A stretch of DNA of 64,000 nucleotides, taken from contig OZ245006.1 of NCBI GenBank assembly GCA_965223545.1, positions 4,736,001-4,800,000 of the forward strand, given 5' to 3'. Below are positions 1 to 64,000 of this stretch, piece by piece (the stretch's first letter is position 1; each line of letters starts with the position of its first letter). The stretch comes from Planctomycetota bacterium. GTDB taxonomy: Bacteria > Planctomycetota > UBA1135 > UBA2386. A model generated the notes under the pieces. It had not been told where the DNA came from. It did no database searches and saw nothing but the letters and a program-made list of their open reading frames with translations. Both the position numbers and the translations under genes were made by a program.

Positions 1-79
1 TCGTCCACCAGCTCGTCGCCGCGCTTTAGACAGGTCCCCCGCCAGCGCCGTGGGCGGAGCGCGTATCGTGCGCGATTGC

Positions 80-949
80 ATGAAGAACGCGCTCCACGTC
101 ATCCTTTTCGCCACAGCGGCGGCGGCGCCGATGGTGGCGCAAGCCACCGAGGTCCAACGGGTCGTGTTGCCGCACGCGACCGAGCCCGAGAAGCAGGTCG
201 AGTACTTCTGGCACGCGCCCGAGGGCGAAGGGCCGTGGCCGGTGCTGTTGTTCGTGCACGGCCACCAGTCCGGCCGCGAGCGGCCCGGGGCCAAGGCCTA
301 CGTCGATCGAGGCTACCTGCGGCGCGCAGCCGCCGATGGGATGCTCGCCTGCGCGGTCTCCATGTCCGGCTACGGCGCCAGCGATGGCCCGCCGGACTTC
401 TGCGGCCCCCGCACACAAGGTGCAGTGGCGACGGTGCTGCAGCACCTGCGTGAACGCGACGACGTGCGGGCCACGCGCATCGTCCTCTACGGCTATAGCC
501 GGGGCGCGGCCGTCGCGGGCATGGTCGCGGCGACGGACCCGAAGCTGGCGGGCGTCATCTTGGGGGCCGGCATCTACGACGTCGCCGCGGGCTTGCGCAG
601 CTTGGGTGACAGCGAGCGCGAAGCACGCATGCGCACCAATGTCCTGACGGAATCGGGCGGGACGGAAGCCGCGTTCCGCGAGCGCTCGGTACTGCACGCG
701 GAACCCACGATCCGGGTGCCCACCCTGATCCTGCACGGCGAGGACGACTCCAATTGTCCGGTGCAACAGGCGCGCGACCTTGCCGAGCGGCTGCGCGCGG
801 CGGGGACCCCGGTGACTTTGAAGGTGTTTGCCGGCGTCGGACACGGCATCCCTTCCGCCAAGAGTCGACCGTTCACCGACGCGTTCCTCGCTGACAGAGC
901 GCGCACCGATCCGGCGGAAGAGCCGCGACCGACTTCGGCAGGTCCGTGA
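80..949 (+). CDS. Secreted alpha/beta hydrolase (S9/dienelactone hydrolase-like)
   Basis: Signal peptide MKNALHVILFATAAAAPMVAQA; VHG oxyanion loop, GYSRG nucleophile elbow, HGEDD acid and GVGHG His. Confidence 0.85.
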   Translation: MKNALHVILFATAAAAPMVAQATEVQRVVLPHATEPEKQVEYFWHAPEGEGPWPVLLFVHGHQSGRERPGAKAYVDRGYLRRAAADGMLACAVSMSGYGASDGPPDFCGPRTQGAVATVLQHLRERDDVRATRIVLYGYSRGAAVAGMVAATDPKLAGVILGAGIYDVAAGLRSLGDSEREARMRTNVLTESGGTEAAFRERSVLHAEPTIRVPTLILHGEDDSNCPVQQARDLAERLRAAGTPVTLKVFAGVGHGIPSAKSRPFTDAFLADRARTDPAEEPRPTSAGP

Positions 950-998
950 GGTCGGATCTCCTGCTGGATCGGCGAGGTCGTGTCGTATCGTCGGGACG

Positions 999-1430
999 AT
1001 GAGCGGCTGCGATCTCCGTCATGCGTGCCCGGCCTCTGTCCTGAGTGCCGCGCTCTTGTTCAGCGCCGGCTGCGAAGCGCCGCCCGCTTCCCGTGCGATG
1101 TTGGGACAGTGGAAGCTCGCGCCGACCACGTTCGAGACCTGGGACGAATACCAGGTCGCCTCGGAGTCGATCCGGCAAATGTGGTCGTCGATGCTGGACG
1201 AGATGCGCTTCGATCTCGAGGTCACCGCCGACTTATTGGTGCTGGAGCACTCCCTGCGCGGACCGACGCAGACCGAGTCGTATGCCTACACCATCACGGA
1301 AGAAGCGGGAGACAAGGTGGTGCTCCAGTTGGGCGACGACCCGCGGAACCGCGCGACTGTGCGCGTCGTCGGTGACTTGATGCTGCTGACGACGGTCAAT
1401 GCCGAGAAGCTGCCTCTGCGGCGCAAGTAG
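999..1430 (+). CDS. Hypothetical lipoprotein (lipocalin-like)
   Basis: Hydrophobic stretch ending LFSAGC (lipobox), then LGQWKL motif; protein-like composition. Start uncertain. Confidence 0.6.
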   Translation: MSGCDLRHACPASVLSAALLFSAGCEAPPASRAMLGQWKLAPTTFETWDEYQVASESIRQMWSSMLDEMRFDLEVTADLLVLEHSLRGPTQTESYAYTITEEAGDKVVLQLGDDPRNRATVRVVGDLMLLTTVNAEKLPLRRK

Positions 1431-1573
1431 GAGCTCGACGCGGGGGGCGTCGGTGTGGTGGGATGCCACAAACACGGTGAGCGCGCGCTCTCGTTTAGCG
1501 CTACTCTGTGACCGCCCACGTCGGGCACTCCTCCATTCCTCGACCCGCATCGCAAGCCAACCGCGGCAACTCC

Positions 1574-2251
1574 ATGGAGCAAGCACAAAAGTCCCCGCCA
1601 CCGGCGATGATGCCGGACTGGAAGCTCGACAACTACGGTTCGGCGCGCGGCGCGACCGCCTACAAGTCGGATTGGGATGCCAAGCTGCACCGGCGCGTGT
1701 CCAACCGGCGCGAGCAGCGCATCTACGCCCAACTGCTCGCCGAGATCGGGCACTCCCGCTCGCTGCTCGATCTGCCGAGTGGGCATGGGCGGTTGTTCCC
1801 GATGCTGGCCGCGCATGCCGATCGCGTGATCGAGGGGGACTGGTCGTTCACCATGCTCGGGCTCAATGCCCGCGATCACGATCGGGCGGCCGCCGGCTAC
1901 GTGCGCTGTTCGGCGCTCGAGATCCCGCTTGCCGACCGCGTCGTAGAGACCGTCTTCTCGATCCGGCTGTCGCACCACTTCGATCGGCAGGAGGATCGCG
2001 AGCAGCATCTGCGCGAGGTGATGCGCGTCGCCGACCGCTGGGTGGTGGTCACCTTCTTCTCGTTCCACTCGCTGAAGAACGCGCTGCGCCGGCTGCGGGC
2101 GCCGTTCAACCGCAAGCGCGCCAAGAACACGCTGCGCACGGCGCGCGTCGCCGAGGTCGCGGCGGACTGCGGCTACCGGATGGTGCGCACCCTGCCGCTG
2201 TCGCGGTTGGGTTCCGGTCACGTCTTCGCTCTGTTGCAGCGACAGGAGTAG
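1574..2251 (+). CDS. Class I SAM-dependent methyltransferase
   Basis: Motif I LLDLPSGHGR, acidic motif II (EGDWS), SIRLSHH motif IV. Confidence 0.85.
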   Translation: MEQAQKSPPPAMMPDWKLDNYGSARGATAYKSDWDAKLHRRVSNRREQRIYAQLLAEIGHSRSLLDLPSGHGRLFPMLAAHADRVIEGDWSFTMLGLNARDHDRAAAGYVRCSALEIPLADRVVETVFSIRLSHHFDRQEDREQHLREVMRVADRWVVVTFFSFHSLKNALRRLRAPFNRKRAKNTLRTARVAEVAADCGYRMVRTLPLSRLGSGHVFALLQRQE

Positions 2252-2265
2252 AGGCGCGGTCGACC

Positions 2266-3084
2266 TCAGGCGTCGCGGGCGACGGCCCAGACATCCTGCC
2301 GGCACATCCACGCCGCGGGTGCGTGCAGGACGAGGCGCACTCCGATCAACGCCGCGAGCTGCGTGCGGACCCAATCCGGCGCGGCGACCGCGCGGCCGTA
2401 GACCTGGCCGCTGTCGGTCTGCTGGGGGTAGGCCCCGAAGCCGAAGCCGTCGCGGGCATAGTCGTCGAGCATCGCGGCGCAGGTCTCCGGGCGCAGCCCA
2501 CCGTGCTCGCCGGCGCGGGCGAGGGCGGCGACCAGCGGCCCGGCCGAGGTCAACACCAGCACGCCGCCCGGTGCCAGGGCACGCGCCAAGCGCGCCAGGA
2601 ACGGCTGCCACGCGGTCGCCGCGAAGTGGGTGAACAGCGAGCCGACCCAGATCAGGTCGAAGCCATCGGGCAGCGCGATGGCGTCGGGGTCGGCGGCACC
2701 GTATACCCCACGGGCGCGAAACCGCGCGGCGCAGTAGTCCACGCCGCCGCGGTCGAGATCGCACGCGACGAGCTCGGCGTCCGGCAGGGCGGCGCGCAGG
2801 GCGCGCAACACGCGGCCGTGGCCACACGGGAGGTCCAGCACTTGCCGCAGGCTGTCGGGCTTGCGCTCCGCCGCCAGCGTCGCCACTTCGATCCAGTGCA
2901 AGGCGGACAGTCCGGTCAGTAGGTAGTCGTCGAGGTCGCCCGCGAACATCTCGTCTCCCGCGGCGATGTCGCGGTCCACATCGACGAACCGGTGGCGAGC
3001 CAAGAACTCGCAGTGGGGGCGGCGGCGCCGCAGGATGCCGGCGCGGAGCGCGGCGAGGTCGGCGTCGTCGTGGGGCGTCGGCAT
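2266..3084 (-). CDS. Class I SAM-dependent methyltransferase
   Basis: VLDLPCGHGR, ACDLD, FDLIWVGSLFTH, LAPGGVLV motifs; start chosen at MPTPHDD. Confidence 0.85.
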   Translation of the reverse strand: MPTPHDDADLAALRAGILRRRRPHCEFLARHRFVDVDRDIAAGDEMFAGDLDDYLLTGLSALHWIEVATLAAERKPDSLRQVLDLPCGHGRVLRALRAALPDAELVACDLDRGGVDYCAARFRARGVYGAADPDAIALPDGFDLIWVGSLFTHFAATAWQPFLARLARALAPGGVLVLTSAGPLVAALARAGEHGGLRPETCAAMLDDYARDGFGFGAYPQQTDSGQVYGRAVAAPDWVRTQLAALIGVRLVLHAPAAWMCRQDVWAVARDA

Positions 3085-3157
3085 GGAGCGGTGGCAGCGG
3101 GCTTGCTGGCGGGGTTGGCCCCGCAGCGGTTGCTTTGGCATGATCAGAACTCCACGC

Positions 3158-3754
3158 ATGCAGCGCGCCAAGTCCGTCGACGAGTATCTCGAGATCCACG
3201 CCGAGTGGTCGGCCGAGCTCAGCAAGCTGCGCGGCATCCTCACCGCTTCCGAGCTCGAAGAAGAGGTCAAGTGGGGCGCGCCGTGCTACACGCTCTCGGG
3301 CAAGAACGTGGTCGGTCTGGGCGCGTTCCAGCAGCACGTGGCGCTCTGGTTCCACCAGGGCGTCTATCTGCAGGACAAAGACGGCGTGCTGATCAACGCG
3401 CAGGAGGGAACGACCAAGGCACTGCGCCAGTGGCGGTTTCGCCGCGCGCGCGACATCCCCGTCCGGCGGGTCACAGCCTACGTGCGAGAGGCTATCGAGA
3501 ACCAGCGGCAGGGCCGCGCGCTGCGACCTCAGGCGAAGAAGGCAATCGCGTTGCCGCCGGAGTTGCGCCGCGCGCTGCGTGGCCGTGCCGCTGCCGAGCG
3601 CGCGTTCGCCGCGTTGACGCCGGGCCGCCGGCGCGAGTACGCCGAGTACGTGGCCAGTGCCAAGCGCGCGGAGACCAAGGCCTCTCGAGTGGCCAAGGTG
3701 CTGCCGATGATCGAGGCTGGCTTCGGCCTCAACGACCGCTATCGCGACTGCTGA
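3158..3754 (+). CDS. YdeI/OmpD-associated family protein (DUF1801 + OmdA-like domain)
   Basis: VDEYL...EEEVKWGAPCY...LWFHQGV...INAQEG..KALRQWRF and C-terminal LTPGRRREY..Y..SAKR.ET...R..K.LPMI..G.GLNDRY. Confidence 0.88.
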   Translation: MQRAKSVDEYLEIHAEWSAELSKLRGILTASELEEEVKWGAPCYTLSGKNVVGLGAFQQHVALWFHQGVYLQDKDGVLINAQEGTTKALRQWRFRRARDIPVRRVTAYVREAIENQRQGRALRPQAKKAIALPPELRRALRGRAAAERAFAALTPGRRREYAEYVASAKRAETKASRVAKVLPMIEAGFGLNDRYRDC

Positions 3755-3775
3755 GCCGCCGAGTGCAGTGGTCGT

Positions 3776-6004
3776 TCACCAGTCGAAGCCGAGCACCGCG
3801 TAGCCCGCGCCCGCGGCGCTGACCGGCAGCGAGAACGCCGTTCCCCCACCGACGCTGCCGAAGTTCGTGGTGATCGGTAGCGGCAGATGGAGCGCGGTCA
3901 GCAACAGCGCGGTGTACGTGTTGCCGACACCGGCAAACAAGGTGCCGAACGGTCCGGCGGCGAGGCCGCGTACTTGGCCGCTGCCCGCCGGCACGGTGCC
4001 CAGCGTGCGTGGCGTGCCGCCGACGAACAGATCGACCTCGATGCCGCCACTGCTGTTGCCGAGCAACAGCACGCCGGGCAGGTTGGGGTGGGTGGCGATC
4101 GAACGGAAGTAGCCCCGGCGGATGAGCTCGAGCTGTTTGGACGTACCGTCGAACACGTAGGCGTCGCTGCCGTCGACGATGCCGATGATCTCGAGATCGC
4201 CGTCGAGGTCGAGGTCGGCGACCTCGACGTCGGTGATCTTCGACCAGAACGACCCCATCTGCAGCGAGTTCCACTCCAACGCGCCGGTGGCGTAGTCGTA
4301 GACGTAGACGAACACGCCGTTGGAGCCGGTGTGCTCGGTGCCGGAACCGGCGACGATCTCCAGCTCACCATCCCCGTCGACGTCGGCGATGGCGACGGAG
4401 TAGAAGGTCTTGCCGCTGGGCAACACCGTGTTGCTCCAGATCTCGGTGAAGTTGCCGGCAGCGTCCACGTCGTAGATCTCGACCAAGGCGTCGTAGGTCG
4501 TGCCCGCGGCGATCGCGATCTCCTCGTCGCCGTCGCCATCGACGTCGTGCAGGGCGACGTCGTGGATCCCGGTCCAGCCGAGGTTGTTGGCGAGCTCTTG
4601 CGAAGTGGCCCGCAAACGCCGCGTCGCGGGGTCCAGCCAAACGATGCGGCCGGCACCGTAGCCGGCGTCCGAGGACCAGGAGACCGCGATCAAGTCGTCG
4701 TTGCCGTCGCCGTCGACGTCGCCCACCACCGGGCCGGTGAACGGCCCCTCGAGCTGTTCGTTCTCCCACTCGATCTGCTGGCTCACCGCGTCGCCGACGA
4801 ACAGCCGGTCCTCGCCGGTCGACGTGGCGCCGGCACCCCAGAGCACCTCCGCCTGGCCGTCGCCGTCGACGTCGAAGACGGTGACATCGGTGGTGCCGTG
4901 CTCCGGGTTGCGGATCGACCACAACGACGCCTGCGTCGCCATGTCGTAGGCGTGCACGCTGCCCCACTGGGCATCGCCGATGATGAGCTCGTCGGTGCCG
5001 TCGCCGTCCGCGTCGGCGACGTCGATGGCGCCGACGTTGAACAAGCTGATCGACCACTTGGGCAGCCCCCGATCGATGTCGAATGCCCAGCAGAAGCTCC
5101 ACGCCTCACTGGCGATGAGCTCCTGCATTCCGTCGCCGTCGAAGTCGGCCACCGCCAGCTCGAAGCCGAAGCCTGCCGGCCAAGTCCACTGCACGGTGCC
5201 CGTCGCATAGTCGAGCACGCGGCCGTCGGTGGTGGCGATCTCGAGCCCGGCATCGGCGTCCATCTGGCCGGCGATCACGTCGCTGCCACCCGTACCGTTG
5301 TGGGCGAGCAGCTGGTCGCCGCCGCCGGTGTAGGCGTACACGTTGTTGTCGTTGCACAGCAGGAGCTCGAGCTTGGCGTCGCCGCCGAGGTCGACCAGCC
5401 GCATGCTGTTCAACGAGAAGGCTGCGGTCGCGAACTCGCCGATCTTGGCCTTGCTCGCCTGGTCGTGCAGCTCGATCACGCCGTCGCGCCGCGCGACGAC
5501 GATCTCGGCGCCCGGGTTCGGGTGGACGTCCCCGACCGCCAGCCGTTGGACTCCGGACGTGTAGGTCGTCGAGAAGTACACCTGCGAGTAGCCGCCGGTA
5601 CTGGCATCGTGCCGGAGAGCGTACCAGTAGGAGTTGCCGCCGAACGTCGCCCCCGACCCGCCGCTGTAGATCTCGGGCGTACCGGAGGCGTCACTGGCGA
5701 CGATGTCGGACAGGCCGATTCCGGCGCCGAACGCGGCGTAGCCCCACGACGGTGCGAACCCCGTCGAGGTCCGAACCGTGCCGGCTGGGCCAGCGTCCGG
5801 CGGGGTGGGCGCCGCCCGCGCGGCCTGCCGCGCGAGCGTGGCGCGGTCGTAGTTGATCGGAGCTCCACGCGCGTCGAGCACCGGCGCGCCGTGCGCGTTG
5901 GTGCGCGGTGCACGAAGCTCGCCCTGTGCGGCCAGCGGTAGGGCCGCGGCGAGCCACGGCGCACAGAGGGCAATGCGGCGGAGGAAGCAGTGAGGGCGTG
6001 CCAT
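3776..6004 (-). CDS. Secreted FG-GAP/VCBS-repeat beta-propeller protein
   Basis: Signal peptide; many DxDGDG Ca-binding repeats (DFDGDG, DADGDG, several DVDGDG, DLDLDG). Confidence 0.85.
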   Translation of the reverse strand: MARPHCFLRRIALCAPWLAAALPLAAQGELRAPRTNAHGAPVLDARGAPINYDRATLARQAARAAPTPPDAGPAGTVRTSTGFAPSWGYAAFGAGIGLSDIVASDASGTPEIYSGGSGATFGGNSYWYALRHDASTGGYSQVYFSTTYTSGVQRLAVGDVHPNPGAEIVVARRDGVIELHDQASKAKIGEFATAAFSLNSMRLVDLGGDAKLELLLCNDNNVYAYTGGGDQLLAHNGTGGSDVIAGQMDADAGLEIATTDGRVLDYATGTVQWTWPAGFGFELAVADFDGDGMQELIASEAWSFCWAFDIDRGLPKWSISLFNVGAIDVADADGDGTDELIIGDAQWGSVHAYDMATQASLWSIRNPEHGTTDVTVFDVDGDGQAEVLWGAGATSTGEDRLFVGDAVSQQIEWENEQLEGPFTGPVVGDVDGDGNDDLIAVSWSSDAGYGAGRIVWLDPATRRLRATSQELANNLGWTGIHDVALHDVDGDGDEEIAIAAGTTYDALVEIYDVDAAGNFTEIWSNTVLPSGKTFYSVAIADVDGDGELEIVAGSGTEHTGSNGVFVYVYDYATGALEWNSLQMGSFWSKITDVEVADLDLDGDLEIIGIVDGSDAYVFDGTSKQLELIRRGYFRSIATHPNLPGVLLLGNSSGGIEVDLFVGGTPRTLGTVPAGSGQVRGLAAGPFGTLFAGVGNTYTALLLTALHLPLPITTNFGSVGGGTAFSLPVSAAGAGYAVLGFDW

Positions 6005-6054
6005 GCCGCGAGACTAGGCGGCCCGCCAGTGGCCGACAACCCGGGTGGCGTCGC

Positions 6055-8847
6055 CTACTGTCGCCAGTAGTGCGCGAGGCACGCAACGCCGGGCGCGTCG
6101 ATCACCGCGAGCTTGGTTCCCGTCGCGAGGTCGAACACGTCGACCTTGCCGACGTCGGCCAGGGCGACGAACAGTAGCTGCGGTGCGTGCGCCGGCAGTG
6201 CCGTGCCCGTGAGGTCGATCTTGACTTGACCCTTGCCGCTGTGGGCGGCGGCGAAACCCGGTAGACCCGGCAACGATCGATCGGGATAGCCACCGTTGTT
6301 CGCGTTGTCGTCGAACGCGAGGTCGACCGGTTGATTTCCGGAGAGCAAGTCGCCCGCCGGCGTCGTGAACGACAAGCCGCCAATGCGCTTGGTGACGGTC
6401 AAGCCCTCGATGCGGCTCACTTGGCCGAGGCCGCTGGTGTCGCGGTGCGTCACCCAGCAGGCCGGCGTCAGGCCGGAGAGGTCCGGCTGGATCGCAGTGG
6501 CGGCGGCGAAGGTGCCGGAGACCGTGCCGACCAGCGAGCCCGCGCTGCCGATGGGGCCCGATTCGTACAGCGACACCGAGCCATCCGCGTTGAGGATGTG
6601 CGCGAAGTAGGTCCCCGAGCCGGTGCCGATGCCGGTCTGTCGGGCGGTGACGGCGACGCCGATCGGGCGCACGGCGTCTGGGGGCAGCCGCTGCAGAATC
6701 GTCGCGTTGGGGTCGAGGATGGTGAGGCCGCCGCGGTCGTGGCACACGAAGAGCGCCTCGCCGTCCGGCTGCCAGGCCAGCTCCGTCGGGCCGGCGGCGA
6801 CCGCGATCTGCTGGATGACCTGGTGGAACGAGGCGCTCGTTGGATCGATGTCCGCGATGAGCACGCCGTCGCGGTCGCTGCTGATCGCCAGCCGCCGCAG
6901 GTCCGGAGACACCGCCAGGTCGACGGGGTCGGCGACCTCGATCTGGTCCAGGATCGTGAAGCGATTGCTGTTCAGCACGAGCACGCGATCGGCGTCGGCG
7001 TCCAGCGCGTACAAGAACTGTCCGATCTGCTGCCGCGCGGTGAATGGCGTGAACGCCAAAGGTGGTGGCGGTGAACCCGGCGGAGGCTGTGGCCCGACGA
7101 ACGTGCCGTCGAAGTTGCCGCCGAGGATCCCGGTGCCGATGAACGGGTTGCCCGCCACGAGCAGGTTGTTGGGGCTCGCGAAGGCGGGCGGCGACGTCGT
7201 CGTGACTCTCCCCGGAACTCCGGTCGATGACGTGACCGTTGGTTCTTCGCTGTAGATCGCACGCTGCGGATTGGTCGCCGGGAACAAGATGCGCGGCGGG
7301 TTGGGGTGCGGCGCGACCCCGATCGTGTTGCCCGCCACCGGCAGACCGGTGGCTGGGCTCACCTGGTTCGACGCACTCGCGGTGCGATTGATGTTGGAGC
7401 TGTTGTAGACGAGATCGAGCGGTTGCCCGAGCTGGATCTCACGGATGCCGGCCGTCAGTGGTTCGCGCAGCAGCCGGGTGTCCGCCACGTCGTCGATGGT
7501 CTTGGTCAAGAAGCCGGAGCCGCCACCGTCCAACAGCGAGGTGCCGGGGGCGAGCGGGGGAATCACACCGGGGGCTCCGAGGTTTGGATTGAGGACGAAG
7601 CGGCTGCTGAGCGGGTCTCCGGTTCCCTGGCCGAAGCCGTTCAGGTCGAGGACCTCGATCCCGACGCGCGCGCCCGACAGGCCGATGTAGATCGCCTCGG
7701 GCGCGACCGGCGCGTTGACCAGCCCCGGTCCCGTGGCGGTGGTGAAGGTGGTCTGCTCTGCGGTGGCCATCACACCCGTGAGTGAGCGGACGAGCGTCGT
7801 GACGGAGACCCGACTCTGGCCCGCGAGCGGGTGGATCGGCTGCACGCGAAACCGGCACAGATCGCCGTGGCTGATCGGCTCCGCGCGGACCAAGACCGGA
7901 AACTCGCCGCCGGTTCGGCGCTCGGCAACAGCCAGCGTCACGCGGCCCGGAGTCGGCACCAGCGCTCCGGTCAGATCGCCGACGTCGATCGGCTGTGCCG
8001 GTTGGTCGTACTCCAAGACGACGTCCGTCGTGACATCGACGTCGAACGCGCCGTTGGCGGGGGTCGAGGACGCGAGGCGGGGGCCGCTGCTCAGGGGTCC
8101 GACGCTCGTCGCCGTGCACACCGCGGTGCTCAGCGGCGCGCCGGCGGCGCTCAGCACGGCGTCGCTCGCTTCGATCCGCAGCGAGACGCCGGCCGGAAAG
8201 GTCTCCAGCGTGGTCAGATCGTCATCGGTGTCGGCGACGAACACGAAGGAGCGCGGCGAGACCAGCTCCGCAGCGCCCGCGAACCCGGTGGGGAAGCCCG
8301 TGGCCCGCGGGTCCACGATCACCGTGCCGCGGTCACTGGCACGCACGGCGACGACCAAGGTCGGGTCGGGCGTGGGCGTCGTCGGGTCGTCGAACACCGC
8401 GTGCCCGCCGACGAACGCGCGCCCGCGCACGGCGGTGCGCGCGCCGGTCGCCGGATCGATCGCGGTGACCTGCAGGGCTCCCGTCAGGTAAGAGCTCGCT
8501 GCCGCACCGGGCTGCGTGCTGAGCAGCGTCCCGATCCGCGGCCGCGCGTTGAACCGCACGTGGATGAAGTGGTTGCCCGGTGCCCCACTGGGCAGTACCG
8601 CCGCCGTGCGCATTGTCGCCGGCGGCCGCACCAGGTTGGTCGGCGTCGCGTTCTGCACGAGCGTGTGCAGGTTGCGGATCTCCAGGATGGTCGCTGTGGG
8701 CTGCCCGAACGGGTCCACCTTGGCGATCTCGTACGGATACAGGCGTCCAGCGCCGACCTCGATCCGATCCACGTCGAAGCCGGGGCCTTGGGCGGGTAGG
8801 GCGGTCGCGATGGCGACCAAGATGGAAAGTGAGGCGGTGGGGGTCAT
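6055..8847 (-). CDS. Secreted protein with Ig-like (SbsA/Big_5-like) domain and C-terminal YncE-like propeller region; paralog of 53899..55722
   Basis: Signal peptide; SSTPANGAFDV..(Big_5-like); C-terminal half shares NAPVAPEAIYIG, DLNGFGQGTGDP, RQQIGxFLY, HSGKG and terminal YWRQ with the 53899..55722 product. Confidence 0.8.
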   Translation of the reverse strand: MTPTASLSILVAIATALPAQGPGFDVDRIEVGAGRLYPYEIAKVDPFGQPTATILEIRNLHTLVQNATPTNLVRPPATMRTAAVLPSGAPGNHFIHVRFNARPRIGTLLSTQPGAAASSYLTGALQVTAIDPATGARTAVRGRAFVGGHAVFDDPTTPTPDPTLVVAVRASDRGTVIVDPRATGFPTGFAGAAELVSPRSFVFVADTDDDLTTLETFPAGVSLRIEASDAVLSAAGAPLSTAVCTATSVGPLSSGPRLASSTPANGAFDVDVTTDVVLEYDQPAQPIDVGDLTGALVPTPGRVTLAVAERRTGGEFPVLVRAEPISHGDLCRFRVQPIHPLAGQSRVSVTTLVRSLTGVMATAEQTTFTTATGPGLVNAPVAPEAIYIGLSGARVGIEVLDLNGFGQGTGDPLSSRFVLNPNLGAPGVIPPLAPGTSLLDGGGSGFLTKTIDDVADTRLLREPLTAGIREIQLGQPLDLVYNSSNINRTASASNQVSPATGLPVAGNTIGVAPHPNPPRILFPATNPQRAIYSEEPTVTSSTGVPGRVTTTSPPAFASPNNLLVAGNPFIGTGILGGNFDGTFVGPQPPPGSPPPPLAFTPFTARQQIGQFLYALDADADRVLVLNSNRFTILDQIEVADPVDLAVSPDLRRLAISSDRDGVLIADIDPTSASFHQVIQQIAVAAGPTELAWQPDGEALFVCHDRGGLTILDPNATILQRLPPDAVRPIGVAVTARQTGIGTGSGTYFAHILNADGSVSLYESGPIGSAGSLVGTVSGTFAAATAIQPDLSGLTPACWVTHRDTSGLGQVSRIEGLTVTKRIGGLSFTTPAGDLLSGNQPVDLAFDDNANNGGYPDRSLPGLPGFAAAHSGKGQVKIDLTGTALPAHAPQLLFVALADVGKVDVFDLATGTKLAVIDAPGVACLAHYWRQ

Positions 8848-9027
8848 CGAGTCTCCGGGGTCATGGCGTGGCCTGGCAACCGCGTGCCGCGCCGCTCTAC
8901 GTAGCTCGGGTGCGATCGGCGGTCACAGAACGCTCTGGATCCCAACGAGTGGCCGCGCCGCGACTCCCCATTCTCGGCGGGTTTTCCGTACGATGGGAAG
9001 GGGAGCACCCGTCGCCAAAGGAGCCCG

Positions 9028-11157
9028 ATGCCGTTCCGCTCTGCACCGATCGCCGCAGCCCTTTGCTGCCTGGCGCCGCAGTCCGTCGCCCAGCCACAGC
9101 CCACTTGGATCGGGGGGACGCCGGCTCCCAACACCTACCCCCACGTCGTCTACGACGAGGCGCGCGATCGAACGGTCATCTTGACGCTGCTCGGGACTTG
9201 GGAGCTCGTCGACGGCCGTTGGCAACTGAGCACCACGACCGGTCCGAAGAACGCGGTGTTCTCGGGGGCGGCCGCCTACGACTTCGATCGCCAGGTCATC
9301 GTGTTCTTCGGCAATGCTACGCAGCCGGAGACCTGGGAATACGACGGCCTGTCGTGGCGGTTGCGGCCCTCGGCGACTCAGCCCCCACCGCGGACCCACA
9401 CCATGCGGTACGACCGCGCCAACCGGCAGATGATCCTACTGTCGGCACAAGGTGGGCTGCCCACCGAGACGTGGTCTTGGGACGGCGGCTCCTGGAGCAA
9501 GCTCGCGCCGACTTGGTCCCCGCAGCTGGGGCGGGGCAAGCTGGTCTACGACACCGCGCAGAACCGGCTGCTGGCGATCTACGATTCTCGTGTCAGCGGC
9601 TCGAGCGGCATTTGGGTGTGGAACGGCGCGACCTGGGGACACATCGACCCGACACCACCGCCGTTCCTCGGTCCGCTCGGGTGGGACGAGGGACGGCAGC
9701 GCGCCGTGATGTTTGGCAACACCTTCGTGTGCGGTCCGTACGGAGCGATCTGCGAGGCCGGGGAGACTTGGGAATGGGATGGGGCGACGTGGTCGATCCT
9801 GGGTTCGTTCGGCGCGCCCGGCCGTCGGAACGACGTCGGCATGACCTACGACAGCGCCCGGGGACGCATCCTCTACGACGTCGACGACAAGACCTGGACA
9901 TGGAACGGGACGGCCTGGACGTTCGTCGCGGAGCGCTCGGCGCCGTGTGTCGGGCACATGGCCTACGACTCCGCACGCCAGGAGATCGTGCTGCACGGTG
10001 GCGTGCGCCAGTCCGTCGTCGAGACCTGGGTGTGGAACGGCGAATGGCAGCGCCGCGTGCTGCCCTCGGGCCCGCCTCTGTTCGGCCCGATCGACGATGC
10101 CCCTGGTCGGGGGCGGGTGCTGCTCGTCGAGGAGTTCGCGATGGATGTCTGGGAGTGGGATGGAAGCGCGTGGACGCGCGGCTCACCGTCGCTGACCGAG
10201 CCCTCGAGCCGTGACCTCACCGCGGGTGCGTTCGACGACGCCCGCGGCGAGTTCGTGTTGTTCGGTGGGTTCGAGGGTTGTTGCAACCGGCGCGTCGGCG
10301 ACACCTGGCTGTGGCGAGACAGTTGGCGCCAAGTCACGCCCACGACAGCTCCTTCGCCCCGGGCCAACCACGCGATGTGCTACGACCCGGTGCGGCAGCG
10401 CGTGGTGTTGTTCGGTGGTGCGCAGGAGGTGGGGGGGCTGGCGAACGACACTTGGGAGTGGGACGGCAACAGCTGGACGCAGCGCTCGCCGGTGTCCTCG
10501 CCACTACCGATGGCGGCCCACGAGATGACGTGGGACGCGACCGCGCAGCGCGTCGTCTTGTTCGGCGGCTCGACTGCGAGCGGCCGCGTCAACGACACTT
10601 GGGAATGGGATGGCAGCGACTGGACCCTGCGGCCGCCAGCACCGCAGATGCCGCCGCCGCTCATCAATCACGGGCTCGCCCATCACGCCGCCCTGCAGAT
10701 GCTGGTCGCCTTCGACGGCCATCAGCGGTCGAACACCTGCGCGACTTGGGTGTTCGGATCCCACGTGGCGGGCAGCAAGTCGGTGCGGGGATCGGGCTGT
10801 GCGGGAAGCGCAGGGGTGCCGGGCATCGGCGTGCTGGGCGTGCCACGGCTCGGCGCTCGGGTGCTGCTCGACCTCGTCGGCGGGACAGCCGTCAGCCCGG
10901 CGGTCGCGATGATCTCGGCGTCGCCTGCAAGCCTGTCCCTACCCGGCGGCTGCACCCTGCTGGTCGACCCGACCGTGGGCGCGATACTGCCGCCGTTCCT
11001 CACCAACGCGGCGGGATTCGCGTCCGTCCCGCTTTCGATCCCCGCGCTCGCGCCCCTGCGCGGCGCAACCCTCTCAGTGCAGGCCGCGGTCGCCGACCCC
11101 ACCGGGCCGCTCGGGCTGCCCTGGACCAGCGCCCTGGACCTCACCATCGGCACGTGA
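9028..11157 (+). CDS. Secreted Kelch-like (TWEWDG-repeat) beta-propeller protein with conserved C-terminal domain
   Basis: Signal peptide; repeated YD...R.VLFGG...DTWEWDG..W units; C-terminal GSGC...GC.L.VD...Q...DP...AL.L.IG domain. Confidence 0.85.
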   Translation: MPFRSAPIAAALCCLAPQSVAQPQPTWIGGTPAPNTYPHVVYDEARDRTVILTLLGTWELVDGRWQLSTTTGPKNAVFSGAAAYDFDRQVIVFFGNATQPETWEYDGLSWRLRPSATQPPPRTHTMRYDRANRQMILLSAQGGLPTETWSWDGGSWSKLAPTWSPQLGRGKLVYDTAQNRLLAIYDSRVSGSSGIWVWNGATWGHIDPTPPPFLGPLGWDEGRQRAVMFGNTFVCGPYGAICEAGETWEWDGATWSILGSFGAPGRRNDVGMTYDSARGRILYDVDDKTWTWNGTAWTFVAERSAPCVGHMAYDSARQEIVLHGGVRQSVVETWVWNGEWQRRVLPSGPPLFGPIDDAPGRGRVLLVEEFAMDVWEWDGSAWTRGSPSLTEPSSRDLTAGAFDDARGEFVLFGGFEGCCNRRVGDTWLWRDSWRQVTPTTAPSPRANHAMCYDPVRQRVVLFGGAQEVGGLANDTWEWDGNSWTQRSPVSSPLPMAAHEMTWDATAQRVVLFGGSTASGRVNDTWEWDGSDWTLRPPAPQMPPPLINHGLAHHAALQMLVAFDGHQRSNTCATWVFGSHVAGSKSVRGSGCAGSAGVPGIGVLGVPRLGARVLLDLVGGTAVSPAVAMISASPASLSLPGGCTLLVDPTVGAILPPFLTNAAGFASVPLSIPALAPLRGATLSVQAAVADPTGPLGLPWTSALDLTIGT

Positions 11158-11192
11158 CCAGTACCGAGTCTGACTCGATTTTCTCGCTTCGC
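11155..11192 (+). repeat. Dispersed ~38-bp intergenic repeat, copy A
   Basis: TGACCAGTACCGAGTCTGACTCGATTTTCTCGCTTCGC matches 38099..38134 at 32 of 38 aligned columns. Confidence 0.6.
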
Positions 11193-14100
11193 TAACAGGC
11201 TTTCGCCACCGGTGCCCGGTCGCGCTGCTGCTCGTTCGTCGGATCGCGCACCAGCCACCGCACTCCGGCGCGCAGGTCCTCGAGGATCAGATACCCCGAC
11301 GGCACCAGGATCAGCGTGATCAGGGTGGCGAACAGGACGCCGAACGCCAACGACACCGCCATCGGCATCAAGAACTGCGCCTGCACGCTGCGCTCGAGCA
11401 GCATCGGGGTCAGGCTGGCGAACGTGGTCAGCGACGTCAGCAGAATCGGACGAAAGCGCGCTGCGCCGGCCTGATGCACCGCGGCGACGCGGCCGTGGCC
11501 TTCGCGCCGCCGCTGGTTGACGTAGTCGACCAGCACGAGGCTGTCGTTGACCACGACGCCGGTCAGTGCCACCAGCCCAAGCATCGAGACGATGCTCAAC
11601 TCCATGCCCATGAAGACGTGGCCCCAGATGGCGCCGACCAGGCCGAACGGAATCACGGCCATCACCATCAGTGGCTGGGTGTAGGAGCGGAACGGGATCG
11701 CCATCAGGGCGTAGATCGCGATGAGCGCGACAATGGCTCCGCGCAACAGGCTGGCGAGCGTGCGCTGTTGCTCGCTGGCATCGCCCTCGAAGTCCGCGGT
11801 CAGGTCGGGGAACTCGGCGAGCAGGGCGGGGATCGCGTGCGCTTGCAGCTCGGCGACGATTTGGTTGGTGTTGGCGCGCTGGGCGTCGATGGCGGCGGTG
11901 ACGTTGACCGTGCGCGCCAGATCGGTGCGGGTGATCGTCGACAGGCCGCGGTCGCGCCGCAAACGAGCGACCGTCGACAGCGGGACTGCATCGCCGGTAG
12001 CGGTGCGGATTCGCATGTCGTCGAGATCGGCCACCGAGCGCCGCGCGTCGGCGGGGTAGCGCACCATCACCTTGATGTCGTCGCGGCCGCGCTGCAGCCG
12101 CTGCGCTTCTTCACCGTAGAACCCCTGCCGCACTTGTCGGGCAACGTCGCTCAACGTCAGGCCGAGGGCATCGGCCCGCGGCAACAGCTCGAAGCGCAGC
12201 TCGGGCTTGCCGGCGCGCAGGCTGTCGGCGATGTCGACGACGCCGTCGTAGCTGGCCAGCGCCGCTTTGAGGCGGTCGGCGGCGGCGCGCAGCGTGGCGA
12301 TGTCGCCGGCGGCAAGCTGCACGTCGATGTCGGGGCCGGCGCGCACGATCGTCGAGGTGAACGCGATCTCGTAGCGGTCGACGATGTCGCCGGCCAGCGC
12401 GCGCCAGCGGCGCTGGACCTCCTCGGCGGAGATCTCGCGCTCCTCGGAGGCCACCATCTGCACGTTGATCTCGCCCAGGTGCGAGCCCGACTGCGCGTCC
12501 GCCATCACTCCGGCGTTGCGCGCCATGTCGAGCTGGTAGGGCTGCTCGCCGATCGAAGTGAGGACATGGCGGAACACCGGCGCGCCGTGCTCGCGCTCGA
12601 GGTCGTCGCCGAGAGTCGTGGCGGCGGTCTCGAGCTGTCGCAGCACCGCGCGGGTGTCCGCGGCCGGAGTGCCCAACGGCAGCACCACCGAGGCCACGAC
12701 GTTGTCGCCTTCGACAGCGGGAAAGAAGTCGAACCGGATCCAGCCGCCGGCCACCAGGGTCAGCGTGATCAGCAGCGTGCCGATGCCGGTCGACCAGGTC
12801 AGGTAGCGCCAGCGCAGGCACACCGCCAGCACCGGGCGGTAGACGCGGTCGACGAACGACTCGAGCCCGCGCGACAGAGGGCGCTGCAGCGCGCCCCACG
12901 CGCGTCCGACGACGGCGAAGGCCCGTCCGATTCCGCGCCTGGGGCGGGCCTCGCCGTCGGCGCGCTCGTGCGAGAGGTGCGCCGGCAGAATCAGCTTGGA
13001 CTCGATCAGCGAGAACGCGAGACAGGGGATCACGATCAGCGGCACGTGCCGCCAGAGATCGCGCGCGTTGGTGTCGACGTCCAGCAGCGGAGTAAACGCC
13101 GCGACGGTCGTCATCACGCCGAACACCACGGGCAAGGCGACCAACTTGGAGCCGCGGATCGCGGCCTCGACACCGCTGGCTCCGCCCCGCAGTTGCTTGA
13201 AGACGCTCTCGCCGACGACGATGGCGTCGTCGACGACGATGCCGAGCACCAGGATGAACGCGAACAGCGACACCATGTTGATCGACACGCCGAACGTCGG
13301 CATCAGAGCGATGGCGCCGAGGAACGAGATCGGGATGCCCAGGCTGACCCAGAACGCCAGCCGGAAACGCAGGAACAGCGCCAGCACGCAGAACACCAGC
13401 AGCAAGCCGGTCGCAGCGTTGCGCACCAGGAGGTCGATGCGGCTGTTGAGGATGACAGTCTCGTCGCGCCACGGCGTGAGCGTGACGCCATCGGGAAGCT
13501 CGGCCTGTTTGGTTGCGACGTAGGCGCGCGCCGCGCCGCTGATGTCGAGCGCGCTCTGGTCGCCGACGCGGTAGACCTGCACCATGACCGCCGGTTCGCC
13601 ATCGAAGCGTGCGGCGGTGTCGGCGTCGGCGAACCCGTCGGTCACGGTGGCGACCGCGCCGAGCTCGACGGTGGTGCCGTCCGGGCGGCGCAGAACCACG
13701 ATGCGCTCGAACTCCTCACGACTGCGCGCCTGGCCGGCCGTGCGCAGCAGGATTTCGCCCCCGGTGGTCTTCAGCGAACCGCCGGGCAAGTCCAGCGACG
13801 ATCGGCGCACGGCGGCCGCGACCGTGTCGAAGCCGATGCCGAAGCGCCGCAACGCCTCCTCGGCGACCTCGATCGAGATCTCGTCGGGTCGCACGCTGAC
13901 CAGCTCGACCTGCGTGATGTCGGGCAAGCGCGCCAGCTCGTCGCGGACCTGCTGGCCGACGTTCTTGAGGGCGCGCTCGTCGAGGTCGCCGGAGATGGCG
14001 ATGTTGAGCACTTGTCGGCGCAGGACGACCTCCTGCACGATCGGCTTCTCGCTCTCGTCGGGAAACGTGTCGATCGCGTCGACGCGCGTCTTGACGTCGT

Positions 14101-14437
14101 TCAGCATCGCCGAGGCCTCGATCCCGGGGAGCAGCTCGACGTTGACCGCACCGCCGTTCTCGGCGGCCCGCGAGGTGATGCGCTTGACGCCGGTGAGTCC
14201 TTGGACCGCCTCCTCGATCCGCTGGCAGATCGAGTACTCGACCTCGTCCGGCGTGGCGCCGGGGTAGGCGACGGTGACGGCGATGGTTTGGGCGGCGATC
14301 TCCGGGAACACCTCCTTCTTGATGACCGGCAGCATCATCAAGCCGGAGACCACGATGAGCCACATCAACAGGTTGGCGGCGACGGTGTTGCGCGTGAACC
14401 ACGCGATCACACCGCGATGCTCGTTTGGCGTGGTCAT
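11192..14437 (-). CDS. RND efflux transporter permease (AcrB/AcrD/AcrF family)
   Basis: 1081 aa; N..AANLLM, YPGATP.EVE, GIVVDDAIVVGE, GVVVNDSLVLV, RFRPILLTSLTT motifs; two TM clusters. Confidence 0.95.
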   Translation of the reverse strand: MTTPNEHRGVIAWFTRNTVAANLLMWLIVVSGLMMLPVIKKEVFPEIAAQTIAVTVAYPGATPDEVEYSICQRIEEAVQGLTGVKRITSRAAENGGAVNVELLPGIEASAMLNDVKTRVDAIDTFPDESEKPIVQEVVLRRQVLNIAISGDLDERALKNVGQQVRDELARLPDITQVELVSVRPDEISIEVAEEALRRFGIGFDTVAAAVRRSSLDLPGGSLKTTGGEILLRTAGQARSREEFERIVVLRRPDGTTVELGAVATVTDGFADADTAARFDGEPAVMVQVYRVGDQSALDISGAARAYVATKQAELPDGVTLTPWRDETVILNSRIDLLVRNAATGLLLVFCVLALFLRFRLAFWVSLGIPISFLGAIALMPTFGVSINMVSLFAFILVLGIVVDDAIVVGESVFKQLRGGASGVEAAIRGSKLVALPVVFGVMTTVAAFTPLLDVDTNARDLWRHVPLIVIPCLAFSLIESKLILPAHLSHERADGEARPRRGIGRAFAVVGRAWGALQRPLSRGLESFVDRVYRPVLAVCLRWRYLTWSTGIGTLLITLTLVAGGWIRFDFFPAVEGDNVVASVVLPLGTPAADTRAVLRQLETAATTLGDDLEREHGAPVFRHVLTSIGEQPYQLDMARNAGVMADAQSGSHLGEINVQMVASEEREISAEEVQRRWRALAGDIVDRYEIAFTSTIVRAGPDIDVQLAAGDIATLRAAADRLKAALASYDGVVDIADSLRAGKPELRFELLPRADALGLTLSDVARQVRQGFYGEEAQRLQRGRDDIKVMVRYPADARRSVADLDDMRIRTATGDAVPLSTVARLRRDRGLSTITRTDLARTVNVTAAIDAQRANTNQIVAELQAHAIPALLAEFPDLTADFEGDASEQQRTLASLLRGAIVALIAIYALMAIPFRSYTQPLMVMAVIPFGLVGAIWGHVFMGMELSIVSMLGLVALTGVVVNDSLVLVDYVNQRRREGHGRVAAVHQAGAARFRPILLTSLTTFASLTPMLLERSVQAQFLMPMAVSLAFGVLFATLITLILVPSGYLILEDLRAGVRWLVRDPTNEQQRDRAPVAKAC

Positions 14438-15651
14438 CGCGGAGCTCTCGGTGCTGCGGATTCGACGCGGACTCGCATCCCATCGTGCGGCGCCAGCAGG
14501 CGCGTGACGCAGACTCGATCACCGTCGGTGAGGCCGTCGTCGATCAGCACGCGGTCGCCCTCGCGCCGCGCGACGCGCACCTGTCTGCGGGCGAGGCGAT
14601 CATCGCCATCGACGATCCAGACCGCGCCGTCGTCGCCGACCGCGGCCGCGGGGAGTTCGGCCACCGCGGGCAGCGTCTTGCCCTCGATCTCGGCGAGGAC
14701 GAACATGCCGACGGCCAGCGGTGGGCGCTCGGGCGCGTCGCCGCGGTCATAGGGGCGGTCGACGCGTGCGACGACGTACACCGTGCCCGTGCCGGCGTCG
14801 ATCTGGCCCTCGACCCGATCCAGCCGGCCGCGCCAGTGGTGGGTGGTGCCGGCGAAGTCAGCGCGCAGCACCACCGCGGGGCCGGCGGACGCGGCGCCGC
14901 TGCCGTGGTGGTCGAGGCCGATGTCGAGGAAGGCGAGGGAGTCGTCGGCCAATGGCAGCCGCACCTCGGCGCTGTCGATCGCGTAGATGGTGGCGAGTGC
15001 GACGCCCGGCCGGACGTACTGGCCGACGTCGATGTCCTCGACGCGCACGCGGCCGGCGAACGGCGCCAAGAGAGCGGTCCGCGCGCGCTGCAGCTCCGCC
15101 AGCTGCAGCGCTGCCTGCGCCGCGGCCAACGTCGCCTCGGCGCGCGCCACTTGCGGGCCGCGCAGCACCAGCGGCGACGGCGATCGCTGTAGGCCCAAAG
15201 TCTCCCACTCGGCCCTGGCGGTCGCCGCCTCGGCCTGCTCGATCTCCAGTTGCATCTCGGCCTGGGCGACCTCGGCGCGCGCTCGCGTGACCGCGAGTTC
15301 GTAGTCGCGCGGATCGAGCTGCACGAGCACCGTGCCCGCATCGAAGAAGCCACCGCTGGCGAGCGCCGGCGCGACCGACACGACGCGGCCACCGACCTCG
15401 GCGACCAGCTCGATCTCGATCGGTGGAGTCACCGTACCCTGCGCTGCGATGCGCACCGCGTGTTCGCGCAGCGCGACCGGCATCACTTCGACGACCGGCG
15501 CGGTATCGCTCGGGGTCGCGGCCTCCGGACGCGGCCGCTCCGCCAGCAGCCATGCCGCGCCGCCGATGGCAAACGCCAGCACCAGCACGGCAGCAGTGAT
15601 GTGGACGACGGTTCTCAACGGTCTGCCTCGCTCGTTGGTTTGCCGGTTCAT
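14434..15651 (-). CDS. RND efflux membrane fusion protein
   Basis: N-terminal TM; AEVGGRVV and APFAGRV lipoyl half-motifs flanking a coiled coil; GLTDGDRV; ATGA overlap with permease. Confidence 0.93.
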   Translation of the reverse strand: MNRQTNERGRPLRTVVHITAAVLVLAFAIGGAAWLLAERPRPEAATPSDTAPVVEVMPVALREHAVRIAAQGTVTPPIEIELVAEVGGRVVSVAPALASGGFFDAGTVLVQLDPRDYELAVTRARAEVAQAEMQLEIEQAEAATARAEWETLGLQRSPSPLVLRGPQVARAEATLAAAQAALQLAELQRARTALLAPFAGRVRVEDIDVGQYVRPGVALATIYAIDSAEVRLPLADDSLAFLDIGLDHHGSGAASAGPAVVLRADFAGTTHHWRGRLDRVEGQIDAGTGTVYVVARVDRPYDRGDAPERPPLAVGMFVLAEIEGKTLPAVAELPAAAVGDDGAVWIVDGDDRLARRQVRVARREGDRVLIDDGLTDGDRVCVTRLLAPHDGMRVRVESAAPRAPR

Positions 15652-17096
15652 TCCTCGACGGCGTGGGCGTCGTCGCCGGTGGGGGGTGGTGGTGGTTCGA
15701 AGCCGCCGCCGAGTGCCAGGTGCAGATCGACGCGGGTGTCGAGCAGCGCGCGCTGCACCGCGATGCGTTGCCCGGCCGCGTCCAGCGCGCGCCGCTGCGC
15801 ATCGAGCACGGCGAGCAGGTCGGACAAGCCGCGCTGGTAGCGCTGCTCCGCGGTGGTGCGCGCTTCGACCGCGCGCCGCTCGGCTTCGAGCAGGGCGCTG
15901 GCGCGCTGGCGCAAGAAGGCCTCCGCCGCGAGCGCGGACTCGACTTCGGTGTAGGCCGTCAGGGCAGTACGCGCGTACGCCGCCGCCGCCTCACCGGCGC
16001 GGGCGCGGGCCAGCTCGACGTCCTTCTGCCGGCGACCGTTGGTGAGCAGCGGCTGCACGAGCCCGGCGGCCAGCTGCCAGACGTAGAAGTCGGGGTCGAC
16101 GAGGTCCTCGAGCGCGCCGCTGGCAGTGCCGGCGCTCGCGGTGAGGCCGAGGCTGGGAAACAGCGCGGCGCGCGCCGCCTCGACGCGCTGGCCGGTCGCG
16201 GCCAACCGCCGTTCGGCGGCCTGCACATCGGGGCGCCGGCAGAGCAGCGCCGCCGGCAGGCCCACGGGCGGTGGCTCCGGCAGGGCCGGCAGCTGCTCCG
16301 GCGCCGCCAGCAGGCCGCGCGGGTAGCGCCCCAGCAGCGCTTCCAGCTGGCGCCGTGCCCGCGCCTGCCGCTCCCGCTGGGCGGCGCCGCCGGCGCGGCT
16401 CGCGGCGAGGCTGGCCTGCGCGAGCTGTAGGTCGAGCACCGGGCGCACGCCGTTGACGACGCGGTCCTCGACGCGCGCCGCGGTCAGCGCGAACAGCTGC
16501 TCGGTCTCGTCGGCCAAGGCGATCTGCTGGCTGGTCTCGACCAGCGCCCAGTAGGCCTTCGCAGTCTGCGCTGCCAGCGACTGCCGCGCTCCGCGCAGCT
16601 CGTGCTCGGCGGCCTGGAGCTCGGCGACCGCCGCCCGCTGGCCGGCGCGCAGCCGACCCCAGAGGTCGATCTCCCAAGAGGTCGACAACGACACGCCGAG
16701 CTGGGTGAACGTGCGCGTGAGGGTGCCACCGGTGCCGGGAATCGGCAGGCCGATGAAGTTCTGCCGCTGACGCGACGCATCGAGGCGCAGGTCCAGGGTC
16801 GGCTGCAGCGCGACGCCGGCGAGCTCGGCCTGCACCGCGGCCGCCTGCATCCGCGCGGCCGCTGCGCGCAGGTCGTGATTGTGGCGTTGGGCCTCGACGA
16901 TCAGTGCCGACAGGCCGGCGTCGCCAAACCGCTGCCACCACTGTGTGTCGACGCTCGCCTCGCGGTCGGTGCTCGCCTGCCAGCGCGGTGGAATCGGCGC
17001 ATTCAGCGGTGGCGGGGCTACCGGCGGTGGCGACACGGTGCACGCGCTGACCGCGAGCGCAGCGAACAGAACGCAGCGGCGCCGCGGGTGCTTCAT
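15648..17096 (-). CDS. Outer membrane efflux lipoprotein (NodT/OprM/TolC family)
   Basis: Lipobox LAVSAC; WW..F.D..L..LI..A...N.DL; SWEIDLWGRLR; RRPDVQAAE; L.LALGGGF. Confidence 0.93.
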   Translation of the reverse strand: MKHPRRRCVLFAALAVSACTVSPPPVAPPPLNAPIPPRWQASTDREASVDTQWWQRFGDAGLSALIVEAQRHNHDLRAAAARMQAAAVQAELAGVALQPTLDLRLDASRQRQNFIGLPIPGTGGTLTRTFTQLGVSLSTSWEIDLWGRLRAGQRAAVAELQAAEHELRGARQSLAAQTAKAYWALVETSQQIALADETEQLFALTAARVEDRVVNGVRPVLDLQLAQASLAASRAGGAAQRERQARARRQLEALLGRYPRGLLAAPEQLPALPEPPPVGLPAALLCRRPDVQAAERRLAATGQRVEAARAALFPSLGLTASAGTASGALEDLVDPDFYVWQLAAGLVQPLLTNGRRQKDVELARARAGEAAAAYARTALTAYTEVESALAAEAFLRQRASALLEAERRAVEARTTAEQRYQRGLSDLLAVLDAQRRALDAAGQRIAVQRALLDTRVDLHLALGGGFEPPPPPTGDDAHAVEE

Positions 17097-17743
17097 CGGC
17101 CGGGCTCCGTTGCGGTCTTGGTCCGCACCGGCGCGCGAAACCCCGCCGCCAAGTAGGGCACCAGATGATCCAAGATCACCTCGGGATCGCGCGTGTCGCC
17201 GACCGAGTCGCCGAGTAGGCACAGTCGATGCACGTCCGCCAGGGTGTGACACATCACGCCGATCATGAAGTGGACCCGCCACGCCAGTGTTGCCGGCGGC
17301 AGCTGCGGGGTGGCGCGGGCCAGAGCGGCGAGCAAACGGTCGCGGACTTCCTCGAATTGCGAAACGACCGGTTGCCAGTGAGCACCGGGTTCTGTGTAAG
17401 TGCGGCCGGCGAGCCGCATGAAGGTCGGTCCGTCCGGGTCGCGCACCAACCGCAGCGCCGGCGCCAAGAACACCTCCAACACCTCCTCCAACGTCGGCTC
17501 GGTCTGGGCGCGCTCGAGTGCGTCGAGTCCCTCGATGCGGGCGCGATTGATCGGCGCGATCCGGCGCTCGAACACCGCCTGCCACAGCGCTTCCTTGGAG
17601 CCGAAGTGGTAGTGCACCGCGGCGAGGTTGGCCTCGGCGCGGGCGGTGATCGCGCGCAGGCTGGTGGCGGCGAAACCGTGATCGGCGAAGAGCGCTTCGG
17701 CGGCGTTGAGGATGCGTTCGCGGGTGTCCTGGGCAGGATTCAT
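17093..17743 (-). CDS. TetR family regulator, PsrA-like
   Basis: TRERILNAAEALFADHGFAATSLRAIT..A.ANLAAVHYHFGSKEAL HTH; first gene of the efflux operon with 4-bp overlaps. Confidence 0.92.
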   Translation of the reverse strand: MNPAQDTRERILNAAEALFADHGFAATSLRAITARAEANLAAVHYHFGSKEALWQAVFERRIAPINRARIEGLDALERAQTEPTLEEVLEVFLAPALRLVRDPDGPTFMRLAGRTYTEPGAHWQPVVSQFEEVRDRLLAALARATPQLPPATLAWRVHFMIGVMCHTLADVHRLCLLGDSVGDTRDPEVILDHLVPYLAAGFRAPVRTKTATEPGR

Positions 17744-17757
17744 GGACCGGATTGGAG

Positions 17758-17773
17758 TCAAACGTTCGTTTGA
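17758..17773. promoter_or_regulatory. Probable TetR operator (TCAAACG-TT-CGTTTGA)
   Basis: Perfect 7-bp inverted repeat 14 bp upstream of the tetR ATG; fits the PsrA consensus (G/C)AAAC-N2-4-GTTT(G/C). Confidence 0.8.
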
Positions 17774-17910
17774 AACGTACGCATGATTCGGCTCGCGGTC
17801 ACCCTGCCCGATAGAGGAAAAATTGCCGGTTCGCGGAGGCCTCGGGATGGCCGCGCCGCCGATTCCCGGTCACATTCAGCGCGGTCCCGGCATTCGGACC
17901 GGCACCGCCG

Positions 17911-20900
17911 ATGGCCTCTACCGCCCACTCTTCCACCGACGTCGACCTGTTGTTGGCGCAGACCGATTGGCTGCGCCGGCTGGCGGGGCGGTTGGTGGCC
18001 GACGCGGGCGCCGCCGACGACCTCGCCCAGGATGCGCTCGTCGCCGCCCTCGAGCACCGGCCGCGCACGGGTGGATCGGCGGAGCAGCTGCGCGCGTGGT
18101 TGGGCCGGGTCGCGCGCAACACCGCGCGGCTGCAGTACCGCCGCCTGGTGCGGCGCCGGGCGCGCGAGCGCTTCACCGCCCGGCCCGCGGCGGTGTCTTC
18201 GACCGCCGAAGTGGTCGCGCACGGCGCGCAGCTGCGGGCGGTCCTGGACGCCGCGCTGGCGCTCGCCGAGCCGTACCGCAGCGCGGTGCTGCTCGCCTAC
18301 CAAGAGGGCTTGGCGGCGCCCGAGATCGCGGTGCGCACGGGGGTCACGCCCGCCGCCGCGCGCCAGCGCGTGTCGCGCGGCCTGGCGCGGATGCGCGCGC
18401 GCCTCGACGCACAGCACGGCGGCAAACGACAACGTTGGGCGCGCGCACTGGCGCCGGTGGCGGTCGCCGGCCCGGCGCGGGGTGCGCTGCTGGGAGTCAG
18501 CTTGATGTCGACCAAAGCTCTCGTCGCGGTTGCCGCGGCGGTCTCGTTCGCCGTCCTGGTCTGGTGGTGGCCTGAACGGCCTGCAGCAGGAGGGATGGGG
18601 TCGCCGGTCGGCGTGCCCGACTCGGGCACTCTGGTCGCGGTCGAGGACCTGGTCGATGACGCCGAGGAAACGGTCGATGCGCCACCCCGCGTGCGCGCCG
18701 CGGGTTCGCCCGCCGCCGGGGGGGCGGAGCGTCCGGTGCGCGGCCGCGTGGTTTCCTCCGTGACCGAGTTTCCGGTGGCCGGCGTGGAAGTGGTGCTGCC
18801 GGACTCGGAGGAGCTGACGGCTCGGGTCGGGGTCGCGCCGTTGGCGGTCACCGCCGCGGACGGCCGCTTCGAGGTCGTGCTCGACGACGGCGAGACGGCC
18901 GGCCTTCTTCTGCAGCACGACCGCCACTTCGACTTGCACGTGGACGACGTCGCGCTGAACGAACGTGGCGACGGAGAACTCGTCGTACGGCTGACGCCGC
19001 TGGGCACGCTCGCGGTGCGCGTGGTCGACGCGCAGCGCCGGCCGCAACCCGGCGTGGACGTGCGCTACAGCATCGACCTGACCGTCGGCTCCGAGCGGCA
19101 ACGCTGGGATTGGCGGCGGACGCTGTCGGCTGGTCAGACCGACGCGGAGGGCGCGGTGGCGATCGACGGGCTGCCGGTGGCGATGCCGATCGACGTCGTC
19201 GCCGGCGGTTCGTGGGCGGGCGCCACCCTGGTGGTCATCAACCCCGCCGTCGGGCACGCCGAGGTCGAGATCGTCGCCCCGCGTTGGGGGCGACTGGTCG
19301 GCCGCGTGCAGTGGCCGGACGGCACGCCGGCGGAGGGCGTCGCGCTGTCGTGGCACGGGGGTTACACGGCGGAGGGCAACCCCGGCCACGCCACCGTTGG
19401 CGCGGACGGCCGGTTCGAGTTTCCCGCCCTCTCGCAGTCGCGCGGAGTGCTGCTGTTCGACCGTGGCACCGCCTCGCCGGTCGCTGCCGAGGTGCGCGCC
19501 GGCGAGGTGACGGACGTCGGTGTTGTCGAAGCGGCGCGGCCGGTGCTGGTCCGCGGGCGCGTGACCGCGGACGGTGCAGTGCCGCAACGATTGGCGGTGC
19601 TGGCCTGCCGCGATGGCGCGGTCCTGGCCGAAGCCGAGGTCAGGGGCGACCGATTCGCGCTGGAGGTCGCGCCGGGTCCGGTCCTGCTGATGGTGACGCG
19701 TGGCCATTGGTGGGATCCGACGCTGCCGTTCCAGGGCCAACCGCTCGTCAGCGCGACGGTCGACGCGCCGGCCGAAGGCGTCGAGCTTCGTCTGCCGGCG
19801 GCCGGCGCGCGCTTGCTGGCGACCGTCGATGGCATCGTCGACGGCACTGCCGTCGACGTCGGAGTGATGGCCGCCGACCCTGAGCAATACTGGTACGGGC
19901 CGCGGCTGTTGCGCAGCGGTGCACAGGTGGTCACCGACGCCGAAGTGGCGTCGCCCCCGGTCGGCGCGGGCGAGTATCGGCTGTACGTCCGCGCCGGGGA
20001 GCGCAGCGGCTACTCCGCGCCGGTCGCCGTCGACAGCGAAGACGTCGACGTCGGCACCGTGCGCTTGGGGACTGCAACGGTGCGCGGCGAGGTCCGCGAC
20101 GCATCGGGCCAGCCGCGAATCGGCCTCACGCTGAAGCTGAGCGGAATCGATCGCGACCATCGAGTCGCCGTGACCGACGACGATGGAGCCTTCGCGTTCG
20201 TCGACGTCGAAAGTGGTCCGTGGCAGTTGGGAGTCGAGGCCGGCAGCACGTCCCACGTCGAGGGGCGGGTGCTCCACCTCTGCGCCGGCGACATGGTCCG
20301 GCTCGACCTTACGTCTGCACCGACGGCGACTCTGGCGGGGGCAGTGGTCACCGCTGGCGACCCGAGTGGCGTCTCGGTGCGGTTGCAGCGCAACGGCACC
20401 AACGATATCTGGAGTGCGACGACTGGCGCCGACGGTCGGTTCTCGTTTGGCGACCTGCAGCCGGGCAGCTACCGGCTGTGGGTGCGCGGCGGGATCACCC
20501 TCAACGTCGCCCTGCGCGCCGGCGAGGTCACCGATCTGCGGTGTCCGGTGGGGCTCGAACTCGAAGACCTCGAGCTTCGCGATGCCAGCGGCCCGCGTGG
20601 CGACATCGATTCGCTGTTCGTCGCCGAAGTCCCGGGCGCGGCCGGCGCGCCGCTGTTGTGGCATCACGCCGAGCAGGTCGATCGCGGTCGTTGGCGCGTG
20701 TCGCTGCCGGCCGGTCGCGTGCTGGTGCAGGCCGACGTCTGGGGACTCGGCAACAACCAGCTGCTGCTGTTCGACGCGGTGCCCCGGCGCGACGCTTCCG
20801 TCGCCGTCGTGCGGCTGCCCGAGACCGGCATCGCCCTGCATACTCCAGGCGGCGCGCGCCGGCTCCAGGCACCACCGCCGGCCGCCTACTTGGTGTCTCT

Positions 20901-21096
20901 CGGTGGAGTCGAGATCGACAGCTCTTGGGGCATGCCCGCCGAGCTGCAACAACGCGTCGATGCCAGCGGGCGCGTGCTGTTTCCGCACGTGCCCGCCGGC
21001 GCCCGGGTTCGCCTCGAGGGCGTCGACGCGGCCGGCAAATGGCGTGAGCACCACGTCGTCGTCGGTGCGCAGGGGTGGACCGCGGTGCAGTGGTGA
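17911..21096 (+). CDS. ECF sigma factor fused to a TM helix and multiple carboxypeptidase-regulatory-like (CnaB-type) domains
   Basis: Sigma2 (ADDLAQD...AWL.RV.RN), sigma4 (EPYRSAVLL.Y.EGL...EIA...R.RVSRGL); TM ALVAVAAAVSFAVLVWWW; repeated G.V.D..G.P / TD.DG.F domains. Confidence 0.88.
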   Translation: MASTAHSSTDVDLLLAQTDWLRRLAGRLVADAGAADDLAQDALVAALEHRPRTGGSAEQLRAWLGRVARNTARLQYRRLVRRRARERFTARPAAVSSTAEVVAHGAQLRAVLDAALALAEPYRSAVLLAYQEGLAAPEIAVRTGVTPAAARQRVSRGLARMRARLDAQHGGKRQRWARALAPVAVAGPARGALLGVSLMSTKALVAVAAAVSFAVLVWWWPERPAAGGMGSPVGVPDSGTLVAVEDLVDDAEETVDAPPRVRAAGSPAAGGAERPVRGRVVSSVTEFPVAGVEVVLPDSEELTARVGVAPLAVTAADGRFEVVLDDGETAGLLLQHDRHFDLHVDDVALNERGDGELVVRLTPLGTLAVRVVDAQRRPQPGVDVRYSIDLTVGSERQRWDWRRTLSAGQTDAEGAVAIDGLPVAMPIDVVAGGSWAGATLVVINPAVGHAEVEIVAPRWGRLVGRVQWPDGTPAEGVALSWHGGYTAEGNPGHATVGADGRFEFPALSQSRGVLLFDRGTASPVAAEVRAGEVTDVGVVEAARPVLVRGRVTADGAVPQRLAVLACRDGAVLAEAEVRGDRFALEVAPGPVLLMVTRGHWWDPTLPFQGQPLVSATVDAPAEGVELRLPAAGARLLATVDGIVDGTAVDVGVMAADPEQYWYGPRLLRSGAQVVTDAEVASPPVGAGEYRLYVRAGERSGYSAPVAVDSEDVDVGTVRLGTATVRGEVRDASGQPRIGLTLKLSGIDRDHRVAVTDDDGAFAFVDVESGPWQLGVEAGSTSHVEGRVLHLCAGDMVRLDLTSAPTATLAGAVVTAGDPSGVSVRLQRNGTNDIWSATTGADGRFSFGDLQPGSYRLWVRGGITLNVALRAGEVTDLRCPVGLELEDLELRDASGPRGDIDSLFVAEVPGAAGAPLLWHHAEQVDRGRWRVSLPAGRVLVQADVWGLGNNQLLLFDAVPRRDASVAVVRLPETGIALHTPGGARRLQAPPPAAYLVSLGGVEIDSSWGMPAELQQRVDASGRVLFPHVPAGARVRLEGVDAAGKWREHHVVVGAQGWTAVQW

Positions 21097-21142
21097 GCGG
21101 GCCGCGGTGGCTGCCGCCGGGCGAGTGCGGTAAATTGCCACG

Positions 21143-21724
21143 GTGCCCGCCCCCGAAGGAGAGATCACCGCGATCCTGAGCCGCATCCGCGAAGGAGATC
21201 GGGATGCGTTCCAGCAGCTGTTTCCCGTGGTCTACAGCGAGCTGCTGAGCATCGCCGCGGGCAAGGTGTCCGGGGAGCAGTTCGGCCACACACTGCAGCG
21301 CACCGCGTTGGTGCACGAGGCCTATCTCCGGCTCAGCCGGTGCAGGCACGGTTGGAACGACCGCACGCACTTCTTTCGCGTCGCCGCGGTGGCGATGCGC
21401 TCGGTGCTGGTCAACCACGCCCGCGATCGCAAGCGGCAGAAGCGGGGTGGCGGCGTGACTCATTTGCCCTGGCACGACGACGTCGCGCGGGTCGAGGCGA
21501 GGACGCTGGACCTATTGGGACTGGACGACGCTCTGCACCGGCTGCACGAGATCGATTCGCGTCAGGTGCAAGTGGTGGAGCTGCGCTTCTTCGCCGGGCT
21601 GACCGTGGACGAGACTGCCGAGGTGCTGGGTGTCTCGGCGCGCACGGTGCAGTCGGATTGGCGATTGGCGCGCGCCTGGCTGTTTCGCGAGCTCAACGGC
21701 GGCTCCTCGACGGAGATCGATTGA
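21143..21724 (+). CDS. ECF sigma factor, Rhodopirellula/Verrucomicrobium (kinase-associated) type
   Basis: GEIT.IL..IREGD..A..QLFP.VY.EL; HTLQRTALVHEAYLRL; AMR.VLV..AR.R...KRGG; VVELRFF.GLT..E.A..L.VS.RTV..DW..ARAWL. Confidence 0.92.
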   Translation: MPAPEGEITAILSRIREGDRDAFQQLFPVVYSELLSIAAGKVSGEQFGHTLQRTALVHEAYLRLSRCRHGWNDRTHFFRVAAVAMRSVLVNHARDRKRQKRGGGVTHLPWHDDVARVEARTLDLLGLDDALHRLHEIDSRQVQVVELRFFAGLTVDETAEVLGVSARTVQSDWRLARAWLFRELNGGSSTEID

Positions 21725-21729
21725 CGGCG

Positions 21730-24700
21730 ATGGATCGCGCGCGCTGGCTGGGCATCCGCGACCTGTACCACCGGGCTCTGGAGACGCCTGAGCCCGACCG
21801 CCTGGCCTGGCTGCGGCGTCAGGCCGTCGATGAGCGCCTGCGCCGTGAAGTCGAATCGCTGATCCAGGCGGACTTGCGGGCCGGGACGTTCCTCGAGCCT
21901 GTCTCGCTGCGCGGGCTCGGTGCCGCCGCTGGCGCCGCCTTTCCGGAGGTGTTGGCCGAGGGTGCGCGGGTCGGCAGCTATGAGATTCGCGGTGTCCTCG
22001 GGGCCGGCGGCATGGGAGTGGTCTACCTGGCCGAGCAACCCCATCCGCGCCGCTTGGTGGCGCTCAAGCTGATCCGGCCGGGCCTGGCCTCGCCGCGCAT
22101 GCTGCGGCGCTTCGAGCATGAGGCCGAGGTGCTCGGTCGGCTGCAGCACGCCGGGATCGGGCAGATCTTCGAGGCCGGCGTGCATCTGTCGGCCGGGCCG
22201 CACGGCGGCGAGGAAGTGGAGCAGCCGTTCTGCGCGATGGAGCACATCGAGGGCCCGGCGCTGACCCAGTACGCCATCCTCAACGAGCTCGACTTGGCTG
22301 CTCGCGCGCGGCTGTTCGTCCGCTTGTGCGAAGCCGTCGACCACGCGCACCGGCGCGGTGTGCTGCACCTCGACCTGAAGCCGAGCAACATCCTCGTCGT
22401 CGATGACGCACGCTATGGCGAACCGCAGCCCAAGGTGCTCGACTTCGGCGTGGCGCGCATCACGGACGCGCCGGACAAGGAGGTCGACGGCGGCTTCGTC
22501 GGCACGCCGGCCTACACCAGTCCCGAGCAGATCCCGCCCGTGGGTGTCGACCTGGACGCGCGCGCCGACGTTTTCAGTCTGGGGGTCGTGTTCCAGCAGC
22601 TGTGCTGCGGCAAGCTGCCGTACGAAGTCGCAGGGTTGTCGCCGGGCGAGATCTTCGCGTTGCGCCGGACCACGCCGGCGCGGCGGCTCCGGGCACTGGA
22701 CCCGCGCGCGCCGGCCGATCTCGATGCGATCGTGAGCAAGGCGCTGTCCATCGACCGCGACGCGCGCTACTCCAGCGCGCGCGAGCTCGCCGAAGACGTG
22801 CAGCGCTTTCTCGATCACCAGCCGGTCTTGTGTCGCGTCAACTCCTCCAGCTACCTGCTGCGCAAGCTGGTCGCCCGCCACCGCCTCGCAGCCGGGTTGG
22901 TGGCGCTCTTGCTGCTGGTGTTGGTCGGAGCGGTGGCCGTGATCCGTTGGCAGCGCGACGAGGCGCGTGTCGCTCGCGATGCCGCCGAGCAGGTCGCGGC
23001 GGTCATGGAGGGCGTGATCGTTGAGGTCGATCCGGACCGCGGCGGTAGCCGGCTGATGCGCAGCATGTTGGAGCGCAGCTCCGCTCTCCTCGATGGACGG
23101 CTGGACCAGTCGCCGGTGACGCGCGCCCGGTTGTTGGCGGCGATGGGCCGGGTGCACGGCAAGTTCCAGGAGTTCGATCGCGCCATCGCGCTGTACGAGG
23201 AGGCGGTTGCGCTCACCGACGCGGCATACGGCCGTGATCACTCGAGCATGGCGACAGTGCTGGCCGGCTTCGGGCAGGTGCTCGAGGCCGCCGGGCAGGA
23301 CGACGAAGCGGTCGCTCACCTGCGTGAAGCCCTGCGCATTCGGCGGACTCAGCTCGCGCCCGACGACCCATTGATCGCCGAGACCCACGCCAAGCTCGGG
23401 GCCGTTTATCACTACTCGGGTCAGGCCGACGCCGCAATCGAACAGCTGGAGGCGGCGTGCCGGGTCGCGCGGTCGCGGTTCGGCGACCAGTCCCCGGAGC
23501 ACGCGGAGCGAGAGGCTGATCTCGGCTTCTCGATGGTGATGAACGGCAGGCCGACGGAGGGGCTCGAGTTCCTGCAGCGCGCGCTGGTGGTGCAGCGGCG
23601 GACGGCCGGGCACGAGGAGAACATGCTGCGCACGATGCAGGGGGTGGCGCATGGGCTGCACGCCACCGGCCGCACGCGCGAGTGTGAGGAGGTGTTGGCC
23701 GAGCGGGCTGCGTTCGCCGAGGAGTTCTTCGATGTCGGCGATCCCCGTCTTGCCGGCATCCTACACGACTACGGCACGGTGTTGTCATGGCGCGACTTGG
23801 TCGCCGGCATTGCCGTGCTCGAGCGTGCCGTGCGGACGCGACGGCTGGCGTACGGCGATGGGCACCCCGAGGTCGCGCTCAGCCTGCAGAATCTGGCCGC
23901 GGCGGTGTCGAAGAGCGGCGACCACGCGCGCGCGGTGGAGCTGATGGAAAAGGCCGTGGAGTCACGCCGGGCCTTGGGTGAGTTGCGTTCGCTCAACGAC
24001 GCGCTGGTCAATCTCTCCCTCAACTACGTGCGCGCCGGGCGCCTCACCGACGCCGAGCGCACCGGCCGCGAGGCGCTCGAGAGTTTGCAGCGGGAGAGCC
24101 CGTTGCGGCCCGCGCGCATCGCGACCGCGCGCCAAAACTACGCCCAGGTGCTGATCGATAGCGGCGATCCTGCCGGTGCCGAACAGCAGCTGCGCGCCGC
24201 CCTCGAGGGCTATGACGAGGGCGACCACGCGCGGGGCGGAGTCATGAGTCTGCTGGCCGGATTGCGCCTGGCGGCGGGCGACTTCGGCGGATCGGTGGAG
24301 CTCTCCGACGCGGCCATCGAGATCTATCGCGCAGGGCAAGCGGATCCCTATGCGTTTGCGCACGTCCTGCTGGGCAGCGCGCGGGCGCGGATGGAGTCCG
24401 GTGACTTCGATACCGCGCGGGCGCACCTGGAGGAGGCGCAGCAGTTGGCCGAGAGTCTGGATCCGCGCGGAGCAGTAGTGGCCGCCGTGCTGCGCGCCCG
24501 CGCGCGGCTCGAGTGGGAGAGCGACGCCCCGCAGCGTGCGCGGGCGCTGCTCGCCGAAGTGGACCAGCTCGGCGTGGCCTCGCCCGCCGAGGGCTCGCTG
24601 GCGCAGGCCGACCTGCTGTTCTTGGCCGGCGCTCTGGCGCGCGCCGACGATCCCGACCTGGCGCTGGAGGCGCTGCAGTCGGCGCTGCGCATCTACGAGG

Positions 24701-24870
24701 ACGAGGCGCCGCGCGGGTGGCAGGTGGCGCGCGCCCGGCACGAGCTGTCGTACGTGCTGGTCGATCGCGGCGAGGTCGACGAGGGAGAGCAGCTGCGCCG
24801 TGCCGCGGCGGCCGAGCTGACGCGCATCTACGGCGCCGCGCACCGGTGGGGTGCCACCGATCGCCGGTAG
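21730..24870 (+). CDS. Hanks-type Ser/Thr protein kinase with TM helix and TPR-rich sensor
   Basis: LGAGGMGVVY, VALK, HLDLKPSN, DFG, GTPAY.SPEQ, D..SLGV; TM near residue 390; TPR_12-like repeats; 5 bp after the sigma stop. Confidence 0.93.
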   Translation: MDRARWLGIRDLYHRALETPEPDRLAWLRRQAVDERLRREVESLIQADLRAGTFLEPVSLRGLGAAAGAAFPEVLAEGARVGSYEIRGVLGAGGMGVVYLAEQPHPRRLVALKLIRPGLASPRMLRRFEHEAEVLGRLQHAGIGQIFEAGVHLSAGPHGGEEVEQPFCAMEHIEGPALTQYAILNELDLAARARLFVRLCEAVDHAHRRGVLHLDLKPSNILVVDDARYGEPQPKVLDFGVARITDAPDKEVDGGFVGTPAYTSPEQIPPVGVDLDARADVFSLGVVFQQLCCGKLPYEVAGLSPGEIFALRRTTPARRLRALDPRAPADLDAIVSKALSIDRDARYSSARELAEDVQRFLDHQPVLCRVNSSSYLLRKLVARHRLAAGLVALLLLVLVGAVAVIRWQRDEARVARDAAEQVAAVMEGVIVEVDPDRGGSRLMRSMLERSSALLDGRLDQSPVTRARLLAAMGRVHGKFQEFDRAIALYEEAVALTDAAYGRDHSSMATVLAGFGQVLEAAGQDDEAVAHLREALRIRRTQLAPDDPLIAETHAKLGAVYHYSGQADAAIEQLEAACRVARSRFGDQSPEHAEREADLGFSMVMNGRPTEGLEFLQRALVVQRRTAGHEENMLRTMQGVAHGLHATGRTRECEEVLAERAAFAEEFFDVGDPRLAGILHDYGTVLSWRDLVAGIAVLERAVRTRRLAYGDGHPEVALSLQNLAAAVSKSGDHARAVELMEKAVESRRALGELRSLNDALVNLSLNYVRAGRLTDAERTGREALESLQRESPLRPARIATARQNYAQVLIDSGDPAGAEQQLRAALEGYDEGDHARGGVMSLLAGLRLAAGDFGGSVELSDAAIEIYRAGQADPYAFAHVLLGSARARMESGDFDTARAHLEEAQQLAESLDPRGAVVAAVLRARARLEWESDAPQRARALLAEVDQLGVASPAEGSLAQADLLFLAGALARADDPDLALEALQSALRIYEDEAPRGWQVARARHELSYVLVDRGEVDEGEQLRRAAAAELTRIYGAAHRWGATDRR

Positions 24871-25143
24871 ACGCTGCGCACGGCGGGCTCTTGCCGGCCG
24901 GGGTGACCCATGGCAAGGTGGCGACCGTGTTGCTCAGGAACTTGGAGAGGCTCCTCGCCGGGATCGGCGAGGACGACCGCGTTCCGGGAGGGTTCGATCG
25001 ACGCGCGCGAGGTCGTGCAGATCTGCTGAATGCCGGGATGCGGCGCGCGGCGCCGATCGCCGGCAGGCGCTCAGCCGATCGCGGCGGGCGGACCGAGGTG
25101 CACTGCCGCGCGGACTGCGCGATCGAGCCGGTCGGCCGGTCGG

Positions 25144-27921
25144 TCACTGCACCACCGCGCCCGCCTGGCCCCGCAGCTGGCCGTCGGCATCGATCCACGA
25201 GTTGAGCACGATGCCGGTGATCGGGTCGGTGAGGCGCTGGATCAAGGTCGCGCCGAGCGGACCCGCCATCGCCGGATTCTGCGCGCCGGTGCGCAACGCC
25301 GCGCCGCCACCGGGGGCCAACAACACGTGGTTGCTGGAGCCGGTCGACGCGCCGCTGCCGTCGACGATGCGGTCGAGGTTGTAGAACACTCTGGCGGGGT
25401 CCCAGATGGATGCCGGCGCGACGCCATTGCAGCCGGCGCGGTTGACGTTGTTGTCGAGCGGGTTGGTCGGACAGCCGTTCTGATCGAACAGGAACAGACC
25501 GCTGCCGAGTCCGGCGACCATGTGCACCCAGAGCGGCGAGTCGAGCTGGTTGCTCGGGTTTTGGCCGAAGTGCTGGCGCAGCTGGTTGAAGTCGAGGCTG
25601 CTGAAGTCGCCGTTTGCCATCGCGGTGCGGAACGCGTCGTAGGCGGCACCGTGCGTGGCGAGCGCGTTGTCGGTGAGGTGGCACGCGACGCAGTAGCGCG
25701 GGCCCTCGTCGGTGGCAGTCACGCGGCCGCGGATCGAGTGCGCCATCATCGCGTTGTGGCTGAGCGATGGGTGCCCGGTCGCGGGGTTGGCGCCGCCGCC
25801 GTTGCGATCGGAGAACGCCATCGTCCGGCTGCGGTTGCCGTTGAGATCTTCGTAGGTGAAGAACGTCTTGGTGTTGGCGCAGACCTGCTCGATCCGGTTG
25901 CGCGGCCCCACTCCGAGCTGGAAGAACACCGGCGACTGGTAGACGAAGTCCGCCTCGCGCTCGCGGAACACGATGCGCTGGCCGGTGATGTTGCTGAAGT
26001 TGTTGCCGGTGTCGTAGTCGCCCTCGAGGTGGCAGCCCATGCAGGTGTTGGTCCACGCCGAGTGGCACGACGCGCAGCTCATGGTGTCCGCGTGGCTGAA
26101 ACCCGACGCCGCGACGCCGTTTTGCAACGGTCCGATGCCGGTGTTGGGGTCGCCGTCGGCGCGTCCCATCGCGTAGCTGGCGCGCGGGCTGTAGACCGGC
26201 TGGTTGTCGAACGGATCGCGCACGCCACTGTCGACCACGGTGTCGCGGGTTTGCGGCACGAAGTGGCGACGTCCGGTCACACGGCTCGTCAGGTAGAAGT
26301 GGCCGTCGCTCTCGCGCACGACGTGCGGCAGGGGGTTGCCGGCGGTGTCGACCGCGACCTGCGCGGCGGCGCCGGCGTAGGTCGTGCCGGCGACCGTGCT
26401 GGCGTGGCTGTCGACGCTGCCGTGGCAGCTCTCGCAGGCGATCGCCACCGCCTGCTCCATGCGGCTCAGGATGCGGTCGCCGGCTGGGTCGCCGGGAACG
26501 CCGCCGTGCAGGTCGTGGGTCCCGTGGCAGTCGATGCAGCCCATGCCGGCCTCGGCGTGCACGTCCGGCGGCGTGTCGTCCCGGCCGTCACCGTCGTAGT
26601 CCTCGAACGCGATGTACTGATGGTGATTGCGGCCGTTGAAGGTGCGGTTGCCGACGGCCGGATCGAACAGCCGAGTGTCGTCGCGGGTGTTGACGAAGGA
26701 CTGCGGGTTGGCCGGGTACTGCACCCCGTTGCGCAGATCCTGGTTTTGATCGAGTCGAATGCCCCAGTACTGCATCACCGTGCGGTTGGAACCCTGGTGG
26801 CAGCCGGCGCAGGTGTGATCGTCGATGCCCTCGATGCGTTCGCCGTTGGGCAGATCGCGGCGCACGCTGGCGATGCGGTGGGCGCGCACGTGGCTCAGCT
26901 CGGGCGGATCGATGTCGTCCGGGTCCAGCGGCTCGTCCTTGGGCACGTTGGGATCGAGGCTGCGGCTGCGGCCATCCAGGCTGTACGGCATGTGGCACGC
27001 CGTGCAACCCGACGAGCGGAAGTCACCGTAGCGGTTGTTGGCGCCGGCGCTGCCGAGGTGGCAGTCGCCACAGGTGAACGCCACTTGCTCCTGGTAGACG
27101 TGCGCCAGCGGCGAGTCGAGCTGCACCGAGTTGTCGGGGTTGAGGTAGTTGTGCAGCAGCAGCGCGTCGTAGTTCTGATTGCGGAACATGCTGTTCGGCG
27201 CTTCGACACCGTGCACGCTGTGCACCGGATACTCGGCCAGCCGGCCGACGCGGCCGACCTCTGCCGGGGCGCTGGCAAACATGTCGTCCTGCACCGCCCG
27301 GAAGCCGAGATCGGCGGCGGTGTCGTGGTAGAGGCCGCGGTTCTCGGCAACCTGGTTCTCGATGCCTGCGGCGTAGGTGGCGCCGGACAGGACGCCGGCT
27401 TCGGTCGCCAACAGGCTGTGCGCGACGGCGTCCGAGTGCGGAGCGTGGCATTGTCCGCATCCGCGGTTGGCTTGAGTGACGCGCAGATCGCCGGGGTTGA
27501 CGAACTGCAGGTAGTCGAGGGCCGTGTAGGTGACCCCGTTCACCGTGTAGTCCGGGTACTTGTCGACGCCGGTCAGGGTGAGGCGGTTGAAGTAGGCCTC
27601 GCGGTCGGTGCGCCACTGCTCGCGGTCGCCGATCTCGGGCGGCGGCGGCACGTGGCTCTGCGCGCGGTCGGCGCCATTGGGGTTGCCGCCGTGACAGGTG
27701 GTGCACTGCAGCTGCTCCGCGCCGGGGAAGGGATGAGGATCCTCGAGCCCGGGGCCGGCGTAATCGTCGGCCTGCGAGCCGTTGTGGCACTGCATGCATG
27801 ACTGCGCACTGGCGGCAAACTGCACCCGGCCGTCGGTGTCGCCGCAGCCGGTGAGCAGCGCGCCGGCCAGCAGCAGCGCGAGCCGCCCGGCCGGCAAGAG
27901 ACCAGAATCGATGTGCGTCAT
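25144..27921 (-). CDS. 11-heme c-type cytochrome lipoprotein
   Basis: Lipobox LLTGC; 11 CxxCH motifs (CMQCH, CTTCH, CGQCH, CGDCH, CTACH, CAGCH, CIDCH, CESCH, CASCH, CMGCH, CVACH). Confidence 0.9.
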   Translation of the reverse strand: MTHIDSGLLPAGRLALLLAGALLTGCGDTDGRVQFAASAQSCMQCHNGSQADDYAGPGLEDPHPFPGAEQLQCTTCHGGNPNGADRAQSHVPPPPEIGDREQWRTDREAYFNRLTLTGVDKYPDYTVNGVTYTALDYLQFVNPGDLRVTQANRGCGQCHAPHSDAVAHSLLATEAGVLSGATYAAGIENQVAENRGLYHDTAADLGFRAVQDDMFASAPAEVGRVGRLAEYPVHSVHGVEAPNSMFRNQNYDALLLHNYLNPDNSVQLDSPLAHVYQEQVAFTCGDCHLGSAGANNRYGDFRSSGCTACHMPYSLDGRSRSLDPNVPKDEPLDPDDIDPPELSHVRAHRIASVRRDLPNGERIEGIDDHTCAGCHQGSNRTVMQYWGIRLDQNQDLRNGVQYPANPQSFVNTRDDTRLFDPAVGNRTFNGRNHHQYIAFEDYDGDGRDDTPPDVHAEAGMGCIDCHGTHDLHGGVPGDPAGDRILSRMEQAVAIACESCHGSVDSHASTVAGTTYAGAAAQVAVDTAGNPLPHVVRESDGHFYLTSRVTGRRHFVPQTRDTVVDSGVRDPFDNQPVYSPRASYAMGRADGDPNTGIGPLQNGVAASGFSHADTMSCASCHSAWTNTCMGCHLEGDYDTGNNFSNITGQRIVFREREADFVYQSPVFFQLGVGPRNRIEQVCANTKTFFTYEDLNGNRSRTMAFSDRNGGGANPATGHPSLSHNAMMAHSIRGRVTATDEGPRYCVACHLTDNALATHGAAYDAFRTAMANGDFSSLDFNQLRQHFGQNPSNQLDSPLWVHMVAGLGSGLFLFDQNGCPTNPLDNNVNRAGCNGVAPASIWDPARVFYNLDRIVDGSGASTGSSNHVLLAPGGGAALRTGAQNPAMAGPLGATLIQRLTDPITGIVLNSWIDADGQLRGQAGAVVQ

Positions 27922-28050
27922 GGTCGTCCTCGATCGAGACCGCGCCGGCGGGCGCAGTGTCGGAGAATTGGACAGATCTTCTTCGGCAAGCCGTGCGCCG
28001 CGCCTGTCCTCGCGCCCGCGCCGGGTCTCAGAGCGGGACCGCTCCAGTGT

Positions 28051-28719
28051 TCAGCGCACCCGAGCATGGCTCCAGCGGGTTTGAGGGTGGCAGCGATCGC
28101 ACCGCTGTACCCAGCCGAGCGGCACGTGCGGTGGGTTCTGCGTCGCGGCCGCGTCCAGCGCGTGGCAGGTCGAGCACTCGTGGTCGATCGGCTGGAAGTT
28201 GCCGACGAACGAGCCCGGGTGGCAGCGGTGGCAGGACACCGCCAGGTGGGCGCCGGTCAGCGGAAAGCGCGTGCGCGCGTGCAGCTCGATCTGCCCGGTG
28301 GGATGCCACGTTTGCTCGCCGTGGCAATCGGTGCAGGTCGGACCGAGATCGCCGGAGTGCACGTCCTCGTGGCATCCGGCGCAGCCGCGCGCGGCGAAGT
28401 CGGCCACCGGTCCGCGGTCGTTGTGACAGCGCAAGCACTGCGCCGTCGCATGCGCGCCGTGCAGCGCCACCCCGGTGTGCGCCTCGTGATCGAAGTCGAA
28501 GTCGTCGACCAGCTGGTGCCACGAATCGCCGACGTGGCACAGCGTGCAATCGCCGGGAAAGGTGTCGTGCGGTAGAACTGGCCCGAGGCCGCTCCACCAT
28601 CGATGCACCGCCGCGTCCGGTGTTCGCTGCACGGCGCAGGCGATGACCGTGTAGGCGATCGCCGCGGCGAGCATCGGCCAGCGCAGTCGGCGTCGAGGCG
28701 AGGGGTGGTTGTTGTGCAT
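28051..28719 (-). CDS. 7-heme c-type cytochrome (possible lipoprotein)
   Basis: Signal peptide ending VIAC; CTLCH, CLRCH, CAGCH, CTDCH, CHRCH, CSTCH, CDRCH; F.L.GAH module shared with the 23-heme protein. Confidence 0.88.
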   Translation of the reverse strand: MHNNHPSPRRRLRWPMLAAAIAYTVIACAVQRTPDAAVHRWWSGLGPVLPHDTFPGDCTLCHVGDSWHQLVDDFDFDHEAHTGVALHGAHATAQCLRCHNDRGPVADFAARGCAGCHEDVHSGDLGPTCTDCHGEQTWHPTGQIELHARTRFPLTGAHLAVSCHRCHPGSFVGNFQPIDHECSTCHALDAAATQNPPHVPLGWVQRCDRCHPQTRWSHARVR

Positions 28720-28730
28720 GGGTGCCTCGC

Positions 28731-30446
28731 TCAGAAGCTCCGGTCGACGTGGATGCCGACCGACCAAGAGGTGTCTTCGTCCCAGAACAAGGCCTGGGCC
28801 GACAGCGACAGCACCGCGCCGGCGGACAGCAAGAACGTGCGCGCGCAGTGCGCGCGGTGCTGGAACAAATCGTCGGCGTCGTCGTCGAAGCCGCGCAGAT
28901 GGTGGTGGGACAGCTCGTACAGCGCCTCCCACGAGCCGTTGTCGTCGTGCACGCCGTAGCGCACGCGGCTGCCGATCACCGACGAGAACTGTCCGGCGTT
29001 GCCGAAGACGGCCAGCTCCAGCCGACCCCGCTCGGACCACACGCCCTGTGCATCCACGCCGGTCTCGATCGCGGCGCCGTCGTCGTCCTCGTCGTCCCAA
29101 CCGCTGATGCTGAGCCGAACGCGACGGCCGGGCGAAGTGACGCGCCAACCGCTGAGCGTCAGCCGGTCATATCGATAGTCGCGCAGCTCGGGCGCGGTCG
29201 GCAGCGGCACGAACTCGACGCGCAGGATCTCGGGAAAGCGAACCCGCCGGTAGGTGGCGTCGATGCCGCTGCCGCTCTGCCAGCGGCGCGTCAGCGAGAC
29301 CAGCGCTTGGCTGATCTCGGGGCCACTCCCCTTGGTGTCGTCGCGGCCGTAGTAGAAGTCGACCCACGCGCTGGCGTGCGCCTGCCAGCCCTCGTCGGGC
29401 AGGTAGCGCGACTTGAGCACGACCAGGTCGCGGTCGGTCTTGCCGTGGTGCAGCGTCTTCTGGTACGCGGCCGCCGCCGTGAATCGCTCGCGCGTGTCCG
29501 CGGCCCATTGGTAGTAGATCGAGGCCTGCAGGTCGGCGAAGGAATCGAACTCGTCGTCGAGCTCGGGCAGGTAGCCGAAGCTGGCGCCGAACCGCTGGCC
29601 GTCGGCGCCGCGGTGGCTCACCTGGGCACCGTCGACGACCCCGAGCTCGGGGAGGTCGTCGTGCAAGAAGCGGCCCACCTGCCAGCGCGTCGGCTGAAAC
29701 CGGGTGCCGCCCCGGGCGTAGCTCAACCGGTGCGCCAGCAGGTCGAGGCCGTCGGTGTCGTCGTGCTCGGTCTTCGCCTCGAGCTCCGCGTCCAGGAACA
29801 GTGCGCCGCCGCGGCCGAACGGGTTCTCGATGTCGAACTCGACACCGGCCCGGGCGAAGCTGTTGTCGAACGAGTCGTAGCTGTTGTGATCGATCGCTCC
29901 CGCGAGAGCGACGCGGCCGCGCATCCGCCGCGGCCGCTCCGCCGGCCGCACCGGTCGCACCTGAGCCAGCAGCGGCATACCGGCCCGCCAGTCTGGGTCG
30001 CGGTTGGTCCAGCGCGGATCGCCGGCCTGCGGTGCATCGGGCGTGTCCGGAGCAGTGGGGGGCGGCGGGCGCGGGGTCGGGTCGTTGCGCGTGGGCGGCT
30101 GCGCCGACGGCGGGGGGGCGAGGCGCGAAGCCGGAATGCGTACCTGGCCGCGAGCCCCGACCGGCACGCGCGCGCCACTCTCGTGCAGCTCGACGATGGC
30201 GCTGCGCTCGGCCAGCTGGATCACCGTGCCGCGCAGCGTCGCACCGTCACGCGGCACGATCGTGATGATGTCGCCGTTCGCCAGCCCGTCGCGCTGGCCG
30301 CGGTCGATGATCACCTGGCCACCGGGTCGCGCCGCGGTGACGCGCAGCGCCAGCTCGTGCAGTGCGCCGGGCTGCTGCGCGCCGAGAACGGGGGCTGCCA
30401 GCGCGAGCAGCAGCAGACCGAGCCAGAGGTGAGCGGTGGGCGTCAT
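28731..30446 (-). CDS. Outer-membrane beta-barrel protein (putative porin of a porin-cytochrome complex)
   Basis: Signal MTPTAHLWLGLLLLALAAPVLGA; IDRG..DGL..GD N-domain, Pro-rich linker, amphipathic strands, C-terminal WSVGIHVDRSF (terminal Phe). Confidence 0.75.
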   Translation of the reverse strand: MTPTAHLWLGLLLLALAAPVLGAQQPGALHELALRVTAARPGGQVIIDRGQRDGLANGDIITIVPRDGATLRGTVIQLAERSAIVELHESGARVPVGARGQVRIPASRLAPPPSAQPPTRNDPTPRPPPPTAPDTPDAPQAGDPRWTNRDPDWRAGMPLLAQVRPVRPAERPRRMRGRVALAGAIDHNSYDSFDNSFARAGVEFDIENPFGRGGALFLDAELEAKTEHDDTDGLDLLAHRLSYARGGTRFQPTRWQVGRFLHDDLPELGVVDGAQVSHRGADGQRFGASFGYLPELDDEFDSFADLQASIYYQWAADTRERFTAAAAYQKTLHHGKTDRDLVVLKSRYLPDEGWQAHASAWVDFYYGRDDTKGSGPEISQALVSLTRRWQSGSGIDATYRRVRFPEILRVEFVPLPTAPELRDYRYDRLTLSGWRVTSPGRRVRLSISGWDDEDDDGAAIETGVDAQGVWSERGRLELAVFGNAGQFSSVIGSRVRYGVHDDNGSWEALYELSHHHLRGFDDDADDLFQHRAHCARTFLLSAGAVLSLSAQALFWDEDTSWSVGIHVDRSF

Positions 30447-32557
30447 GGTTGGCGGCGCCGCCGGCGGCGCAGTGGGTCGTAGTGCTCGCGGTGGCAGTCG
30501 GTGCACTGGTGCGCGATCGGTCGGTAGCGGATCACGCCGTCGTTGCCTTGTCCGTCGGCGAGGTGGCAGGCGGCGCAGTCCAGCGCGCGGTGCTGCGCGC
30601 CGAGCGCGAACGCGGCATCGCGTTCGTGGTCGAAGCGCGACGCCGCAAAGGCGGTGGCCGGGTCGTGGCAGCGCTGACAGTCGGTGCGACCGGCGGCGTC
30701 GTCGAACTGGCCGCCGTGCGGATCGGTGTGGCAGTCCGCACACGCCGTGCCCCGCGCGCGGTGCCAGGTGCGGCCGTGGGCGTCGGCCGGCACCATCGGC
30801 GCATGGCAGGTCGAGCACGCGGCCTGTGCGTGCGCACCGGTCAGGGCAAAGCCGGTCCACTGGCCGTGGTCGAAGCCATGTGGAAGCGCGCGGAACGAGC
30901 TGTCGGCGTGACACCGCGCGCAGTCCGCCCTGCCCTCGACGGTCGCCGGCAGGCCGGGTCCGTCGAAGCCGCCGCGGTGCGGGTCTCGATGGCAGCTGTG
31001 ACACCCCTCGAACGCGCCGAAGTGATCGGCGACCCGACCGAGCGTGCGGCCGCTGGCGTCCGGGGTCGCGCTGCGCGGGTGGCAGCTCTCGCAACCGGCC
31101 TGTTGGTGGGCACCGCCGACCGCGAAGCCGGTCCAGGCGCCGTGGTCGAAGCCTTCCCGCAGCGCGGGGTGCGCGAAGCCGTGCGTGGTGTGACAGTGCG
31201 CGCAGCGCCCGTGCGGCGGCCGGTCGATCGCCGCGTCGAACCGGTCGAACTGGCCGCCGTGCGCGTCGCGATGGCAGTCGGCGCAGCGCGTCGAGGTGCC
31301 GGCAAAGCGCCGCACGCCGTCGCCGTCCGCAGTGTGGCAGTCGGCGCAGGCGAGGTCCTGGTGGGCGCCGTCGAGCGGCAGCGCTGCGCCGGCGTGTCGT
31401 TCGCGGTCGAAGGCGGGCGGTGCAAAGTGGTCGCGGTCGTGGCACGCCCGGCAGTGCCGCCCGGCGTCGGCACCGGTCTGGAAGCGGCTGCCGGCGAACT
31501 GGCCGGCGTGCGGGTCCGCGTGGCAGCGGTGGCAGTCGTCAGCGGTCCGGCCCGGGTGCCGGGTGGCGAAGTCGGCGGCGTCGGGTGCATGGCACCGGGC
31601 GCAGTCGACGTCTTGGTGCGGTCCCGCCAGGGCAAAGCCGGTGGCCGCGTGTTGCGCCGGTGTGAGCCGCTCCGCCTCCCGCCAGTCGTGGTGCTCGTGC
31701 CGGTGGCAGTCGGCGCAGGCGTTGCCGGCCGGTCCGCCGTGCTGTGCAGCGGCGGCCTCGGCGAACGGCTGTGTGTGCGGTGAGGCGTGGCAGTCGTCGC
31801 AGCGGCGGGGCGTGCCGACGTTCTCGGCGCGTTCGAGCGCGTGTGCGCTGCCGGCCGCGTGGCAGGTGCGGCAGTCGAGGGCGGCGTGGGCGCCCGCCAA
31901 CCGCAGATGCCGGTCGTGGCCGGCCGCGCGGTGCTCGGTGAACGCGGCCTGCGTGTGGCAGGCCGCGCAGTCGCGGTGCATGCGGCCTTGGTGCGGGTCT
32001 TCGTGGCAGCTGGCGCAGGTCGCGTCGAGGCCGGTGTATCGCTGCGCGCCGGCCGGCAGCACGGCGGTGTCGGCGTGCGCGTGGCAGGCCGCGCACTCGA
32101 GCTCCTGGTGCGCGCCGCCCATGGCGAAGCCGACGCTGTGGTGGTCGAAGCCTTCGCGGCCGTCGAAGCCCGCGGCAACGAAGCTCTGCCGGTTGACGAG
32201 GGCGAAGGACGCGCCGTGGTGCTCGCTGTGGCAGCGCGCGCACGCCGCCGAGGCGGCCTGGCTCGAGCGGCCGTGCAGCCCCTCGCCGTCGACTCGCTGC
32301 GCTTCGATGTCGTCGTGGCACTGTAGGCAGGACTGCGTCATGTCGGAGAACCAGCCGCCGTGGCACTGCGCGCAGCTGCGGTCGCCGGCCAGGTCGGGGT
32401 GGGCGCCGTGTACGGTCGACAGCGTGCCGGGGGCGACGCGGTCGAGATCGCCGATCACCAGCGCGCCGACCGCGACCGCCGAGAGCACCGCGATGGCGAC
32501 GCCGGCGTGGCGCCGCAACCAGGGGTCGCTCGGCTGGCGGGGTCGTGCGCGGGTCAT
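30443..32557 (-). CDS. 23-heme c-type cytochrome with N-terminal membrane anchor/signal
   Basis: 23 CxxCH in 704 aa, arranged in tri-heme repeats FDH...GF.L.GAH...CxxCH...CxxCH.DPH.G.F...CxxCH. Confidence 0.92.
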   Translation of the reverse strand: MTRARPRQPSDPWLRRHAGVAIAVLSAVAVGALVIGDLDRVAPGTLSTVHGAHPDLAGDRSCAQCHGGWFSDMTQSCLQCHDDIEAQRVDGEGLHGRSSQAASAACARCHSEHHGASFALVNRQSFVAAGFDGREGFDHHSVGFAMGGAHQELECAACHAHADTAVLPAGAQRYTGLDATCASCHEDPHQGRMHRDCAACHTQAAFTEHRAAGHDRHLRLAGAHAALDCRTCHAAGSAHALERAENVGTPRRCDDCHASPHTQPFAEAAAAQHGGPAGNACADCHRHEHHDWREAERLTPAQHAATGFALAGPHQDVDCARCHAPDAADFATRHPGRTADDCHRCHADPHAGQFAGSRFQTGADAGRHCRACHDRDHFAPPAFDRERHAGAALPLDGAHQDLACADCHTADGDGVRRFAGTSTRCADCHRDAHGGQFDRFDAAIDRPPHGRCAHCHTTHGFAHPALREGFDHGAWTGFAVGGAHQQAGCESCHPRSATPDASGRTLGRVADHFGAFEGCHSCHRDPHRGGFDGPGLPATVEGRADCARCHADSSFRALPHGFDHGQWTGFALTGAHAQAACSTCHAPMVPADAHGRTWHRARGTACADCHTDPHGGQFDDAAGRTDCQRCHDPATAFAASRFDHERDAAFALGAQHRALDCAACHLADGQGNDGVIRYRPIAHQCTDCHREHYDPLRRRRRRQP

Positions 32558-34797
32558 CGCTCCGCTCCTGCGCCGAGCGGCGCCGCGGCGTCACCGGCGC
32601 CGTAGGCGAGCGCGTAGAACACGTGCACGGCGAGCAGCAGCAGCATCAGCACCGCGACCCAGCGGTGTAGCCAGCGCCAGGTCGACAGCAGCGCGCGCAC
32701 GTCCTCGAAGTGCGCTGCGGTCACTGCGAGGTGGTGCGCGCGGCGGGTCAGGTCGATGGTGCGCGCGATCTCGGGTGGGGCGACGCCGTGCTGGGTTCCC
32801 TCGTGTCGCAGTCCGCTGATCGTGCGGCGCAGCGAGCGCTGCGCGGTGAGCAGACCGAATGCCCGGCCGGCGAAGCCCGCCCGCCAGCGGTGGCGTTCGA
32901 CCGATTCCTCGACCGCCCGCCGCGCCGACCGGCGCAGGTCGACGGCGGCCGTGCTCCAGTCTTCGCTGCTGCTCTCGAGCTCCGCCTTGACCTCGTCCAG
33001 CCGCAGCTCGCGGCCGTTGGCGGCGCGCGGCAACCATGCGTAGAAGTAGCGGCCGATCGCGCCCGAGACGACAAGTGCGAGCAAGGCCCACAGCGCGTGG
33101 CCCCCGGGTGTGTCGCGCGGGGCCAGGGCGGCGTGCAGGACCGCGCACAGCAGCGCCAGCACGCCGGTGGCGACGTGGCTGGTCATCCACAAGCGCAGGC
33201 TGCCGAGGCGCAGGTGGAAGCGCTCGGTGCGCCGCGCCAGATAGGCCAGGTTGGTCGCGATCAGTGCGACCGCGGCGATGCCGAACGCGAGGCCCGCGCC
33301 GCGACCAGGCCGCAGCCACTCGTGAAGGTCGTGGGTCGGCCGTTCGGCGGTGGCCAAGCCATAGTAGTCGACGTGCCACAGCACCCACGCCGTGGCCAGC
33401 GCCAGCAGTGCTGCGGCCGTGATCGCCGCGTTGCGGATGCCGGCGCCGCGCGGTTGCGCCGCGGCGGGCGGCGGCCGCAGCTCCGGATTGCACGAGACCC
33501 CGGCGGCGGCGAGCAGCGCTGCCGGCGGCGTGCCGCCGAGCATCGCGAACACGCGGTGCACCGCCAGCCTGCCCCGCCGGATGCCCTCCGCCGTGCGCCG
33601 TTCGAGCTCGACGTGGTCCTCGGTGATGCCGCGGATCTCGGTGCTCATCAACAGCCGCAGCCGGCCGCGCTGCGCGAGGTCGTGCAGGCGCTGCTCGTTG
33701 GCGCGGCGCATGCGGTAGAAGTGCGGTTTGCGGTAGGCCAGGTGCACACGGTTGCCGGGTTGCTCGGCCAGCGCGATCGCGGTCTCCGCTGCGCTGTCGC
33801 CGCCACCGACCACCAGCAGCGCGCGGTCGCGCAAGGACTGCGCGTCGAGCAGGCCATAGGCCACCGACGAAGCGTCCTCGCCGGGCACGTCGAGCCGCGC
33901 CGGCGTGCCGCGGCGGCCGATCGCCAGGCAGACCGCGCGGGCGCGCACTTCGGCGGAGTTGCCGCGCACCCGCAGGCTGCCGTCGGCGTCGCGTTCGACC
34001 GCCTCGACGACCGCGTCGCAGCGCAGCGGCAGCTCGTGGCTGTCGACCAGCTCGCTCCACAGCGCGACCAGCTCCTCCTTCTCGTAGCTGCGCTGTGGCA
34101 GCCGCCCGTGCAGCGGCAGCGCCACCGACTCGGTGAGCACCAGCTTTTGGCGCGGGTACTTCGCCACCGTGCCGCCGGCGGCGCTCTCCTGCTCGAGCCA
34201 GACGAAGGACAGCCCGTGCGCACGGGCCTGCAGCGCGCACGCCAGCCCGGCCGGCCCCGCGCCGACGATGCACAGGTCGCGCAACCCGGCTTCGGCATTC
34301 CGTGCGCGGCGTGCGGCGACCCGGTCCGCCACCGCCGTGCCGTGCTCCACCGCGGTCTTGATCAGCGCGTGTGCGGTGACCTCACCGGCGAGGAACACGC
34401 CCGGCGCGGTTACCGACTCGAGCTCGTCGGTCAGCACCGGCACATCGTCGCGCTCGGCGAGATCCGCGATCGTCACGGTGATCGCGTCCACCGGACAGAC
34501 GCGTGCGCAGGCCGCCACACCGACGCACCGCGCGCCGTGGATCACCGCCGCCTGCCCGTGCACCATGCCGAGCACGTCGTCTTCGGGGCAGACCTCGACA
34601 CACTTGCCGCAGCCGAGGCAGCGGCTCAGATCGATGTGCGGCTGCTGCAGCCGCGCGGCCCGGTCCCCGGCGCGCGCCGCCGTCTCGCGCGCCCGCACCT
34701 GCCGCTGCATGCGCAGAAGCTCCCCCCGCCGCGACGCGGTCGCGAACAGGGAAAGCCCGAGGATGGTGATCGCGGTGAGGACGAAACCCCAGCTCAT
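32554..34797 (-). CDS. Fe-S ferredoxin / FAD-NAD(P)H oxidoreductase / ferric-reductase-like diheme-b membrane fusion
   Basis: CLGCGKCVEVCP and CVGVAACARVCP; IVGAGPAG (FAD); VVGGGDSA...YRK (NADPH); TM helices with two His pairs 14 residues apart. Confidence 0.88.
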   Translation of the reverse strand: MSWGFVLTAITILGLSLFATASRRGELLRMQRQVRARETAARAGDRAARLQQPHIDLSRCLGCGKCVEVCPEDDVLGMVHGQAAVIHGARCVGVAACARVCPVDAITVTIADLAERDDVPVLTDELESVTAPGVFLAGEVTAHALIKTAVEHGTAVADRVAARRARNAEAGLRDLCIVGAGPAGLACALQARAHGLSFVWLEQESAAGGTVAKYPRQKLVLTESVALPLHGRLPQRSYEKEELVALWSELVDSHELPLRCDAVVEAVERDADGSLRVRGNSAEVRARAVCLAIGRRGTPARLDVPGEDASSVAYGLLDAQSLRDRALLVVGGGDSAAETAIALAEQPGNRVHLAYRKPHFYRMRRANEQRLHDLAQRGRLRLLMSTEIRGITEDHVELERRTAEGIRRGRLAVHRVFAMLGGTPPAALLAAAGVSCNPELRPPPAAAQPRGAGIRNAAITAAALLALATAWVLWHVDYYGLATAERPTHDLHEWLRPGRGAGLAFGIAAVALIATNLAYLARRTERFHLRLGSLRLWMTSHVATGVLALLCAVLHAALAPRDTPGGHALWALLALVVSGAIGRYFYAWLPRAANGRELRLDEVKAELESSSEDWSTAAVDLRRSARRAVEESVERHRWRAGFAGRAFGLLTAQRSLRRTISGLRHEGTQHGVAPPEIARTIDLTRRAHHLAVTAAHFEDVRALLSTWRWLHRWVAVLMLLLLAVHVFYALAYGAGDAAAPLGAGAER

Positions 34798-34917
34798 GCC
34801 GACTTCGGCGCCGGCTGCCACCCGCTGGCAGTCCGGCCCACTTCTCTAGTCGGCGATTCAGGGCCTCGGAGTGGGGGTGGCGCGCGCGGATTTCGAAGCA
34901 GCGCGCGGCTTGGCGCC

Positions 34918-36972
34918 TCAGTGTCCGATGCGCAGGTCCAACGCGTTCGTCAAGGCGATCCCGATCGAGGCCGCCGGATCGGGTACCGCGGCCTGCACGT
35001 GTACGTGCTGCGCCAGCAGTCTCGGCAGCAGCGGGATCGGGGCGTCGAGAGTGGTGATCCCCAGCGGGTCGGTCGTCGCGGCAACGACTGCTGCAATTCG
35101 CGTCAGGTCGATCCACGCCGTGCAGCCGCCCCCGAGGCTGGTCACTGCCGATGCGGGAGAGAAGAAGGCGACCGCGGGGGCCGTCGCCGGTGCGTCGACG
35201 AGATCGAGCTTGAACGAACGAGAGCCGAGGGCGGGGGTGCTCCAGCCGCGAAGGTCGGGCCGGGTCGTTGCGCCACAGCCATCTCCGGAGCGCGTGACCG
35301 AAGCCGGCGAGCCGGACAAGATCCACGATTGGGTGGCGCCGTCGGCCAGCAACAGGGTGGTGCGGCCGACGTGATCGAAGACCATCGGGCCCGCGAGCCG
35401 AGCCGTCGCGCGCACGCCGGTCGCCACTTGCTGCCAAGACGACCCGTCCCAGGCGAAGGCAGCACCGCCGAACGCATGCGCGACGACGCGGGCTGCATCG
35501 GGGTCGTAGGCCGCGGCGACGGGACCAGCGCCGGAAGTGACGGCGGCACCGAGACGGCTCCACGCAGTCCCATCCCACTCCCAGGTGCCGCTCGCACCGA
35601 TGAACACGACGCGCTGCCGGCGCGTGTCGGTCACCATGGTTCCGACCGAGTCGGGAGGGAGCGAGCTCGGCTGGATGCGCGTCCAAGTCGTTCCGTCGTA
35701 GCTCCACATGTCCGCGCCACCGAGCACGATGCGTTGCAGCACGGGATCCCAGGCCATCGGCGCGTGATATCGCGCACTCGGCACGGTCGTCGGATTCATC
35801 TGCTGCCAGCGCGATCCGTCCCATTCCCACGTCGCGGCGAACGCGATGCCCGCGGTGAATCCGCCGAACAACACGGCCCGGCGCCGGCGCGGATCGTACG
35901 CCAGGCTGTAGCCAAACTGGGGCATCGGCTGCGGGGACGTCGCCACGCGCTGCCAATTCGCCCCGTCGTACTCCCAGGTCTCGCCGTCGTGAACCGTGAC
36001 TGCTCGGCGGCGGTGGACGTCGTAGCAGAGGCCTCGGGACTGGTTGAACAGGCCGGGGGGATGGGGGTTCGCCCGCGTTGAGGACCATGCCGCGCCGTCC
36101 CAGCTCCAGACGGTCCCGTCGGCTTCGAAGACGGACACGCGTCCGGTCGCGGGCACGAAGGCCAGCGGCTCGCCGGCGGACGGGCCGACGGTCGGGCCGC
36201 CCCGCCAGGTGCTGCCGTCCCATTCCCAGGTCTCGCCGTCGGTGAGCAGGACCATGCGGGCACGGGTCTCGTCGAACGCCATGGTCGCCTGGCCTCCAGG
36301 CGGACCGCTGGCGCTGCGCAGGATCCACGTGGTGCCGTCCCACTCCCAAGTGTCGCGCAGTGGGTTCGTGGGCCCACTGCCGAAGCCGCCGAACAGCACC
36401 GTCACTCCCCGGGTCGTGTCGTAGCCCATGGCGTGGCTGAACCGTGCCGCCGGCGTCGCGGCAGTGAGTCGTTGGGCCCAACGAGCCCCGTCCCACTCCC
36501 AGGTCTCGGCCAGCGAGCCGAACTCCCGGCCGCCGAACAACACCGCGCGCCCGCGTCCTCGGTCGTACGCCATGCCGGCGTCGGCGCCGCTCGGTTGGGG
36601 GAGCGCGGTGTCGAGCTGCCACTGTGCACCGTTCCACCGCCAGGTGGCGCGCGGATACACCCCGGAGACGGAGTCCCATCCACCGGAGACGAGCACGGTG
36701 CCTCGGGTGTCGTCGTAGACCGCGGCTGGACTCGACAGGCCGTGCGGGGTGTTGAACGCATTCACCCCCATGGGGGTCCAGCCGCGTCCGTCCGACTCGA
36801 AGGTGTCCGTCGGGGTGATGCCGACGGCTCTGCCGCGGGCGCGGTCATAGGCAAGGGCACCGAGGCTCTGTGGATTCTTCAGAATCCACGTTCGGGACTG
36901 GGCCTCCACGGTTTGTGTGATGGGGGCGCAGAGAATGACGGCGGTGGCCGAGCAGCGCGCGATCGAGTGCAT
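34918..36972 (-). CDS. Secreted Kelch-like (TWEWDG-repeat) protein with conserved C-terminal domain
   Basis: GGAGG RBS; signal peptide; YD..R...VLFGG...TWEWDG repeats; same C-terminal domain as 9028..11157. Confidence 0.85.
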   Translation of the reverse strand: MHSIARCSATAVILCAPITQTVEAQSRTWILKNPQSLGALAYDRARGRAVGITPTDTFESDGRGWTPMGVNAFNTPHGLSSPAAVYDDTRGTVLVSGGWDSVSGVYPRATWRWNGAQWQLDTALPQPSGADAGMAYDRGRGRAVLFGGREFGSLAETWEWDGARWAQRLTAATPAARFSHAMGYDTTRGVTVLFGGFGSGPTNPLRDTWEWDGTTWILRSASGPPGGQATMAFDETRARMVLLTDGETWEWDGSTWRGGPTVGPSAGEPLAFVPATGRVSVFEADGTVWSWDGAAWSSTRANPHPPGLFNQSRGLCYDVHRRRAVTVHDGETWEYDGANWQRVATSPQPMPQFGYSLAYDPRRRRAVLFGGFTAGIAFAATWEWDGSRWQQMNPTTVPSARYHAPMAWDPVLQRIVLGGADMWSYDGTTWTRIQPSSLPPDSVGTMVTDTRRQRVVFIGASGTWEWDGTAWSRLGAAVTSGAGPVAAAYDPDAARVVAHAFGGAAFAWDGSSWQQVATGVRATARLAGPMVFDHVGRTTLLLADGATQSWILSGSPASVTRSGDGCGATTRPDLRGWSTPALGSRSFKLDLVDAPATAPAVAFFSPASAVTSLGGGCTAWIDLTRIAAVVAATTDPLGITTLDAPIPLLPRLLAQHVHVQAAVPDPAASIGIALTNALDLRIGH

Positions 36973-37084
36973 CGTTTCTTCCTCCGTCCCGATCCTACGA
37001 CGATGTGTTTCGCCTTGTCCACCTCCCCGGCGGGTTCTGCCATGCGCCGACGGAGTTCTCGATCGACGGGCGCGTTGGAGACCC

Positions 37085-38101
37085 ATGCCCAAGCCCCTGC
37101 TCGCCCGGCGCACCTGCGCATCCCTTCTGCTCGCGGGCTTCGTTGCCCCGGGCGCAACGGCGAGCGCGCAGCTCCCGCACCCCGCGCGCGACCCCTACTT
37201 CCAGCCGACCGACGCGAAGGTCCTCGACAAGCTGCCGGTCGTGATCCTGCGCAACATGATCGAGGACCGCGACGGTGCGATCTGGTTCGCATCGTTCGGC
37301 GGTCCGATTCGCTATGACGGCGCCAACTTCACGAACTTCGCGGAAGAGGTCGGGTTGGCGGGGACCCGCGTGTTCTCGCTGCTCGAGACCGAGTCCGGCG
37401 ACCTATGGTTCGGGTCGATCACCGGTGGCGCGACGCGGTACGACGGCGAGTCGTTCACCAAGTGGACCACCGAGGAGGGACTCGCGAGCAACGACGTCCA
37501 CTGGATCCTCGAAGACCGCGACGGCGACGTTTGGCTGGCGACCACGGCCGGCGTCAGCCGCTATGACGGCAAGTCGTTCACCAACTACACCGTCGACGAC
37601 GGTTTGCCGCACGACGCGGTGTACGTCATCGCGGAGGACCGCACGGGCACGCTCTGGTTCGGCACCCAGGGTGGCATCTGCTCGTTCGACGGCGAGGCGT
37701 TCACCAACTTCGGGCTCCGTGTGGACCGGGAGTTCGTCAACATCCGCGCCATCGTCGAGGACCACTCGGGCAACTTGTGGTTCGGCGGACAGGCCGGCGC
37801 CTTCCGGTTCGACGGCGAGACCCTGACCGCCTTCGACGAAGAGAGCGGGCTGCTGCACGATTTCGTCGGCTCGCTGATGGTCGACCGAGCGGGCCACGTC
37901 TGGTTCGGCCACCCCGACACCTTCGCCGGCGGTGCCAGCCGCTTCGACGGCGAGTCGTTCACCCACCTCACGCAAGACGACGGCATGACCGCCACCAACG
38001 TCTACTGCATGCTCGAGGACAGCGAAGGACGCATCTGGTTCGGCAGCGTCAACGCCGGCGCCTGCCGCTACGACGGCAAGACCTTCACCAGCTTCTCGTG
38101 A
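37085..38101 (+). CDS. Secreted two-component-regulator-propeller (Reg_prop) protein without kinase domain
   Basis: Signal peptide; about 7 repeats of I.ED..G.LWFG...G..R.DG..FT......GL. Confidence 0.85.
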   Translation: MPKPLLARRTCASLLLAGFVAPGATASAQLPHPARDPYFQPTDAKVLDKLPVVILRNMIEDRDGAIWFASFGGPIRYDGANFTNFAEEVGLAGTRVFSLLETESGDLWFGSITGGATRYDGESFTKWTTEEGLASNDVHWILEDRDGDVWLATTAGVSRYDGKSFTNYTVDDGLPHDAVYVIAEDRTGTLWFGTQGGICSFDGEAFTNFGLRVDREFVNIRAIVEDHSGNLWFGGQAGAFRFDGETLTAFDEESGLLHDFVGSLMVDRAGHVWFGHPDTFAGGASRFDGESFTHLTQDDGMTATNVYCMLEDSEGRIWFGSVNAGACRYDGKTFTSFS

Positions 38102-38134
38102 CCGTACGGTGTCAGGCTCGTTTTCTCGCTTCGC
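38099..38134 (+). repeat. Dispersed intergenic repeat, copy B
   Basis: TGACCGTACGGTGTCAGGCTCGTTTTCTCGCTTCGC; homologous to 11155..11192. Confidence 0.6.
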
Positions 38135-38142
38135 CCGACTCC

Positions 38143-40286
38143 CTACCCGCCAATCACGGCAGCGACGGCGTCGGAGAGGACCATCCCGGCCGGGTTGCGC
38201 CGTGGATCGGGCACCACGGCCTGCTGGTAGTAGCGACCGCCGATGAGGGCGGGCGTGACCGGAATCGAGTACGCGAACGCAGCCGACGTGCCCGTGCCGG
38301 CGACCGGAACCGCTGCGTCCGGGCTCACCCTCAGCAGGCAGCCAGTCAGTCCCAAACGGCTCAGGTTCATCGGCAAGGGGGCGGCGCCGAACGTCGTGTT
38401 GCTGGCACCGAACAGTACTGTCGCCGCACCTTGCGGCAGCCCCCGCGCGACGACGTTCATCACCGTGCCCACTCGCGGAGGTAGGGTGGCGGTCAGGTGC
38501 GGAACGCCGAGGCTCCCCAGGCACAAGGGACTTGCGAACGCGACGTACGCGCCCTGCGCAACCACGCCGACGTCGTTGGAAGCCACCCGGCTGTAGACCA
38601 TCCCGGGTTCGAGGTCGGGTGCGTTGAACTGAAACGTAGAGCTCCAAGAGACCGCCGAGCCGTCGCTCCGCCGCGCCACGCTCCCGGTGGTCGATTGCTC
38701 GTTGGCGACCTCGACGTAGGTCACCCCGGCGGGCAACGGCGGCACCGACCCGAAGAAACTCGACCCCCAGGCAGCGACGGTTCCGTCACTCCGTCGCTGC
38801 CATCGCTGCGCAGCGCGGCCGAGTGCTCGCCACCAGCGGCTGCCTCGACGTAGCGCAAGCCGGCCGGCAGCGCGGGCACGTTGGTCTGACCGGAGAGATT
38901 CTTGCCCCAAGCGACGAGTGAGCCGTCGCTGCGCAGCCCGAGCGAGTGCTGGGATCCCGCACTGACCTGAGTGTAGGTCAAACCGGTGGGCGGGGAAGGC
39001 ACGGAGGTCTGTCCCCAGAAGTTCCATCCCCAACCCACCGCGGTCCCGTCGCTGCGCAACGCGAGGGCAAACGACTCGCCCGCCTCGATGGCGGCATAGG
39101 TCGTGCCGGCCCGTGGCGGTGGCACGCTGGTCTGGCCCAGGCTGTCGTCTCCCCAAGCTGCGATCTCGCCGTCGCTGCGCAGCGCGAGCCAATAGCCGAA
39201 TCCCGCCGCCACGTCGGTGTAGGTGAGACCCGAGGGCAGAGCCGGCGCGTTGAGCTGACCCAGTCGATTGGAGCCCCACGACACGACCGAGTCGTCGCTG
39301 CGGCGTGCGACGGTGTGGGACTGGCCCACTGCCCCGCCGGCGTCGACCGCGACGTAGGTCAACCCCGCTGGCAAGGGTGGGACCGCGCCGCGGACGTTCC
39401 CCCACGCCGTGATCGTTCCGTCGCTGCGCAGCCCGACCGAATGATCGTAGCCCGCCGAAACCTGCACGTAGGTCGACCCCGGCGGAAGCGCCGGCACGTT
39501 GGTCTGGCCGGCACTGTTGTCGCCCCAGCCAATGGCCGAGCCGTCGCTGCGCCGTGCCAGCGCGTGCAGTGGCCCGGCGTCGATCGCAACGTAGGTCAGC
39601 CCCGGCGGAAGCGCGGGCACTGCGGCGACGGCCCCCCAGGCGACCACCGCGCCGTCACTGCGACGAGCGGCCGCGAAGCGACCGCCGGCAGCGACCTCGA
39701 CGTAGGCCAGCCCCGCAGGTGCAACGGGGATGTTGAGCTGGCCGAAACGATTGCTACCCCAACCGATCAGCGCACCGTCGCTGCGGCGCGCGATCGCGAA
39801 GTGCTCGCCCACCGTGCCGCCGGCCGCGACTTCGACGTAGCTCAGACCCGGCGGCAGGGCGGGAACGTTGAGCTGGCCGGAGTTGTTGTTGCCCCAACCG
39901 ACGACCGTGCCATCGCTGCGCCGCGCGATCGTGAACTCCTCCCCCGCTTCGATCTCGACGTAATGGATGCCCGGTGGCAAGGGCGGCCGGACATGCCACT
40001 TGGTGGCGCCCCACGAGACCACCGAGCCATCGCTACGGCGCGCGACCGTGTGGTACCCACCGGCAGAGACTTCGACGAACCTCTCCGCATGCCAAGCGCT
40101 GTTGAAGAACATGCCGCCCGGGCCCCAGCCCACGACGTCCTGCGCGCCTGCCGCGCTCGCGCACGACGCGATCAGCGCGGCGATGCACAGCGGGCCGGCA
40201 GGGAATCCGGTGCGTGCCTTCCGGTCGGGCGGGGGAACGCTGTCGGCGGAGATGCGCTGGCCGGAGGGTGGAGTCGCGCGGTGCAT
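38143..40286 (-). pseudogene. RCC1-repeat secreted protein with conserved C-terminal domain, frameshifted near 38795
   Basis: RSDG..WG.N..GQ..VP repeats in ORF 38721..40286 continue in a different frame (RRSDGTVAAWG... to the C-terminal domain, stop at 38143). Either a real lesion or an assembly error. Confidence 0.75.
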
Positions 40287-40481
40287 GGGTCACCTCGTTT
40301 GCCGCCATGGTAATGATCGCGAGCTCGCGCCGGGCGGGCGTGCGCAAGATGGCGCTCGGCCCAGCACGGATGCGGCCAAGCGGTGGGAGGCGTCGATGTC
40401 CTCCGCCGCGAACCGGAAACCTTTGCTCACCGAGGGGAGAGAGTGCGCTTGATCTCGATCGCGGCGGTTCGGCCTGCTGGC

Positions 40482-40528
40482 CCCAGCCCCCGATCGGGAA
40501 GGCTTCTCGCGACCGGTCGGGGGCTGGG
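40482..40528 (-). terminator. Strong GC hairpin just after the rbfA-like stop codon
   Basis: CCCAGCCCCCGATCGG ... CCGGTCGGGGGCTGGG, a 16-bp stem with one non-Watson-Crick position; no U-tract. Confidence 0.5.
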
Positions 40529-40530
40529 TG

Positions 40531-40920
40531 TCAATCGCCGGCCGGGTCCTCGACCAGCTCGAACACGATGTCCGGCAGCTTGCGCCGGTGGATCGAGTCG
40601 GCGACCGCCTGCAACAGCACGGGCCGCGCCCCGACCAGGCGCGCCGACAGGTCCGCAGGATCACGTCCCGCGGGAAAGCGGACCCGCGCGCGCAGGCGGC
40701 TCTGGTCCGGTGCCGGGGTCACGTCGAGGATCGACAGGTCGAGCAGCACGGGGTCCTCGATCTCGCCCATCAACGTGAGGTCGAGGGTGCGCCGCACCTG
40801 GGCGCAGAGCTGCATCGTCTTGCGATCATCGCCGCGGCGGCTGCCGCGCGCGGCCGCATCTCGGAAATCGCCTCGCGCGGACGCGCCGTCGTCGAAGCGG
40901 GGGAACTTGTCTCTTACCAA
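40531..40920 (-). CDS. Ribosome-binding factor A-like protein (divergent RbfA paralog)
   Basis: RKT.QLC.QV...L......DP.L..L.I.DV.PAPD.SRL...V...L..A...L...VA..IHRRKLP.I.F, KH-like RbfA layout; TTG start with AGGAG RBS. Confidence 0.7.
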   Translation of the reverse strand: MVRDKFPRFDDGASARGDFRDAAARGSRRGDDRKTMQLCAQVRRTLDLTLMGEIEDPVLLDLSILDVTPAPDQSRLRARVRFPAGRDPADLSARLVGARPVLLQAVADSIHRRKLPDIVFELVEDPAGD

Positions 40921-41040
40921 AGCTGGGCTCCTGAAGAATTGCCGTCAGTGAAGAGCCCGGCAAGCCACGCGCGCAGTCTGCCGCGGTGCGATGCGGCGCG
41001 CAAGACCCTCGCGCCGTCGATGCGGCGGCGAGGGCGTGGT

Positions 41041-41739
41041 CTATCGCGGCGGCGCGGCGACCGCGGGCTGCTCTTCCGCGTACGGCATCGCGGTCGAGTC
41101 CAAGTACGCCAGCGTGGCCTGCATCGAGGCGTCCAGCCGCCGGTGCAGCTCGCCGCTCTGTTGGCCGAGGGCGCGGACTTCGGGGTCCACGGTGGCGATC
41201 GCGGCGGCGTTGAAGTCGTTGCTCAGAAACAGCGTCACGTCGCGCATGCGCAGGTTGAGGGCGTCGAGCTCGGACTGGGCCGGCTCGACGGCGGCGAGGA
41301 TGCCGCGGTAGAGCGCTTGGGTGTGCTCGAGACGCGCCATGCTGCGCTGCCTCATCTGCGGGTTGGCGAACGACAACAGGTCGGCGCGCCAGCGCTCGAA
41401 CATCGGCTCGGCGGTGCGGCGCATCGTCGCGGTGCTGTCCCGCAGCTGTTCGCCCTGGGTGTTGGCCTCGGCCAGCGCCTGCTCGAGGCCGGAGAAGCTC
41501 TCCTTGGCATCGCCGGCGAAGGCGGGCGACACCAGGTTCTGCATCTGCGCCAGAGCGTGCTGAGCGGCTTGTTTGGCGAGCTCGAGGTCGACGTGCACGC
41601 GCTCGATGCGGGCGTGCACGTGCTCGAGGCTGGCCAGGCCATCGTCGCTTTGGAACATGCCGCAGGCGGCGAGGGCGGCGAGAGGAACGAGGCCGAGCGG
41701 CCGGCGAACGTGCGCGAACATCGGTGTGCTTGCAGTCAT
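41041..41739 (-). CDS. DUF2959-like alpha-helical lipoprotein
   Basis: Lipobox ALAAC; coiled coil with F..W..DL....NP.MR.RS..RL...Y..I and D..LFL.ND.N..AI motifs. Confidence 0.7.
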   Translation of the reverse strand: MTASTPMFAHVRRPLGLVPLAALAACGMFQSDDGLASLEHVHARIERVHVDLELAKQAAQHALAQMQNLVSPAFAGDAKESFSGLEQALAEANTQGEQLRDSTATMRRTAEPMFERWRADLLSFANPQMRQRSMARLEHTQALYRGILAAVEPAQSELDALNLRMRDVTLFLSNDFNAAAIATVDPEVRALGQQSGELHRRLDASMQATLAYLDSTAMPYAEEQPAVAAPPR

Positions 41740-41879
41740 GGACTCTCCGGTAGGCGAAGCGCCCGCCGGCTGTCCAACGCTTCGGCGATCGCGCGCGGCT
41801 GCTTGAGGGCGGCCTTTGGCCGCGGGCTCGGGCTGAGACTGCCGCACGTTTGTGTGGTGTCGCGGCCGCCTCCTCGCAG

Positions 41880-44800
41880 CTATTGAAGTGGTGGCGCCGC
41901 TTCGCGGATGGTGGCGCCGGCCTCCTCACTGAGCACGAGGATGGCGAAACGCTCGACGTCACCGTGAGCACCAGACAGCGACGCGTAGTCGAACCGGCCG
42001 CGCAGGTCGGTGTAGCCGTCCTTGTAGAACACCACGCCGCCACCCGCGCGACGGGCGAACACCTTGACGTAGACCCGGGGCATCGGTCGGCCGCGGTCGT
42101 GGTCGGTGACCTCGAGCTGGCCGTAGCTGTCGATCATGCGCACCGCCATCGAGTTGGCGAAGTAGGGTTGGCGCTGGACCAGGCCAGCGCCGCGCACCTC
42201 TACGAGCACATTGGCGTTGGCGAACTCGGCGGGCAGGTCGAACACCGTCTCGCGGTCGGCCGCGGCCAGCGCGACGCGGTCCTCACGGTTGGGTTTGACG
42301 TAGGCGAAAGCGCCGCTGCCCTGCTGCACGAACGGGTGCGTCGAGAACAAGAACTCGACGTCCATCAGGTAGTAGCTCACCGAGCACTGCTCGAGATTCT
42401 GATGCCGCAAATGCACGCGGCGCGACTCGACCCGCAGCTCCAGCGACGGCTCCGCGGCCGCGAGCTCGTTCTGCGCCTGGACTCGGTTGTCCGGATCACT
42501 GCGCTGCGCGCCCATGCCCGAAGCTTCATCGAGCTGGTGCAGCACGTCCTGGAACATTGCTCGCCACCGGCTCACCGGGTGGTCCGCGTAGCGTTCGGCG
42601 ATCGCGCGCGCAGTCGCCGGCGTCTCGCTGAAGAACGCGAGGTAGGCGCGCATGTAGTCGTACTGCAGCTCGCTGTGCAGCTGCTGTGGATCGACCTTGG
42701 CGAAGCTGCGCAACGCCTCGTGCACGCGATCCTGCAACAGCAGGTAGTAGGTCACCGACATCCAGTCGTTCGCATCCAGCTGCGGGCGGTCCGCCAAGAT
42801 CAGCAACAGGGCGGCGTACTGGCGGGCGAAGTCGGCGTTGAGAATCTCGCGCCGCTTGCCGAAGCGATGGGCGCGGCCGTTGATGAGCGGCTCGTACTCG
42901 ACGTGTTGATAGGCGTGGCGCTCGATCGGGTCGATGCTCAGCAGTGGTGAGTCGAGCCAGCGCCCGCACTGGGCGATGAAGCCGTCGGCGTGCTGTAGGT
43001 ACTCCCGTGTCACCGCGGCGTCGCCGTGGTGCAGGCCGTAGCTCCACAGCACCGGGTGGTAGACGTGGCGGGAACGCAACCGGTCGAGCACGGCGGCGAA
43101 CGCGTTCGCGTCGCGCATCCGCCAGGCGATCTGGCTCAGGTCGATGCGCGCCAGGTTGTGACCGTCGAGATAGGCGAGCACGGCCTCGGTCGAGCCGTTC
43201 TGCGAGATGTGCTCCCACGACGAGGTGTCGATCCGGCTCGGCGTGGCGACGGCGCGCAGCGTGCGCGACTCTGCATGGGCCAAGAGGCCCTCGCCATCGC
43301 TGACGTGCACGGGGTAGTGGGTGAACTCGCCGCTCGCGGGGAAGTAGAACGCGTACTCGACCGTCGCCGTCGAGTACGGTTCGAGCCGCAGCGGCACGCT
43401 GCGCGTCGCGAAGCCGTTGTTCACCGGGATCGCGCCGCGCGGGATCTGCAACAGCAGCCGGATCTGCCGCGGCGCAGACGTCGGGTTGGTGGCGACGACC
43501 TGGCAGCCGTAGGTGATGCCGATCAAGAATTCGTCGGTGACGAACTTGTCGCGGCGCTCGTTGCCTTCGAAGCGGTAGCGATCGTCGAGCCGGTACAGGT
43601 TCTGCGTCACCAGCAGTGGCGCGGTGTCGGCGCGCACCGCCGTGTCGACGATCTCCTGCCGCACCAGCAGCAGCGGGCTGTTCGCCTGCAGCGTCACTCG
43701 CCGGCCGTCGACTTCGGTGCCGTGCTCGCCGGCGGCGAACGGCAGGTCGAGCACCGACAGCGCGAACATCATCTCGGCGAACGAGCCAGTCGCCTCGGCA
43801 AACCGGCCGGAGACGAACGGTCCGTCGCCGGCGGCGGCGAAGTCGCGCCAGAAGCCGTTGACCGCGATCCAGTCGCCGACCTGCTCCTCGATGCGCCGGT
43901 GCCAGTAGTTGTGCTCGACGAACCGTTGGGTCGGATCGACTTGGCGGTAGAGCGCCTTGCCCTGCTCCCGCTGCTTGGCCTCCTCCTTGCGCCGGGCGCC
44001 GCCCATGAAGAACTCGTCGGAGCCGGTCACCGCATTCGGCGCCTCTTCGGCCTCCTCGGCCGGCTCCGGCGCGGCGGCGCGCTCCATGTCCATCTCCTCA
44101 CCGGCTGCGCGATCCTGCTGGGAGCGGCTGTCGGAGCGGAGTGCACGTCGCGCCTCGCCCAGTCGGGCCCGCAGCTCGCCGGCCTTGTCCAAGTCCTTGT
44201 TGCGCAATGTCGCGCGCATCAAGCGGTCCAGCTTGGCGGGGTCGGGAGGCAACAGATCGTGCAGGTCGGCGACCAGGCGGCGCACCGAGTCGCGCTGTGC
44301 CGTTAGGCGCCGGGCGAGCAGGATGCGCTCGACCAGGTTGAGGCGGGCGAACGCCCACGGCTCGAGGTAGCGCTCCAGGTCGGCACCCAAGAGCCAGTGA
44401 TCGAGGAACGTCTGGTGCACCTTGTTGGCCAGATATGGCTGCACCACGGCGGCGAAGAATGCCGGGTCCTTCTGGTGGAGGAAGAAGTGCAGCTCGTGGC
44501 AAGCGTGCTCGGAGTAGAGCGCCCGCTTCTGCTCGTCCGACTGCTCGTGCCAGCGCGTGACGAAGGCGAACTTGGCCAGATCGGCGTCGTCGGTCTGTGC
44601 CATGAACAGGCGGTGGACCCCGGCGAGGGTGTCGAAGGTCTGCGCCTCCGCGTGGGCGGCGTCCGCCAGGACGGCGCTCTCGCCGGCGGCGATGAACTCG
44701 ATGCGCTGTTCTTGGCTGAGGTGGCGGGCGGGGTCGAGGGCGTTCTCCAGTGCCCGCTCGCGCGGCGCGAGCGGGGTCTCGGCGCGGACCCGCGTGGTGT

Positions 44801-47800
44801 AGACCGTGTCGCGGTCGTCGGTGGCGAGCACGTGCAGCAGCGCCCCGTCGCCGAGCGCGGCCAGTGGCACGCGGACGACGCCGTCCGCGTCGGGGGTGGC
44901 GTTGGTGTGCAGCGGCGCTCCGGCGGGCAAGAAGTCCAGGTTGGCGTAGGTGCCCGGCGCCGACTCCAGCGCCGCGGCGTCATCGCCGGCGGCGGCGGTG
45001 CCCGGCCGTTGCCGGTGACCGCCGCGGCCGCCGAACTTGCCGCCGGCACCCCCGCCGAGGCCGATCGCCGTCGCCGTCTCCTCCAGGGCCCACGGGTTGA
45101 GCAGCAGGCCGGGACGGCGCAACAGGTTGCCGGGATAGCGCGGCAGCAGGCGGCGCTCGAGGATGTAGCGGTACTCGTCGCCGATCTCCCGGCCCGAGTG
45201 GAACGACGACCCTTCCGGTGTCGACGGCATCCAGCGCAGCCCGGGGTGGGCGGGACCGCGCAGTGCGAACGCCTCGTACGCCGGCAGATAGCGGGTCGCG
45301 CCGACGTGCACGCGGGCATCCACACCCGCGTTGGCCAGCTGCACGACCAGGTGATCCCCGTCGATCGAAGTCCGCGTCACGTGCAGCGGTCGCTTGGCCG
45401 GCTGCTCCAGGTTGCGGCCCGCCCCGGCGGTCCAGCCGCCGCGCGGCGCGCCGGCGGTGATGCGGACCGTGAAGTGGCGGTCTTGCTCGATCAGCCACAG
45501 CGAGTAGTCGCCGGGCGTCAGATCGCGCAGCTCGACGAAGCCGCCGGCGACCGCGGTGTGCTCGATCGCGTCGGCCTCGAACACGCCGCCGCGCAGGCGG
45601 AGCAGCGACACCGATTGTCGCGTCGCCGCGCCCGCCGGACCGAGATACGGAACCCGGATGGTCTGTCCGGCGAGGCCGTGCAGCACGGGGGGGTAGGTGC
45701 GCACCGCGTCGCGCAGCCGCACCGCGCCGACCGCCCACGGAAACCCCGACACCTGCAGCGTTTCGATGCCGAGCAGCGGACCGAGGTGGATGCGGCCGCC
45801 CTCGTCGGTCTTCAGCGTCACGTCGACGGGGTCGGTGTAGTCGCGGTGGCTCAGGCGAAGGTGCAGGGCGCGGCCGGCCCTGGGTTCGCCGTTCTTGCCG
45901 AGGAGGTCGATGAAGTAGCCCTCCGGCGTGCGGCCGATCAGGGGGCAGCCGGTCTGCGGGGTGGTGTCGATGCGGTTGAGGGCAAAGCTGCGCGTCACCG
46001 GACCGAGCTGGACGTCCTCCCCGCGACTCAAACTGCGGACCGTTCCACTGACGCTGACCTGGACCTCGACGATGTTGGTCGGCACCGAGAGCTCGTGCTG
46101 CCACTCCCGTTCGTCGTCGAACTCCGGGTCGCGCACATCGACCGTCGAACCGATCCCCTGAGTGTCGGTGGCGGTGATGCGCACGCGCCGCTCGGTGAGC
46201 TCGGACAGGCTGATCGGGCGACCGTTGAGCAGCAGGGTCGGCCGCACCACGACTTGTGCGCGGCCGCCGGCGCGCAGCGCCTCGCGCTCGACGTGGATGC
46301 CGGCCTGCAGGCCGTAGCTCTCGGTGTGGTGCTCGAACTCTGCCAGTGCGGCCCGGTCGCCATGCCGCAGGATCACCGCCTTGCGGCCGGGCGCGGTCGA
46401 AAACGGCACCGTGATCTCGCCGTCGTCGTCGGCGCGGTAGTCGCGGCCGCCGATCCACACGGAGGCGTCTTCGAGCACGTTGCCGTCTCCGTCGCGCACC
46501 GCGAACGCGTGGCCCGCGGCGCTGGCGCGCTCGGTGTGCCACAGTCTGCCCTTGTGCAGCACGGCGCGGCTGGCGAGGCCGTTGCCGATGAACTCGACGA
46601 CGTAGACGCCCGGGCGTTGCACCGCCGGCAGGGCGAACTGCCGCCGCACCCGGCGCAGCGGGTTGTCGTCGTAGGAGTGGGTCTCCTCGTGGTTGGCGAC
46701 CAAGCCGTCCAGATTGATCGAGGCGTCGACTTCGCGGCCGACTTCGCGGTAGTAGTTGAAGGTGTTGATCTCGAACACCTTGACCAAGAGGGTGTCGACG
46801 TTCTTCAGGTCGACGTCGATGGTCACCGGATCCTCGTCGCCGTAGTCGGTGCGCTGGGTCGGCGGAAACTCGATCTCGACGCGCTCCTTCAGAGCCTCGT
46901 AGTATCCGGGGTCGTCGAGCAGCGAGTACCACCGCTCCATGTCACCACGGCCGGCCAAGATCTTGATCTCGGCGAACTGGCGGCGCAGATAGGTCGGATC
47001 CAGCACCTCGGCGAAGCTGTCGAACGAGTCGGCGTCGCGCAGGGCGTGCGCCAAGTACGCGCGCACCAGCGGTTCGTCGTCCCCGATCGGCGGCAGGCCG
47101 GTGGGGAAGCCGCGGCCGGGATCGACGCGCACGCTCGTGTTCTCCTGGCGGAGTCGGGGGTGGACGTAGTGGCCGGGCCGCGGCAGGCGCAGATAGGCGC
47201 GGAAGCGGCCCAGGTCCGGAGTGCCGGCCGCCAGATCATCGCGCAGGCGGTGGTAGAGCACGTGCGCTTTGAGCGAGTTGTAAGGTGGCGGCAGTCGGTC
47301 GGCGAACGCCTGCAGGCGCTGCAAGTAGGCGACCCGCGCACCTCGGTCGCGCCGCCAATCGACGTCGGCGGAAGGCAGAAGCCGCGGCAGGTACGTCTCG
47401 ACGAAGTTGTTGTCGCTGAGCAGCGACGGCAGCAGGCGGGCGCATTCCTCGAGCTGGTCGAGCAGCAGGTGGCGGTGGATCGCGAGCGAGCCGAAGCCGC
47501 GGCTGCTGCGGTCCTGTAGGTTGCGCACGACCAGCGCCGGCAGGTTGGCGACGTCGGGGCGCTGCAGCCGCGACAGCAAGCTCATCAGCTGGCGGTCGTC
47601 CAAGCGGGTGGTGGCGAGATCGCGCAGCGCGCGCGGTTGGAAGCCATTGGTCGAGCCCCGGTGACCGCGCAGTGCGCGGGCGGTCAGCGTCGCCGCGCTG
47701 ATCGCGCGCGGATCGAGCGCGGTCGGCACGTCCGGCGCGGCGCCCGGGATCTGGCGCTGGTGGCCGAAGTTCACCCCGAGGCGGCGCACGAGATGCCGCA

Positions 47801-48122
47801 TCGTGGCGTTCGGGTCCTGCTCGTAGGTCAGCAGAGCGCGCCGGTTCTCCGCCGTGAGCACGCGTTGGGTGCGGCCGTGGCGACCGATCCACGCCTTCAG
47901 CAGATTGTCGTGCTCGCCCCACGCGCGGCGGTGGGCGGCGTCCCGGCAGTGATACTCGTAGAAGTCTTCCGTGCCGGGGATCAGCTGCTCGAGCGCCGCG
48001 GCCCGGTCCTCGGCCAGCGCGTACTGCTCCTCGAAGCCGATCGGAACCCCCTGAGCCACCGCGGCAGCTTGCGGGAGGAGGACGGTCAGGGTGGCCAGCC
48101 AGAGGCGTCGGTGTGCGTGCAT
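41880..48122 (-). CDS. Very large secreted protein (~2080 aa) with macroglobulin-like domains
   Basis: Signal peptide; KNV.TL.VKVFEIN, PGVYVVEF, D.DG.I.V MG-like segments; C-terminal YVKVFAR....FYKDGYTDLRGRFDY; no thioester CxEQ seen. Confidence 0.75.
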   Translation of the reverse strand: MHAHRRLWLATLTVLLPQAAAVAQGVPIGFEEQYALAEDRAAALEQLIPGTEDFYEYHCRDAAHRRAWGEHDNLLKAWIGRHGRTQRVLTAENRRALLTYEQDPNATMRHLVRRLGVNFGHQRQIPGAAPDVPTALDPRAISAATLTARALRGHRGSTNGFQPRALRDLATTRLDDRQLMSLLSRLQRPDVANLPALVVRNLQDRSSRGFGSLAIHRHLLLDQLEECARLLPSLLSDNNFVETYLPRLLPSADVDWRRDRGARVAYLQRLQAFADRLPPPYNSLKAHVLYHRLRDDLAAGTPDLGRFRAYLRLPRPGHYVHPRLRQENTSVRVDPGRGFPTGLPPIGDDEPLVRAYLAHALRDADSFDSFAEVLDPTYLRRQFAEIKILAGRGDMERWYSLLDDPGYYEALKERVEIEFPPTQRTDYGDEDPVTIDVDLKNVDTLLVKVFEINTFNYYREVGREVDASINLDGLVANHEETHSYDDNPLRRVRRQFALPAVQRPGVYVVEFIGNGLASRAVLHKGRLWHTERASAAGHAFAVRDGDGNVLEDASVWIGGRDYRADDDGEITVPFSTAPGRKAVILRHGDRAALAEFEHHTESYGLQAGIHVEREALRAGGRAQVVVRPTLLLNGRPISLSELTERRVRITATDTQGIGSTVDVRDPEFDDEREWQHELSVPTNIVEVQVSVSGTVRSLSRGEDVQLGPVTRSFALNRIDTTPQTGCPLIGRTPEGYFIDLLGKNGEPRAGRALHLRLSHRDYTDPVDVTLKTDEGGRIHLGPLLGIETLQVSGFPWAVGAVRLRDAVRTYPPVLHGLAGQTIRVPYLGPAGAATRQSVSLLRLRGGVFEADAIEHTAVAGGFVELRDLTPGDYSLWLIEQDRHFTVRITAGAPRGGWTAGAGRNLEQPAKRPLHVTRTSIDGDHLVVQLANAGVDARVHVGATRYLPAYEAFALRGPAHPGLRWMPSTPEGSSFHSGREIGDEYRYILERRLLPRYPGNLLRRPGLLLNPWALEETATAIGLGGGAGGKFGGRGGHRQRPGTAAAGDDAAALESAPGTYANLDFLPAGAPLHTNATPDADGVVRVPLAALGDGALLHVLATDDRDTVYTTRVRAETPLAPRERALENALDPARHLSQEQRIEFIAAGESAVLADAAHAEAQTFDTLAGVHRLFMAQTDDADLAKFAFVTRWHEQSDEQKRALYSEHACHELHFFLHQKDPAFFAAVVQPYLANKVHQTFLDHWLLGADLERYLEPWAFARLNLVERILLARRLTAQRDSVRRLVADLHDLLPPDPAKLDRLMRATLRNKDLDKAGELRARLGEARRALRSDSRSQQDRAAGEEMDMERAAAPEPAEEAEEAPNAVTGSDEFFMGGARRKEEAKQREQGKALYRQVDPTQRFVEHNYWHRRIEEQVGDWIAVNGFWRDFAAAGDGPFVSGRFAEATGSFAEMMFALSVLDLPFAAGEHGTEVDGRRVTLQANSPLLLVRQEIVDTAVRADTAPLLVTQNLYRLDDRYRFEGNERRDKFVTDEFLIGITYGCQVVATNPTSAPRQIRLLLQIPRGAIPVNNGFATRSVPLRLEPYSTATVEYAFYFPASGEFTHYPVHVSDGEGLLAHAESRTLRAVATPSRIDTSSWEHISQNGSTEAVLAYLDGHNLARIDLSQIAWRMRDANAFAAVLDRLRSRHVYHPVLWSYGLHHGDAAVTREYLQHADGFIAQCGRWLDSPLLSIDPIERHAYQHVEYEPLINGRAHRFGKRREILNADFARQYAALLLILADRPQLDANDWMSVTYYLLLQDRVHEALRSFAKVDPQQLHSELQYDYMRAYLAFFSETPATARAIAERYADHPVSRWRAMFQDVLHQLDEASGMGAQRSDPDNRVQAQNELAAAEPSLELRVESRRVHLRHQNLEQCSVSYYLMDVEFLFSTHPFVQQGSGAFAYVKPNREDRVALAAADRETVFDLPAEFANANVLVEVRGAGLVQRQPYFANSMAVRMIDSYGQLEVTDHDRGRPMPRVYVKVFARRAGGGVVFYKDGYTDLRGRFDYASLSGAHGDVERFAILVLSEEAGATIREAAPPLQ

Positions 48123-48483
48123 CGTCGTGGTGGGCAAGAAACTGCGGGGCTCGTGTCGATTCCGGAGACCGCGCTGAACGCGGGTTGGCGCGATCCGTTC
48201 CCGTCGCCAGCAGAGTTTGACGCGGTCGCCGCGCGCGCGGCATGCTCGAAGGGCCGAAACCGCGGCCGCAGCGCATGGTCTGTCCGCTTGGCTGTCCTAT
48301 CGGCGCGCGCCCGGGCGCGACCCCACCGCTTGCCGGCGGTGGGGAGGAATCCCCGTGGGTCGACGTCGGTGCTCCGTATACTCCCTGCCGCTTGCCTTGA
48401 CTCCGATCCGCCGCTCAAAGCCCTTGCCGCCCGCTGTCGAGCCCGCGCCCAGCGGCCCTGGCGAGGGGCCGGCGGAGGGCGGG

Positions 48484-49092
48484 GTGGAGGTTCCCGCGCT
48501 CACCGAAGACGAGCGCGAAGAGCACCGGCTGGCGCTGGCGGCGCGCGCTGGCGATCGCGACGCCTTTCGCGCGCTGGTCGAGCGCTACCAGCACCGGCTG
48601 TTTCGCTACCTTCTGCGGCAGCATCGCTGTGATCCGGAGACCGCCGCCGATCTGACGCAGGAAGTGCTGCTGCGCATGTACCGCGGTTTTGCCAGCTACG
48701 ACCCGCGCGCCCGGCTGTCGACGTGGATCTACAAGATCGCGACCAACGTCGTCATCAGCGAGCACCGGCACCGCAAGGCGCTGAAGCGGGATCGCTGGAC
48801 CTTCTCGCTCGACGCGCCAAGCCCGGACGGCGATGAGCGCAGCTACGACCCCGAGGACGCGGCGCCGCGCCCGGAGGAGAGCGCCCACCACGCCGAGATC
48901 GGGGCCGCGGTGCGCGCCGCGATCGCCGCCCTGCCGGACGAGTTCCGCCAGACGGTGCTGCTGCGCGACCTGCAGGGGCTGAGCTACGAGGAGATCGCCG
49001 AGGTCGTCGGGATCCCCCCTGGTACGGTGCGTTCGCGCATCCACCGTGGCCGGTTGTTGCTGCAGCAGGCGCTGGAAGAGTACCGGCCCTGA
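48484..49092 (+). CDS. ECF sigma factor (RpoE/SigW-like)
   Basis: GDRDAF..LVERYQ, AADLTQEV, STWIYKIATN, LP.EFR..V.LRD.QGLSYEEIA....P.GTVRSRIHRGR; GTG start uncertain. Confidence 0.9.
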   Translation: MEVPALTEDEREEHRLALAARAGDRDAFRALVERYQHRLFRYLLRQHRCDPETAADLTQEVLLRMYRGFASYDPRARLSTWIYKIATNVVISEHRHRKALKRDRWTFSLDAPSPDGDERSYDPEDAAPRPEESAHHAEIGAAVRAAIAALPDEFRQTVLLRDLQGLSYEEIAEVVGIPPGTVRSRIHRGRLLLQQALEEYRP

Positions 49093-49174
49093 GGCGATGG
49101 CCCGTCGGCATGCCGATGGGTGTTGATAGCCTTGCCCGTCAGCCGAACAGGCTCGATGCTGCCGGCCACGCAGA

Positions 49175-52100
49175 ATGAGCGACTCTCGACCGATGACTGA
49201 TGATTCTCCGACCGCGGCGGCGCGTTGGCGCTCGCTGTGCGATCGCGCGCTGCGCCAGCGCGAGGCGCTGCGCGCGATCGGCGGCGAGGACCCCAACGCG
49301 ATCGCCGTGGTCGGCATGGCGTGCCGGTTTCCGGGCGCCGGCGACATCGAGGCGTACTGGCGCAATCTGCGGGACGGCGTCGAGTCGGTGTCGGCGTTCA
49401 GTCGCGAAGAAGCGGTGGCCAACGGTGCCGATCCGGACTTGGTCGGCGACCCGGACTACGTGTTGGCCGGAGCCGTGCTCGAGGACGTCGATGCCTTCGA
49501 CGCCAAGTTCTTCGGCATCAATCCGAAAGAGGCTGCGGCGATGGATCCGCAGCACCGCGTGTTCTTGGAGTGCGCGTGGAACGCGCTCGAGCACGCCGGC
49601 TACGCACCGGAGCAGTGCCCGCGCTCGACCGCCGTGTTCGGCGGCTGCGGGCTGGCGACCCGACACATCCAGGATTTGGCCGAGAGTGCCGACCTCAACG
49701 CCTCGCTAGCGGTAGCGCAGCTCGGGGTGGGCAGCTACGCCGATTTCTTGTGCACCCGCGTGTCGTTCAAGCTCGGCTTGCAGGGCCCGGGTCTCGACAT
49801 GCAGACCGCGTGCTCGACATCGCTGGTCGCGGTCGCGATGGGCTGGCAGGCGCTGCGCACGCAGCAGTGCGACATGGTGTTGGCAGGGGGCGTCTCGATC
49901 CGCTATCCGCGCCGCACCGGCTACCTCTACACGCCGGGGGAGATCCTGTCGCCGGACGGCCACTGCCGGCCGTTCGACGCGATGGCGATGGGGACGGTCG
50001 CCGGCGAAGGCGTCGGCGTGGTCGTGCTCAAGCGGCTGGCCGACGCGATCGCCGACGGCGATCAGGTGTACTGCGTCGTGCGCGGCGCGGCGCTCAACAA
50101 CGATGGCGACGACAAGGTCAGCTTCTACGCGACCAGCGTCGAGGCACAGGCCGACGTCGTGCTCGAGGGCATGGCGCACGCCGGTGTCGAGCCGCGGGCG
50201 GTGAGCTACGTCGAGTGCCATGGCACGGCGACGCCGTTGGGCGACCCGATCGAGATCGCGTCGCTCGACCGCGCGTTCCGCGCGGCGACCGCCGATCGCG
50301 GTTTTTGCGCCATCGGCTCGGTCAAGTCCAACTTCGGCCACGCCGACGCCGCGGCGGGTGTCGCCGGTGTGATCAAGACGGCGCTCGCCCTGCGGCACCG
50401 AACGCTGCCGGCGAGCTTGCACTACCGGGCGCCCAATCCCGAGATCGACTTCGAGGCGACGCCGTTCCACGTCAACGCGACGACCACGGACTGGTCGACC
50501 GACGGGCCGCGCTACGCCGGCATCAACTCGTTCGGCATCGGCGGCACCAACGCGCACGTCGTGCTGCAGGAGGCGCCGGAGTTGCCGCCGACCGATCCGG
50601 GGCGCGCGGCCGAGCTGCTCGTCGTGTCGGCGAAGAGCGAGGCGGCGCTGGAGCAGAGCGCGGCGCGGTTGGCGGCGCATCTGCGCGCGGCCGGCGAGCC
50701 GCCGCTCGCCGACGTCGCCTTCACCACTCAGGTCGGGCGCGCCGCGTTCACCCATCGTCGCTGTGCGGTCGGCGCGGACGCCGAGGAGCTGGCGGCAGCG
50801 TTGGAGGCGAGCGATCGTCGACGGCCGGCGGTGGTCGAGGGAGATCCGCCGCCGGTGGTGTTCGTATTCCCCGGCCAGGGCGCGCAGCACGTGGACATGG
50901 GGCGCGCGCTGTACGACGGCGAGCCGGTCTACCGGGAGGCGTTGGACCAATGCGCGGCCCTGCTCGAACCCCACCTGGGGACCGATCTGCGTGCCGTGCT
51001 CTATCCGGCGGAGACCACCGAGACGGCCCACGAGGCGGCGGCGCAGCAGCTGCAGCAGACGCGGCTCACGCAGCCGGCGCTCTTCGCCGTCGAGTACGCG
51101 ACCGCCCAGCTGTGGATGTCGCTCGGTGTGCGTCCAGCAGCGATGGCCGGACACAGCGTCGGCGAGCTGGTCGCGGCAACGCTCGCCGGCGTGTTCGCGC
51201 TCGCCGATGCGGTGCGCATCGTCGCCGCGCGCGGAGCGATGATGCAGGATCTGCCGGCCGGTTCGATGCTGTCGGTGCCGCTGTCCGAAGCCGACGTCCA
51301 GGAGTACGTCGGCGCGGAGGTGTCGGTGGCCGCGGTCAACGGCCCGGCGTCGTGCGTTCTGGCCGGGCCGAATGCGGCGATCGCGTCCGTGTCTTCAGCG
51401 CTCGAGGCCAAAGGGCTGCCGTGTCGTGCGCTGAAGACGTCGCACGCGTTCCACTCGGCGATGATGCAGCCGATCGTGGCGCCGTTCGCAGCGCTGGTCG
51501 GCGAAGTCGAGCGGTCTCCGGCGCAGATCCCGTGCGTGTCGACCGTCACCGGCGATTGGATCGATGCCCGCGACTGGGTCGATCCGGAGTACTGGGCGCG
51601 CAACCTGCGCCAGCCGGTGCGCTTCTACGACGCCGCGCGTGCGCTGGTTGCCGAGCCGCGAGTCGTGCTCGAAGTCGGTCCCGGGCGCACGCTGAGCGCG
51701 TTGATCAAGCAGCACGCGGCGCGCGCTGGCAAGCGCACGGTGCTGACCTCGCTGCGCCACCCGCAGGATCCGCCGGAGAACGATCTGCGCACCTGGCTGG
51801 CGAGCGTCGGGCGGTTGTGGTGCGAGGGCATCGGCGTGGATTGGCGCGCGTTTTGGGCCGGCCGGCGGCGGCGGCGGGTGCCGTTGCCGGGCTATCCGTT
51901 CGAACGCGTGCCGTTCGCGATCGCGCGCACGGGGCATCGGACTCCGGCCGCCGCTGCATCCGCTGCCGGGCCGGCGCGGGCGCCGGTCGCCGCACGGCTG
52001 CCGCTCGAGCGCTGGTTCTCGCTGCCGACGTGGGTGCGGTCGGCGTGGCCGCCGGTCGAGGCAGCGGTGGGCGAGGGCGGTTGGCTGATTCTCGACGACG

Positions 52101-53806
52101 GTCTGGGCTTGGGTGCGGCAGTGGAAGCCGCCCTCGACCGGGCCGGCGCGGCTGGACCGCGCGTGAAGCTCGCGTTCGACGCGGCGATGGCTGGCGATGC
52201 GACGGCGTGGCAACGGTCGTTGGCGCCGCTCGCGGGGGCGCCCGCGCTGACGATCCTGCACCTGTGGGGGGTCATGGATGCCGACGCGAAGCCCGACGCC
52301 GAGGGTGCCCAGCGCCGCGGCTTCCACGCCTTGGTGGCGATCATCCGGGCGCTCGCCGATGCCTCGTTCCATCGCGTGCGGTTGTGCGCGGTGACCAACG
52401 ATCTGCACGGCATTGCCGGCGAGCCGGCTCGGCTCGTCGAGCGTGCTACCTCGATCGGTGTCTGTCGCGTCGCTTCGCAAGAGTTGCCGCACTGGCTCGG
52501 CCAAGCGGTCGACGTCGACTGGCGGGGCGATGGCACCTCGGCGGACCGCGTCGCGCGCCGTCTCCTGCAGGAGGCCGGCGATTTCGCCGCGCCGCCCGTG
52601 GTCGCGCACCGCGGGGCCGCGCGGTTCGCGCAGACCGTCGTTCCGCAGCCGATGCCGGCGGTCGGTGGCGACGAGCGGCCTTGGCAGTCCGCTGGTGCGA
52701 CCTACTTGATCACCGGTGGACTGGGCGGCATCGGTCTCGAGTTCGCGCGCTTCCTGGCGCAGGCCGGTGCGCCGCACTTGGTGCTCACCAGTCGGAGCGG
52801 GCTGCCGCCGCGCGCTGAGTGGGATGCGGCCAGCGCCGCGGGTGGCACCGTGGGCGGCGCGGTCGACGCGGTCCGCGCGCTCGAGGCGTGTGGCGCCACG
52901 GTGACCGTGGTTGCCGCCGACGTCGCGCGCCGCACCGACATGTGGCGCGCGCTGGAGGAGGTCGCCGAGCGGGGCGGTGAGGTGCGCGGTGTGTTCCACT
53001 CCGCCGGCGTGTCGGATGCCACCGCGTTGACCGAGCTGGACGCCGCCGCGGCCGACCGCGTGCTGCAGGCCAAGCTCAAGGGCACGCTCGTGCTGGCCCA
53101 GCTGCTGCAGCCGGAGAAGCTCGATTTCTTCGTGGTCTGCTCGTCACTGTCGGCGTTGCTCGGTGGTCTCGGGGCAGCGGCCTACGCCGGCGCCAACGCG
53201 TTCCTCGACGCGTTTGCGCAGATGCGTGCCGCTGGTGGTGACGGCGCGCCGCCGGTGATTGCCGTCGACTGGGACACCTGGCGCGACGTCGGTCTGATCA
53301 CCCGCATCGAGGACCCGGCGGAACGCGCCGCGGCCGAGGCCGCCACCGCCGACGCGATCGCCAAGAGCGAGGCGCCGGAGCTGTTTGCCCGCATCCTGGC
53401 CAGGCCGTTGCCGCAGGTCGCGGTGTCGACCACCGACCTCGGCGAGCGGATGCGCCGCAGCGCGGCGCGCACCGAGGCCGCCGCCGAACAGACCCCGGAC
53501 AGTGCATCGCCCGGGGCGGCGGCGGGCAGCGGCGAGCACGCGGCCGCGGCGCCGGCCACGGAAGCCGCGCCGGCCCACGACGCCTCCGCGATGGAGCAGG
53601 TCATCCTCCAGTGCGTGCAGCAGCTCATGGGCATCGACGACGTCGAGGCGGAGGACAGCTTCTTCGAACTCGGCGTCGACTCACTGATCGCGCACCGGAT
53701 GGCGGTACGCCTGCGCGAGCCGCTCGGCATGACCGTGCCGTTGCGCGCCGTGCTGGAGACCGGCTCGCCGCGGGCGCTGGCTGCTTACCTGAGTGACCTC
53801 GGCTGA
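49175..53806 (+). CDS. Single-module type I polyketide synthase (KS-AT-KR-ACP)
   Basis: KS: MDPQHR, QTACSTS, HGTAT, KSNFGH; AT: GQG, GHSVG, HAFHS (malonyl-type); KR: TGGLGGIG, YAGAN; ACP: FFELGVDSL. Confidence 0.95.
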   Translation: MSDSRPMTDDSPTAAARWRSLCDRALRQREALRAIGGEDPNAIAVVGMACRFPGAGDIEAYWRNLRDGVESVSAFSREEAVANGADPDLVGDPDYVLAGAVLEDVDAFDAKFFGINPKEAAAMDPQHRVFLECAWNALEHAGYAPEQCPRSTAVFGGCGLATRHIQDLAESADLNASLAVAQLGVGSYADFLCTRVSFKLGLQGPGLDMQTACSTSLVAVAMGWQALRTQQCDMVLAGGVSIRYPRRTGYLYTPGEILSPDGHCRPFDAMAMGTVAGEGVGVVVLKRLADAIADGDQVYCVVRGAALNNDGDDKVSFYATSVEAQADVVLEGMAHAGVEPRAVSYVECHGTATPLGDPIEIASLDRAFRAATADRGFCAIGSVKSNFGHADAAAGVAGVIKTALALRHRTLPASLHYRAPNPEIDFEATPFHVNATTTDWSTDGPRYAGINSFGIGGTNAHVVLQEAPELPPTDPGRAAELLVVSAKSEAALEQSAARLAAHLRAAGEPPLADVAFTTQVGRAAFTHRRCAVGADAEELAAALEASDRRRPAVVEGDPPPVVFVFPGQGAQHVDMGRALYDGEPVYREALDQCAALLEPHLGTDLRAVLYPAETTETAHEAAAQQLQQTRLTQPALFAVEYATAQLWMSLGVRPAAMAGHSVGELVAATLAGVFALADAVRIVAARGAMMQDLPAGSMLSVPLSEADVQEYVGAEVSVAAVNGPASCVLAGPNAAIASVSSALEAKGLPCRALKTSHAFHSAMMQPIVAPFAALVGEVERSPAQIPCVSTVTGDWIDARDWVDPEYWARNLRQPVRFYDAARALVAEPRVVLEVGPGRTLSALIKQHAARAGKRTVLTSLRHPQDPPENDLRTWLASVGRLWCEGIGVDWRAFWAGRRRRRVPLPGYPFERVPFAIARTGHRTPAAAASAAGPARAPVAARLPLERWFSLPTWVRSAWPPVEAAVGEGGWLILDDGLGLGAAVEAALDRAGAAGPRVKLAFDAAMAGDATAWQRSLAPLAGAPALTILHLWGVMDADAKPDAEGAQRRGFHALVAIIRALADASFHRVRLCAVTNDLHGIAGEPARLVERATSIGVCRVASQELPHWLGQAVDVDWRGDGTSADRVARRLLQEAGDFAAPPVVAHRGAARFAQTVVPQPMPAVGGDERPWQSAGATYLITGGLGGIGLEFARFLAQAGAPHLVLTSRSGLPPRAEWDAASAAGGTVGGAVDAVRALEACGATVTVVAADVARRTDMWRALEEVAERGGEVRGVFHSAGVSDATALTELDAAAADRVLQAKLKGTLVLAQLLQPEKLDFFVVCSSLSALLGGLGAAAYAGANAFLDAFAQMRAAGGDGAPPVIAVDWDTWRDVGLITRIEDPAERAAAEAATADAIAKSEAPELFARILARPLPQVAVSTTDLGERMRRSAARTEAAAEQTPDSASPGAAAGSGEHAAAAPATEAAPAHDASAMEQVILQCVQQLMGIDDVEAEDSFFELGVDSLIAHRMAVRLREPLGMTVPLRAVLETGSPRALAAYLSDLG

Positions 53807-53898
53807 CGCGTCACCCCGTTGGAGCCGCGGTCCGCGTGGTCTCAGCGGATTACGCTGCCGAGCGGAGCGGTCGAGTTTGCCGGCAGGCCACGCGGTAC

Positions 53899-55722
53899 TC
53901 ATTGGCGCCAGTAGCCGGCGACCGCCTGCACGCCCGGTGCCGGGATCGTCGCCAGGATGCGCGACTCGTTGAGGTCGTACACCTGGACCTGTCCTGCGTC
54001 GGCGAGCGCGACGAACAGCATCACGGTGTTCACCGCCGGCGCGAAGATCCCCGCGCTGTGCTTGACGAGGCCTTTGCCGCTGTGCTGCGCGTAGCGCACG
54101 CTGCGCTTCCACGGCGCTGTCAGGTCGGGCATCGCGCCGAGGTTGACGATCTCGTCGAAGGCGAAGTCGGCGATCGCGTTGCCCGCGAAGCGCACGCCAC
54201 CCTGGCCGTCGCCGATGCGGTGCGTGATCGCCCATCCGCGCGCGCCGAGTCGGTCCGGGCGCGGTCCCGGTGCGGCGATGACTTCGAGTCGGCTGAGCAT
54301 GGCCGCCCCACTGCCGGTCTGGTGCCCGACCCAGACACCGGGCTGCAAGCTGCTGGCGTCCATGTGGATTGCGCTGATGTTGTGAATGCCGAGCGCGGGG
54401 CCGGGAATCGAGCCGACAATGTTGTCACTGCCGGCGGCGCGCGGCCCGGACTCGTACATCGCGATGGTGCCGTCGCCGTTGACGATGTGGGCGTAGTACA
54501 CCCAGCTGTTCAGGCCGAAGCCGAACTGCCGTGCGCTGACCACGACTTCGCTCGGGCCCCGGATCTGACGGCGCAGCTGCTTGCGCACTCCCAGCGTCAC
54601 GCCGTCGATGATGGTGACGGAGCCGTCGGCGGTGTTGCAGACGAGGAGGTCTTCGCCCTCCGGTTGCCAGGCGAGGCCGGATGCGCCGGCGCCGGTCGCG
54701 ACCGTCTCGACCACCTGGTGGAAGCGAGGGCTGAGTGGGTCGACGTCGATGAACGAAACCGTGCCGGGTGCACTGTTGCTGACCGCCAGCCATTGCAAGT
54801 GGGGCGCCATCGCCATGCTGGTGGGGTCGGGAAGATCGATGCTGGCGAGCACGGTGAAGCGGTTGCTGTTGAGCACGACCACGCGGCGGTTGTCGACATC
54901 GAGCGCGTACAGGAAGTGGCCGATCTGCTGCCGGCTGGTGAACGGACAGAACGGCGTTGGCGGTGGCGGAGCACCTGGTGGCGGCTGTGGACCGTAGAAC
55001 ACGCCGGGTCGCAGGGCGCCGAAGATGCCCAGCTGGCTGGGGTCGTTGCTCCACGGGTCCCCGGGGACCAGGGCATTCGACGGGCTCGGCAAGCAGGGTG
55101 GGACCGTGGTGAAGATGCCGCCGGGCGGTCCCGAGGAAGAAGTTATCGTCGGCTCTTCTCCGTCGATTCCGCGCACCGGGTTCGGCGACGGCGCAATCAG
55201 TCGTGGCGGGTTGGGGTGTGGGGCGATCGAGATCGAGTTGCCCGGCTGGATCTGTAGGGTGATCGGGTTGATCTGGTTGGCCGGGTTGACGTTCTGGTTG
55301 ATGTTCTCGTTGTTGTAGATCAGGTCGAGCGGTTGGCCGAGATGCAGGTCCGCGATCGCGCCAACCCGTGGCGCGCCGATCAGAAGAACGCTGTCCGCTT
55401 CGTTGCGCGTCAGGGTCAGCGCACCCTCGCCACCGCCGTCCAGGCTGCTGGTGCCGGGCGCCAGGGGTGGAAACACGCCGGGCGCGCCGACGTTGGGATT
55501 GAGCGGGAACCGCGACCGCCGAGGGTCGCCGGTGCCCTGGCCGAAGCCGTTGAGGTCGATCACCGAGATCCCGGGGCGCGCGCCGCCGGCGCCGATGTAG
55601 ATCGCTTCGGGCGCAACCGGCGCGTTGACGCGCGGGGACTGTGCCGCAGCGTTCAGGCCGACGGTGAGCAGGGCGAGGGGGGCGAGTGCAGGAATCGAGC
55701 GTTCGCGTTTTGGTCTGAGCAT
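53899..55722 (-). CDS. Secreted YncE-like propeller protein, paralog of the C-terminal half of 6055..8847
   Basis: GAGGTGA RBS; signal peptide followed directly by NAPVAPEAIYIG; ends GYWRQ. Confidence 0.82.
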   Translation of the reverse strand: MLRPKRERSIPALAPLALLTVGLNAAAQSPRVNAPVAPEAIYIGAGGARPGISVIDLNGFGQGTGDPRRSRFPLNPNVGAPGVFPPLAPGTSSLDGGGEGALTLTRNEADSVLLIGAPRVGAIADLHLGQPLDLIYNNENINQNVNPANQINPITLQIQPGNSISIAPHPNPPRLIAPSPNPVRGIDGEEPTITSSSGPPGGIFTTVPPCLPSPSNALVPGDPWSNDPSQLGIFGALRPGVFYGPQPPPGAPPPPTPFCPFTSRQQIGHFLYALDVDNRRVVVLNSNRFTVLASIDLPDPTSMAMAPHLQWLAVSNSAPGTVSFIDVDPLSPRFHQVVETVATGAGASGLAWQPEGEDLLVCNTADGSVTIIDGVTLGVRKQLRRQIRGPSEVVVSARQFGFGLNSWVYYAHIVNGDGTIAMYESGPRAAGSDNIVGSIPGPALGIHNISAIHMDASSLQPGVWVGHQTGSGAAMLSRLEVIAAPGPRPDRLGARGWAITHRIGDGQGGVRFAGNAIADFAFDEIVNLGAMPDLTAPWKRSVRYAQHSGKGLVKHSAGIFAPAVNTVMLFVALADAGQVQVYDLNESRILATIPAPGVQAVAGYWRQ

Positions 55723-55908
55723 GTCACCTCTCTTCGTTGGTCGTCCTAGCGACACGCTTCCCACTCCGTCACCGCTCGCGCGCGTTTCTCCGCCGAACAA
55801 TCAGCGCTTTTTCGCTGTGTGTCGCCCGCGCGCTACACCCTCTCGCCAGTGAGCAATCGCCGGACCGTGAATGGCAAACCGCACTCGATTCGATCTCGGA
55901 TCAGCGCG

Positions 55909-55944
55909 TTGACGGGGGCTTTACTTTGCAATACAAAGTAAAGC
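55909..55944 (+). promoter_or_regulatory. Sigma70-like promoter overlapped by an 11-bp perfect inverted repeat (operator)
   Basis: TTGACG (55909-14), 17-bp spacer, TACAAA (55932-37); GCTTTACTTTG-N5-CAAAGTAAAGC at 55918-55944 abutting the ATG. Confidence 0.75.
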
Positions 55945-56751
55945 ATGAGCCGCGCGCGCACCAGCCTCTTCACCACGGTCGACCGACTGCTCCGGGGCGA
56001 CCTGGTGCCAATCGAGGACTTGCGCTGCGGCCATGTCCGCGTCCCGGCGTCACGGATGCTCGTGTTGGTCGCGGCGTTGGGCGGGTTCTACGGCTTGATG
56101 ATGGGGCTCTTCGCGGTGACCGGCGGCCGCGGCTCCGATGGTTGGCTACAGCTCTTCGCGGCTTCGGTGAAGGTCCCCCTGCTCTTCGTCGCGACGTTGC
56201 TGGTCACGTTTCCGTCTCTCTTCGTGTTCTCCGCGCTGCTGCGCTCGCGGCTCGGCTTCCACAGCACGCTGCGCATGATCCTGGTCGGCCTGGGCATCAA
56301 TCTGGCCGTGCTCGCGAGCTTTGGTCCGGTCACCGCGTTCTTCACTCTGTCGACGTCGAGCTACCCCTTCATCCTGCTGCTCAACGTCCTGCTGTTTGGC
56401 GTCGCCGGGTTGATCGGCTTGGGTGTCCTGCGCCGGATGCTCGACGTCGCCTGTGCGCCAGCGGCCGCTGAGGCCCGCGCGCCGGAGCCTCAGCCCGTCG
56501 TGGCTGTCGAGGCCGCCACCGATGCCGACGGCGCGCCGACCCCATCGCAGCGTCCGCGGGAACCCCGGCCAGACCCGGCGCGCCGCGTGTTCAGCGTGTG
56601 GCTGTTGATCTACGGCGCGGTGGGGGCCCAGATGGCTTGGGTCCTGCGTCCGTTCGTCGGCACGCCGAACCAGCCGTTCGAGTGGTTTCGCGCGCGAGAC
56701 TCGAACTTCTTCCTCGGTGTTCTCGAGGCGCTCGGCGCCCTGTTTTCCTGA
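55945..56751 (+). CDS. Uncharacterised integral membrane protein (Q.AW.LRP motif family)
   Basis: 5-6 TM helices; KVPLLF..T..V.FPS and VG.QMAWVLRPFVG motifs. Confidence 0.8.
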   Translation: MSRARTSLFTTVDRLLRGDLVPIEDLRCGHVRVPASRMLVLVAALGGFYGLMMGLFAVTGGRGSDGWLQLFAASVKVPLLFVATLLVTFPSLFVFSALLRSRLGFHSTLRMILVGLGINLAVLASFGPVTAFFTLSTSSYPFILLLNVLLFGVAGLIGLGVLRRMLDVACAPAAAEARAPEPQPVVAVEAATDADGAPTPSQRPREPRPDPARRVFSVWLLIYGAVGAQMAWVLRPFVGTPNQPFEWFRARDSNFFLGVLEALGALFS

Positions 56752-56753
56752 TC

Positions 56754-57401
56754 GTGGCGGCGTTCGAGAGTCTGCTGCGCAGCGAGGGCCCGTTCGCAGC
56801 GGGACGCGGGGTCGTGCGTTGGCAACCGCTGCTGCTCTGGGGAGTTCTGGGTGGCATCGCGTACGGCACCGCGATGGGCTCCTATGGCGGCGTCCCCTTG
56901 CAGTCGCTGTACTCAGGCTTGAAGGTGCCGCTGCTGACGTTCGGCACCATGGCGCTGTGCTTACCCAGCGCCTACGCCGTGAACACTGCGCTCGGCCTGC
57001 GCGACGATTTTTCAGCGGTCTTGCGCGGGATCCTCGTCACGCAGGGCACGGTGTGCGGTGTGCTTCTCGCCTTCGCGCCGATCACGCTGGTGGCGTACAG
57101 CGGTTGTGCCAGCAAGCCGGCGGCGGTGGTCGCCAACGGCCTCGTGTTCGCGCTGGCGACCGGTGCCGGCCAGCTCACGTTGGCGCGCCACTACCGGCCA
57201 CTGGTCGAGCGCGATCGCAAGCACCGCGTGGGTTGGTTGGGATGGTCGCTGCTCTACGTGTTCGTCGCGATCCAGCTGGCTTGGGTGTTGCGACCCTGGC
57301 TGGGTAGCGAAGGTCTGGAGACGACGTTCTTTCGCGAAACCAAGTGGGGCAACGCGTACGTCTACATCGCCGATGTCGTCTGGCGGCTACTGGCGTTCTA
57401 G
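56754..57401 (+). CDS. Uncharacterised integral membrane protein, paralog of upstream gene
   Basis: KVPLLT..T...CLPS and V.IQLAWVLRPWLG motifs; GTG start 2 bp after the upstream stop. Confidence 0.78.
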   Translation: MAAFESLLRSEGPFAAGRGVVRWQPLLLWGVLGGIAYGTAMGSYGGVPLQSLYSGLKVPLLTFGTMALCLPSAYAVNTALGLRDDFSAVLRGILVTQGTVCGVLLAFAPITLVAYSGCASKPAAVVANGLVFALATGAGQLTLARHYRPLVERDRKHRVGWLGWSLLYVFVAIQLAWVLRPWLGSEGLETTFFRETKWGNAYVYIADVVWRLLAF

Positions 57402-57424
57402 TGGTCTGTGATTCACACCACTAG
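57398..57424. repeat. CTAG-bounded 27-bp palindrome between convergent genes
   Basis: CTAGTGGT-CTGTGATTCAC-ACCACTAG, with perfect 8-bp arms. Confidence 0.6.
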
Positions 57425-58735
57425 CGTCGGTGGTGTTCCCTTTGCTCCGGCGCCTCGCCGCGCGATCCAGTAGAGCAGGGAGCCGATTGCCAGGTAGATC
57501 GCGGTGCGGCCGAACGTCGCGATTCCGACCTGGGTGAGCAGCGCGATGCACACGATCGCGCCGGCGGCGGCGACTGCGCGCGCGCCGGAGAGCTTCAGCC
57601 GCGGAATCGCAGCGATCACGATCAGGTAGATCAGCAGTCGCGTCAGCACGCTGATCTTCGCCAGCTCGACGAACGACCCGGTCGCCGCCAACGCGAACAC
57701 CGCGATGCCATACACCGTGATCGAGAACGCTGGCGTCCTGTAGACGGGATGAACGCGCCCGAACGCCGCCGGCAGCGAGCCGTCGCGGGCCAGGGCGTAG
57801 GGGATGCGCGGGGTCGAGAACATCGCCGAAGCGACGTTGCCGCCGACCGAGATCACGATGCCGATCGTCAGCAGCACGGCCCCCATCGGGCCGAGCACCG
57901 CTTCGCCGACCGCGACCAGGGGCCGACCCACGGCGCCGTGCAGGTCGGGCAGTACGGCGACGCAGACGGTTTGGATCAAGACGTAGAGGGCGGTCACCGC
58001 TGCCAGTGCCCACAGCAGGGCGCGCGGCACGGAGCGCGTCGGATCGCGGGTCTCGCCGGCGGGAATGACCGCGGCCTCCCAGCCGACGTAGGCGTAGACC
58101 AGCAGCATGACCGCTTCGCCAGTCGTGCGGAGCGATGGCAGCGGCGTGTCGCCGATGGGAAGCGCGGTGCTGTCGACGTGCGTCAGCCCGACGATCACGA
58201 GCGCGAGCAGCGGCCCGGCCTTGAGCACGGTCAGGACGCCGATCGAGGCGATGGCGTGGCGTGCGCCGGCGACGTTGACCCAGGTGAGGGCCACGCAGAG
58301 CAGCGCCAGGAGCGCGATACGCACCGCGCCGTGGTTTGCCGCGGGCCAGAAGTAATCGAGCGTGGCGACCAACAGGCTGATGTTGGCGGCCGACGCGGAC
58401 AAGCGGGTGATGAAGAAGGCCCACCCGACTTGGAACGCGGCAAACGGACCGAACGCCGCATCGGCGTAGCGCACGGGGCCGCCGGTGTCGCGGAACTGGC
58501 TGGCAACCGCCGCGAACGACAGGACGATCGGCGCCATGAGCAGGCCGCACAGTAGAAACATCAACGGGCTGTAAACCCCGGTGAGCCGCTCGGCCGCGCC
58601 GGGAGTGCCGAAGATGCCGGCTCCGATCGTGCCGTTGATGGCGAGGACCCAGACGCCGAGCGTGCCGAACTCGCGCACCAGGGTCGGGGCGGAAGTCGTC
58701 GAGGCGTCGGCTTGAGGTGTGGGTCGGCTTGCCAC
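57413..58735 (-). CDS. APC family amino acid permease
   Basis: IN..IGAGIF..P, TGGP..Y...AFG, AYVGWE......GE..DP.R, R..YALARDG.LP..F.RVHP..RTP; about 12 TMs. Confidence 0.92.
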   Translation of the reverse strand: MASRPTPQADASTTSAPTLVREFGTLGVWVLAINGTIGAGIFGTPGAAERLTGVYSPLMFLLCGLLMAPIVLSFAAVASQFRDTGGPVRYADAAFGPFAAFQVGWAFFITRLSASAANISLLVATLDYFWPAANHGAVRIALLALLCVALTWVNVAGARHAIASIGVLTVLKAGPLLALVIVGLTHVDSTALPIGDTPLPSLRTTGEAVMLLVYAYVGWEAAVIPAGETRDPTRSVPRALLWALAAVTALYVLIQTVCVAVLPDLHGAVGRPLVAVGEAVLGPMGAVLLTIGIVISVGGNVASAMFSTPRIPYALARDGSLPAAFGRVHPVYRTPAFSITVYGIAVFALAATGSFVELAKISVLTRLLIYLIVIAAIPRLKLSGARAVAAAGAIVCIALLTQVGIATFGRTAIYLAIGSLLYWIARRGAGAKGTPPTLVV

Positions 58736-58820
58736 GGTGCGGCTGGATTGCGCCGGCTCGGAGCTTAGCAGGTGCGCAACGAGGCGAGCCGCCGGCGGGC
58801 TGCTAATCTCGACGCTTGCG

Positions 58821-59594
58821 ATGGCGCGGTTGACGACACAGTACGTCGAGGACGACTACCGGCGAACCCTCGAGACGGTGTCGGACTACGAGCAGGCGCG
58901 TTGGCTCGCCAACCGGCGCAATCGCGAGGACTTCCGGATGATGGCCGCGTTCATCGACGAGGCCATCGGCGGGGCTGTAGATGCGACCGAACCTCTGTCG
59001 GTCATCGAAGTGGGGCCGGGCGCCGGGACCTGGACCAAGCGTTTGCGCGCGCAGCGACCGCGTGCGTCGTTCACGCTGGTCGACATCTCCGACCCCATGC
59101 TGGCGCAGGCGCGGGCCAACCTGGGGGAGCCGGCCGACATCGGCTACGTGCACGGGGACTTCGCGCAGGTCGAGCTGCCCACTTGCGACTTGCTGTTCTC
59201 GGCCCGCGCGCTCGAGTACTTCCCCGACAAGCGCGTGTTCGTCGCGCGGGCGCGCGAGGTGCTGCGCCCCGGTGGGCGCGGCATCGTCATCACCAAGAGC
59301 CCTTCGTTTTGGCCACGCGTGCGGGCCAGAAGGCGCGGCAGAGACGAGCCACTGCTGCACAGCGAGCAGATCGCGCCGGCGGACTTGGCCGTGCTCCTGC
59401 GCGAGGCCGGCTTCGAGGCAGTGCGCTGTGATCCGGTGGTGTTGCGCCTGCCGTATCGGCTGCCGCTGCAGGTCGCGAGCCGCGTCGTGTGGCGTTGGCT
59501 GCGCCGCGGCGGCATGCGGGCGGCGGAAGGGCGCTTTTGTGAGGCGTACGCCGCGACCTTCACCGCGCCCGCAGTGCCTGTCGCGCGGCGCTGA
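58821..59594 (+). CDS. Class I SAM-dependent methyltransferase
   Basis: VIEVGPGAGTW, VDISDPML, GDF, LRPGGR. Confidence 0.88.
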   Translation: MARLTTQYVEDDYRRTLETVSDYEQARWLANRRNREDFRMMAAFIDEAIGGAVDATEPLSVIEVGPGAGTWTKRLRAQRPRASFTLVDISDPMLAQARANLGEPADIGYVHGDFAQVELPTCDLLFSARALEYFPDKRVFVARAREVLRPGGRGIVITKSPSFWPRVRARRRGRDEPLLHSEQIAPADLAVLLREAGFEAVRCDPVVLRLPYRLPLQVASRVVWRWLRRGGMRAAEGRFCEAYAATFTAPAVPVARR

Positions 59595-60141
59595 TCACCA
59601 CTGCGAGGGGTGGCGTGGCGTCGATGCGGTGGATCGCCGGTGCCACCCGCAGCAAGGCCTCGAAGAAGCGCTGGTGCTCGTCGTAGACCGAGTCGTGCAG
59701 AGTATAGGTTGCCCGCTCCGCGACGCGCCGCTTGGCGGTCTCGATGGGCACGTCGAGAAACACTCCGGTGAGTGGCGGCAAGGTCGAGAGCACGCGCTCG
59801 AGGGTCTTCGGTGCGTCGCACAGCTGCCGGCTGACGGTGGGGTGTTGTGCGAGGGTCTGCAGGAACCCGTGCTGGGTCACTCCGGGTCCGTACTCCCAGC
59901 ATCGCTTGACCATCGCCCTGGCGATGATGCGGCCGCCCCGGCCCCAAGCTGACAATGTGGCCAGGGTCTTGCTGCAGCGGACCAGTTGTCTACTGGCAGG
60001 TGCGATGCGAGCGAGATCGGCGCGGCGGAAGCGGTGGCGCCGCCACGCCAACACGGGCGCGAGCGCTGGCATTCCCAGCTGGCGAGCCACGCTCGACTTC
60101 CCCGCGCCGGGCAGCCCGATCATCTCGACGTAACGCTGCAC
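59560..60141 (-). CDS. Small P-loop NTPase / nucleotide-kinase-like protein
   Basis: Walker A IGLPGAGKS; VFLDVP.E.A..RV..R lid; RIDAT.PL C-terminus; overlaps the convergent gene by 35 bp. Confidence 0.7.
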   Translation of the reverse strand: MQRYVEMIGLPGAGKSSVARQLGMPALAPVLAWRRHRFRRADLARIAPASRQLVRCSKTLATLSAWGRGGRIIARAMVKRCWEYGPGVTQHGFLQTLAQHPTVSRQLCDAPKTLERVLSTLPPLTGVFLDVPIETAKRRVAERATYTLHDSVYDEHQRFFEALLRVAPAIHRIDATPPLAVVISAARQALRAR

Positions 60142-60148
60142 GGTTCGC

Positions 60149-61291
60149 TCAGCCGCGGGATCGGCCCTTCGCCGGCGCGGACTTTTCGCCGAGCTCGACG
60201 AACTCGGCGAGCTCCGCCCGCAGTTGCTGCAGGTCACGCTCATAGGCCTCGCGCTGCGCTGGGGGCACGCGCGGGCCGACGGCCTCGAGTGCCGCGATCG
60301 CCTGGCGTTGGGCGGCGGCCGCTTCCGCGTGGCGGCCGAGCTGGGCGAGGATGCCGGCGTGCATCGTGTGGTGGTACTCGGTCTCCGGCTCGAGCTCCGC
60401 GGCGCGCGCGGCACAGCGCAGCGCGAGCTCCAGGTCGCGGTCGGCGTCCGGGACGGGATACTTCGAGTCACCGGACACCACCCAGGCGATCTGGTAGAGC
60501 AGCCACGGATTGTCGTCCCATACGCTGGCGGCGACGGCGCGCACTTCGCGGTAGGCGCGTTCGAGGTCCCCGATGTGGCTCAGCAGGATGCCGAGCTTGG
60601 TCGGCACGTAGGTGTCGTGCTCGGGGCTGGAGGTGATGATCTCGTCCAGAGCGGTGATCGCGTCCTCCCAGGCCTGCGCGGCCATCGCTGCGCGCAGGGC
60701 GGCGGTGGCTTCTTTGAACTGACGGTTCGCCATCTGTTGGGCGGCGATCTCGGCGCGGTGTGCTCGGCGGTCCCAAGTGCCGGCGACGACTGCTGCGAGG
60801 ACCGGGTCGAGCGCGCTGGGATGCCCCAGCCACTCGACATGGCCGTCGGTGCCGATGACGAAGGCCACCGGCAGGCCCCTCGTCTGCGCCGCTTCGCGGT
60901 AGTCCGCGCGCACCGAGCCGTCGGGGTCGGTTCCCAGCGTGTAGCGGATGCGGTCATTCTGGATGCGTCCCTCGCCGGCGCTGCCGCAGAGGAAGTCGAC
61001 CACCTTCTGCAGCGGTTCGTCACTCAAGCCGACGACGGTGACGCCGGCGTCCGCGTAGCGCTCCTGCAACTCGGACAAGTGGTCCATGTTCGCGATGCAC
61101 GGCCCGCACCAGGTCGCCCAGAACTCGACCACGTGGATCGAGTCGGGAGCGAACGCGGTGATCGCGTCGCCCTTCAGCCAGTGCCCCACGTCGAGCGGGG
61201 GGGCGGGAGCGCCGACCGTGAGCGCCTGGGCGGCTGGCGTGGCCGCGAGCAGCAGGATGCCGAAGAGAGTGTGTCGACAGCGGGCCATCAT
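60149..61291 (-). CDS. TlpA/redoxin family thiol-disulfide oxidoreductase with TPR-like C-terminus
   Basis: Signal peptide; VG.PAP.L, VVEFWATWCGPC, GLP.AFVI..DG...W.GHP. Confidence 0.9.
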   Translation of the reverse strand: MMARCRHTLFGILLLAATPAAQALTVGAPAPPLDVGHWLKGDAITAFAPDSIHVVEFWATWCGPCIANMDHLSELQERYADAGVTVVGLSDEPLQKVVDFLCGSAGEGRIQNDRIRYTLGTDPDGSVRADYREAAQTRGLPVAFVIGTDGHVEWLGHPSALDPVLAAVVAGTWDRRAHRAEIAAQQMANRQFKEATAALRAAMAAQAWEDAITALDEIITSSPEHDTYVPTKLGILLSHIGDLERAYREVRAVAASVWDDNPWLLYQIAWVVSGDSKYPVPDADRDLELALRCAARAAELEPETEYHHTMHAGILAQLGRHAEAAAAQRQAIAALEAVGPRVPPAQREAYERDLQQLRAELAEFVELGEKSAPAKGRSRG

Positions 61292-61368
61292 GCGCGGGAG
61301 GATAGACGGACCGGGGCGCGTTGTGCGCCGGTGGGCGTACTCGGGCGGATGTCCCCGGGGCGGGACTC

Positions 61369-62307
61369 CTATCTCTCGAAGCCGGCCCCGACCAAGCGCA
61401 CTTCGCGCAATCTGACGCCGGGGTAGCGGGACACGGTCACTGGAATCGGTCCAGGGTCGGAGCCGTCGGGAAACACCGCGGTCAGATCGAAGGGCGCGCT
61501 GCCCGGCAACGTGTCGGCGATGCGCACGAAGACCTGATCCCGGCGCACTTCGATCGCCACCGTGTCGCGGTGCTCGGCTGCGGCCAGCTCGGCGCGGCCG
61601 ACGTCGACGTGGGCCAAGAATCGCGTGGCCCCTTCGTTGCGGAGTGGTCCGGCCTGCAAGTTCCAGTGGATGCCGTTGACGTTCAGTGTTTCCGGCACCG
61701 AGGTGCTGAGTTCCGGCACGATCTCGAGTCCGCCGGTGGTGACGCGCAGAGTGAGCGTGTCGTCGATCGCGCCCCGGATCCGCAGAGCGTCGGGGATCCG
61801 CGGGGCGTCGTCCGCAAGGAGCGCACCACGGGCTGGCGGTGCGGCGTCGCCATCCGGCGCGGCCGCTCGTTCTTCGTCGCTGGGGGTGTACAGCGCCAGG
61901 GAGAAGTTGTCGGATCCGGCGGCCGGGTCGGCCAGTTGGAGCACGATCCGGCGCCCCGAGCGCGCGACCGTGACCAAGCCCCGCGCCTGGTACCACAAGC
62001 GCACGGGGCCGTCGAGCAGGCGCCGGGCGTCGATGCCCGCTGCGCGCAGAGACATTGAGGGAGACCGCTGCGGGTCCCAAGAGAGGCCGTTGATCGAGAC
62101 GGACTCCGCTGGCTTCCAGTGTCGGTGTTGCCAATGCACACCGCGCTCGTCGAGAACGATCCGGTCGCTGCCGTCGATCCTGGCGATGAGCCGGACGACG
62201 ACTTGCTCCGCGGCGGGTTCGAGCACCAGGGGATGATCCTGCGCTGCGGCGCCATCACCTCCGGCGAGTGCGAGCAGCAACCCTGCGGCGGATGCGAGTT
62301 TCTTCAT
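61369..62307 (-). CDS. Secreted protein with two tandem IDGSD-type beta domains
   Basis: Signal MKKLASAAGLLLALA; repeats RIDGSD.I.L...P.SV.INGL.W...D...GSD.F.L and AIDDT..L...P..L.VNGI.W...D...GS..F.L. Confidence 0.65.
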   Translation of the reverse strand: MKKLASAAGLLLALAGGDGAAAQDHPLVLEPAAEQVVVRLIARIDGSDRIVLDERGVHWQHRHWKPAESVSINGLSWDPQRSPSMSLRAAGIDARRLLDGPVRLWYQARGLVTVARSGRRIVLQLADPAAGSDNFSLALYTPSDEERAAAPDGDAAPPARGALLADDAPRIPDALRIRGAIDDTLTLRVTTGGLEIVPELSTSVPETLNVNGIHWNLQAGPLRNEGATRFLAHVDVGRAELAAAEHRDTVAIEVRRDQVFVRIADTLPGSAPFDLTAVFPDGSDPGPIPVTVSRYPGVRLREVRLVGAGFER

Positions 62308-62379
62308 CACGGCTTCTGGAAGTCGATGGTAGCGCCAACGCGGTTTGGCGCGGATTGCTCCCAGGATAGGCTGGCGCGC

Positions 62380-63804
62380 GTGCTGCGTGCAGGGCTGTTG
62401 CTGGCCGGGGCCGCGTTGATCCCGCTCGGATGTGCAGGGCTGGCCCCGTTGACGACGTTGGAGCGTCAGCGCCTGGCCGTGTTCGACGCCTACTGGGAAG
62501 CGCTCGACGCGCAGTACCCCCTGTTTGGCCGCCGCGGAGTGGCCTGGGACGAAGTGCGCGGCCAGTACCGCGCCGCGGTGCCGTTCGCCGAGCGTCCGGA
62601 CGACTTCTACCACCTGTTGGCCGGCATGCTCAGCGCAGCCGGGACCGCAACCAACGACCGAGCGCACCGCGACAGTAGCGGAGCCCGCGAATCCAGAGGT
62701 GCCGGACGACCGCGCTGAGCGCAGACGCCAGTGTTGCTTCTCTGCGTCCGGGAGTTGCGGTACGGAACTCGTGACGACAACCGGCCTTCGAAAGAGTTGT
62801 CGCCGCGCGAAGATTCTCGGCCCCGGACGCTCAGCGAGCTTCAAGATCTGCACGTCTCGCTGCACGTCCCGCGCGAGCGCTGGTCGACCGATGGCACCGA
62901 GCCGACGTCGGTCTTGGAGTGGCCGGAGTTCCGCATGTTGCCGATCGGTGGACGGCCGCACGTGGTCGATTGGCCAAAGGGACAAGAGCCGGAGCTACCA
63001 GAGGGCGTACGGCGCGAGCAGCGCTACCCGGAGATCGTCCGCGTGGCGGGGTTCCCGGTGGTGCTGTCGTTGATCGAAGTGCTGCTCACCGGTCGCGCCG
63101 GGAGTGCGGTCGAGCTCGAGTTGCGTTGGCGCAACGGCGCGATCTCACGCCACGTCGTGCGGCGTCCCGGTCGCTTCCACGGGTTGGAGGTCGCGACGCT
63201 GGCGGAGAACGTCTCGCTCGAAGCGCTCGACCAGCAGTTGGAAGCCGCCGGCGATGCGCCGGGTCTGGTCCTCGACCTGACTCGCAACCAAGGCGGTCAG
63301 CTCGACCTCACGGTTGCTTTGATTCGCCGATTCCTGCGCGACGACGTCGAGGTCGTGTTCGTGCCATCGGAGTCGATGTCGCTCTTCGGTGTGATCCCGG
63401 TGGACGCCTTCGTGCGCCAGACGTGGAGGCCTCGACCGCCGCGGCTGGCAGTGCCGGTCGCAGTGTTGACCAGCCGCCTCACCGGTAGCGGTGCCGAACA
63501 TCTCGCGCGGATGCTGCAGCGGCATGCCGGTGCCGTCGTCGTCGGCGAGCGGACAGCCGGAGCCGAGGCCGGCGTCGCCGAGATCGAGGGTGCCGATGGT
63601 TCCAGGCTGCGCTTCGGTGCGCTGCGCATCCTCGACAGCACCGGCCGCGGTCTGCAGGACGAAGGGGTCGTGCCCGATGTTCCCGTGCGCCTGACCCTGG
63701 ATGACGTCGAGCGGCTCGGGCCGGACGCGGCGGTCGAAGACTGGCGCAGCCGGCTGCTGGCGGCGGCGCAGCGGGCTCTCGAGGCGCGCGCCACGTCCCA
63801 CTAG
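62380..63804 (+). pseudogene. S41 family peptidase lipoprotein interrupted by a 201-bp insertion
   Basis: Lipobox IPLGC; F...W...D..YP.F...GV.W; DLTRNQGG, TGSGAE, VGERTAG, GVVPD. Removing the insertion gives AGMLSELQDLHVS. Confidence 0.85.
62628..62836. mobile_element. Small non-coding insertion (193 bp between 8-bp direct repeats GCTCAGCG)
   Basis: GCTCAGCG at 62628-35 and 62829-36; splits a conserved motif; carries an in-frame TGA; multiple stems. Confidence 0.72.
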
Positions 63805-63821
63805 GACCAGGAGCACCGCCC

Positions 63822-64000
63822 TCAGGGCTGCAGATCGACCTGCAGGGCCTGCGACGCACTGATTCCGAGGGGCGGGCAGGGCGGCGGCGTCTGCGGTCCC
63901 GCCCAGAAGAACTGCGCGAACAGCTGGGCGCCGATCAGGCCGGTGCGGTTGGGGAGGGGCAGTCCGACGTGCGCGGCGCCGACGGCATCACTCGTCGGTA
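63822..64000 (-). CDS. C-terminal fragment of a protein carrying the conserved C-terminal domain (runs off window)
   Basis: Hand translation PTSDAVGAAHVGLPLPNRTGLIGAQLFAQFFWAGPQTPPPCPPLGISASQALQVDLQP*. Confidence 0.7.
   Translation of the reverse strand, partial: PTSDAVGAAHVGLPLPNRTGLIGAQLFAQFFWAGPQTPPPCPPLGISASQALQVDLQP

Follow-up and report, generated by a model that had tools for sequence, protein, structure and literature searches.

To our knowledge, the characterised porin-cytochrome conduits take their electrons from the quinone pool; the Mtr conduit, for example, is fed by quinol via CymA. The porin-cytochrome c cluster PCC3 is a predicted conduit (He et al. 2017, PMC5566968; Hoover et al. 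2023, PMC9900912) whose function has gone without test since 2017. It is found in iron oxidizers, and its inner-membrane protein has already been proposed to be a quinone-active diheme cytochrome b, while the related PCC4 cluster was modelled with quinone (He et al. 2017, PMC5566968). The PCC3 clusters of Sideroxydans are described as four genes, with no flavoprotein among them. Here we describe a five-gene cluster that is a variant of the predicted PCC3 type, an assignment made by architecture and motifs rather than by sequence comparison with the named PCC3 proteins.

The window analysed is a stretch of 64,000 nucleotides of contig OZ245006.1 (GCA_965223545.1; positions 4,736,001-4,800,000). 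The cluster occupies 25144..34797, with the genes G1 to G5 and all features given below on the minus strand. A recount bore out what an earlier reading from the sequence alone (the sequence-only reading) had reported: five co-oriented genes, ATGA overlaps joining G1 to G2 and G2 to G3, spacings of 11 bp (G3-G4) and 129 bp (G4-G5), and 41 CxxCH motifs, of which 23 are in G2, 7 in G4, 11 in G5 and none in G1 or G3. Shuffling the residues of the five proteins 1000 times gave a mean of 0.42 CxxCH and a maximum of 3, and only 1 further CxxCH was present elsewhere in the window in all six frames. The longest listed pieces of contigs from two DNA runs matched the window without differences; since these contigs may include the source sample, the match speaks only against an assembly artefact. 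A promoter scan of the stretch returned 0 sites, and the 4 terminator-like sites (2.4 ± 1.7 in shuffles) were uninformative. A DUF2959 lipoprotein gene (41041..41847; Pfam), which adjoins G1 upstream in 45 of 53 loci of relatives, lies here ~6 kb away from G1, with unrelated genes in between. When the barrel alignment was used for a profile search of genome contigs, the relatives of the cluster proved to belong to Planctomycetota, the phylum that had been presumed for the host; the barrel as a single-sequence query had yielded 115 pattern matches, 0 of them confirmed. The genome also encodes a cytochrome c maturation system, for which the sequence-only reading had proposed a check.

G1 (32554..34797; 747 aa) was analysed by Pfam/NCBIfam, an alignment of 109 homologues (109 of 120 listed matches, the 11 omitted being mostly partial), an AlphaFold2 model (pLDDT 86) and fold searches. 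Its ATG start at 34797 is backed by a homologue consensus that opens with MSW. An N-terminal membrane anchor is followed by a ferredoxin, a circularly permuted TrxR-type FAD/NADP(H) domain and a five-helix diheme-b domain, and ferredoxin, flavoprotein and membrane domain form a single chain in 109/109 aligned near-full-length matches. The ferredoxin domain (aa 54-107; 34477..34638) carries the motifs CxxCxxCxxxCP and CxxVxxCxxxCP. The second Cys of the latter is present in 0/109 homologues, with His in its place in 48/109; its absence sets G1 apart from a plain 2x[4Fe-4S] protein. The missing Cys suggests that G1 likely binds one [4Fe-4S] and one [3Fe-4S] cluster, His-ligated in many relatives.

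In the flavoprotein domain (aa 116-440; 33478..34452), delimited by fold searches and the alignment, the segment that is C-terminal in TrxR, FNR and Bdr stands before the Rossmann fold, a circular permutation. The domain has the motif GGGDSA and invariant R356 and R362. Fold-search matches spanned aa 166-443 only, i.e. the flavoprotein part and not the membrane domain; the nearest fold was Bdr/YpdA (Z 20.3, rmsd 8.3, 263 aligned), with AhpF/TrxR and TrxR-type FNR also among the nearest (3lzw: Z 18.2, rmsd 9.6, 250 aligned). The family mean net charge is +3.9 after the anchor, +4.5 in loop 2-3 and near 0 in alternate loops, a positive-inside bias that places the flavoprotein, by prediction, on the cytoplasmic side; no Tat motif was found in the G1 family. 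Fold matches, the two arginines and the charge bias agree with the cytoplasmic NADP-type flavoprotein proposed earlier, the NADP preference, cofactors and topology of G1 being predictions from sequence. The membrane domain (aa 450-737; 32587..33450) contains W537-H541-H555, S578GAIG and W707-H711-H725. WX3HX13H occurs twice in 109/109 homologues with all four His invariant, and the first position of SGAIG is S in 7/109 and T in 102/109. According to the alignment and the charge-based topology, one His pair lies at each side of the membrane. Every Pfam match of this domain was below cut-off, and its profile returned only non-significant cytochrome b6 stretches from solved structures (best E 0.043).

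All five genes occurred together in 44/45 loci with full flanks, the co-conservation that the sequence-only reading had presupposed, and G1 was found in 55/55 barrel loci with sufficient upstream DNA (the copy in locus L006 being frameshifted); as the genomes are kin, these locus counts are not independent. In split clusters, the flavoprotein-ferredoxin gene is separate from the membrane-protein gene; this was the case in 18/18 planctomycete loci examined, a subset of 32 matches picked by score and flank, with the barrel match absent in 2/18. That the flavoprotein and the membrane domain are either fused or encoded side by side is, like the genes, their motifs and their conservation, directly observed. 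Gene order differs among relatives, and on plasmid pEMTOL02 of Emticicia oligotrophica DSM 17448, a type strain in culture, it runs ccsA, membrane protein, flavoprotein, 23-heme cytochrome, 40-heme cytochrome and barrel homologue. Because relatives arrange the genes differently, their order tells nothing about a path, and we abandoned the earlier suggestion that it traces the route of the electrons. A search of the 1.84-billion library gave 2597 matches at E<=0.001, and chiefly fragments of fused proteins came up when stand-alone membrane proteins were sought with a word-based search. G2 as query against 72,556 plasmid records gave 1 match and no proteobacterial PCC3, and a locus labelled Paracoccaceae (L080) as query led to the same genomes as the window's phylum, with no path to Proteobacteria. 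A trio in Ignavibacterium album (532, 421 and 542 aa; two DFE_0449 HMM matches; Garber 2024 Supplement 1) is like the split form in size only.

G2 (30443..32557; 704 aa, 23 CxxCH, 30.6 aa per heme) begins with a hydrophobic helix and has no lipobox, which suggests that it is likely an inner-membrane-anchored periplasmic wire. The 23 motifs are kept in 62/63 complete homologues, and G2-type proteins have 17-26 hemes. G3 (28731..30446; 571 aa) consists of a signal peptide, a small N-terminal beta domain, a Pro-rich linker and a barrel ending in Phe, and matches no Pfam or NCBIfam family. Its model has a 22-strand barrel (residues 174-570, mean pLDDT 88) with fold matches to outer-membrane barrels, in keeping with the beta-barrel gene recognised earlier in the middle of the cluster. 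G4 (28051..28719; 222 aa, 7 CxxCH) is a lipoprotein with Cys28, a lipobox Cys kept in 63/70 alignment rows (5 gaps).

Modelling of the barrel together with the 7-heme protein, which the sequence-only reading had recommended, gave a score of 0.84 for G3-G4 and 0.00 for the best of 3 controls. The score mark is reached by 116/157 solved complexes and 2/215 mismatched pairs, counts that hold only roughly, since custom alignments were used here. Runs shared at least 62% of contacts, with a partner pLDDT of at least 73. The best pairs put G4 101 at barrel turn 248-249, by strand count the periplasmic end, and G4 148-159 at 459-490 and 553, the outer end. The model, in which G4 fills the lumen, thus supports, short of showing, that G4 threads the G3 barrel with its N-end in and its C-end out; the score may partly stem from resemblance to the solved MtrAB complex. 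G2, G4 and G5 had no sequence relative among solved structures.

G5 (25144..27921; 925 aa, 11 CxxCH, 84 aa per heme) is, like G4, a lipoprotein by its signal (LTG-C26). Relatives of G4 are longer at the C-end, the end modelled as outer, and have 10-40 hemes. G5 lies beside a short G4 in 57/58 loci, is present in 5/6 ten-heme loci and occurs in 0/14 loci with 13-24 hemes; in 9 loci it is 1.3-7.9 kb from G4, and in one case (G080) it is on a separate contig. Its top NCBIfam match is ExtM (NF040943; 78 bits, cut-off 800), and at least 14 conserved non-motif His accompany the 11 hemes, all of which could be bis-His. G5 is likely the surface terminal and an optional module of the wire, with the lipobox in itself no proof of a surface location.

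The likeness to PCC3 lies in the barrel, the long periplasmic cytochrome, the variable-length repeat cytochrome and the inner-membrane protein. G2 has 23 hemes compared to 21-27 in PCC3, with a likewise low number of residues per heme; the 22 strands modelled for G3 equal those predicted for the Leptothrix PCC3 porin; and G1 shares the five helices, the two WX3HX13H motifs and SGXXG. The PCC3 extracellular cytochrome has a median of 34 hemes (10-35 in Gallionellaceae), compared to 7 in G4, which is modelled inside the barrel, and 10-40 in its relatives. The PCC3 membrane protein is a stand-alone protein of ~300 aa in a four-gene cluster, whereas here it is fused in 747 aa and the cluster has five or six genes; split relatives do have a separate membrane-protein gene. 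Absent from the PCC3 listing are the fused ferredoxin-flavoprotein, the 11-heme lipoprotein and the DUF2959 gene. In addition, G4 has a lipobox, and the host, unlike those of PCC3, is a planctomycete. The published PCC3 architecture had gone unnoticed in the sequence-only reading.

We consider it somewhat probable that the five proteins form one wire exporting electrons outward from cytoplasmic NADPH. Within G1, electrons would pass from NADPH to FAD, then to two Fe-S clusters and on to the pair of predicted b hemes; from there they would go to the 23-heme G2 across the periplasm, to the 7-heme G4 inside the predicted barrel and finally to the 11-heme G5, the likely surface terminal; we infer the hand-offs G1-G2, G2-G4 and G4-G5 and the electron direction. 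The quinone step would be bypassed, cytoplasmic NADPH feeding straight to the outside, with Fe(III), humic quinones and O2 as candidate acceptors. Outward movement of an electron across the inner membrane drains the inside-negative potential, as in NOX, so that the wire would not by itself conserve energy. Its role would be delivery of low-potential reductant to the outside or disposal of surplus NADPH, not respiration. In a bolder version, which is tentative and rather doubtful, an independently built bacterial NOX analogue with a permuted TrxR-type FNR would drive a modular nanowire, in which G4 threads the 22-strand barrel with its N-end in and its C-end out; three-heme repeats would extend it to as many as 40 hemes, or the 11-heme protein would cap it. 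Heterotrophs that respire oxygen would then draw on NADPH and on the membrane potential for extracellular chemistry, and the PCC3/PCC4 membrane class at large would be pyridine-nucleotide-linked, not quinone-linked.

It is unlikely that the wire instead follows the published PCC3 model and is linked to quinone, with the flavoprotein as a side entry (NADPH:quinone reductase) and ordinary anaerobic extracellular respiration as its function. The quinone-active cytochrome b proposed for these motifs (He et al. 2017, PMC5566968) and the description of Sideroxydans PCC3 without a flavoprotein speak for it, and the membrane domain may have a quinone site. The flavoprotein fusion in one lineage and the adjacency in the 18 split loci examined and in Emticicia speak against it. 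A His pair at either membrane side suits transmembrane transfer, and a NapC/NirT-family gene, flanked by two MtrC/OmcA-like decahemes, is already present in the genome; a quinone link would, on the other hand, be the sole route able to couple export to proton translocation. It appears improbable that the chain ends within the envelope, where G5 would be an enzyme facing the periplasm or the hemes would store electrons, and that the barrel lets in a small substrate, for instance a sulfur or selenium species. The low heme density of G5, its distant match to ExtM and the ambiguity of the lipobox would allow it, but the barrel lumen is filled by G4 in the model, G4 relatives reach 40 hemes at the modelled outer end while G2-type proteins stay at 17-26, and the conserved His of G5 suffice for all bis-His ligation. 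Inward flow, with an external donor (Fe(II), minerals, partner cells) reducing NADP+ via the wire, is very unlikely: iron oxidizers harbour PCC3 and TrxR-type FNRs are able to run toward NADP+ reduction, but such reduction would be uphill from most external donors and also against the membrane potential, the operon appears to lack a coupling subunit, and the likely [3Fe-4S] cluster would fit, if weakly, a downhill outward chain.

With NADPH-fed export, the flavoprotein fused to a membrane subunit provides a concrete, testable input for PCC3-like clusters (NADPH in, hemes observed), and the test is practical because the split form occurs in the cultured Emticicia strain. If the reading is true, extracellular electron transfer in heterotrophs that respire oxygen gains a branch that is fed by NADPH and is not respiratory, and a cluster like PCC3 should not be taken by default as a marker of iron oxidation. 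A single-gene NADPH-to-periplasm module may also be of use in bioelectrochemistry.

Among known systems, MtrCAB of Shewanella has a common layout with this cluster, a cytochrome within a barrel with a lipoprotein cytochrome as its cap, here in the model only. The searches with MtrA/MtrB and Ext models that had been proposed turned out negative at the models' cut-offs. We rejected MtrCAB/MtoAB/PioAB, as G3 has no MtrB_PioB match and 22 strands and G2 reaches 47 bits on TIGR03508 (decaheme MtrA; cut-off 192); the genome, which is 91% complete, gave no PF11854 match. ExtM of Geobacter, whose ext cluster has been associated with the reduction of selenite/tellurite and sulfur, was rejected for G5 on its score and on neighbours unlike the extHIJKLMNOPQS cluster. 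Thioredoxin reductase was rejected because the redox-active CxxC is present in 0/109 homologues. G1 shares its fold, the lack of CxxC and basic NADP residues with TrxR-type ferredoxin-NADP+ reductase and Bdr (YpdA; 113 bits, cut-off 340), but differs by the circular permutation, the membrane anchor and the fused ferredoxin and cytochrome b. The NOX/ferric reductase family (SpNOX, MsrQ with Fre; PMC5676040) likewise combines an NAD(P)H-flavin domain with a transmembrane diheme b, and in G1 helices 3 and 5 each carry a bis-His pair (H541/H555, H711/H725), one of the features that Hajjar 2017 uses to recognise NOX. Of the NOX-like diheme-b domain proposed earlier, a ferric-reductase-type domain with four invariant His and a NOX-like layout stands, whereas NOX membership does not: the dehydrogenase is N-terminal, TrxR-type and permuted, and the FAD motif H(PSA)F[TS][LIMV] is absent. 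Unlike NOX, G1 also has Fe-S relays, an anchor in addition to its five helices and, likely, a multiheme wire as partner.

PCC4 and porin-less clusters (He 2017 Supplementary Table 6) have the membrane motifs of G1 with redox genes nearby, and in PCC4 subgroup II the membrane-protein gene is preceded by an Fe-S gene, the two being annotated as a single gene in one genome. PCC4 identity was rejected, its three periplasmic cytochromes having 4, 5 and 10 hemes compared to 23, 7 and 11 here. A Sphingobium plasmid cluster, which resembles entries of He 2017 Table S6 by size only, encodes an 825-aa cNMP/flavin/Fe-S protein, a 296-aa membrane protein and a 599-aa cytochrome and is homologous to both G1 domains; its flavoprotein is unpermuted, and no barrel homologue was detected at its locus. 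We found no description of NADPH input to such a conduit in the literature searched. What is new here is a membrane domain of the PCC3/PCC4 type fused to a ferredoxin and a permuted TrxR-type ferredoxin-NADP reductase.

The five-gene cluster is real and conserved. On re-reading, the window agreed with what had been described as a conduit from NADPH to the cell surface: five minus-strand frames, with two ATGA overlaps, gaps of 11 bp and 129 bp, and 41 CxxCH motifs (23, 7 and 11). These encode G1 (34797-32554; ferredoxin, flavoprotein and membrane domain), the 23-heme cytochrome G2 (32557-30443), the barrel G3 (30446-28731), the 7-heme cytochrome G4 (28719-28051) and the 11-heme lipoprotein G5 (27921-25144). 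The rest of the 64-kb window holds one CxxCH, and residue shuffles of the five proteins gave at most 3 in 1000 trials. Co-conservation, on which the sequence-only reading depended, was borne out: among the best 80 of 112 confirmed barrel loci, all five genes were found in 44 of the 45 loci having enough flank, G1 and G2 in 55/55 with enough upstream DNA, G4 in 70/70 and G5 in 57/58, with inserts parting G5 from G4 in 9 loci. The presumed planctomycete origin also held, the titles of 80 related loci being mostly Planctomycetota or its families and some just 'bacterium'. Locus L080, titled Paracoccaceae, is probably mislabelled, its genome yielding the same phylum sample as that of the window. 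The barrel occurs in 16 of 21 related genomes, this one included, and the G1-type membrane domain in 53 of 301 genomes of the phylum. In one relative (L006:5600-8052) the G1 homologue is split over four frames, probably by sequencing frameshifts.

A DUF2959 lipoprotein gene lies directly ahead of G1 in 45 of 53 loci. Here this usual first gene of the operon (41041-41847, minus strand) is 6 kb upstream, with kelch-like, Reg_prop, RCC1-repeat and RbfA-like genes in between. Elsewhere in the window are a single-module type I polyketide synthase (KS-AT-KR-ACP; 49175-53806, plus), a 2085-aa frame without a Pfam family (41880-48137, minus), a fusion of an ECF sigma factor with carboxypeptidase-regulatory-like domains, together with a Ser/Thr kinase carrying TPRs (17911-24870, plus), a short frame resembling a second ECF sigma factor by reading alone (21143-21724, plus), and an RND efflux system of AcrB-family pump, HlyD-family adaptor and outer-membrane efflux protein (11192-17585, minus).

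In G1, Pfam places a ferredoxin domain at residues 54-107 and a pyridine nucleotide-disulfide oxidoreductase domain at 174-439, with sub-threshold ferric reductase/b561 matches at the C-end; the AlphaFold2 model has a pLDDT of 86. By sequence and fold searches the flavin domain resembles Bdr/YpdA, AhpF/TrxR and TrxR-type FNR. It is circularly permuted, because the segment that ends those proteins aligns, weakly, ahead of the Rossmann fold in G1, while a Sphingobium relative has the normal order. CxxC was absent from the flavoprotein in all 109 homologues. The GGGDSA motif and the invariant R356/R362 in that alignment, which we take to be an NADP signature, suggest NADP as cofactor. The second Cys of the second Fe-S motif is missing in 109/109 (His in 48, Ile in 35, Val in 22), so this cluster would be [3Fe-4S] or His-ligated. 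A second permuted flavoprotein of this type (C1:498993-501512, plus strand, same genome) is joined to another kind of membrane domain, carries ferredoxin motifs at its C-end and lacks a multiheme neighbour; Pseudoalteromonas has a similar protein (Fer4_5) among glycosyltransferase genes (L082:8896-11250).

The G1 membrane domain carries WX3HX13H twice in 109/109 homologues, and also S/TGXXG; in the available text of He et al. (PMC5566968) these motifs are given for the inner-membrane proteins of the predicted porin-cytochrome clusters PCC3 and PCC4. From charge bias, we infer that the flavin and Fe-S domains are cytoplasmic; one His pair would lie near each membrane face. A Sphingobium herbicidovorans plasmid (pMSHV, L083:9031-14206) encodes a cNMP-binding flavin/Fe-S protein, a membrane protein with both WX3HX13H motifs and a cytochrome c3-family protein, with no barrel match there; this cluster is possibly cNMP-regulated.

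G2 homologues have a hydrophobic N-terminal helix and no lipobox. With 30.6 residues per heme, G2 has 25 conserved non-motif His, enough to make bis-His ligation possible. The beta-barrel assignment of G3 was upheld by a predicted model with 22 strands and a small N-terminal domain; its fold matches are generic barrels, MtrB being one among many (Z 12.6, rmsd 8.1, 347 aligned). G4 and G5 both have a lipobox Cys. The G3-G4 complex, a pairing suggested for prediction by the sequence-only reading, scored 0.84 (best control 0.00), passing a mark that 116 of 157 solved complexes had attained, as had 2 of 215 mismatched pairs; contact agreement was at least 62% and partner pLDDT at least 73. The run used its own alignments, so that these benchmark counts apply only roughly. 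This lends support to binding of G4 to G3, short of proof, and likeness to MtrAB may add to the score. In the best contact pairs, residue 101 of G4 meets a periplasmic turn of the barrel, and its residues 148-159 meet later strands at their outer ends. Both termini of such barrels are periplasmic, and faces were assigned by strand count on that basis. From these pairs, among which those of hemes 6-7 are not listed singly, G4 would thread G3 with its N-end in and its C-end out.

The outer end of the cluster varies. We fetched 18 of 32 loci with intermediate-score membrane-domain matches and 2 of 30 fused ones. In 18/18 of the former, the membrane protein and the ferredoxin-flavoprotein are in separate frames, accompanied by a G2-type cytochrome (17-26 hemes) and a G4-type cytochrome, with a barrel match in 16/18. 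G4-type proteins lengthen at the C-end, to 7, 10, 13, 15, 16, 17, 19, 22, 24 or 40 hemes. G5 follows ten-heme versions in 5/6 cases and 13-24-heme versions in 0/14; when 28 of these genomes were searched throughout, G5 turned up in 14, beside a cluster in all but one. A long G4 wire and an 11-heme G5 cap look like alternative outer ends, though the counts carry less weight because the loci are akin. Emticicia oligotrophica, a cultured member of the Bacteroidota, has the split form on a plasmid, adjoining ccsA (membrane domain 24% identity, E 5e-16; the barrel matches weakly, at E 1e-5 in the pairwise comparison and E 5e-14 with the profile). This cluster (pEMTOL02, NC_018749.1, L081:15300-23996), behind ccsA, has a 40-heme cytochrome without a lipobox; nearby are divergent ECF sigma, Rieske, YceI and DUF5777 genes and glycoside hydrolases. 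Homologues of ccsA also occur in the fetched flanks of L005, L041, L042, L043, L045, L046, L056, L059, L063, L072 and L094.

We regard an outward wire fed by NADPH as the best mechanism, with a probability a little above even. The simplest chain would run from NADPH through FAD, two Fe-S clusters and two hemes b to G2, G4 within G3, G5 as putative last carrier, and the acceptor. Outward electron flow is favoured by the low potential of NADPH and by the membrane potential, which it would drain. Because of this drain, the wire by itself would be an exporter of reductant and not a respiratory chain. A quinone site in the G1 membrane domain is possible, and was counted against export from NADPH. 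The gene content of the genome suits a cell that can respire by other routes, since it has four COX1-family genes as well as NapC/NirT, MtrC/OmcA-like and MtrA-like genes. A NapC/NirT-family pentaheme lies between two MtrC/OmcA-like decahemes, with a 13-heme protein, at C1:6212296-6223464, a separate cluster that is likely quinol-fed; the MtrC-like and MtrA-like proteins score below their cut-offs. The 18-heme MtrA/DmsE-like cytochrome (C1:201560-205608, minus; 179 bits, cut-off 192) is followed by a large protein that carries 3 CxxCH and is likely a barrel; there was no MtrB_PioB match. The cytochromes could be matured in this genome, as the maturation genes that had been left to be sought are present (CcsA and ResB, both above cut-off, at C1:703-705 kb).

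A literature search on combined terms for NADPH input to such a wire found no paper. He et al. (PMC5566968) mention, in the available part, that related membrane proteins have redox genes as neighbours, without naming these; that part, which excludes the domain figure of those genes, does not describe NAD(P)H input. Nor do the available parts of Hoover 2023 (PMC9900912), the CL21 preprint, Jahan 2018, the MccSep preprint, PMC11976967, the peat preprint, Arbour 2020, PMC5317091, Hajjar 2017 (PMC5676040), Zhang 2013 and Garber 2024. The cluster shares with PCC3 the barrel, the periplasmic cytochrome and the membrane motifs, but differs from its four-gene form with a stand-alone membrane protein. 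For this reason, and because the comparison with the named PCC3 proteins was one of features, we file the cluster as a variant of the predicted PCC3 kind and not as a PCC3 member. Its working would resemble that of PCC3, and also that of a NOX which feeds a wire.

Follow-up and report, generated by a model that had tools for sequence, protein, structure and literature searches.

A gene on contig OZ245006.1 of a Planctomycetota bacterium joins a ferredoxin, a flavoprotein and a membrane domain in one chain at the head of a cytochrome operon, which raises the question of where its electrons come from and where they go. To our knowledge, the characterised porin-cytochrome conduits of Gram-negative bacteria (Shewanella, Geobacter) draw electrons from the quinone pool. 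We read the present system, with a probability of about 60%, as an outward electron valve that would run from NAD(P)H to the cell surface, bypassing quinones, without energy conservation.

The flavoprotein gene and its product

All coordinates are positions in the window, the 64,000-nt stretch of the contig that was analysed (Table 1). The 747-aa frame is uninterrupted in translation, and its ATG at 34797 agrees with the consensus start of its homologs, MSW. A GTG lies in frame 24 nt 5' of this ATG. When 8000 candidates were scored, 1590 homologs were found at E<=1e-3; counts over 120 homologs refer to the best 120 of these 1590, which share 52-57% identity with the flavoprotein. No longer fused form was found among 8000 candidates of 1309-3735 aa, which is weak evidence, and a promoter scan at the operon found nothing. 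The structure model of the protein had pLDDT 86.4 and pTM 0.79.

Hydropathy and the model gave five C-terminal TM helices in addition to the N-terminal anchor. The anchor has a hydropathy peak of 2.48 across the family and is followed by a basic stretch (K+R in aa 22-40 averages 6.6). Positive-inside counts place the flavin and Fe-S domains on the cytoplasmic side, as the sequence-only reading of this locus required.

Table 1. Features of the flavoprotein gene and of the genes that follow it.
Feature	Position in window	Strand	Remarks
Flavoprotein gene, 747 aa	32554..34797	-	anchor helix, ferredoxin, permuted TrxR-fold flavodomain, predicted dihaem-b membrane domain
N-terminal membrane anchor, aa 1-23	34729..34797	-	predicted N-out/C-in
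Dicluster ferredoxin, aa 53-110	34468..34641	-	Fer4_7 E 2e-9
Permuted C-terminal FAD-binding segment of TrxR fold, aa 126-163	34309..34422	-	strand, AGE, helix
TrxR/YpdA-fold core, aa 172-439	33481..34284	-	Pyr_redox_3 E 4e-36
Five-helix dihaem-b-type membrane domain, aa 454-737	32587..33438	-	W537-H541-H555, S578-G-x-x-G, W707-H711-H725, cytoplasmic helical insert
704-aa cytochrome c, 23 CxxCH	30443..32557	-	N-terminal hydrophobic anchor; predicted periplasmic wire and direct partner
571-aa predicted outer-membrane beta-barrel	28731..30446	-	signal-like N-terminus, C-terminal Phe
222-aa 7-haem cytochrome c	28051..28719	-	predicted lipoprotein; 53/55 loci
925-aa 11-haem cytochrome c	25144..27921	-	predicted lipoprotein, accessory member; 34/47 loci

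The flavodomain is a circularly permuted TrxR fold

PGVFLAGE (aa 132) precedes the FAD motif GAGPAG (aa 179), an order that had been taken from the sequence as a sign of circular permutation. Structure alignment, profiles and domain order in the family all agreed. The model of aa 170-439 aligned only to residues 1-272 of Bdr/YpdA (7a76_D; Z 23.4, rmsd 3.5, 261/324 aligned), and a profile of aa 116-165 gave weak matches to the C-terminal part of TrxR 3cty (271-308, E 0.008) and of the glutamate synthase small chain (E 2e-4). Among 143 family cores the segment lay before the core in 129, after it in none, and was undetected in 14; in a Sphingobium relative the same segment lies after the core (287-324, E 2.6e-4). 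The flavodomain is thus a circularly permuted TrxR/YpdA fold. Literature searches found no description of such a permutation or of the fusion.

The core carries an NADP-type GGGDSA (aa 331) and YRK (aa 355), with R356 and R362 invariant. These motifs had been read as pointing to NADPH; they are present, and use of NADPH over NADH is probable. No CxxC follows the ferredoxin in any of 120 homologs, and 141/143 family cores lack one, in agreement with the earlier observation. A thioredoxin reductase identity was rejected on this absence and on TIGR01292 (64 vs cut-off 343 bits). Membership in Bdr/YpdA was likewise rejected (TIGR04018, 113 vs curated cut-off 340 bits), yet Bdr/YpdA is the closest fold. 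The flavodomain shares with TrxR-type ferredoxin/flavodoxin-NADP+ reductases and Bdr/YpdA (7a76, 3ab1, 6gar) a two-domain TrxR fold with an NADP-type motif and no CxxC; such CxxC-less reductases are known (PMC10294844) and were among its PDB matches. Because Bdr/YpdA, a disulfide reductase, also lacks CxxC, this absence is no proof of ferredoxin reduction. Unlike these enzymes, the flavoprotein is permuted, has its own fused ferredoxin and is anchored in the membrane at both ends. TrxR-type FNRs are homodimers with a C-terminal FAD-stacking residue (PMC10294844); that extension is not at its usual place here.

The ferredoxin has a four-Cys and a three-Cys site

The motifs CLGCGKC (aa 60) and CVGVAAC (aa 91) give one site of C60/C63/C66/C101 and another of C91/C97/C70, in which V94 replaces Cys; the pairing presumably follows the standard fold. 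All seven Cys are kept in 120/120 homologs. The second-Cys position of the second motif is His in 53, Val in 36, Ile in 28, Thr in 2 and Tyr in 1 of the 120, and Cys in 0/148 wider loci, with His in most relatives; the missing Cys noted from the sequence is confirmed. The three-Cys cluster is plausibly [3Fe-4S]. His80, a possible substitute ligand, occurs in 46/47 non-His variants and also in 63/101 His variants, a distribution confounded by ancestry.

TrxR-type FNRs are reversible, which counts for an inward conduit in which a donor outside the cell would supply the electrons for reducing ferredoxin and NAD(P)+. The first PCC3 clusters came to light in iron oxidisers, and He 2017 (PMC5566968) draws the system as inward. 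Inward transfer would run uphill against the membrane potential and would need a donor well below NADPH, and the operon has no coupling subunit; moreover, with this type of motif a three-Cys cluster is usually more positive than [4Fe-4S] (PMC6237146). We regard the inward direction as improbable.

The membrane domain resembles PCC3's inner-membrane protein

The sequence-only reading had noted two His pairs on TM helices. H541, H555, H711 and H725 proved invariant in 120/120 homologs, and two W-x3-H-x13-H motifs lie on TM3 and TM5 in 137/137 distinct complete domains. His spacing alone is weak evidence, because 2427/20000 shuffles of the domain gave two H-x13-H; two W-x3-H-x13-H appeared in 25/100000. 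TM4 carries S578-G-A-I-G ([ST]GxxG[RK] in 132/137 domains; first residue T in 111/120 fused forms), and a helical insert of ~110 residues separates TM4 from TM5. Stand-alone homologs have 281-300 aa. These features (five TM helices, ~300 aa, two W-x3-H-x13-H and SGxxG) are those given for the protein that PCC3 and PCC4 have in the inner membrane. A profile retrieved 2644 representatives at E<=0.001; a word-indexed search for stand-alone domains yielded for the most part pieces of fused genes. Fold searches with the domain were dominated by the helical insert. Foldseek with the domain alone gave no match at E<=0.001. A second search brought up helical bundles of a generic kind, with Z 11.8 at best; Dcytb, which came 50th (Z 7.9, rmsd 2.8, 129 aligned), was not counted as evidence.

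The protein had been proposed as a NOX analogue with a TrxR-type dehydrogenase. A path from NADPH to FAD and on to a stacked pair of b haems makes sense, and the bis-His motifs on TM3 and TM5 of the NOX criteria of Hajjar 2017 are present. The protein is not a NOX, judged by its motifs, its number of helices and the order of its domains: there are five TM helices vs six, the dehydrogenase is N-terminal vs C-terminal, and the NOX FAD and NADPH motifs are absent. Ferric_reduct (PF01794) scored 24.1 vs a cut-off of 28 bits, with weak matches (E<=0.1) in 53/56 members (best 1.5e-5). Together with the haem ligand pattern shared with FRD/NOX, these matches speak for an enzyme in which O2 or a metal chelate takes electrons straight from the outer haem. 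Such an enzyme is quite unlikely given the absent motifs and the multihaem cytochrome, whose gene comes next in every locus with room for it and which the complex model described below sets over the periplasmic face.

The operon and the modelled contact with its first cytochrome

The gene of the 23-haem cytochrome follows that of the flavoprotein in 78/78 loci with room, with a -4 overlap in 57/78; here its start overlaps the flavoprotein stop (ATGA). The flavoprotein gene is translationally coupled to a multihaem/porin operon, and it heads a conserved Planctomycetota operon with a 23-haem cytochrome, a predicted beta-barrel, and predicted 7- and 11-haem lipoproteins. The barrel gene is present in 59/61 loci, with no barrel within 10 kb in 2/61. 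Its homologs end in an aromatic residue in 93/107 cases, and its beta alternation was exceeded by 27/2000 shuffles; no Pfam or PDB family was matched by sequence or profile. A lipobox pattern occurs in 50/60 homologs of the 7-haem cytochrome and 28/34 of the 11-haem cytochrome, whose gene is absent within 10 kb in 13/47 loci. The 11-haem cytochrome gave a weak ExtM match under the cut-off; neither it nor the 23-haem cytochrome had sequence relatives in the PDB.

A sensor or regulator, or Bdr-like reduction of a small cytoplasmic substrate, would entail little outward electron flux. The cNMP-binding and FHA-like domains of relatives, and Bdr as the closest fold, point that way; the operon encodes 41 c haems and no signalling domain, which makes this the least probable explanation that we considered.

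The model of the membrane domain with residues 10-140 of the 23-haem cytochrome scored 0.64, and the best of three controls, not stated to be membrane proteins, scored 0.00. Runs shared at least 90% of contacts, and the pLDDT of the partner was no lower than 80. Of solved pairs, 116/157 reached the mark for this score, as did 2/215 mismatched pairs, a calibration only roughly valid with the alignments used. The modelled interface sets TM5 and the periplasmic loops against the anchor helix and the first and third haem motifs of the cytochrome. The modelling thus supports binding of the cytochrome by the membrane domain.

Split forms and distant relatives

The fusion of flavoprotein and membrane domain arose once. 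In split forms the flavoprotein gene is within the cluster in 28/32 fetched loci (the other 4 are cut off by a contig edge), and it stays there even when relocated behind the barrel or divergent. A split system is present in the cultured Bacteroidota Emticicia oligotrophica, where its cytochromes carry 23 and 40 haems and a ccsA gene accompanies them. Range outside Planctomycetota is given by single records. In Sphingobium a distant membrane-domain homolog lies directly behind an unpermuted TrxR-cNMP-Fer4 gene, and in Methylophaga, Alteromonas and loci L150 and L154 it lies directly behind a plant-type FNR-[2Fe-2S] gene; the dehydrogenase therefore looks interchangeable. Since 3/7 distant loci (L152, L155, L156) have no flavin/Fe-S gene upstream (L153 counted neither way), the membrane domain can occur with no dehydrogenase next to it.

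These relatives bear on a reading of the domain as a quinone-reactive cytochrome b, with the flavoprotein as an NAD(P)H:quinone branch and a wire exchanging mainly with the quinone pool. The distant homologs without adjacent flavoprotein and weak matches (E<=0.1) to Ni_hydr_CYTB (39/56) and Cytochrome_B (10/56) are consistent with it. It also matches the model of He 2017 (PMC5566968), whose accessible text proposes the PCC3/PCC4 motif as quinone-active and describes PCC3 with four genes and neither flavoprotein nor other dehydrogenase. That published role is itself a proposal. Flavin/Fe-S genes in three builds recur next to the membrane domain or fused to it, and a haem pair fed by quinone alone would have no need of them. 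We consider the quinone route unlikely, though less so than the other alternatives.

Proposed electron path

In the preferred reading, outward transfer from NAD(P)H, the flavoprotein would be the inner-membrane start of a trans-envelope conduit. Cytoplasmic NADPH would reduce the FAD of the permuted CxxC-less domain, which would work in the manner of a TrxR-type ferredoxin-NADP+ reductase. One at a time, electrons would then cross the [4Fe-4S] and the three-Cys, probably [3Fe-4S], clusters to the cytoplasm-side b haem (H541/H711) and the periplasm-side b haem (H555/H725), and pass directly to the membrane-anchored 23-haem cytochrome. From there the barrel may lead them on to the lipoprotein cytochromes and to an acceptor that lies on the cell surface or outside it. 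We infer the cofactors, cluster order, electron direction, lack of a quinone site and final acceptor; the fold, topology and contact with the cytochrome are modelled. The 23-haem cytochrome is a likelier acceptor than O2 because of the coupling of the flavoprotein gene to the multihaem/porin operon. Because electrons that move from the negative side to the positive one use up proton-motive force and do not build it, reductant delivery or redox overflow is likelier than respiration. The host genome has four haem-copper oxidase-family genes; its respiration is therefore independent of the flavoprotein route.

Comparison with known systems

In NOX/FRE, SpNOX and MsrQ-Fre, too, electrons from NAD(P)H cross the inner membrane by way of a flavin and a stacked pair of b haems borne on TM3 and TM5, and MsrQ also passes electrons to a periplasmic protein (PMC5676040, PMC3591440). 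The present protein differs in its five TM helices, N-terminal TrxR-fold dehydrogenase, Fe-S relay, long TM4-TM5 insert and lack of NOX motifs.

By membrane-domain motifs and cluster make-up, the system is like PCC3 as described in the accessible parts of PMC5566968 and PMC9900912. Each has a long multihaem cytochrome in the periplasm (with 20/23/26 haems in the present system vs 21/24/27), a second multihaem cytochrome and a predicted porin, locations here being predictions. The second cytochrome has 7 haems vs 10-35 in PCC3 (10-24 in split relatives, 40 in Emticicia), and an 11-haem lipoprotein is extra here. The membrane domain here is fused or linked to the permuted flavoprotein-ferredoxin, whereas PCC3 is described without one; PCC3 is modelled, as a prediction, inward and quinone-linked, whereas the present system is read as outward. 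The same membrane motif occurs in PCC4 and in porin-less MHC + IMP clusters (He 2017, Supplementary Table 6). As far as that source goes, PCC4 has 4-, 5- and 10-haem periplasmic cytochromes and no extracellular one; identity with PCC4 was rejected on the counts of 23, 7 and 11 here. In PCC4 and the porin-less clusters the membrane gene adjoins a redox gene, either Fe-S (pfam13247) or unnamed and of 412-805 aa, and the Sphingobium and Methylophaga/Alteromonas loci fit these size patterns in the accessible text of He 2017, where the redox partner is not named an NAD(P)H flavoprotein and feeding from the cytoplasm is not proposed. EET1-4 of a 2026 peat preprint (8-13 haems; NAD, flavin and inner membrane unmentioned in its accessible part) appear to be other systems.

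Tentatively, and at somewhat less than even odds, the PCC3-type inner-membrane protein may represent a widespread class of quinone-independent gate, in which swappable cytoplasmic NAD(P)H-flavin-Fe-S modules load a dihaem-b domain that docks a cytochrome anchor helix. In Planctomycetota and Bacteroidota it would form a complete wire from cytoplasmic NADPH to the exterior in oxygen-respiring bacteria, and the wire would serve some other end than conserving energy. A lesser, structural novelty is that the TrxR fold occurs here in a naturally circularly permuted form. The naturally occurring union with an NAD(P)H-flavin-ferredoxin module offers a concrete, testable alternative to the guessed quinone role of the PCC3 membrane protein, and Emticicia oligotrophica DSM 17448 is a cultured host for testing. 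A direct wire from NADPH to the surface, if true, would be useful for bioelectrochemical engineering, and the reading of such clusters in metagenomes would shift from iron-oxidising or respiratory to outward and reductive.

Conservation of the fused gene

Translation of the gene gave an open 747-aa frame in which all motifs named in the sequence-only reading lay at the expected positions. The best 120 of 1590 homologs were full length with 52-57% identity. Positions invariant across these 120 comprised all seven ferredoxin Cys, AGE, both glycine motifs (FAD and NADP), R356 and R362, and four His (541, 555, 711, and 725). The membrane domain is His-rich, and a plain H-x13-H occurred twice by chance in 2427 of 20000 shuffles of it; W-x3-H-x13-H did so in only 25 of 100000. 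Two W-x3-H-x13-H motifs were present in 137/137 distinct complete membrane domains. The gene is real and conserved, and it is not NOX. The idea of a NOX analogue stands in regard to working logic, which resembles that of NOX and MsrQ-Fre; however, the motifs place the protein with the membrane proteins of porin-cytochrome clusters PCC3 and PCC4. A direct NOX/FRE-like enzyme is very unlikely.

Locations of the gene and of other features
Feature	Coordinates	Strand	Remarks
747-aa fused gene	window 32554-34797	-	
Ser/Thr kinase-TPR gene	window 21340-24870	+	flanks operon
Kelch-like repeat gene	window 34918-36870	-	flanks operon
Repeat protein, presumably RCC1-like by appearance	window 38143-40286	-	seems to run on in second frame near 38800, possibly frameshift
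2085-aa ORF	window 41880-48137	-	no Pfam match
822-aa paralog	host contig G000:C1:499044-501512 (L160:9045-11513)	+	same permuted TrxR module
Multihaem cluster	G000:C1:6212296-6223464		10, 5, 13, 10 motifs
18-haem ORF	G000:C1:203860-205608		
Emticicia flavoprotein	L161:11842-13164		Ser for second Cys, first ferredoxin motif
Alteromonas macleodii plasmid genes	L220:7974-14693		FNR-[2Fe-2S], membrane protein, 7-haem cytochrome

Circular permutation

The AlphaFold model (pLDDT 86.4) matched Bdr/YpdA, TrxR, and TrxR-type FNRs over residues 170-439 only, which aligned to residues 1-272 of a 324-residue chain. The C-terminal strand-AGE-helix element, absent from the aligned core, sits at 126-163; a profile of this segment weakly matched TrxR 3cty and glutamate synthase small chain, in the C-terminal part of each. 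In agreement with the permutation originally proposed, 129 of 143 family members had the AGE segment ahead of the core and none had it behind; in the other 14 it was not detected. In a Sphingobium relative the segment is in normal order. The permutation is wider than the 747-aa fusion, because the permuted module also occurs, with no N-terminal ferredoxin, in the host-genome paralog and in a Pseudoalteromonas protein. The paralog has the module joined to another type of membrane domain, with Fer4_5, and ends in a ferredoxin; the ORF upstream may, judging by a motif, be vanadium haloperoxidase-like. The Pseudoalteromonas homolog of the paralog is plasmid-borne, among glycosyltransferase and DUF2064 genes.

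Cofactors and topology

The flavodomain contains no CxxC, as had been noted from the sequence; TrxR-type ferredoxin/flavodoxin reductases and Bdr likewise lack it (PMC10294844). At the second-Cys position of the second Fe-S motif, 148 loci (some near-duplicates) had His (101), Val (24), Ile (17), Thr (5), or Ala (1). Cys, whose absence the earlier reading had noted, was found in 0/148. A 3Fe-4S cluster at this three-Cys site is plausible by analogy, since ferredoxins with such motifs bind [3Fe-4S], with potentials of -340 to +230 mV (PMC6237146); His ligation is an alternative in relatives. Ser replaced the second Cys of the first motif in Emticicia and 9/148 other loci, where both clusters may be three-Cys.

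By family hydropathy, the N-terminus has one anchor and the C-terminal part five helices. Counts of K+R were high behind the anchor (6.6) and, among the loops, in TM2-3 (4.4), against low values for TM3-4 (0.8) and the C-terminus (0.5); for TM1-2 they were ambiguous (3.3 K+R, 2.8 D+E). This distribution predicts that the ferredoxin, flavodomain, and TM4-5 insert are cytoplasmic and that TM3 and TM5 are parallel, giving a putative inner haem (H541/H711) and outer haem (H555/H725), an arrangement described for NOX2 (PMC3591440).

Operon and relatives

The gene heads a minus-strand run encoding a 23-haem cytochrome, a predicted beta-barrel, and 7-haem and 11-haem lipoproteins; ATGA overlaps join it to the 23-haem gene and the latter to the barrel gene. 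A GTDB scan confirmed 248 relatives, of which 80 were kept (72 titled Planctomycetota, 8 "bacterium" only). Where the contig had room, the downstream partners were the 23-haem cytochrome (78/78 loci), barrel (59/61), 7-haem (53/55), and 11-haem (34/47) proteins. Sensing or small-molecule reduction is the least probable reading. Operon gaps of about 1-1.6 kb occurred in some loci (L020, L022, L030; L006, L009, L032, L061), and L053 has a broken flavoprotein frame.

The membrane-domain profile matched 65/401 sampled Planctomycetota genomes. In the second-tier loci (32/36 fetched), the membrane protein stands alone, clustered with cytochromes of 17-26 and 7-24 haems and, in most cases, a homolog of the barrel. 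The permuted ferredoxin-flavoprotein was encoded separately in 28/32 stretches, the remaining 4 ending at contig edges; its gene stays in the cluster even if behind the barrel or divergent. Metagenome loci, low-GC ones included, held both fused and split forms. Five stand-alone proteins (L137, L139, L142, L147, L149) have putative long extensions at the N-terminus, rich in Pro and acidic, that span about 140 to 570 residues; in L181 the 23-haem-type gene is spread over two frames. The cultured Bacteroidota strain Emticicia oligotrophica DSM 17448 carries a split system on a plasmid: ccsA, membrane protein, permuted flavoprotein, cytochromes with 23 and 40 haems, and barrel homolog. EMTOL_RS21090 and RS21095 are its membrane protein-flavoprotein pair.

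A tree was built from 96 flavodomain cores, which sampled roughly one in three of the first 80 loci and all of the remaining ones, minus duplicates and one broken gene. Fused forms (45) grouped as a single clade (100/97, with the bootstrap not fully settled) nested within the split ones (48).

Other dehydrogenases beside the membrane domain

The dehydrogenase partner appears interchangeable. In Sphingobium, the gene immediately upstream of a distant membrane-domain homolog encodes an unpermuted TrxR-2xcNMP-ferredoxin; in that place, plasmids of Methylophaga and Alteromonas and loci L150 and L154 have a plant-type FNR-[2Fe-2S] gene, and L151 a cNMP-ferredoxin gene. A multihaem cytochrome came next in each distant locus with such a dehydrogenase. 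An adjacent dehydrogenase is not universal, because three of seven weak planctomycete matches fetched (L152, L155, L156) had no flavin/Fe-S gene upstream, and a fourth, L153, was ambiguous. On the Alteromonas macleodii plasmids, [NiFe]-hydrogenase genes follow immediately after the FNR-[2Fe-2S], membrane protein, and 7-haem cytochrome genes.

Predicted contact and electron route

A complex of the membrane domain and the 23-haem cytochrome (residues 10-140) was modelled. The score was 0.64 (best of 3 controls, 0.00), with at least 90% of contacts agreeing between runs and partner pLDDT of at least 80; the calibration mark, reached by 116/157 solved and 2/215 mismatched pairs, is only roughly valid with the alignments used here. 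The modelled interface comprised residues 483-492, 561-567, and 713-736 of the full-length protein and, on the cytochrome, the anchor (26-44) and haem motifs one and three (62-66, 105-127). Structure and PDB sequence searches found no solved relatives of either partner. The model supports, as a prediction, binding of the cytochrome by the membrane domain.

He et al. 2017 (PMC5566968) define the PCC3/PCC4 membrane protein by motifs that the 747-aa protein has, list Planctomycetes among PCC4 carriers, place unnamed "other redox proteins" beside it, and model it as quinone-active. Later PCC3 papers (PMC9900912, 10.1101/2025.02.27.639646) count four genes and describe their function as untested. 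We consider a quinone-linked role, which would follow the modelling of He et al., unlikely. The cytoplasmic NAD(P)H module found here is absent from the PCC3/PCC4 descriptions consulted. No account of the fusion, the permutation, or feeding by NAD(P)H appeared in the literature searched, which lacked most subscription journals. The protein appears to be of the PCC3/PCC4 membrane-protein kind, itself unproven, to which an NAD(P)H module on the cytoplasmic side has been added.

In the route we favor (probability about 0.6), electrons would pass from NADPH through FAD and the ferredoxin clusters to the inner and outer haems, the 23-haem wire, and then the barrel and lipoprotein cytochromes. Membrane potential would favor outward flow, at the expense of proton-motive force; inward flow through the same chain is distinctly improbable. 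The host genome has four COX1-family genes. Because it would cost proton-motive force, the outward NADPH-to-wire route is read as reductant export or overflow; candidate acceptors include chelates of ferric iron or other metals, humic material, and redox chemistry at the surface.

Follow-up and report, generated by a model that had tools for sequence, protein, structure and literature searches.

A multicopy miniature element with a tetranucleotide core in a Planctomycetota genome and its probable parentage in a Rep_trans-like insertion sequence

IS91/ISCR elements and their short derivatives have no terminal inverted repeats (TIR), possess unequal ends and a tetranucleotide at both junctions, and probably use a single-strand rolling-circle route that leaves tandem and one-ended products (described in parts of a review, PMC5714925). 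The 201-bp repeat reported here resembles them in all of these respects, its route too being a probable one. The IS91 enzyme is an HUH protein of the Y2 type (PMC5714925), whereas the candidate enzyme here models as TBP-like, with its tyrosine in a strand, and the IS91-like elements present in these genomes have unrelated end sequences. The same review, in the sections concerned, ascribes rolling-circle transposition to HUH enzymes only.

Rep_trans initiators (PF02486; RepC/RepD, and RepSTK1, 4cij) have the TBP fold (PMC13107129). As described in parts of two sources (PMC5714925, PMC13107129), they and Rep-Arvir have a TBP-like fold, which the candidate enzyme may share, a D/D/E plus YxK/RxE layout like that of its sequence, and hairpin recognition, which we propose for it, and Rep-Arvir also has a MarR-like winged helix, as does our model. 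Those proteins start plasmid, phage, or conjugative replication (same parts of PMC5714925 and PMC13107129), whereas here the gene stands alone in multicopy chromosomal insertions of 1.7-1.8 kb. The candidate enzyme is also unlike both in having no Pfam, NCBIfam, or PDB sequence match.

Among short repeats, REP/BIME/REPIN sequences with their TnpA_REP enzymes are comparable in forming hundreds of intergenic palindromes and mosaic tandem arrays, in termini that supply stop codons, in being IS110 targets, and in a C|T-like junction (parts of PMC3333891, PMC8266576, and PMC3733652). The repeat is unlike them in being a directional unit of 140-200 bp with fixed ends and no conserved GTAG/CGTC tag, in having no linked RAYT in the genome under study (one adjacency was seen in a relative, G018), and in sharing its left-end motif and cores with an autonomous insertion sequence (IS). 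PATEs of the IS200/IS605 family are gene-less miniatures with terminal hairpins and a short target, and they insert with no duplication. The repeat is likewise gene-less, with terminal hairpins and a short target, but unlike for PATEs we found no Y1 element with these ends, and strand bias is absent. Mycobacterial MIRUs can be likened to it by description, with tetranucleotide repeats on both sides, overlap with gene ends, tandem copies, and open frames, but they measure 40-100 bp and have no known enzyme in the part of the source concerned (PMC3184786). Our literature search, which took in few subscription papers and no supplements, found no published description of the 201-bp repeat or of a transposase with a Rep_trans/TBP fold. 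Miniature non-autonomous elements are already known; one tied to a Rep_trans-like enzyme is undescribed in the literature searched.

An insertion in an S41 peptidase gene

The window, i.e. the whole 64,000-bp stretch that was analyzed, is C1:4736001-4800000 of the genome under study (G000), on a contig of 8.07 Mb with 70% GC; G-, L-, and P-numbers are working labels of genomes, metagenome loci, and proteins. An S41 peptidase gene lies on its + strand in two parts, both supported by homolog alignment. The 5' part (62380..62628) encodes a signal-like N terminus and a Tricorn C1 domain (PF14684, E 9.6e-8), and the 3' part (62834..63804), which is separated from the start by an internal TGA, encodes the PF03572 domain (E 2.9e-22). 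Between them is a miniature element of 201 bp plus one 4-bp core (62629..62833, + strand, subtype La1/Ra1), which differs from the nearest other copy at 22 of 205 positions. A sequence-only reading of the window had described an in-frame insertion bounded by an 8-bp direct repeat. This repeat is present, with GCTCAGCG at 62628 and again at 62829, i.e. with a spacing of 201 bp, but as a boundary of the element it was over-read: it is a 4-bp core, CTCA, with matching neighbours, a match of this length occurring in only 9 of 69 arrays, including the one in the window (counted from the array list).

Deleting one 201-bp unit in silico restores ...AGMLSELQDLH... in the S41 frame. In the alignment with homologs of the S41 protein (n=10, 425-454 aa), all of which lack the 67 codons of the insert, a 67-residue gap falls exactly at the insertion point in 10 of 10. 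As a check for mis-assembly, short-read contigs were used from three sequencing runs (two samples of one study, possibly the source of the assembly). They span the left junction with zero differences; at the right junction, two contigs have 26 letters and one has 29 letters inside the element, the threshold for a bridge being 31 letters. These contigs, which have a depth of ~400 and are blind to rare empty alleles, list no joint that skips the element. Because of the homolog gap, and of contigs that cross on the left and reach 26-29 letters in from the right with no element-skipping joint, we conclude that the insertion is real.

The features of the window copy all read on the + strand. The left core CTCA (62629..62632) is best fitted by a first C from the target and TCA from the element, whereas in the right core CTCA (62830..62833), where the host frame has a Leu-Ser codon pair and the opposite strand reads TGA, TCA is most likely target-derived. 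Next to the left core is the left-end motif CA-n-C-GCGGCC-nn-GGCCGC-AACC (62631..62652), which contains a 6-bp hairpin, has two mismatches in this copy, is common to autonomous elements, and is also the target of an IS110. The octamer CGCTGAGC is found at 62713-20, where it had been reported, and contains the sole in-frame TGA of the insert. It lies within the invariant internal complement of the left end, CCGCGCTGAGC (62710..62720), which closes the left stem and whose TGA stops the host frame. A second internal complement, ending in GCGTCCGG (62739..62751), pairs with the right end in the consensus fold. The right-end region (62796..62829) comprises the GCGCGAAGATTC arm, a spacer, and GGACG; of 11 autonomous elements that were tested, 5 have right ends that its profile resembles.

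Three stem pairs listed in the sequence-only reading are in place (62702-08/62745-51, 62644-51/62754-61, and 62775-81/62796-802), although the nested ACCGCAAC/GTTGCGGT stem of the window copy is unused in the consensus fold. In folding, the window copy does not exceed shuffled sequences (z -0.29 on the + strand and -1.46 on the - strand), whereas most other sampled copies do (z about -1 to -9). The Rfam search that had been suggested, run on 61500-64000, gave no match at E<=5. Most likely, the S41 gene is simply broken by the window copy. The S41 protein also lacks ~25 residues after an RRP motif (window ~63185-63200) that are present in all ten homologs, which may represent further decay of the broken gene.

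A repeat family with fixed ends and a 4-bp core

A search for other copies, using BLAST and a hidden Markov model (HMM), showed that the insert belongs to a multicopy repeat, so that the objection that it might stand alone falls. Full-length units number 124, and 186 hits score >=25 bits; they are spread over 135 loci and amount to 32 kb, or 0.4% of the DNA of the genome, with zero copies on contig C2. (This 39.6-kb contig has open frames that by our own reading are terminase-, portal-, prohead protease-, capsid-, and tape measure-like, and it is probably a phage.) The proposal of a non-autonomous mobile element is borne out, one with no transposase and no intron boundaries. We found no TIR either; the ends are not mutually complementary, each pairing with an internal site, and no multicopy IS of the genome shares them.

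Units are palindromic and mostly 195 or 201 bp long, and they are built from three left and four right half-unit subtypes in shuffled combinations. The 69 arrays with both outer ends comprise 49 single, 10 double, and 9 triple arrays and one with six units; the tandem arrays (20 of 69) are head-to-tail, and adjacent units share a single CTCA. When ends were defined by profiles excluding the core, outer-left cores read C94/T95/C97/A98% (n=84), outer-right cores C98/T91/C87/A87% (n=123), and inner junction cores 100% CTCA (n=50). Core decay is on opposite sides at the left and right ends, and the simplest fit would place a crossover within the core, close to C|TCA. The target consists of CTCA, the flanks being free, and not of the Tn10-like GCTNAGC that had been entertained. 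Although most unit lengths in this genome are multiples of three (195, 198, and 201), those of relatives vary (138-144 and 184-188), and we therefore claim no coding constraint.

Placement was assessed against our own hexamer-based gene calls (5,798 genes). Right-hand cores coincide with the TGA stop of an opposite-strand gene in 57 of 100 cases, compared with 5.3% of 29,185 CTCA sites (p 1e-45), and since right-hand cores lie on coding stops again in G018, the right TCA is most likely target-derived. Only 4 of 69 arrays lie inside genes, compared with 72% of CTCA sites (p 2e-31). These are the window copy, which brings an in-frame stop, the frameshifting arrays at C1:1697209 and C1:3722491, and the read-through array at C1:6633579. 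A stop occurs in the equivalent of the host frame in 99 of 103 units. In-gene insertions are thus purged, which argues against the RNA-level removal or gene switch that the sequence-only reading had proposed. No replichore bias was found in the genome (59 vs 64). The 195-bp unit at C1:6633579-6633777 keeps the reading frame open and adds 65 residues to the product of a gene that we take to be SnoaL-like, possibly as a tolerated peptide insertion.

Among 301 genomes of the order, eight besides G000 have the left motif in multiple copies, and all eight belong to the same family; looser patterns gave 92, 96, and 59 matches in G168, G089, and G018 (8, 7, and 19 with reversed controls). Most named carriers in the collection of genomes are Planctomycetota bins, and viral contigs yielded 13 motif matches, none resembling the element. 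Units of relatives are arranged in tandem and measure 138-144 or 184-188 bp; their cores are CCCA and their internal motif is TGGG, compared with an internal GGAG or GAAG in those metagenome variants that have CTCA cores. Inner junctions in G018 are CCCG/CCCA, right ends are CTCA in 9 of 20 and lie on coding stops in 7 of 20, and many copies differ between their cores (left CCCA, right CTCA), whereas some copies in G168 have an identical variant core left and right. We considered and rejected start-codon targeting in the CCCA lineages, where a coding frame opened at only 2 of 27 and 0 of 26 ends.

That the element carries an internal complement of its core, as first noticed in the window, holds for the family. 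The decisive check, whether this motif covaries with the target, was run and gave no per-copy covariation in G000. CGCTGAGC is kept in 96 of 103 units; among solo units (n=36, a set without the window copy, which scored below the end threshold), 35 have the same internal 8-mer while the rebuilt empty sites have 32 different values, with 3 matches. CGCTGAGC complements the left end of the element itself, and the family consensus fold has two long stems in which each terminus is paired with an internal complement. An alignment of G168 and G089 copies contains five compensatory pairs, representing few independent events, and its wobble pairs favour the minus strand (50 G-U vs 9 A-C cells, reversed on the plus strand). 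The guide idea stands between lineages, families with a CTCA core having a GAG-type internal complement and those with a CCCA core having TGGG, but fails per copy. In G018, the internal motif is of a non-GGG type in four copies, each of which matches its own right core (three GAG/CTC and one GCG/CGC, among 20 ends), and seven CTCA ends are listed with a GGG-type or unreadable internal motif. Because 6 of 7 autonomous left ends leave the core wholly unpaired (+ strand fold), the internal complement is peculiar to the miniatures and does not serve the whole family as a guide. It is a fixed stem partner, and at most a fixed DNA-level guide.

The repeat is itself a landing site for other elements. 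A 1.94-kb IS110 encoding 515 aa (C1:5593702-5595641, plus 10 identical copies) inserts after GCCGCAAC, and 10 of its 11 insertions are in or against the left motif of the repeat. Its 5' non-coding region contains GGCCGCAA and TTTGGTT, which fit the left and right target guides of a bridge RNA. Judging by its insertion sites and these guide-like sequences, this IS110 has the conserved end motif of a different transposon family as its target. A second element is IS110/IS1111-like, encodes 392 aa, and has short subterminal inverted repeats. Present at C1:614430-615907, 5085735-5087212, 6849567-6851044, and 7063803-7067773, it inserts at one internal site of the repeat, and one repeat array hosts both types. 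A third IS110 (461 aa, 23 copies, e.g. C1:2827668-2829388) targets a separate GTAC-tagged REP family, and a RAYT at C1:3914532 is flanked by two of its copies.

Beyond these genomes, many metagenome contigs of lower GC (L396, L399, L403, L429, L467, L481, L482, L494, L500, L507, L509, and L510) contain the 22-bp left motif amid iterated 7-9-bp repeats of the CACAGA, CACGGA, and GGGCTT types, apparently as short relics or as insertions into other repeats. Short iterated repeats are linked to GxxExxY cassettes. As a partner of our repeat, the GxxExxY nuclease was rejected: it is found in 8 of 91 genomes, and not in G000, G168, G089, or G018. In G350, from another family of the phylum, tandem units of ~100 bp (C60:19835-19960 and C210:12400-12523) begin with this left motif and have a CA/CACA junction in common.

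Autonomous elements and their candidate enzyme

When metagenomes were scanned for the left motif, 120 loci were retrieved, with many chance matches in genes and 40 loci only ~600 bp long. At 6 of the 120, the exact motif lies 100-167 bp upstream of an unannotated gene of ~510 aa in the same orientation, and at a seventh the right end of the gene is joined to the motif; none has the opposite orientation. In related genomes, this gene is the sole content of elements of 1686-1828 bp. Five such autonomous elements, found in four related genera and in a neighbouring family, have CTCA, CCTA/CTCA, or CCCA cores: in G023, six or more near-identical copies carry CCCA at each end, the G066 element has CTCA at both ends, those of G029 and G132 have CCCA, and the G299 element ends on a TGAG, like the miniatures. 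One autonomous element is inside an integrase frame, where the rebuilt empty site has a single CCCA. A 4-bp core at both ends with one core at the empty site is seen in the window copy as well as in autonomous elements. All autonomous left ends consist of a core, a short spacer, a GC hairpin, and AAC-like bases, and this core-hairpin-AAC arrangement is common to the miniatures, exactly in the metagenome loci and as a variant in related genomes. On the right, profiles of miniature ends scored 5 of 11 autonomous ends at p<=0.03 against shuffles, and 6 of 11 received no score from any profile.

The genome under study has no intact gene of this family. It has a broken copy at C1:1929133-1928040, with a stop, a frameshift, and a displaced C terminus, preceded ~190 bp upstream by a variant left motif with the stem GCGGGC, compared with GCGGCC in the miniatures. 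A profile built from 109 sequences hit only 9 of 91 family genomes, giving a fragment in G249 and no hit in the repeat-rich genomes G168, G089, G018, G035, G034, and G238 (62-94% complete). G023, the genome richest in gene copies, has zero matches to the miniature motif.

The protein family is large: of 8,000 scored, 7,829 are homologs of the 506-aa protein P0033, and clustering at 50% gave 7,795 representatives. A member encoded at L470 has no Pfam or NCBIfam match, weak HTH hits at E<=1 alone, and does not match the Rep_trans profile PF02486; a PDB sequence search with the candidate enzyme returned weak winged-helix hits alone, as did PHROGs. Its structure was predicted with a pLDDT of 92. 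When the whole 506-residue model was compared using VIA-align, residues 6-388 aligned to TBP (Z 8.6, rmsd 3.7, 177 aligned) and residues 391-506 to MarR-type winged helices (Z 8.8-9.0). Ranks 2-5 in Foldseek are the rolling-circle initiator 4cij, at the weak level of E 0.006-0.012 and TM 0.15-0.26; Foldseek gave no match at E<=0.001, and 4cij is absent among the 50 VIA-align matches. The Rep_trans motifs, in the order and with the definitions given in part of a review (PMC5714925), can be matched in the sequence: N' (D) to D20, I (xxD) to D251, III (YxK) to Y321/K323, and IV (RxE) to R329/E331. These residues, D20, D251, Y321, K323, R329, and E331, are kept in 104, 107, 108, 104, 109, and 109 of 109 sequences, respectively. 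The candidate enzyme thus models as a TBP-like catalytic domain with Rep_trans-type residues, followed by a C-terminal winged helix.

Origin, proposed mechanism, and meaning

The repeat is multicopy and has fixed ends, one 4-bp core per junction, and tandem arrays; its left-end hairpin motif and its cores are common to autonomous elements, and a broken copy of their gene is present in the same genome. We consider that the insert is probably a non-autonomous miniature of an unclassified Rep_trans-like rolling-circle IS, in parentage as well as in chemistry. Speaking against this reading are the lack of an intact gene in G000, the six repeat-rich relatives that are blank, the lack of the miniature motif in G023, the GCGGGC vs GCGGCC stem, the 6 of 11 right ends that went unscored, and the structural match, which is moderate overall and weak to 4cij.

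The first alternative is a REP/BIME/REPIN-type repeat spread by a RAYT, a Y1 HUH enzyme cutting at C|T, with the Rep-like IS having inserted into or captured the repeat. Copies are indeed intergenic and palindromic, with mosaic halves and tandem arrays, the junction fits C|T, the cut site of TnpA_REP (part of PMC8266576), IS110 elements target the repeat as they do REPs, and at one metagenome locus the motif flanks the ~510-aa gene on both sides. There are 14 Y1 genes in G000, but a distance of 6.5-70 kb separates its RAYTs from the nearest scored end, they have repeats of their own, and the RAYT profile is blank in the four g28 genomes, two of which have >90 motif matches. The G018 copy 2 bp upstream of a RAYT start also fits; that miniature (L107:1270-1459) precedes a RAYT-like gene with its own flanking repeats. 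The GTAG-type tag is not conserved, GTAG occurring in some G168 copies only. Moreover, the motif has a fixed place at the left end of the IS in six metagenome loci and five related genomes, and in G023 the mapped junctions of autonomous copies place it inside the element. We therefore regard this explanation as unlikely. A RAYT as partner was rejected on a family-wide profile, which hits 47 of 91 genomes in a manner unrelated to the occurrence of the repeat, and a 12-copy second Y1 family was ruled out by position and ends, in G000 only. This family consists of twelve Y1 genes of 94-100% identity (C1:2260091-2260789 plus 11 copies) in which the shared sequence ends at the stop codon; the region upstream is a mosaic repeat into which a group II intron has inserted many times (~14 copies, of which some occur in both orientations).

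Derivation from an IS91/ISCR or IS200/IS605 element, by HUH single-strand transposition, would account for the lack of inverted repeats, the tetranucleotide at both ends, and the hairpins near both ends; IS91-like Y2 genes exist in G000 and in 4 of 5 relatives tested, and a 21-bp match to the right end lies ~280 bp upstream of one Y2 pseudogene. It is nevertheless quite improbable: the conserved ends of the Y2 elements are different sequences, 25 Y2 loci lack the end motif beyond one isolated 10-mer, the replichore bias is absent (59 vs 64), and no Y1 element sharing the ends of the repeat was found when the PATE case was tested.

We see very little room for an ordinary DDE-type MITE with a 4-bp target duplication, or for an IS110-type donor. 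CTCA on both sides, and the same variant core left and right in some G168 copies, would suit a duplication, but there are no TIR, left and right cores differ in many G018 copies, no multicopy IS of G000 shares the ends, and both IS110 families insert inside the repeat. As a parent, IS110 was rejected, since both families insert within units of different subtypes. Other candidates fared no better: an integron integrase is absent from G000 at E<=1e-60 and found in 43 of 91 genomes overall, and recurrent neighbour genes in 366 flanks include no mobile enzyme apart from IS110 in G000.

Least credible of all is the model of the sequence-only reading, a structured RNA that guides targeting or its own removal from DNA or RNA as a gene switch, for although the precise in-frame position, the internal complement of the core, the lineage-level shift from TGAG/CTCA to TGGG/CCCA, and the four matching non-GGG copies in G018 are in its favour, it is opposed by the absent per-copy covariation in G000, the seven G018 CTCA ends with a GGG-type or unreadable motif, the strong depletion in genes (p 2e-31), the lack of an Rfam match at E<=5, the core wholly unpaired in 6 of 7 autonomous left ends, and the lack of an empty-site joint in contigs of depth ~400. 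A self-splicing intron or IStron was rejected on the lack of an Rfam group I/II core at E<=5 and the 4 of 69 arrays in genes.

For a miniature of a Rep_trans-like IS, the following route can be proposed. The enzyme, once supplied in trans, would bind the left-end hairpin, and its tyrosine would nick one strand inside the core. A single strand would then be copied or peeled out and closed to a circle, the junction of which would rebuild the core, and the circle would be joined to a chromosomal CTCA (TGAG) with no true target duplication. A comparable circle route, with an HUH enzyme, mobilises IS91 (part of PMC5714925). Arrays could arise from insertion into the element's own ends, from read-through, or from rolling amplification, the last of which has been proposed for BIMEs (part of PMC3333891). 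Selection would afterwards have retained copies at TGA stop codons and between genes. If the parent was lost after a burst, this would explain why the profile is blank in six relatives (the window copy being 22 changes from its nearest sister). No circle junction outside arrays and no empty allele was observed.

On balance, we lean towards the broader proposal that these elements represent an undescribed class of rolling-circle transposons that use a Rep_trans/TBP-fold tyrosine nickase and not an HUH or DDE enzyme, the repeats being miniatures mobilised in trans, the ~200-bp unit a complete substrate, and the target set by the element's own end. If this is true, the 4-base target (CTCA or CCCA, according to lineage) could be changed by editing the DNA end, and the 22-bp end motif in unrelated metagenome repeats would mark a large hidden family of miniatures. 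With at least 7,800 unannotated members, a protein family that resembles Rep_trans and is the only gene content of insertion-like elements would represent a new type of transposase chemistry. Since the cis ends, the target core, and a natural substrate of 140-200 bp are defined by the miniatures, the mechanism can be tested directly, and a candidate enzyme is offered for orphan directional repeats in bacteria. As a gene switch, the insert has no importance. For the organism, the repeat means a genome reshaped by a parasite, with 0.4% of its DNA taken up, copies parked on stop codons, and a landing site provided for two IS110 families.
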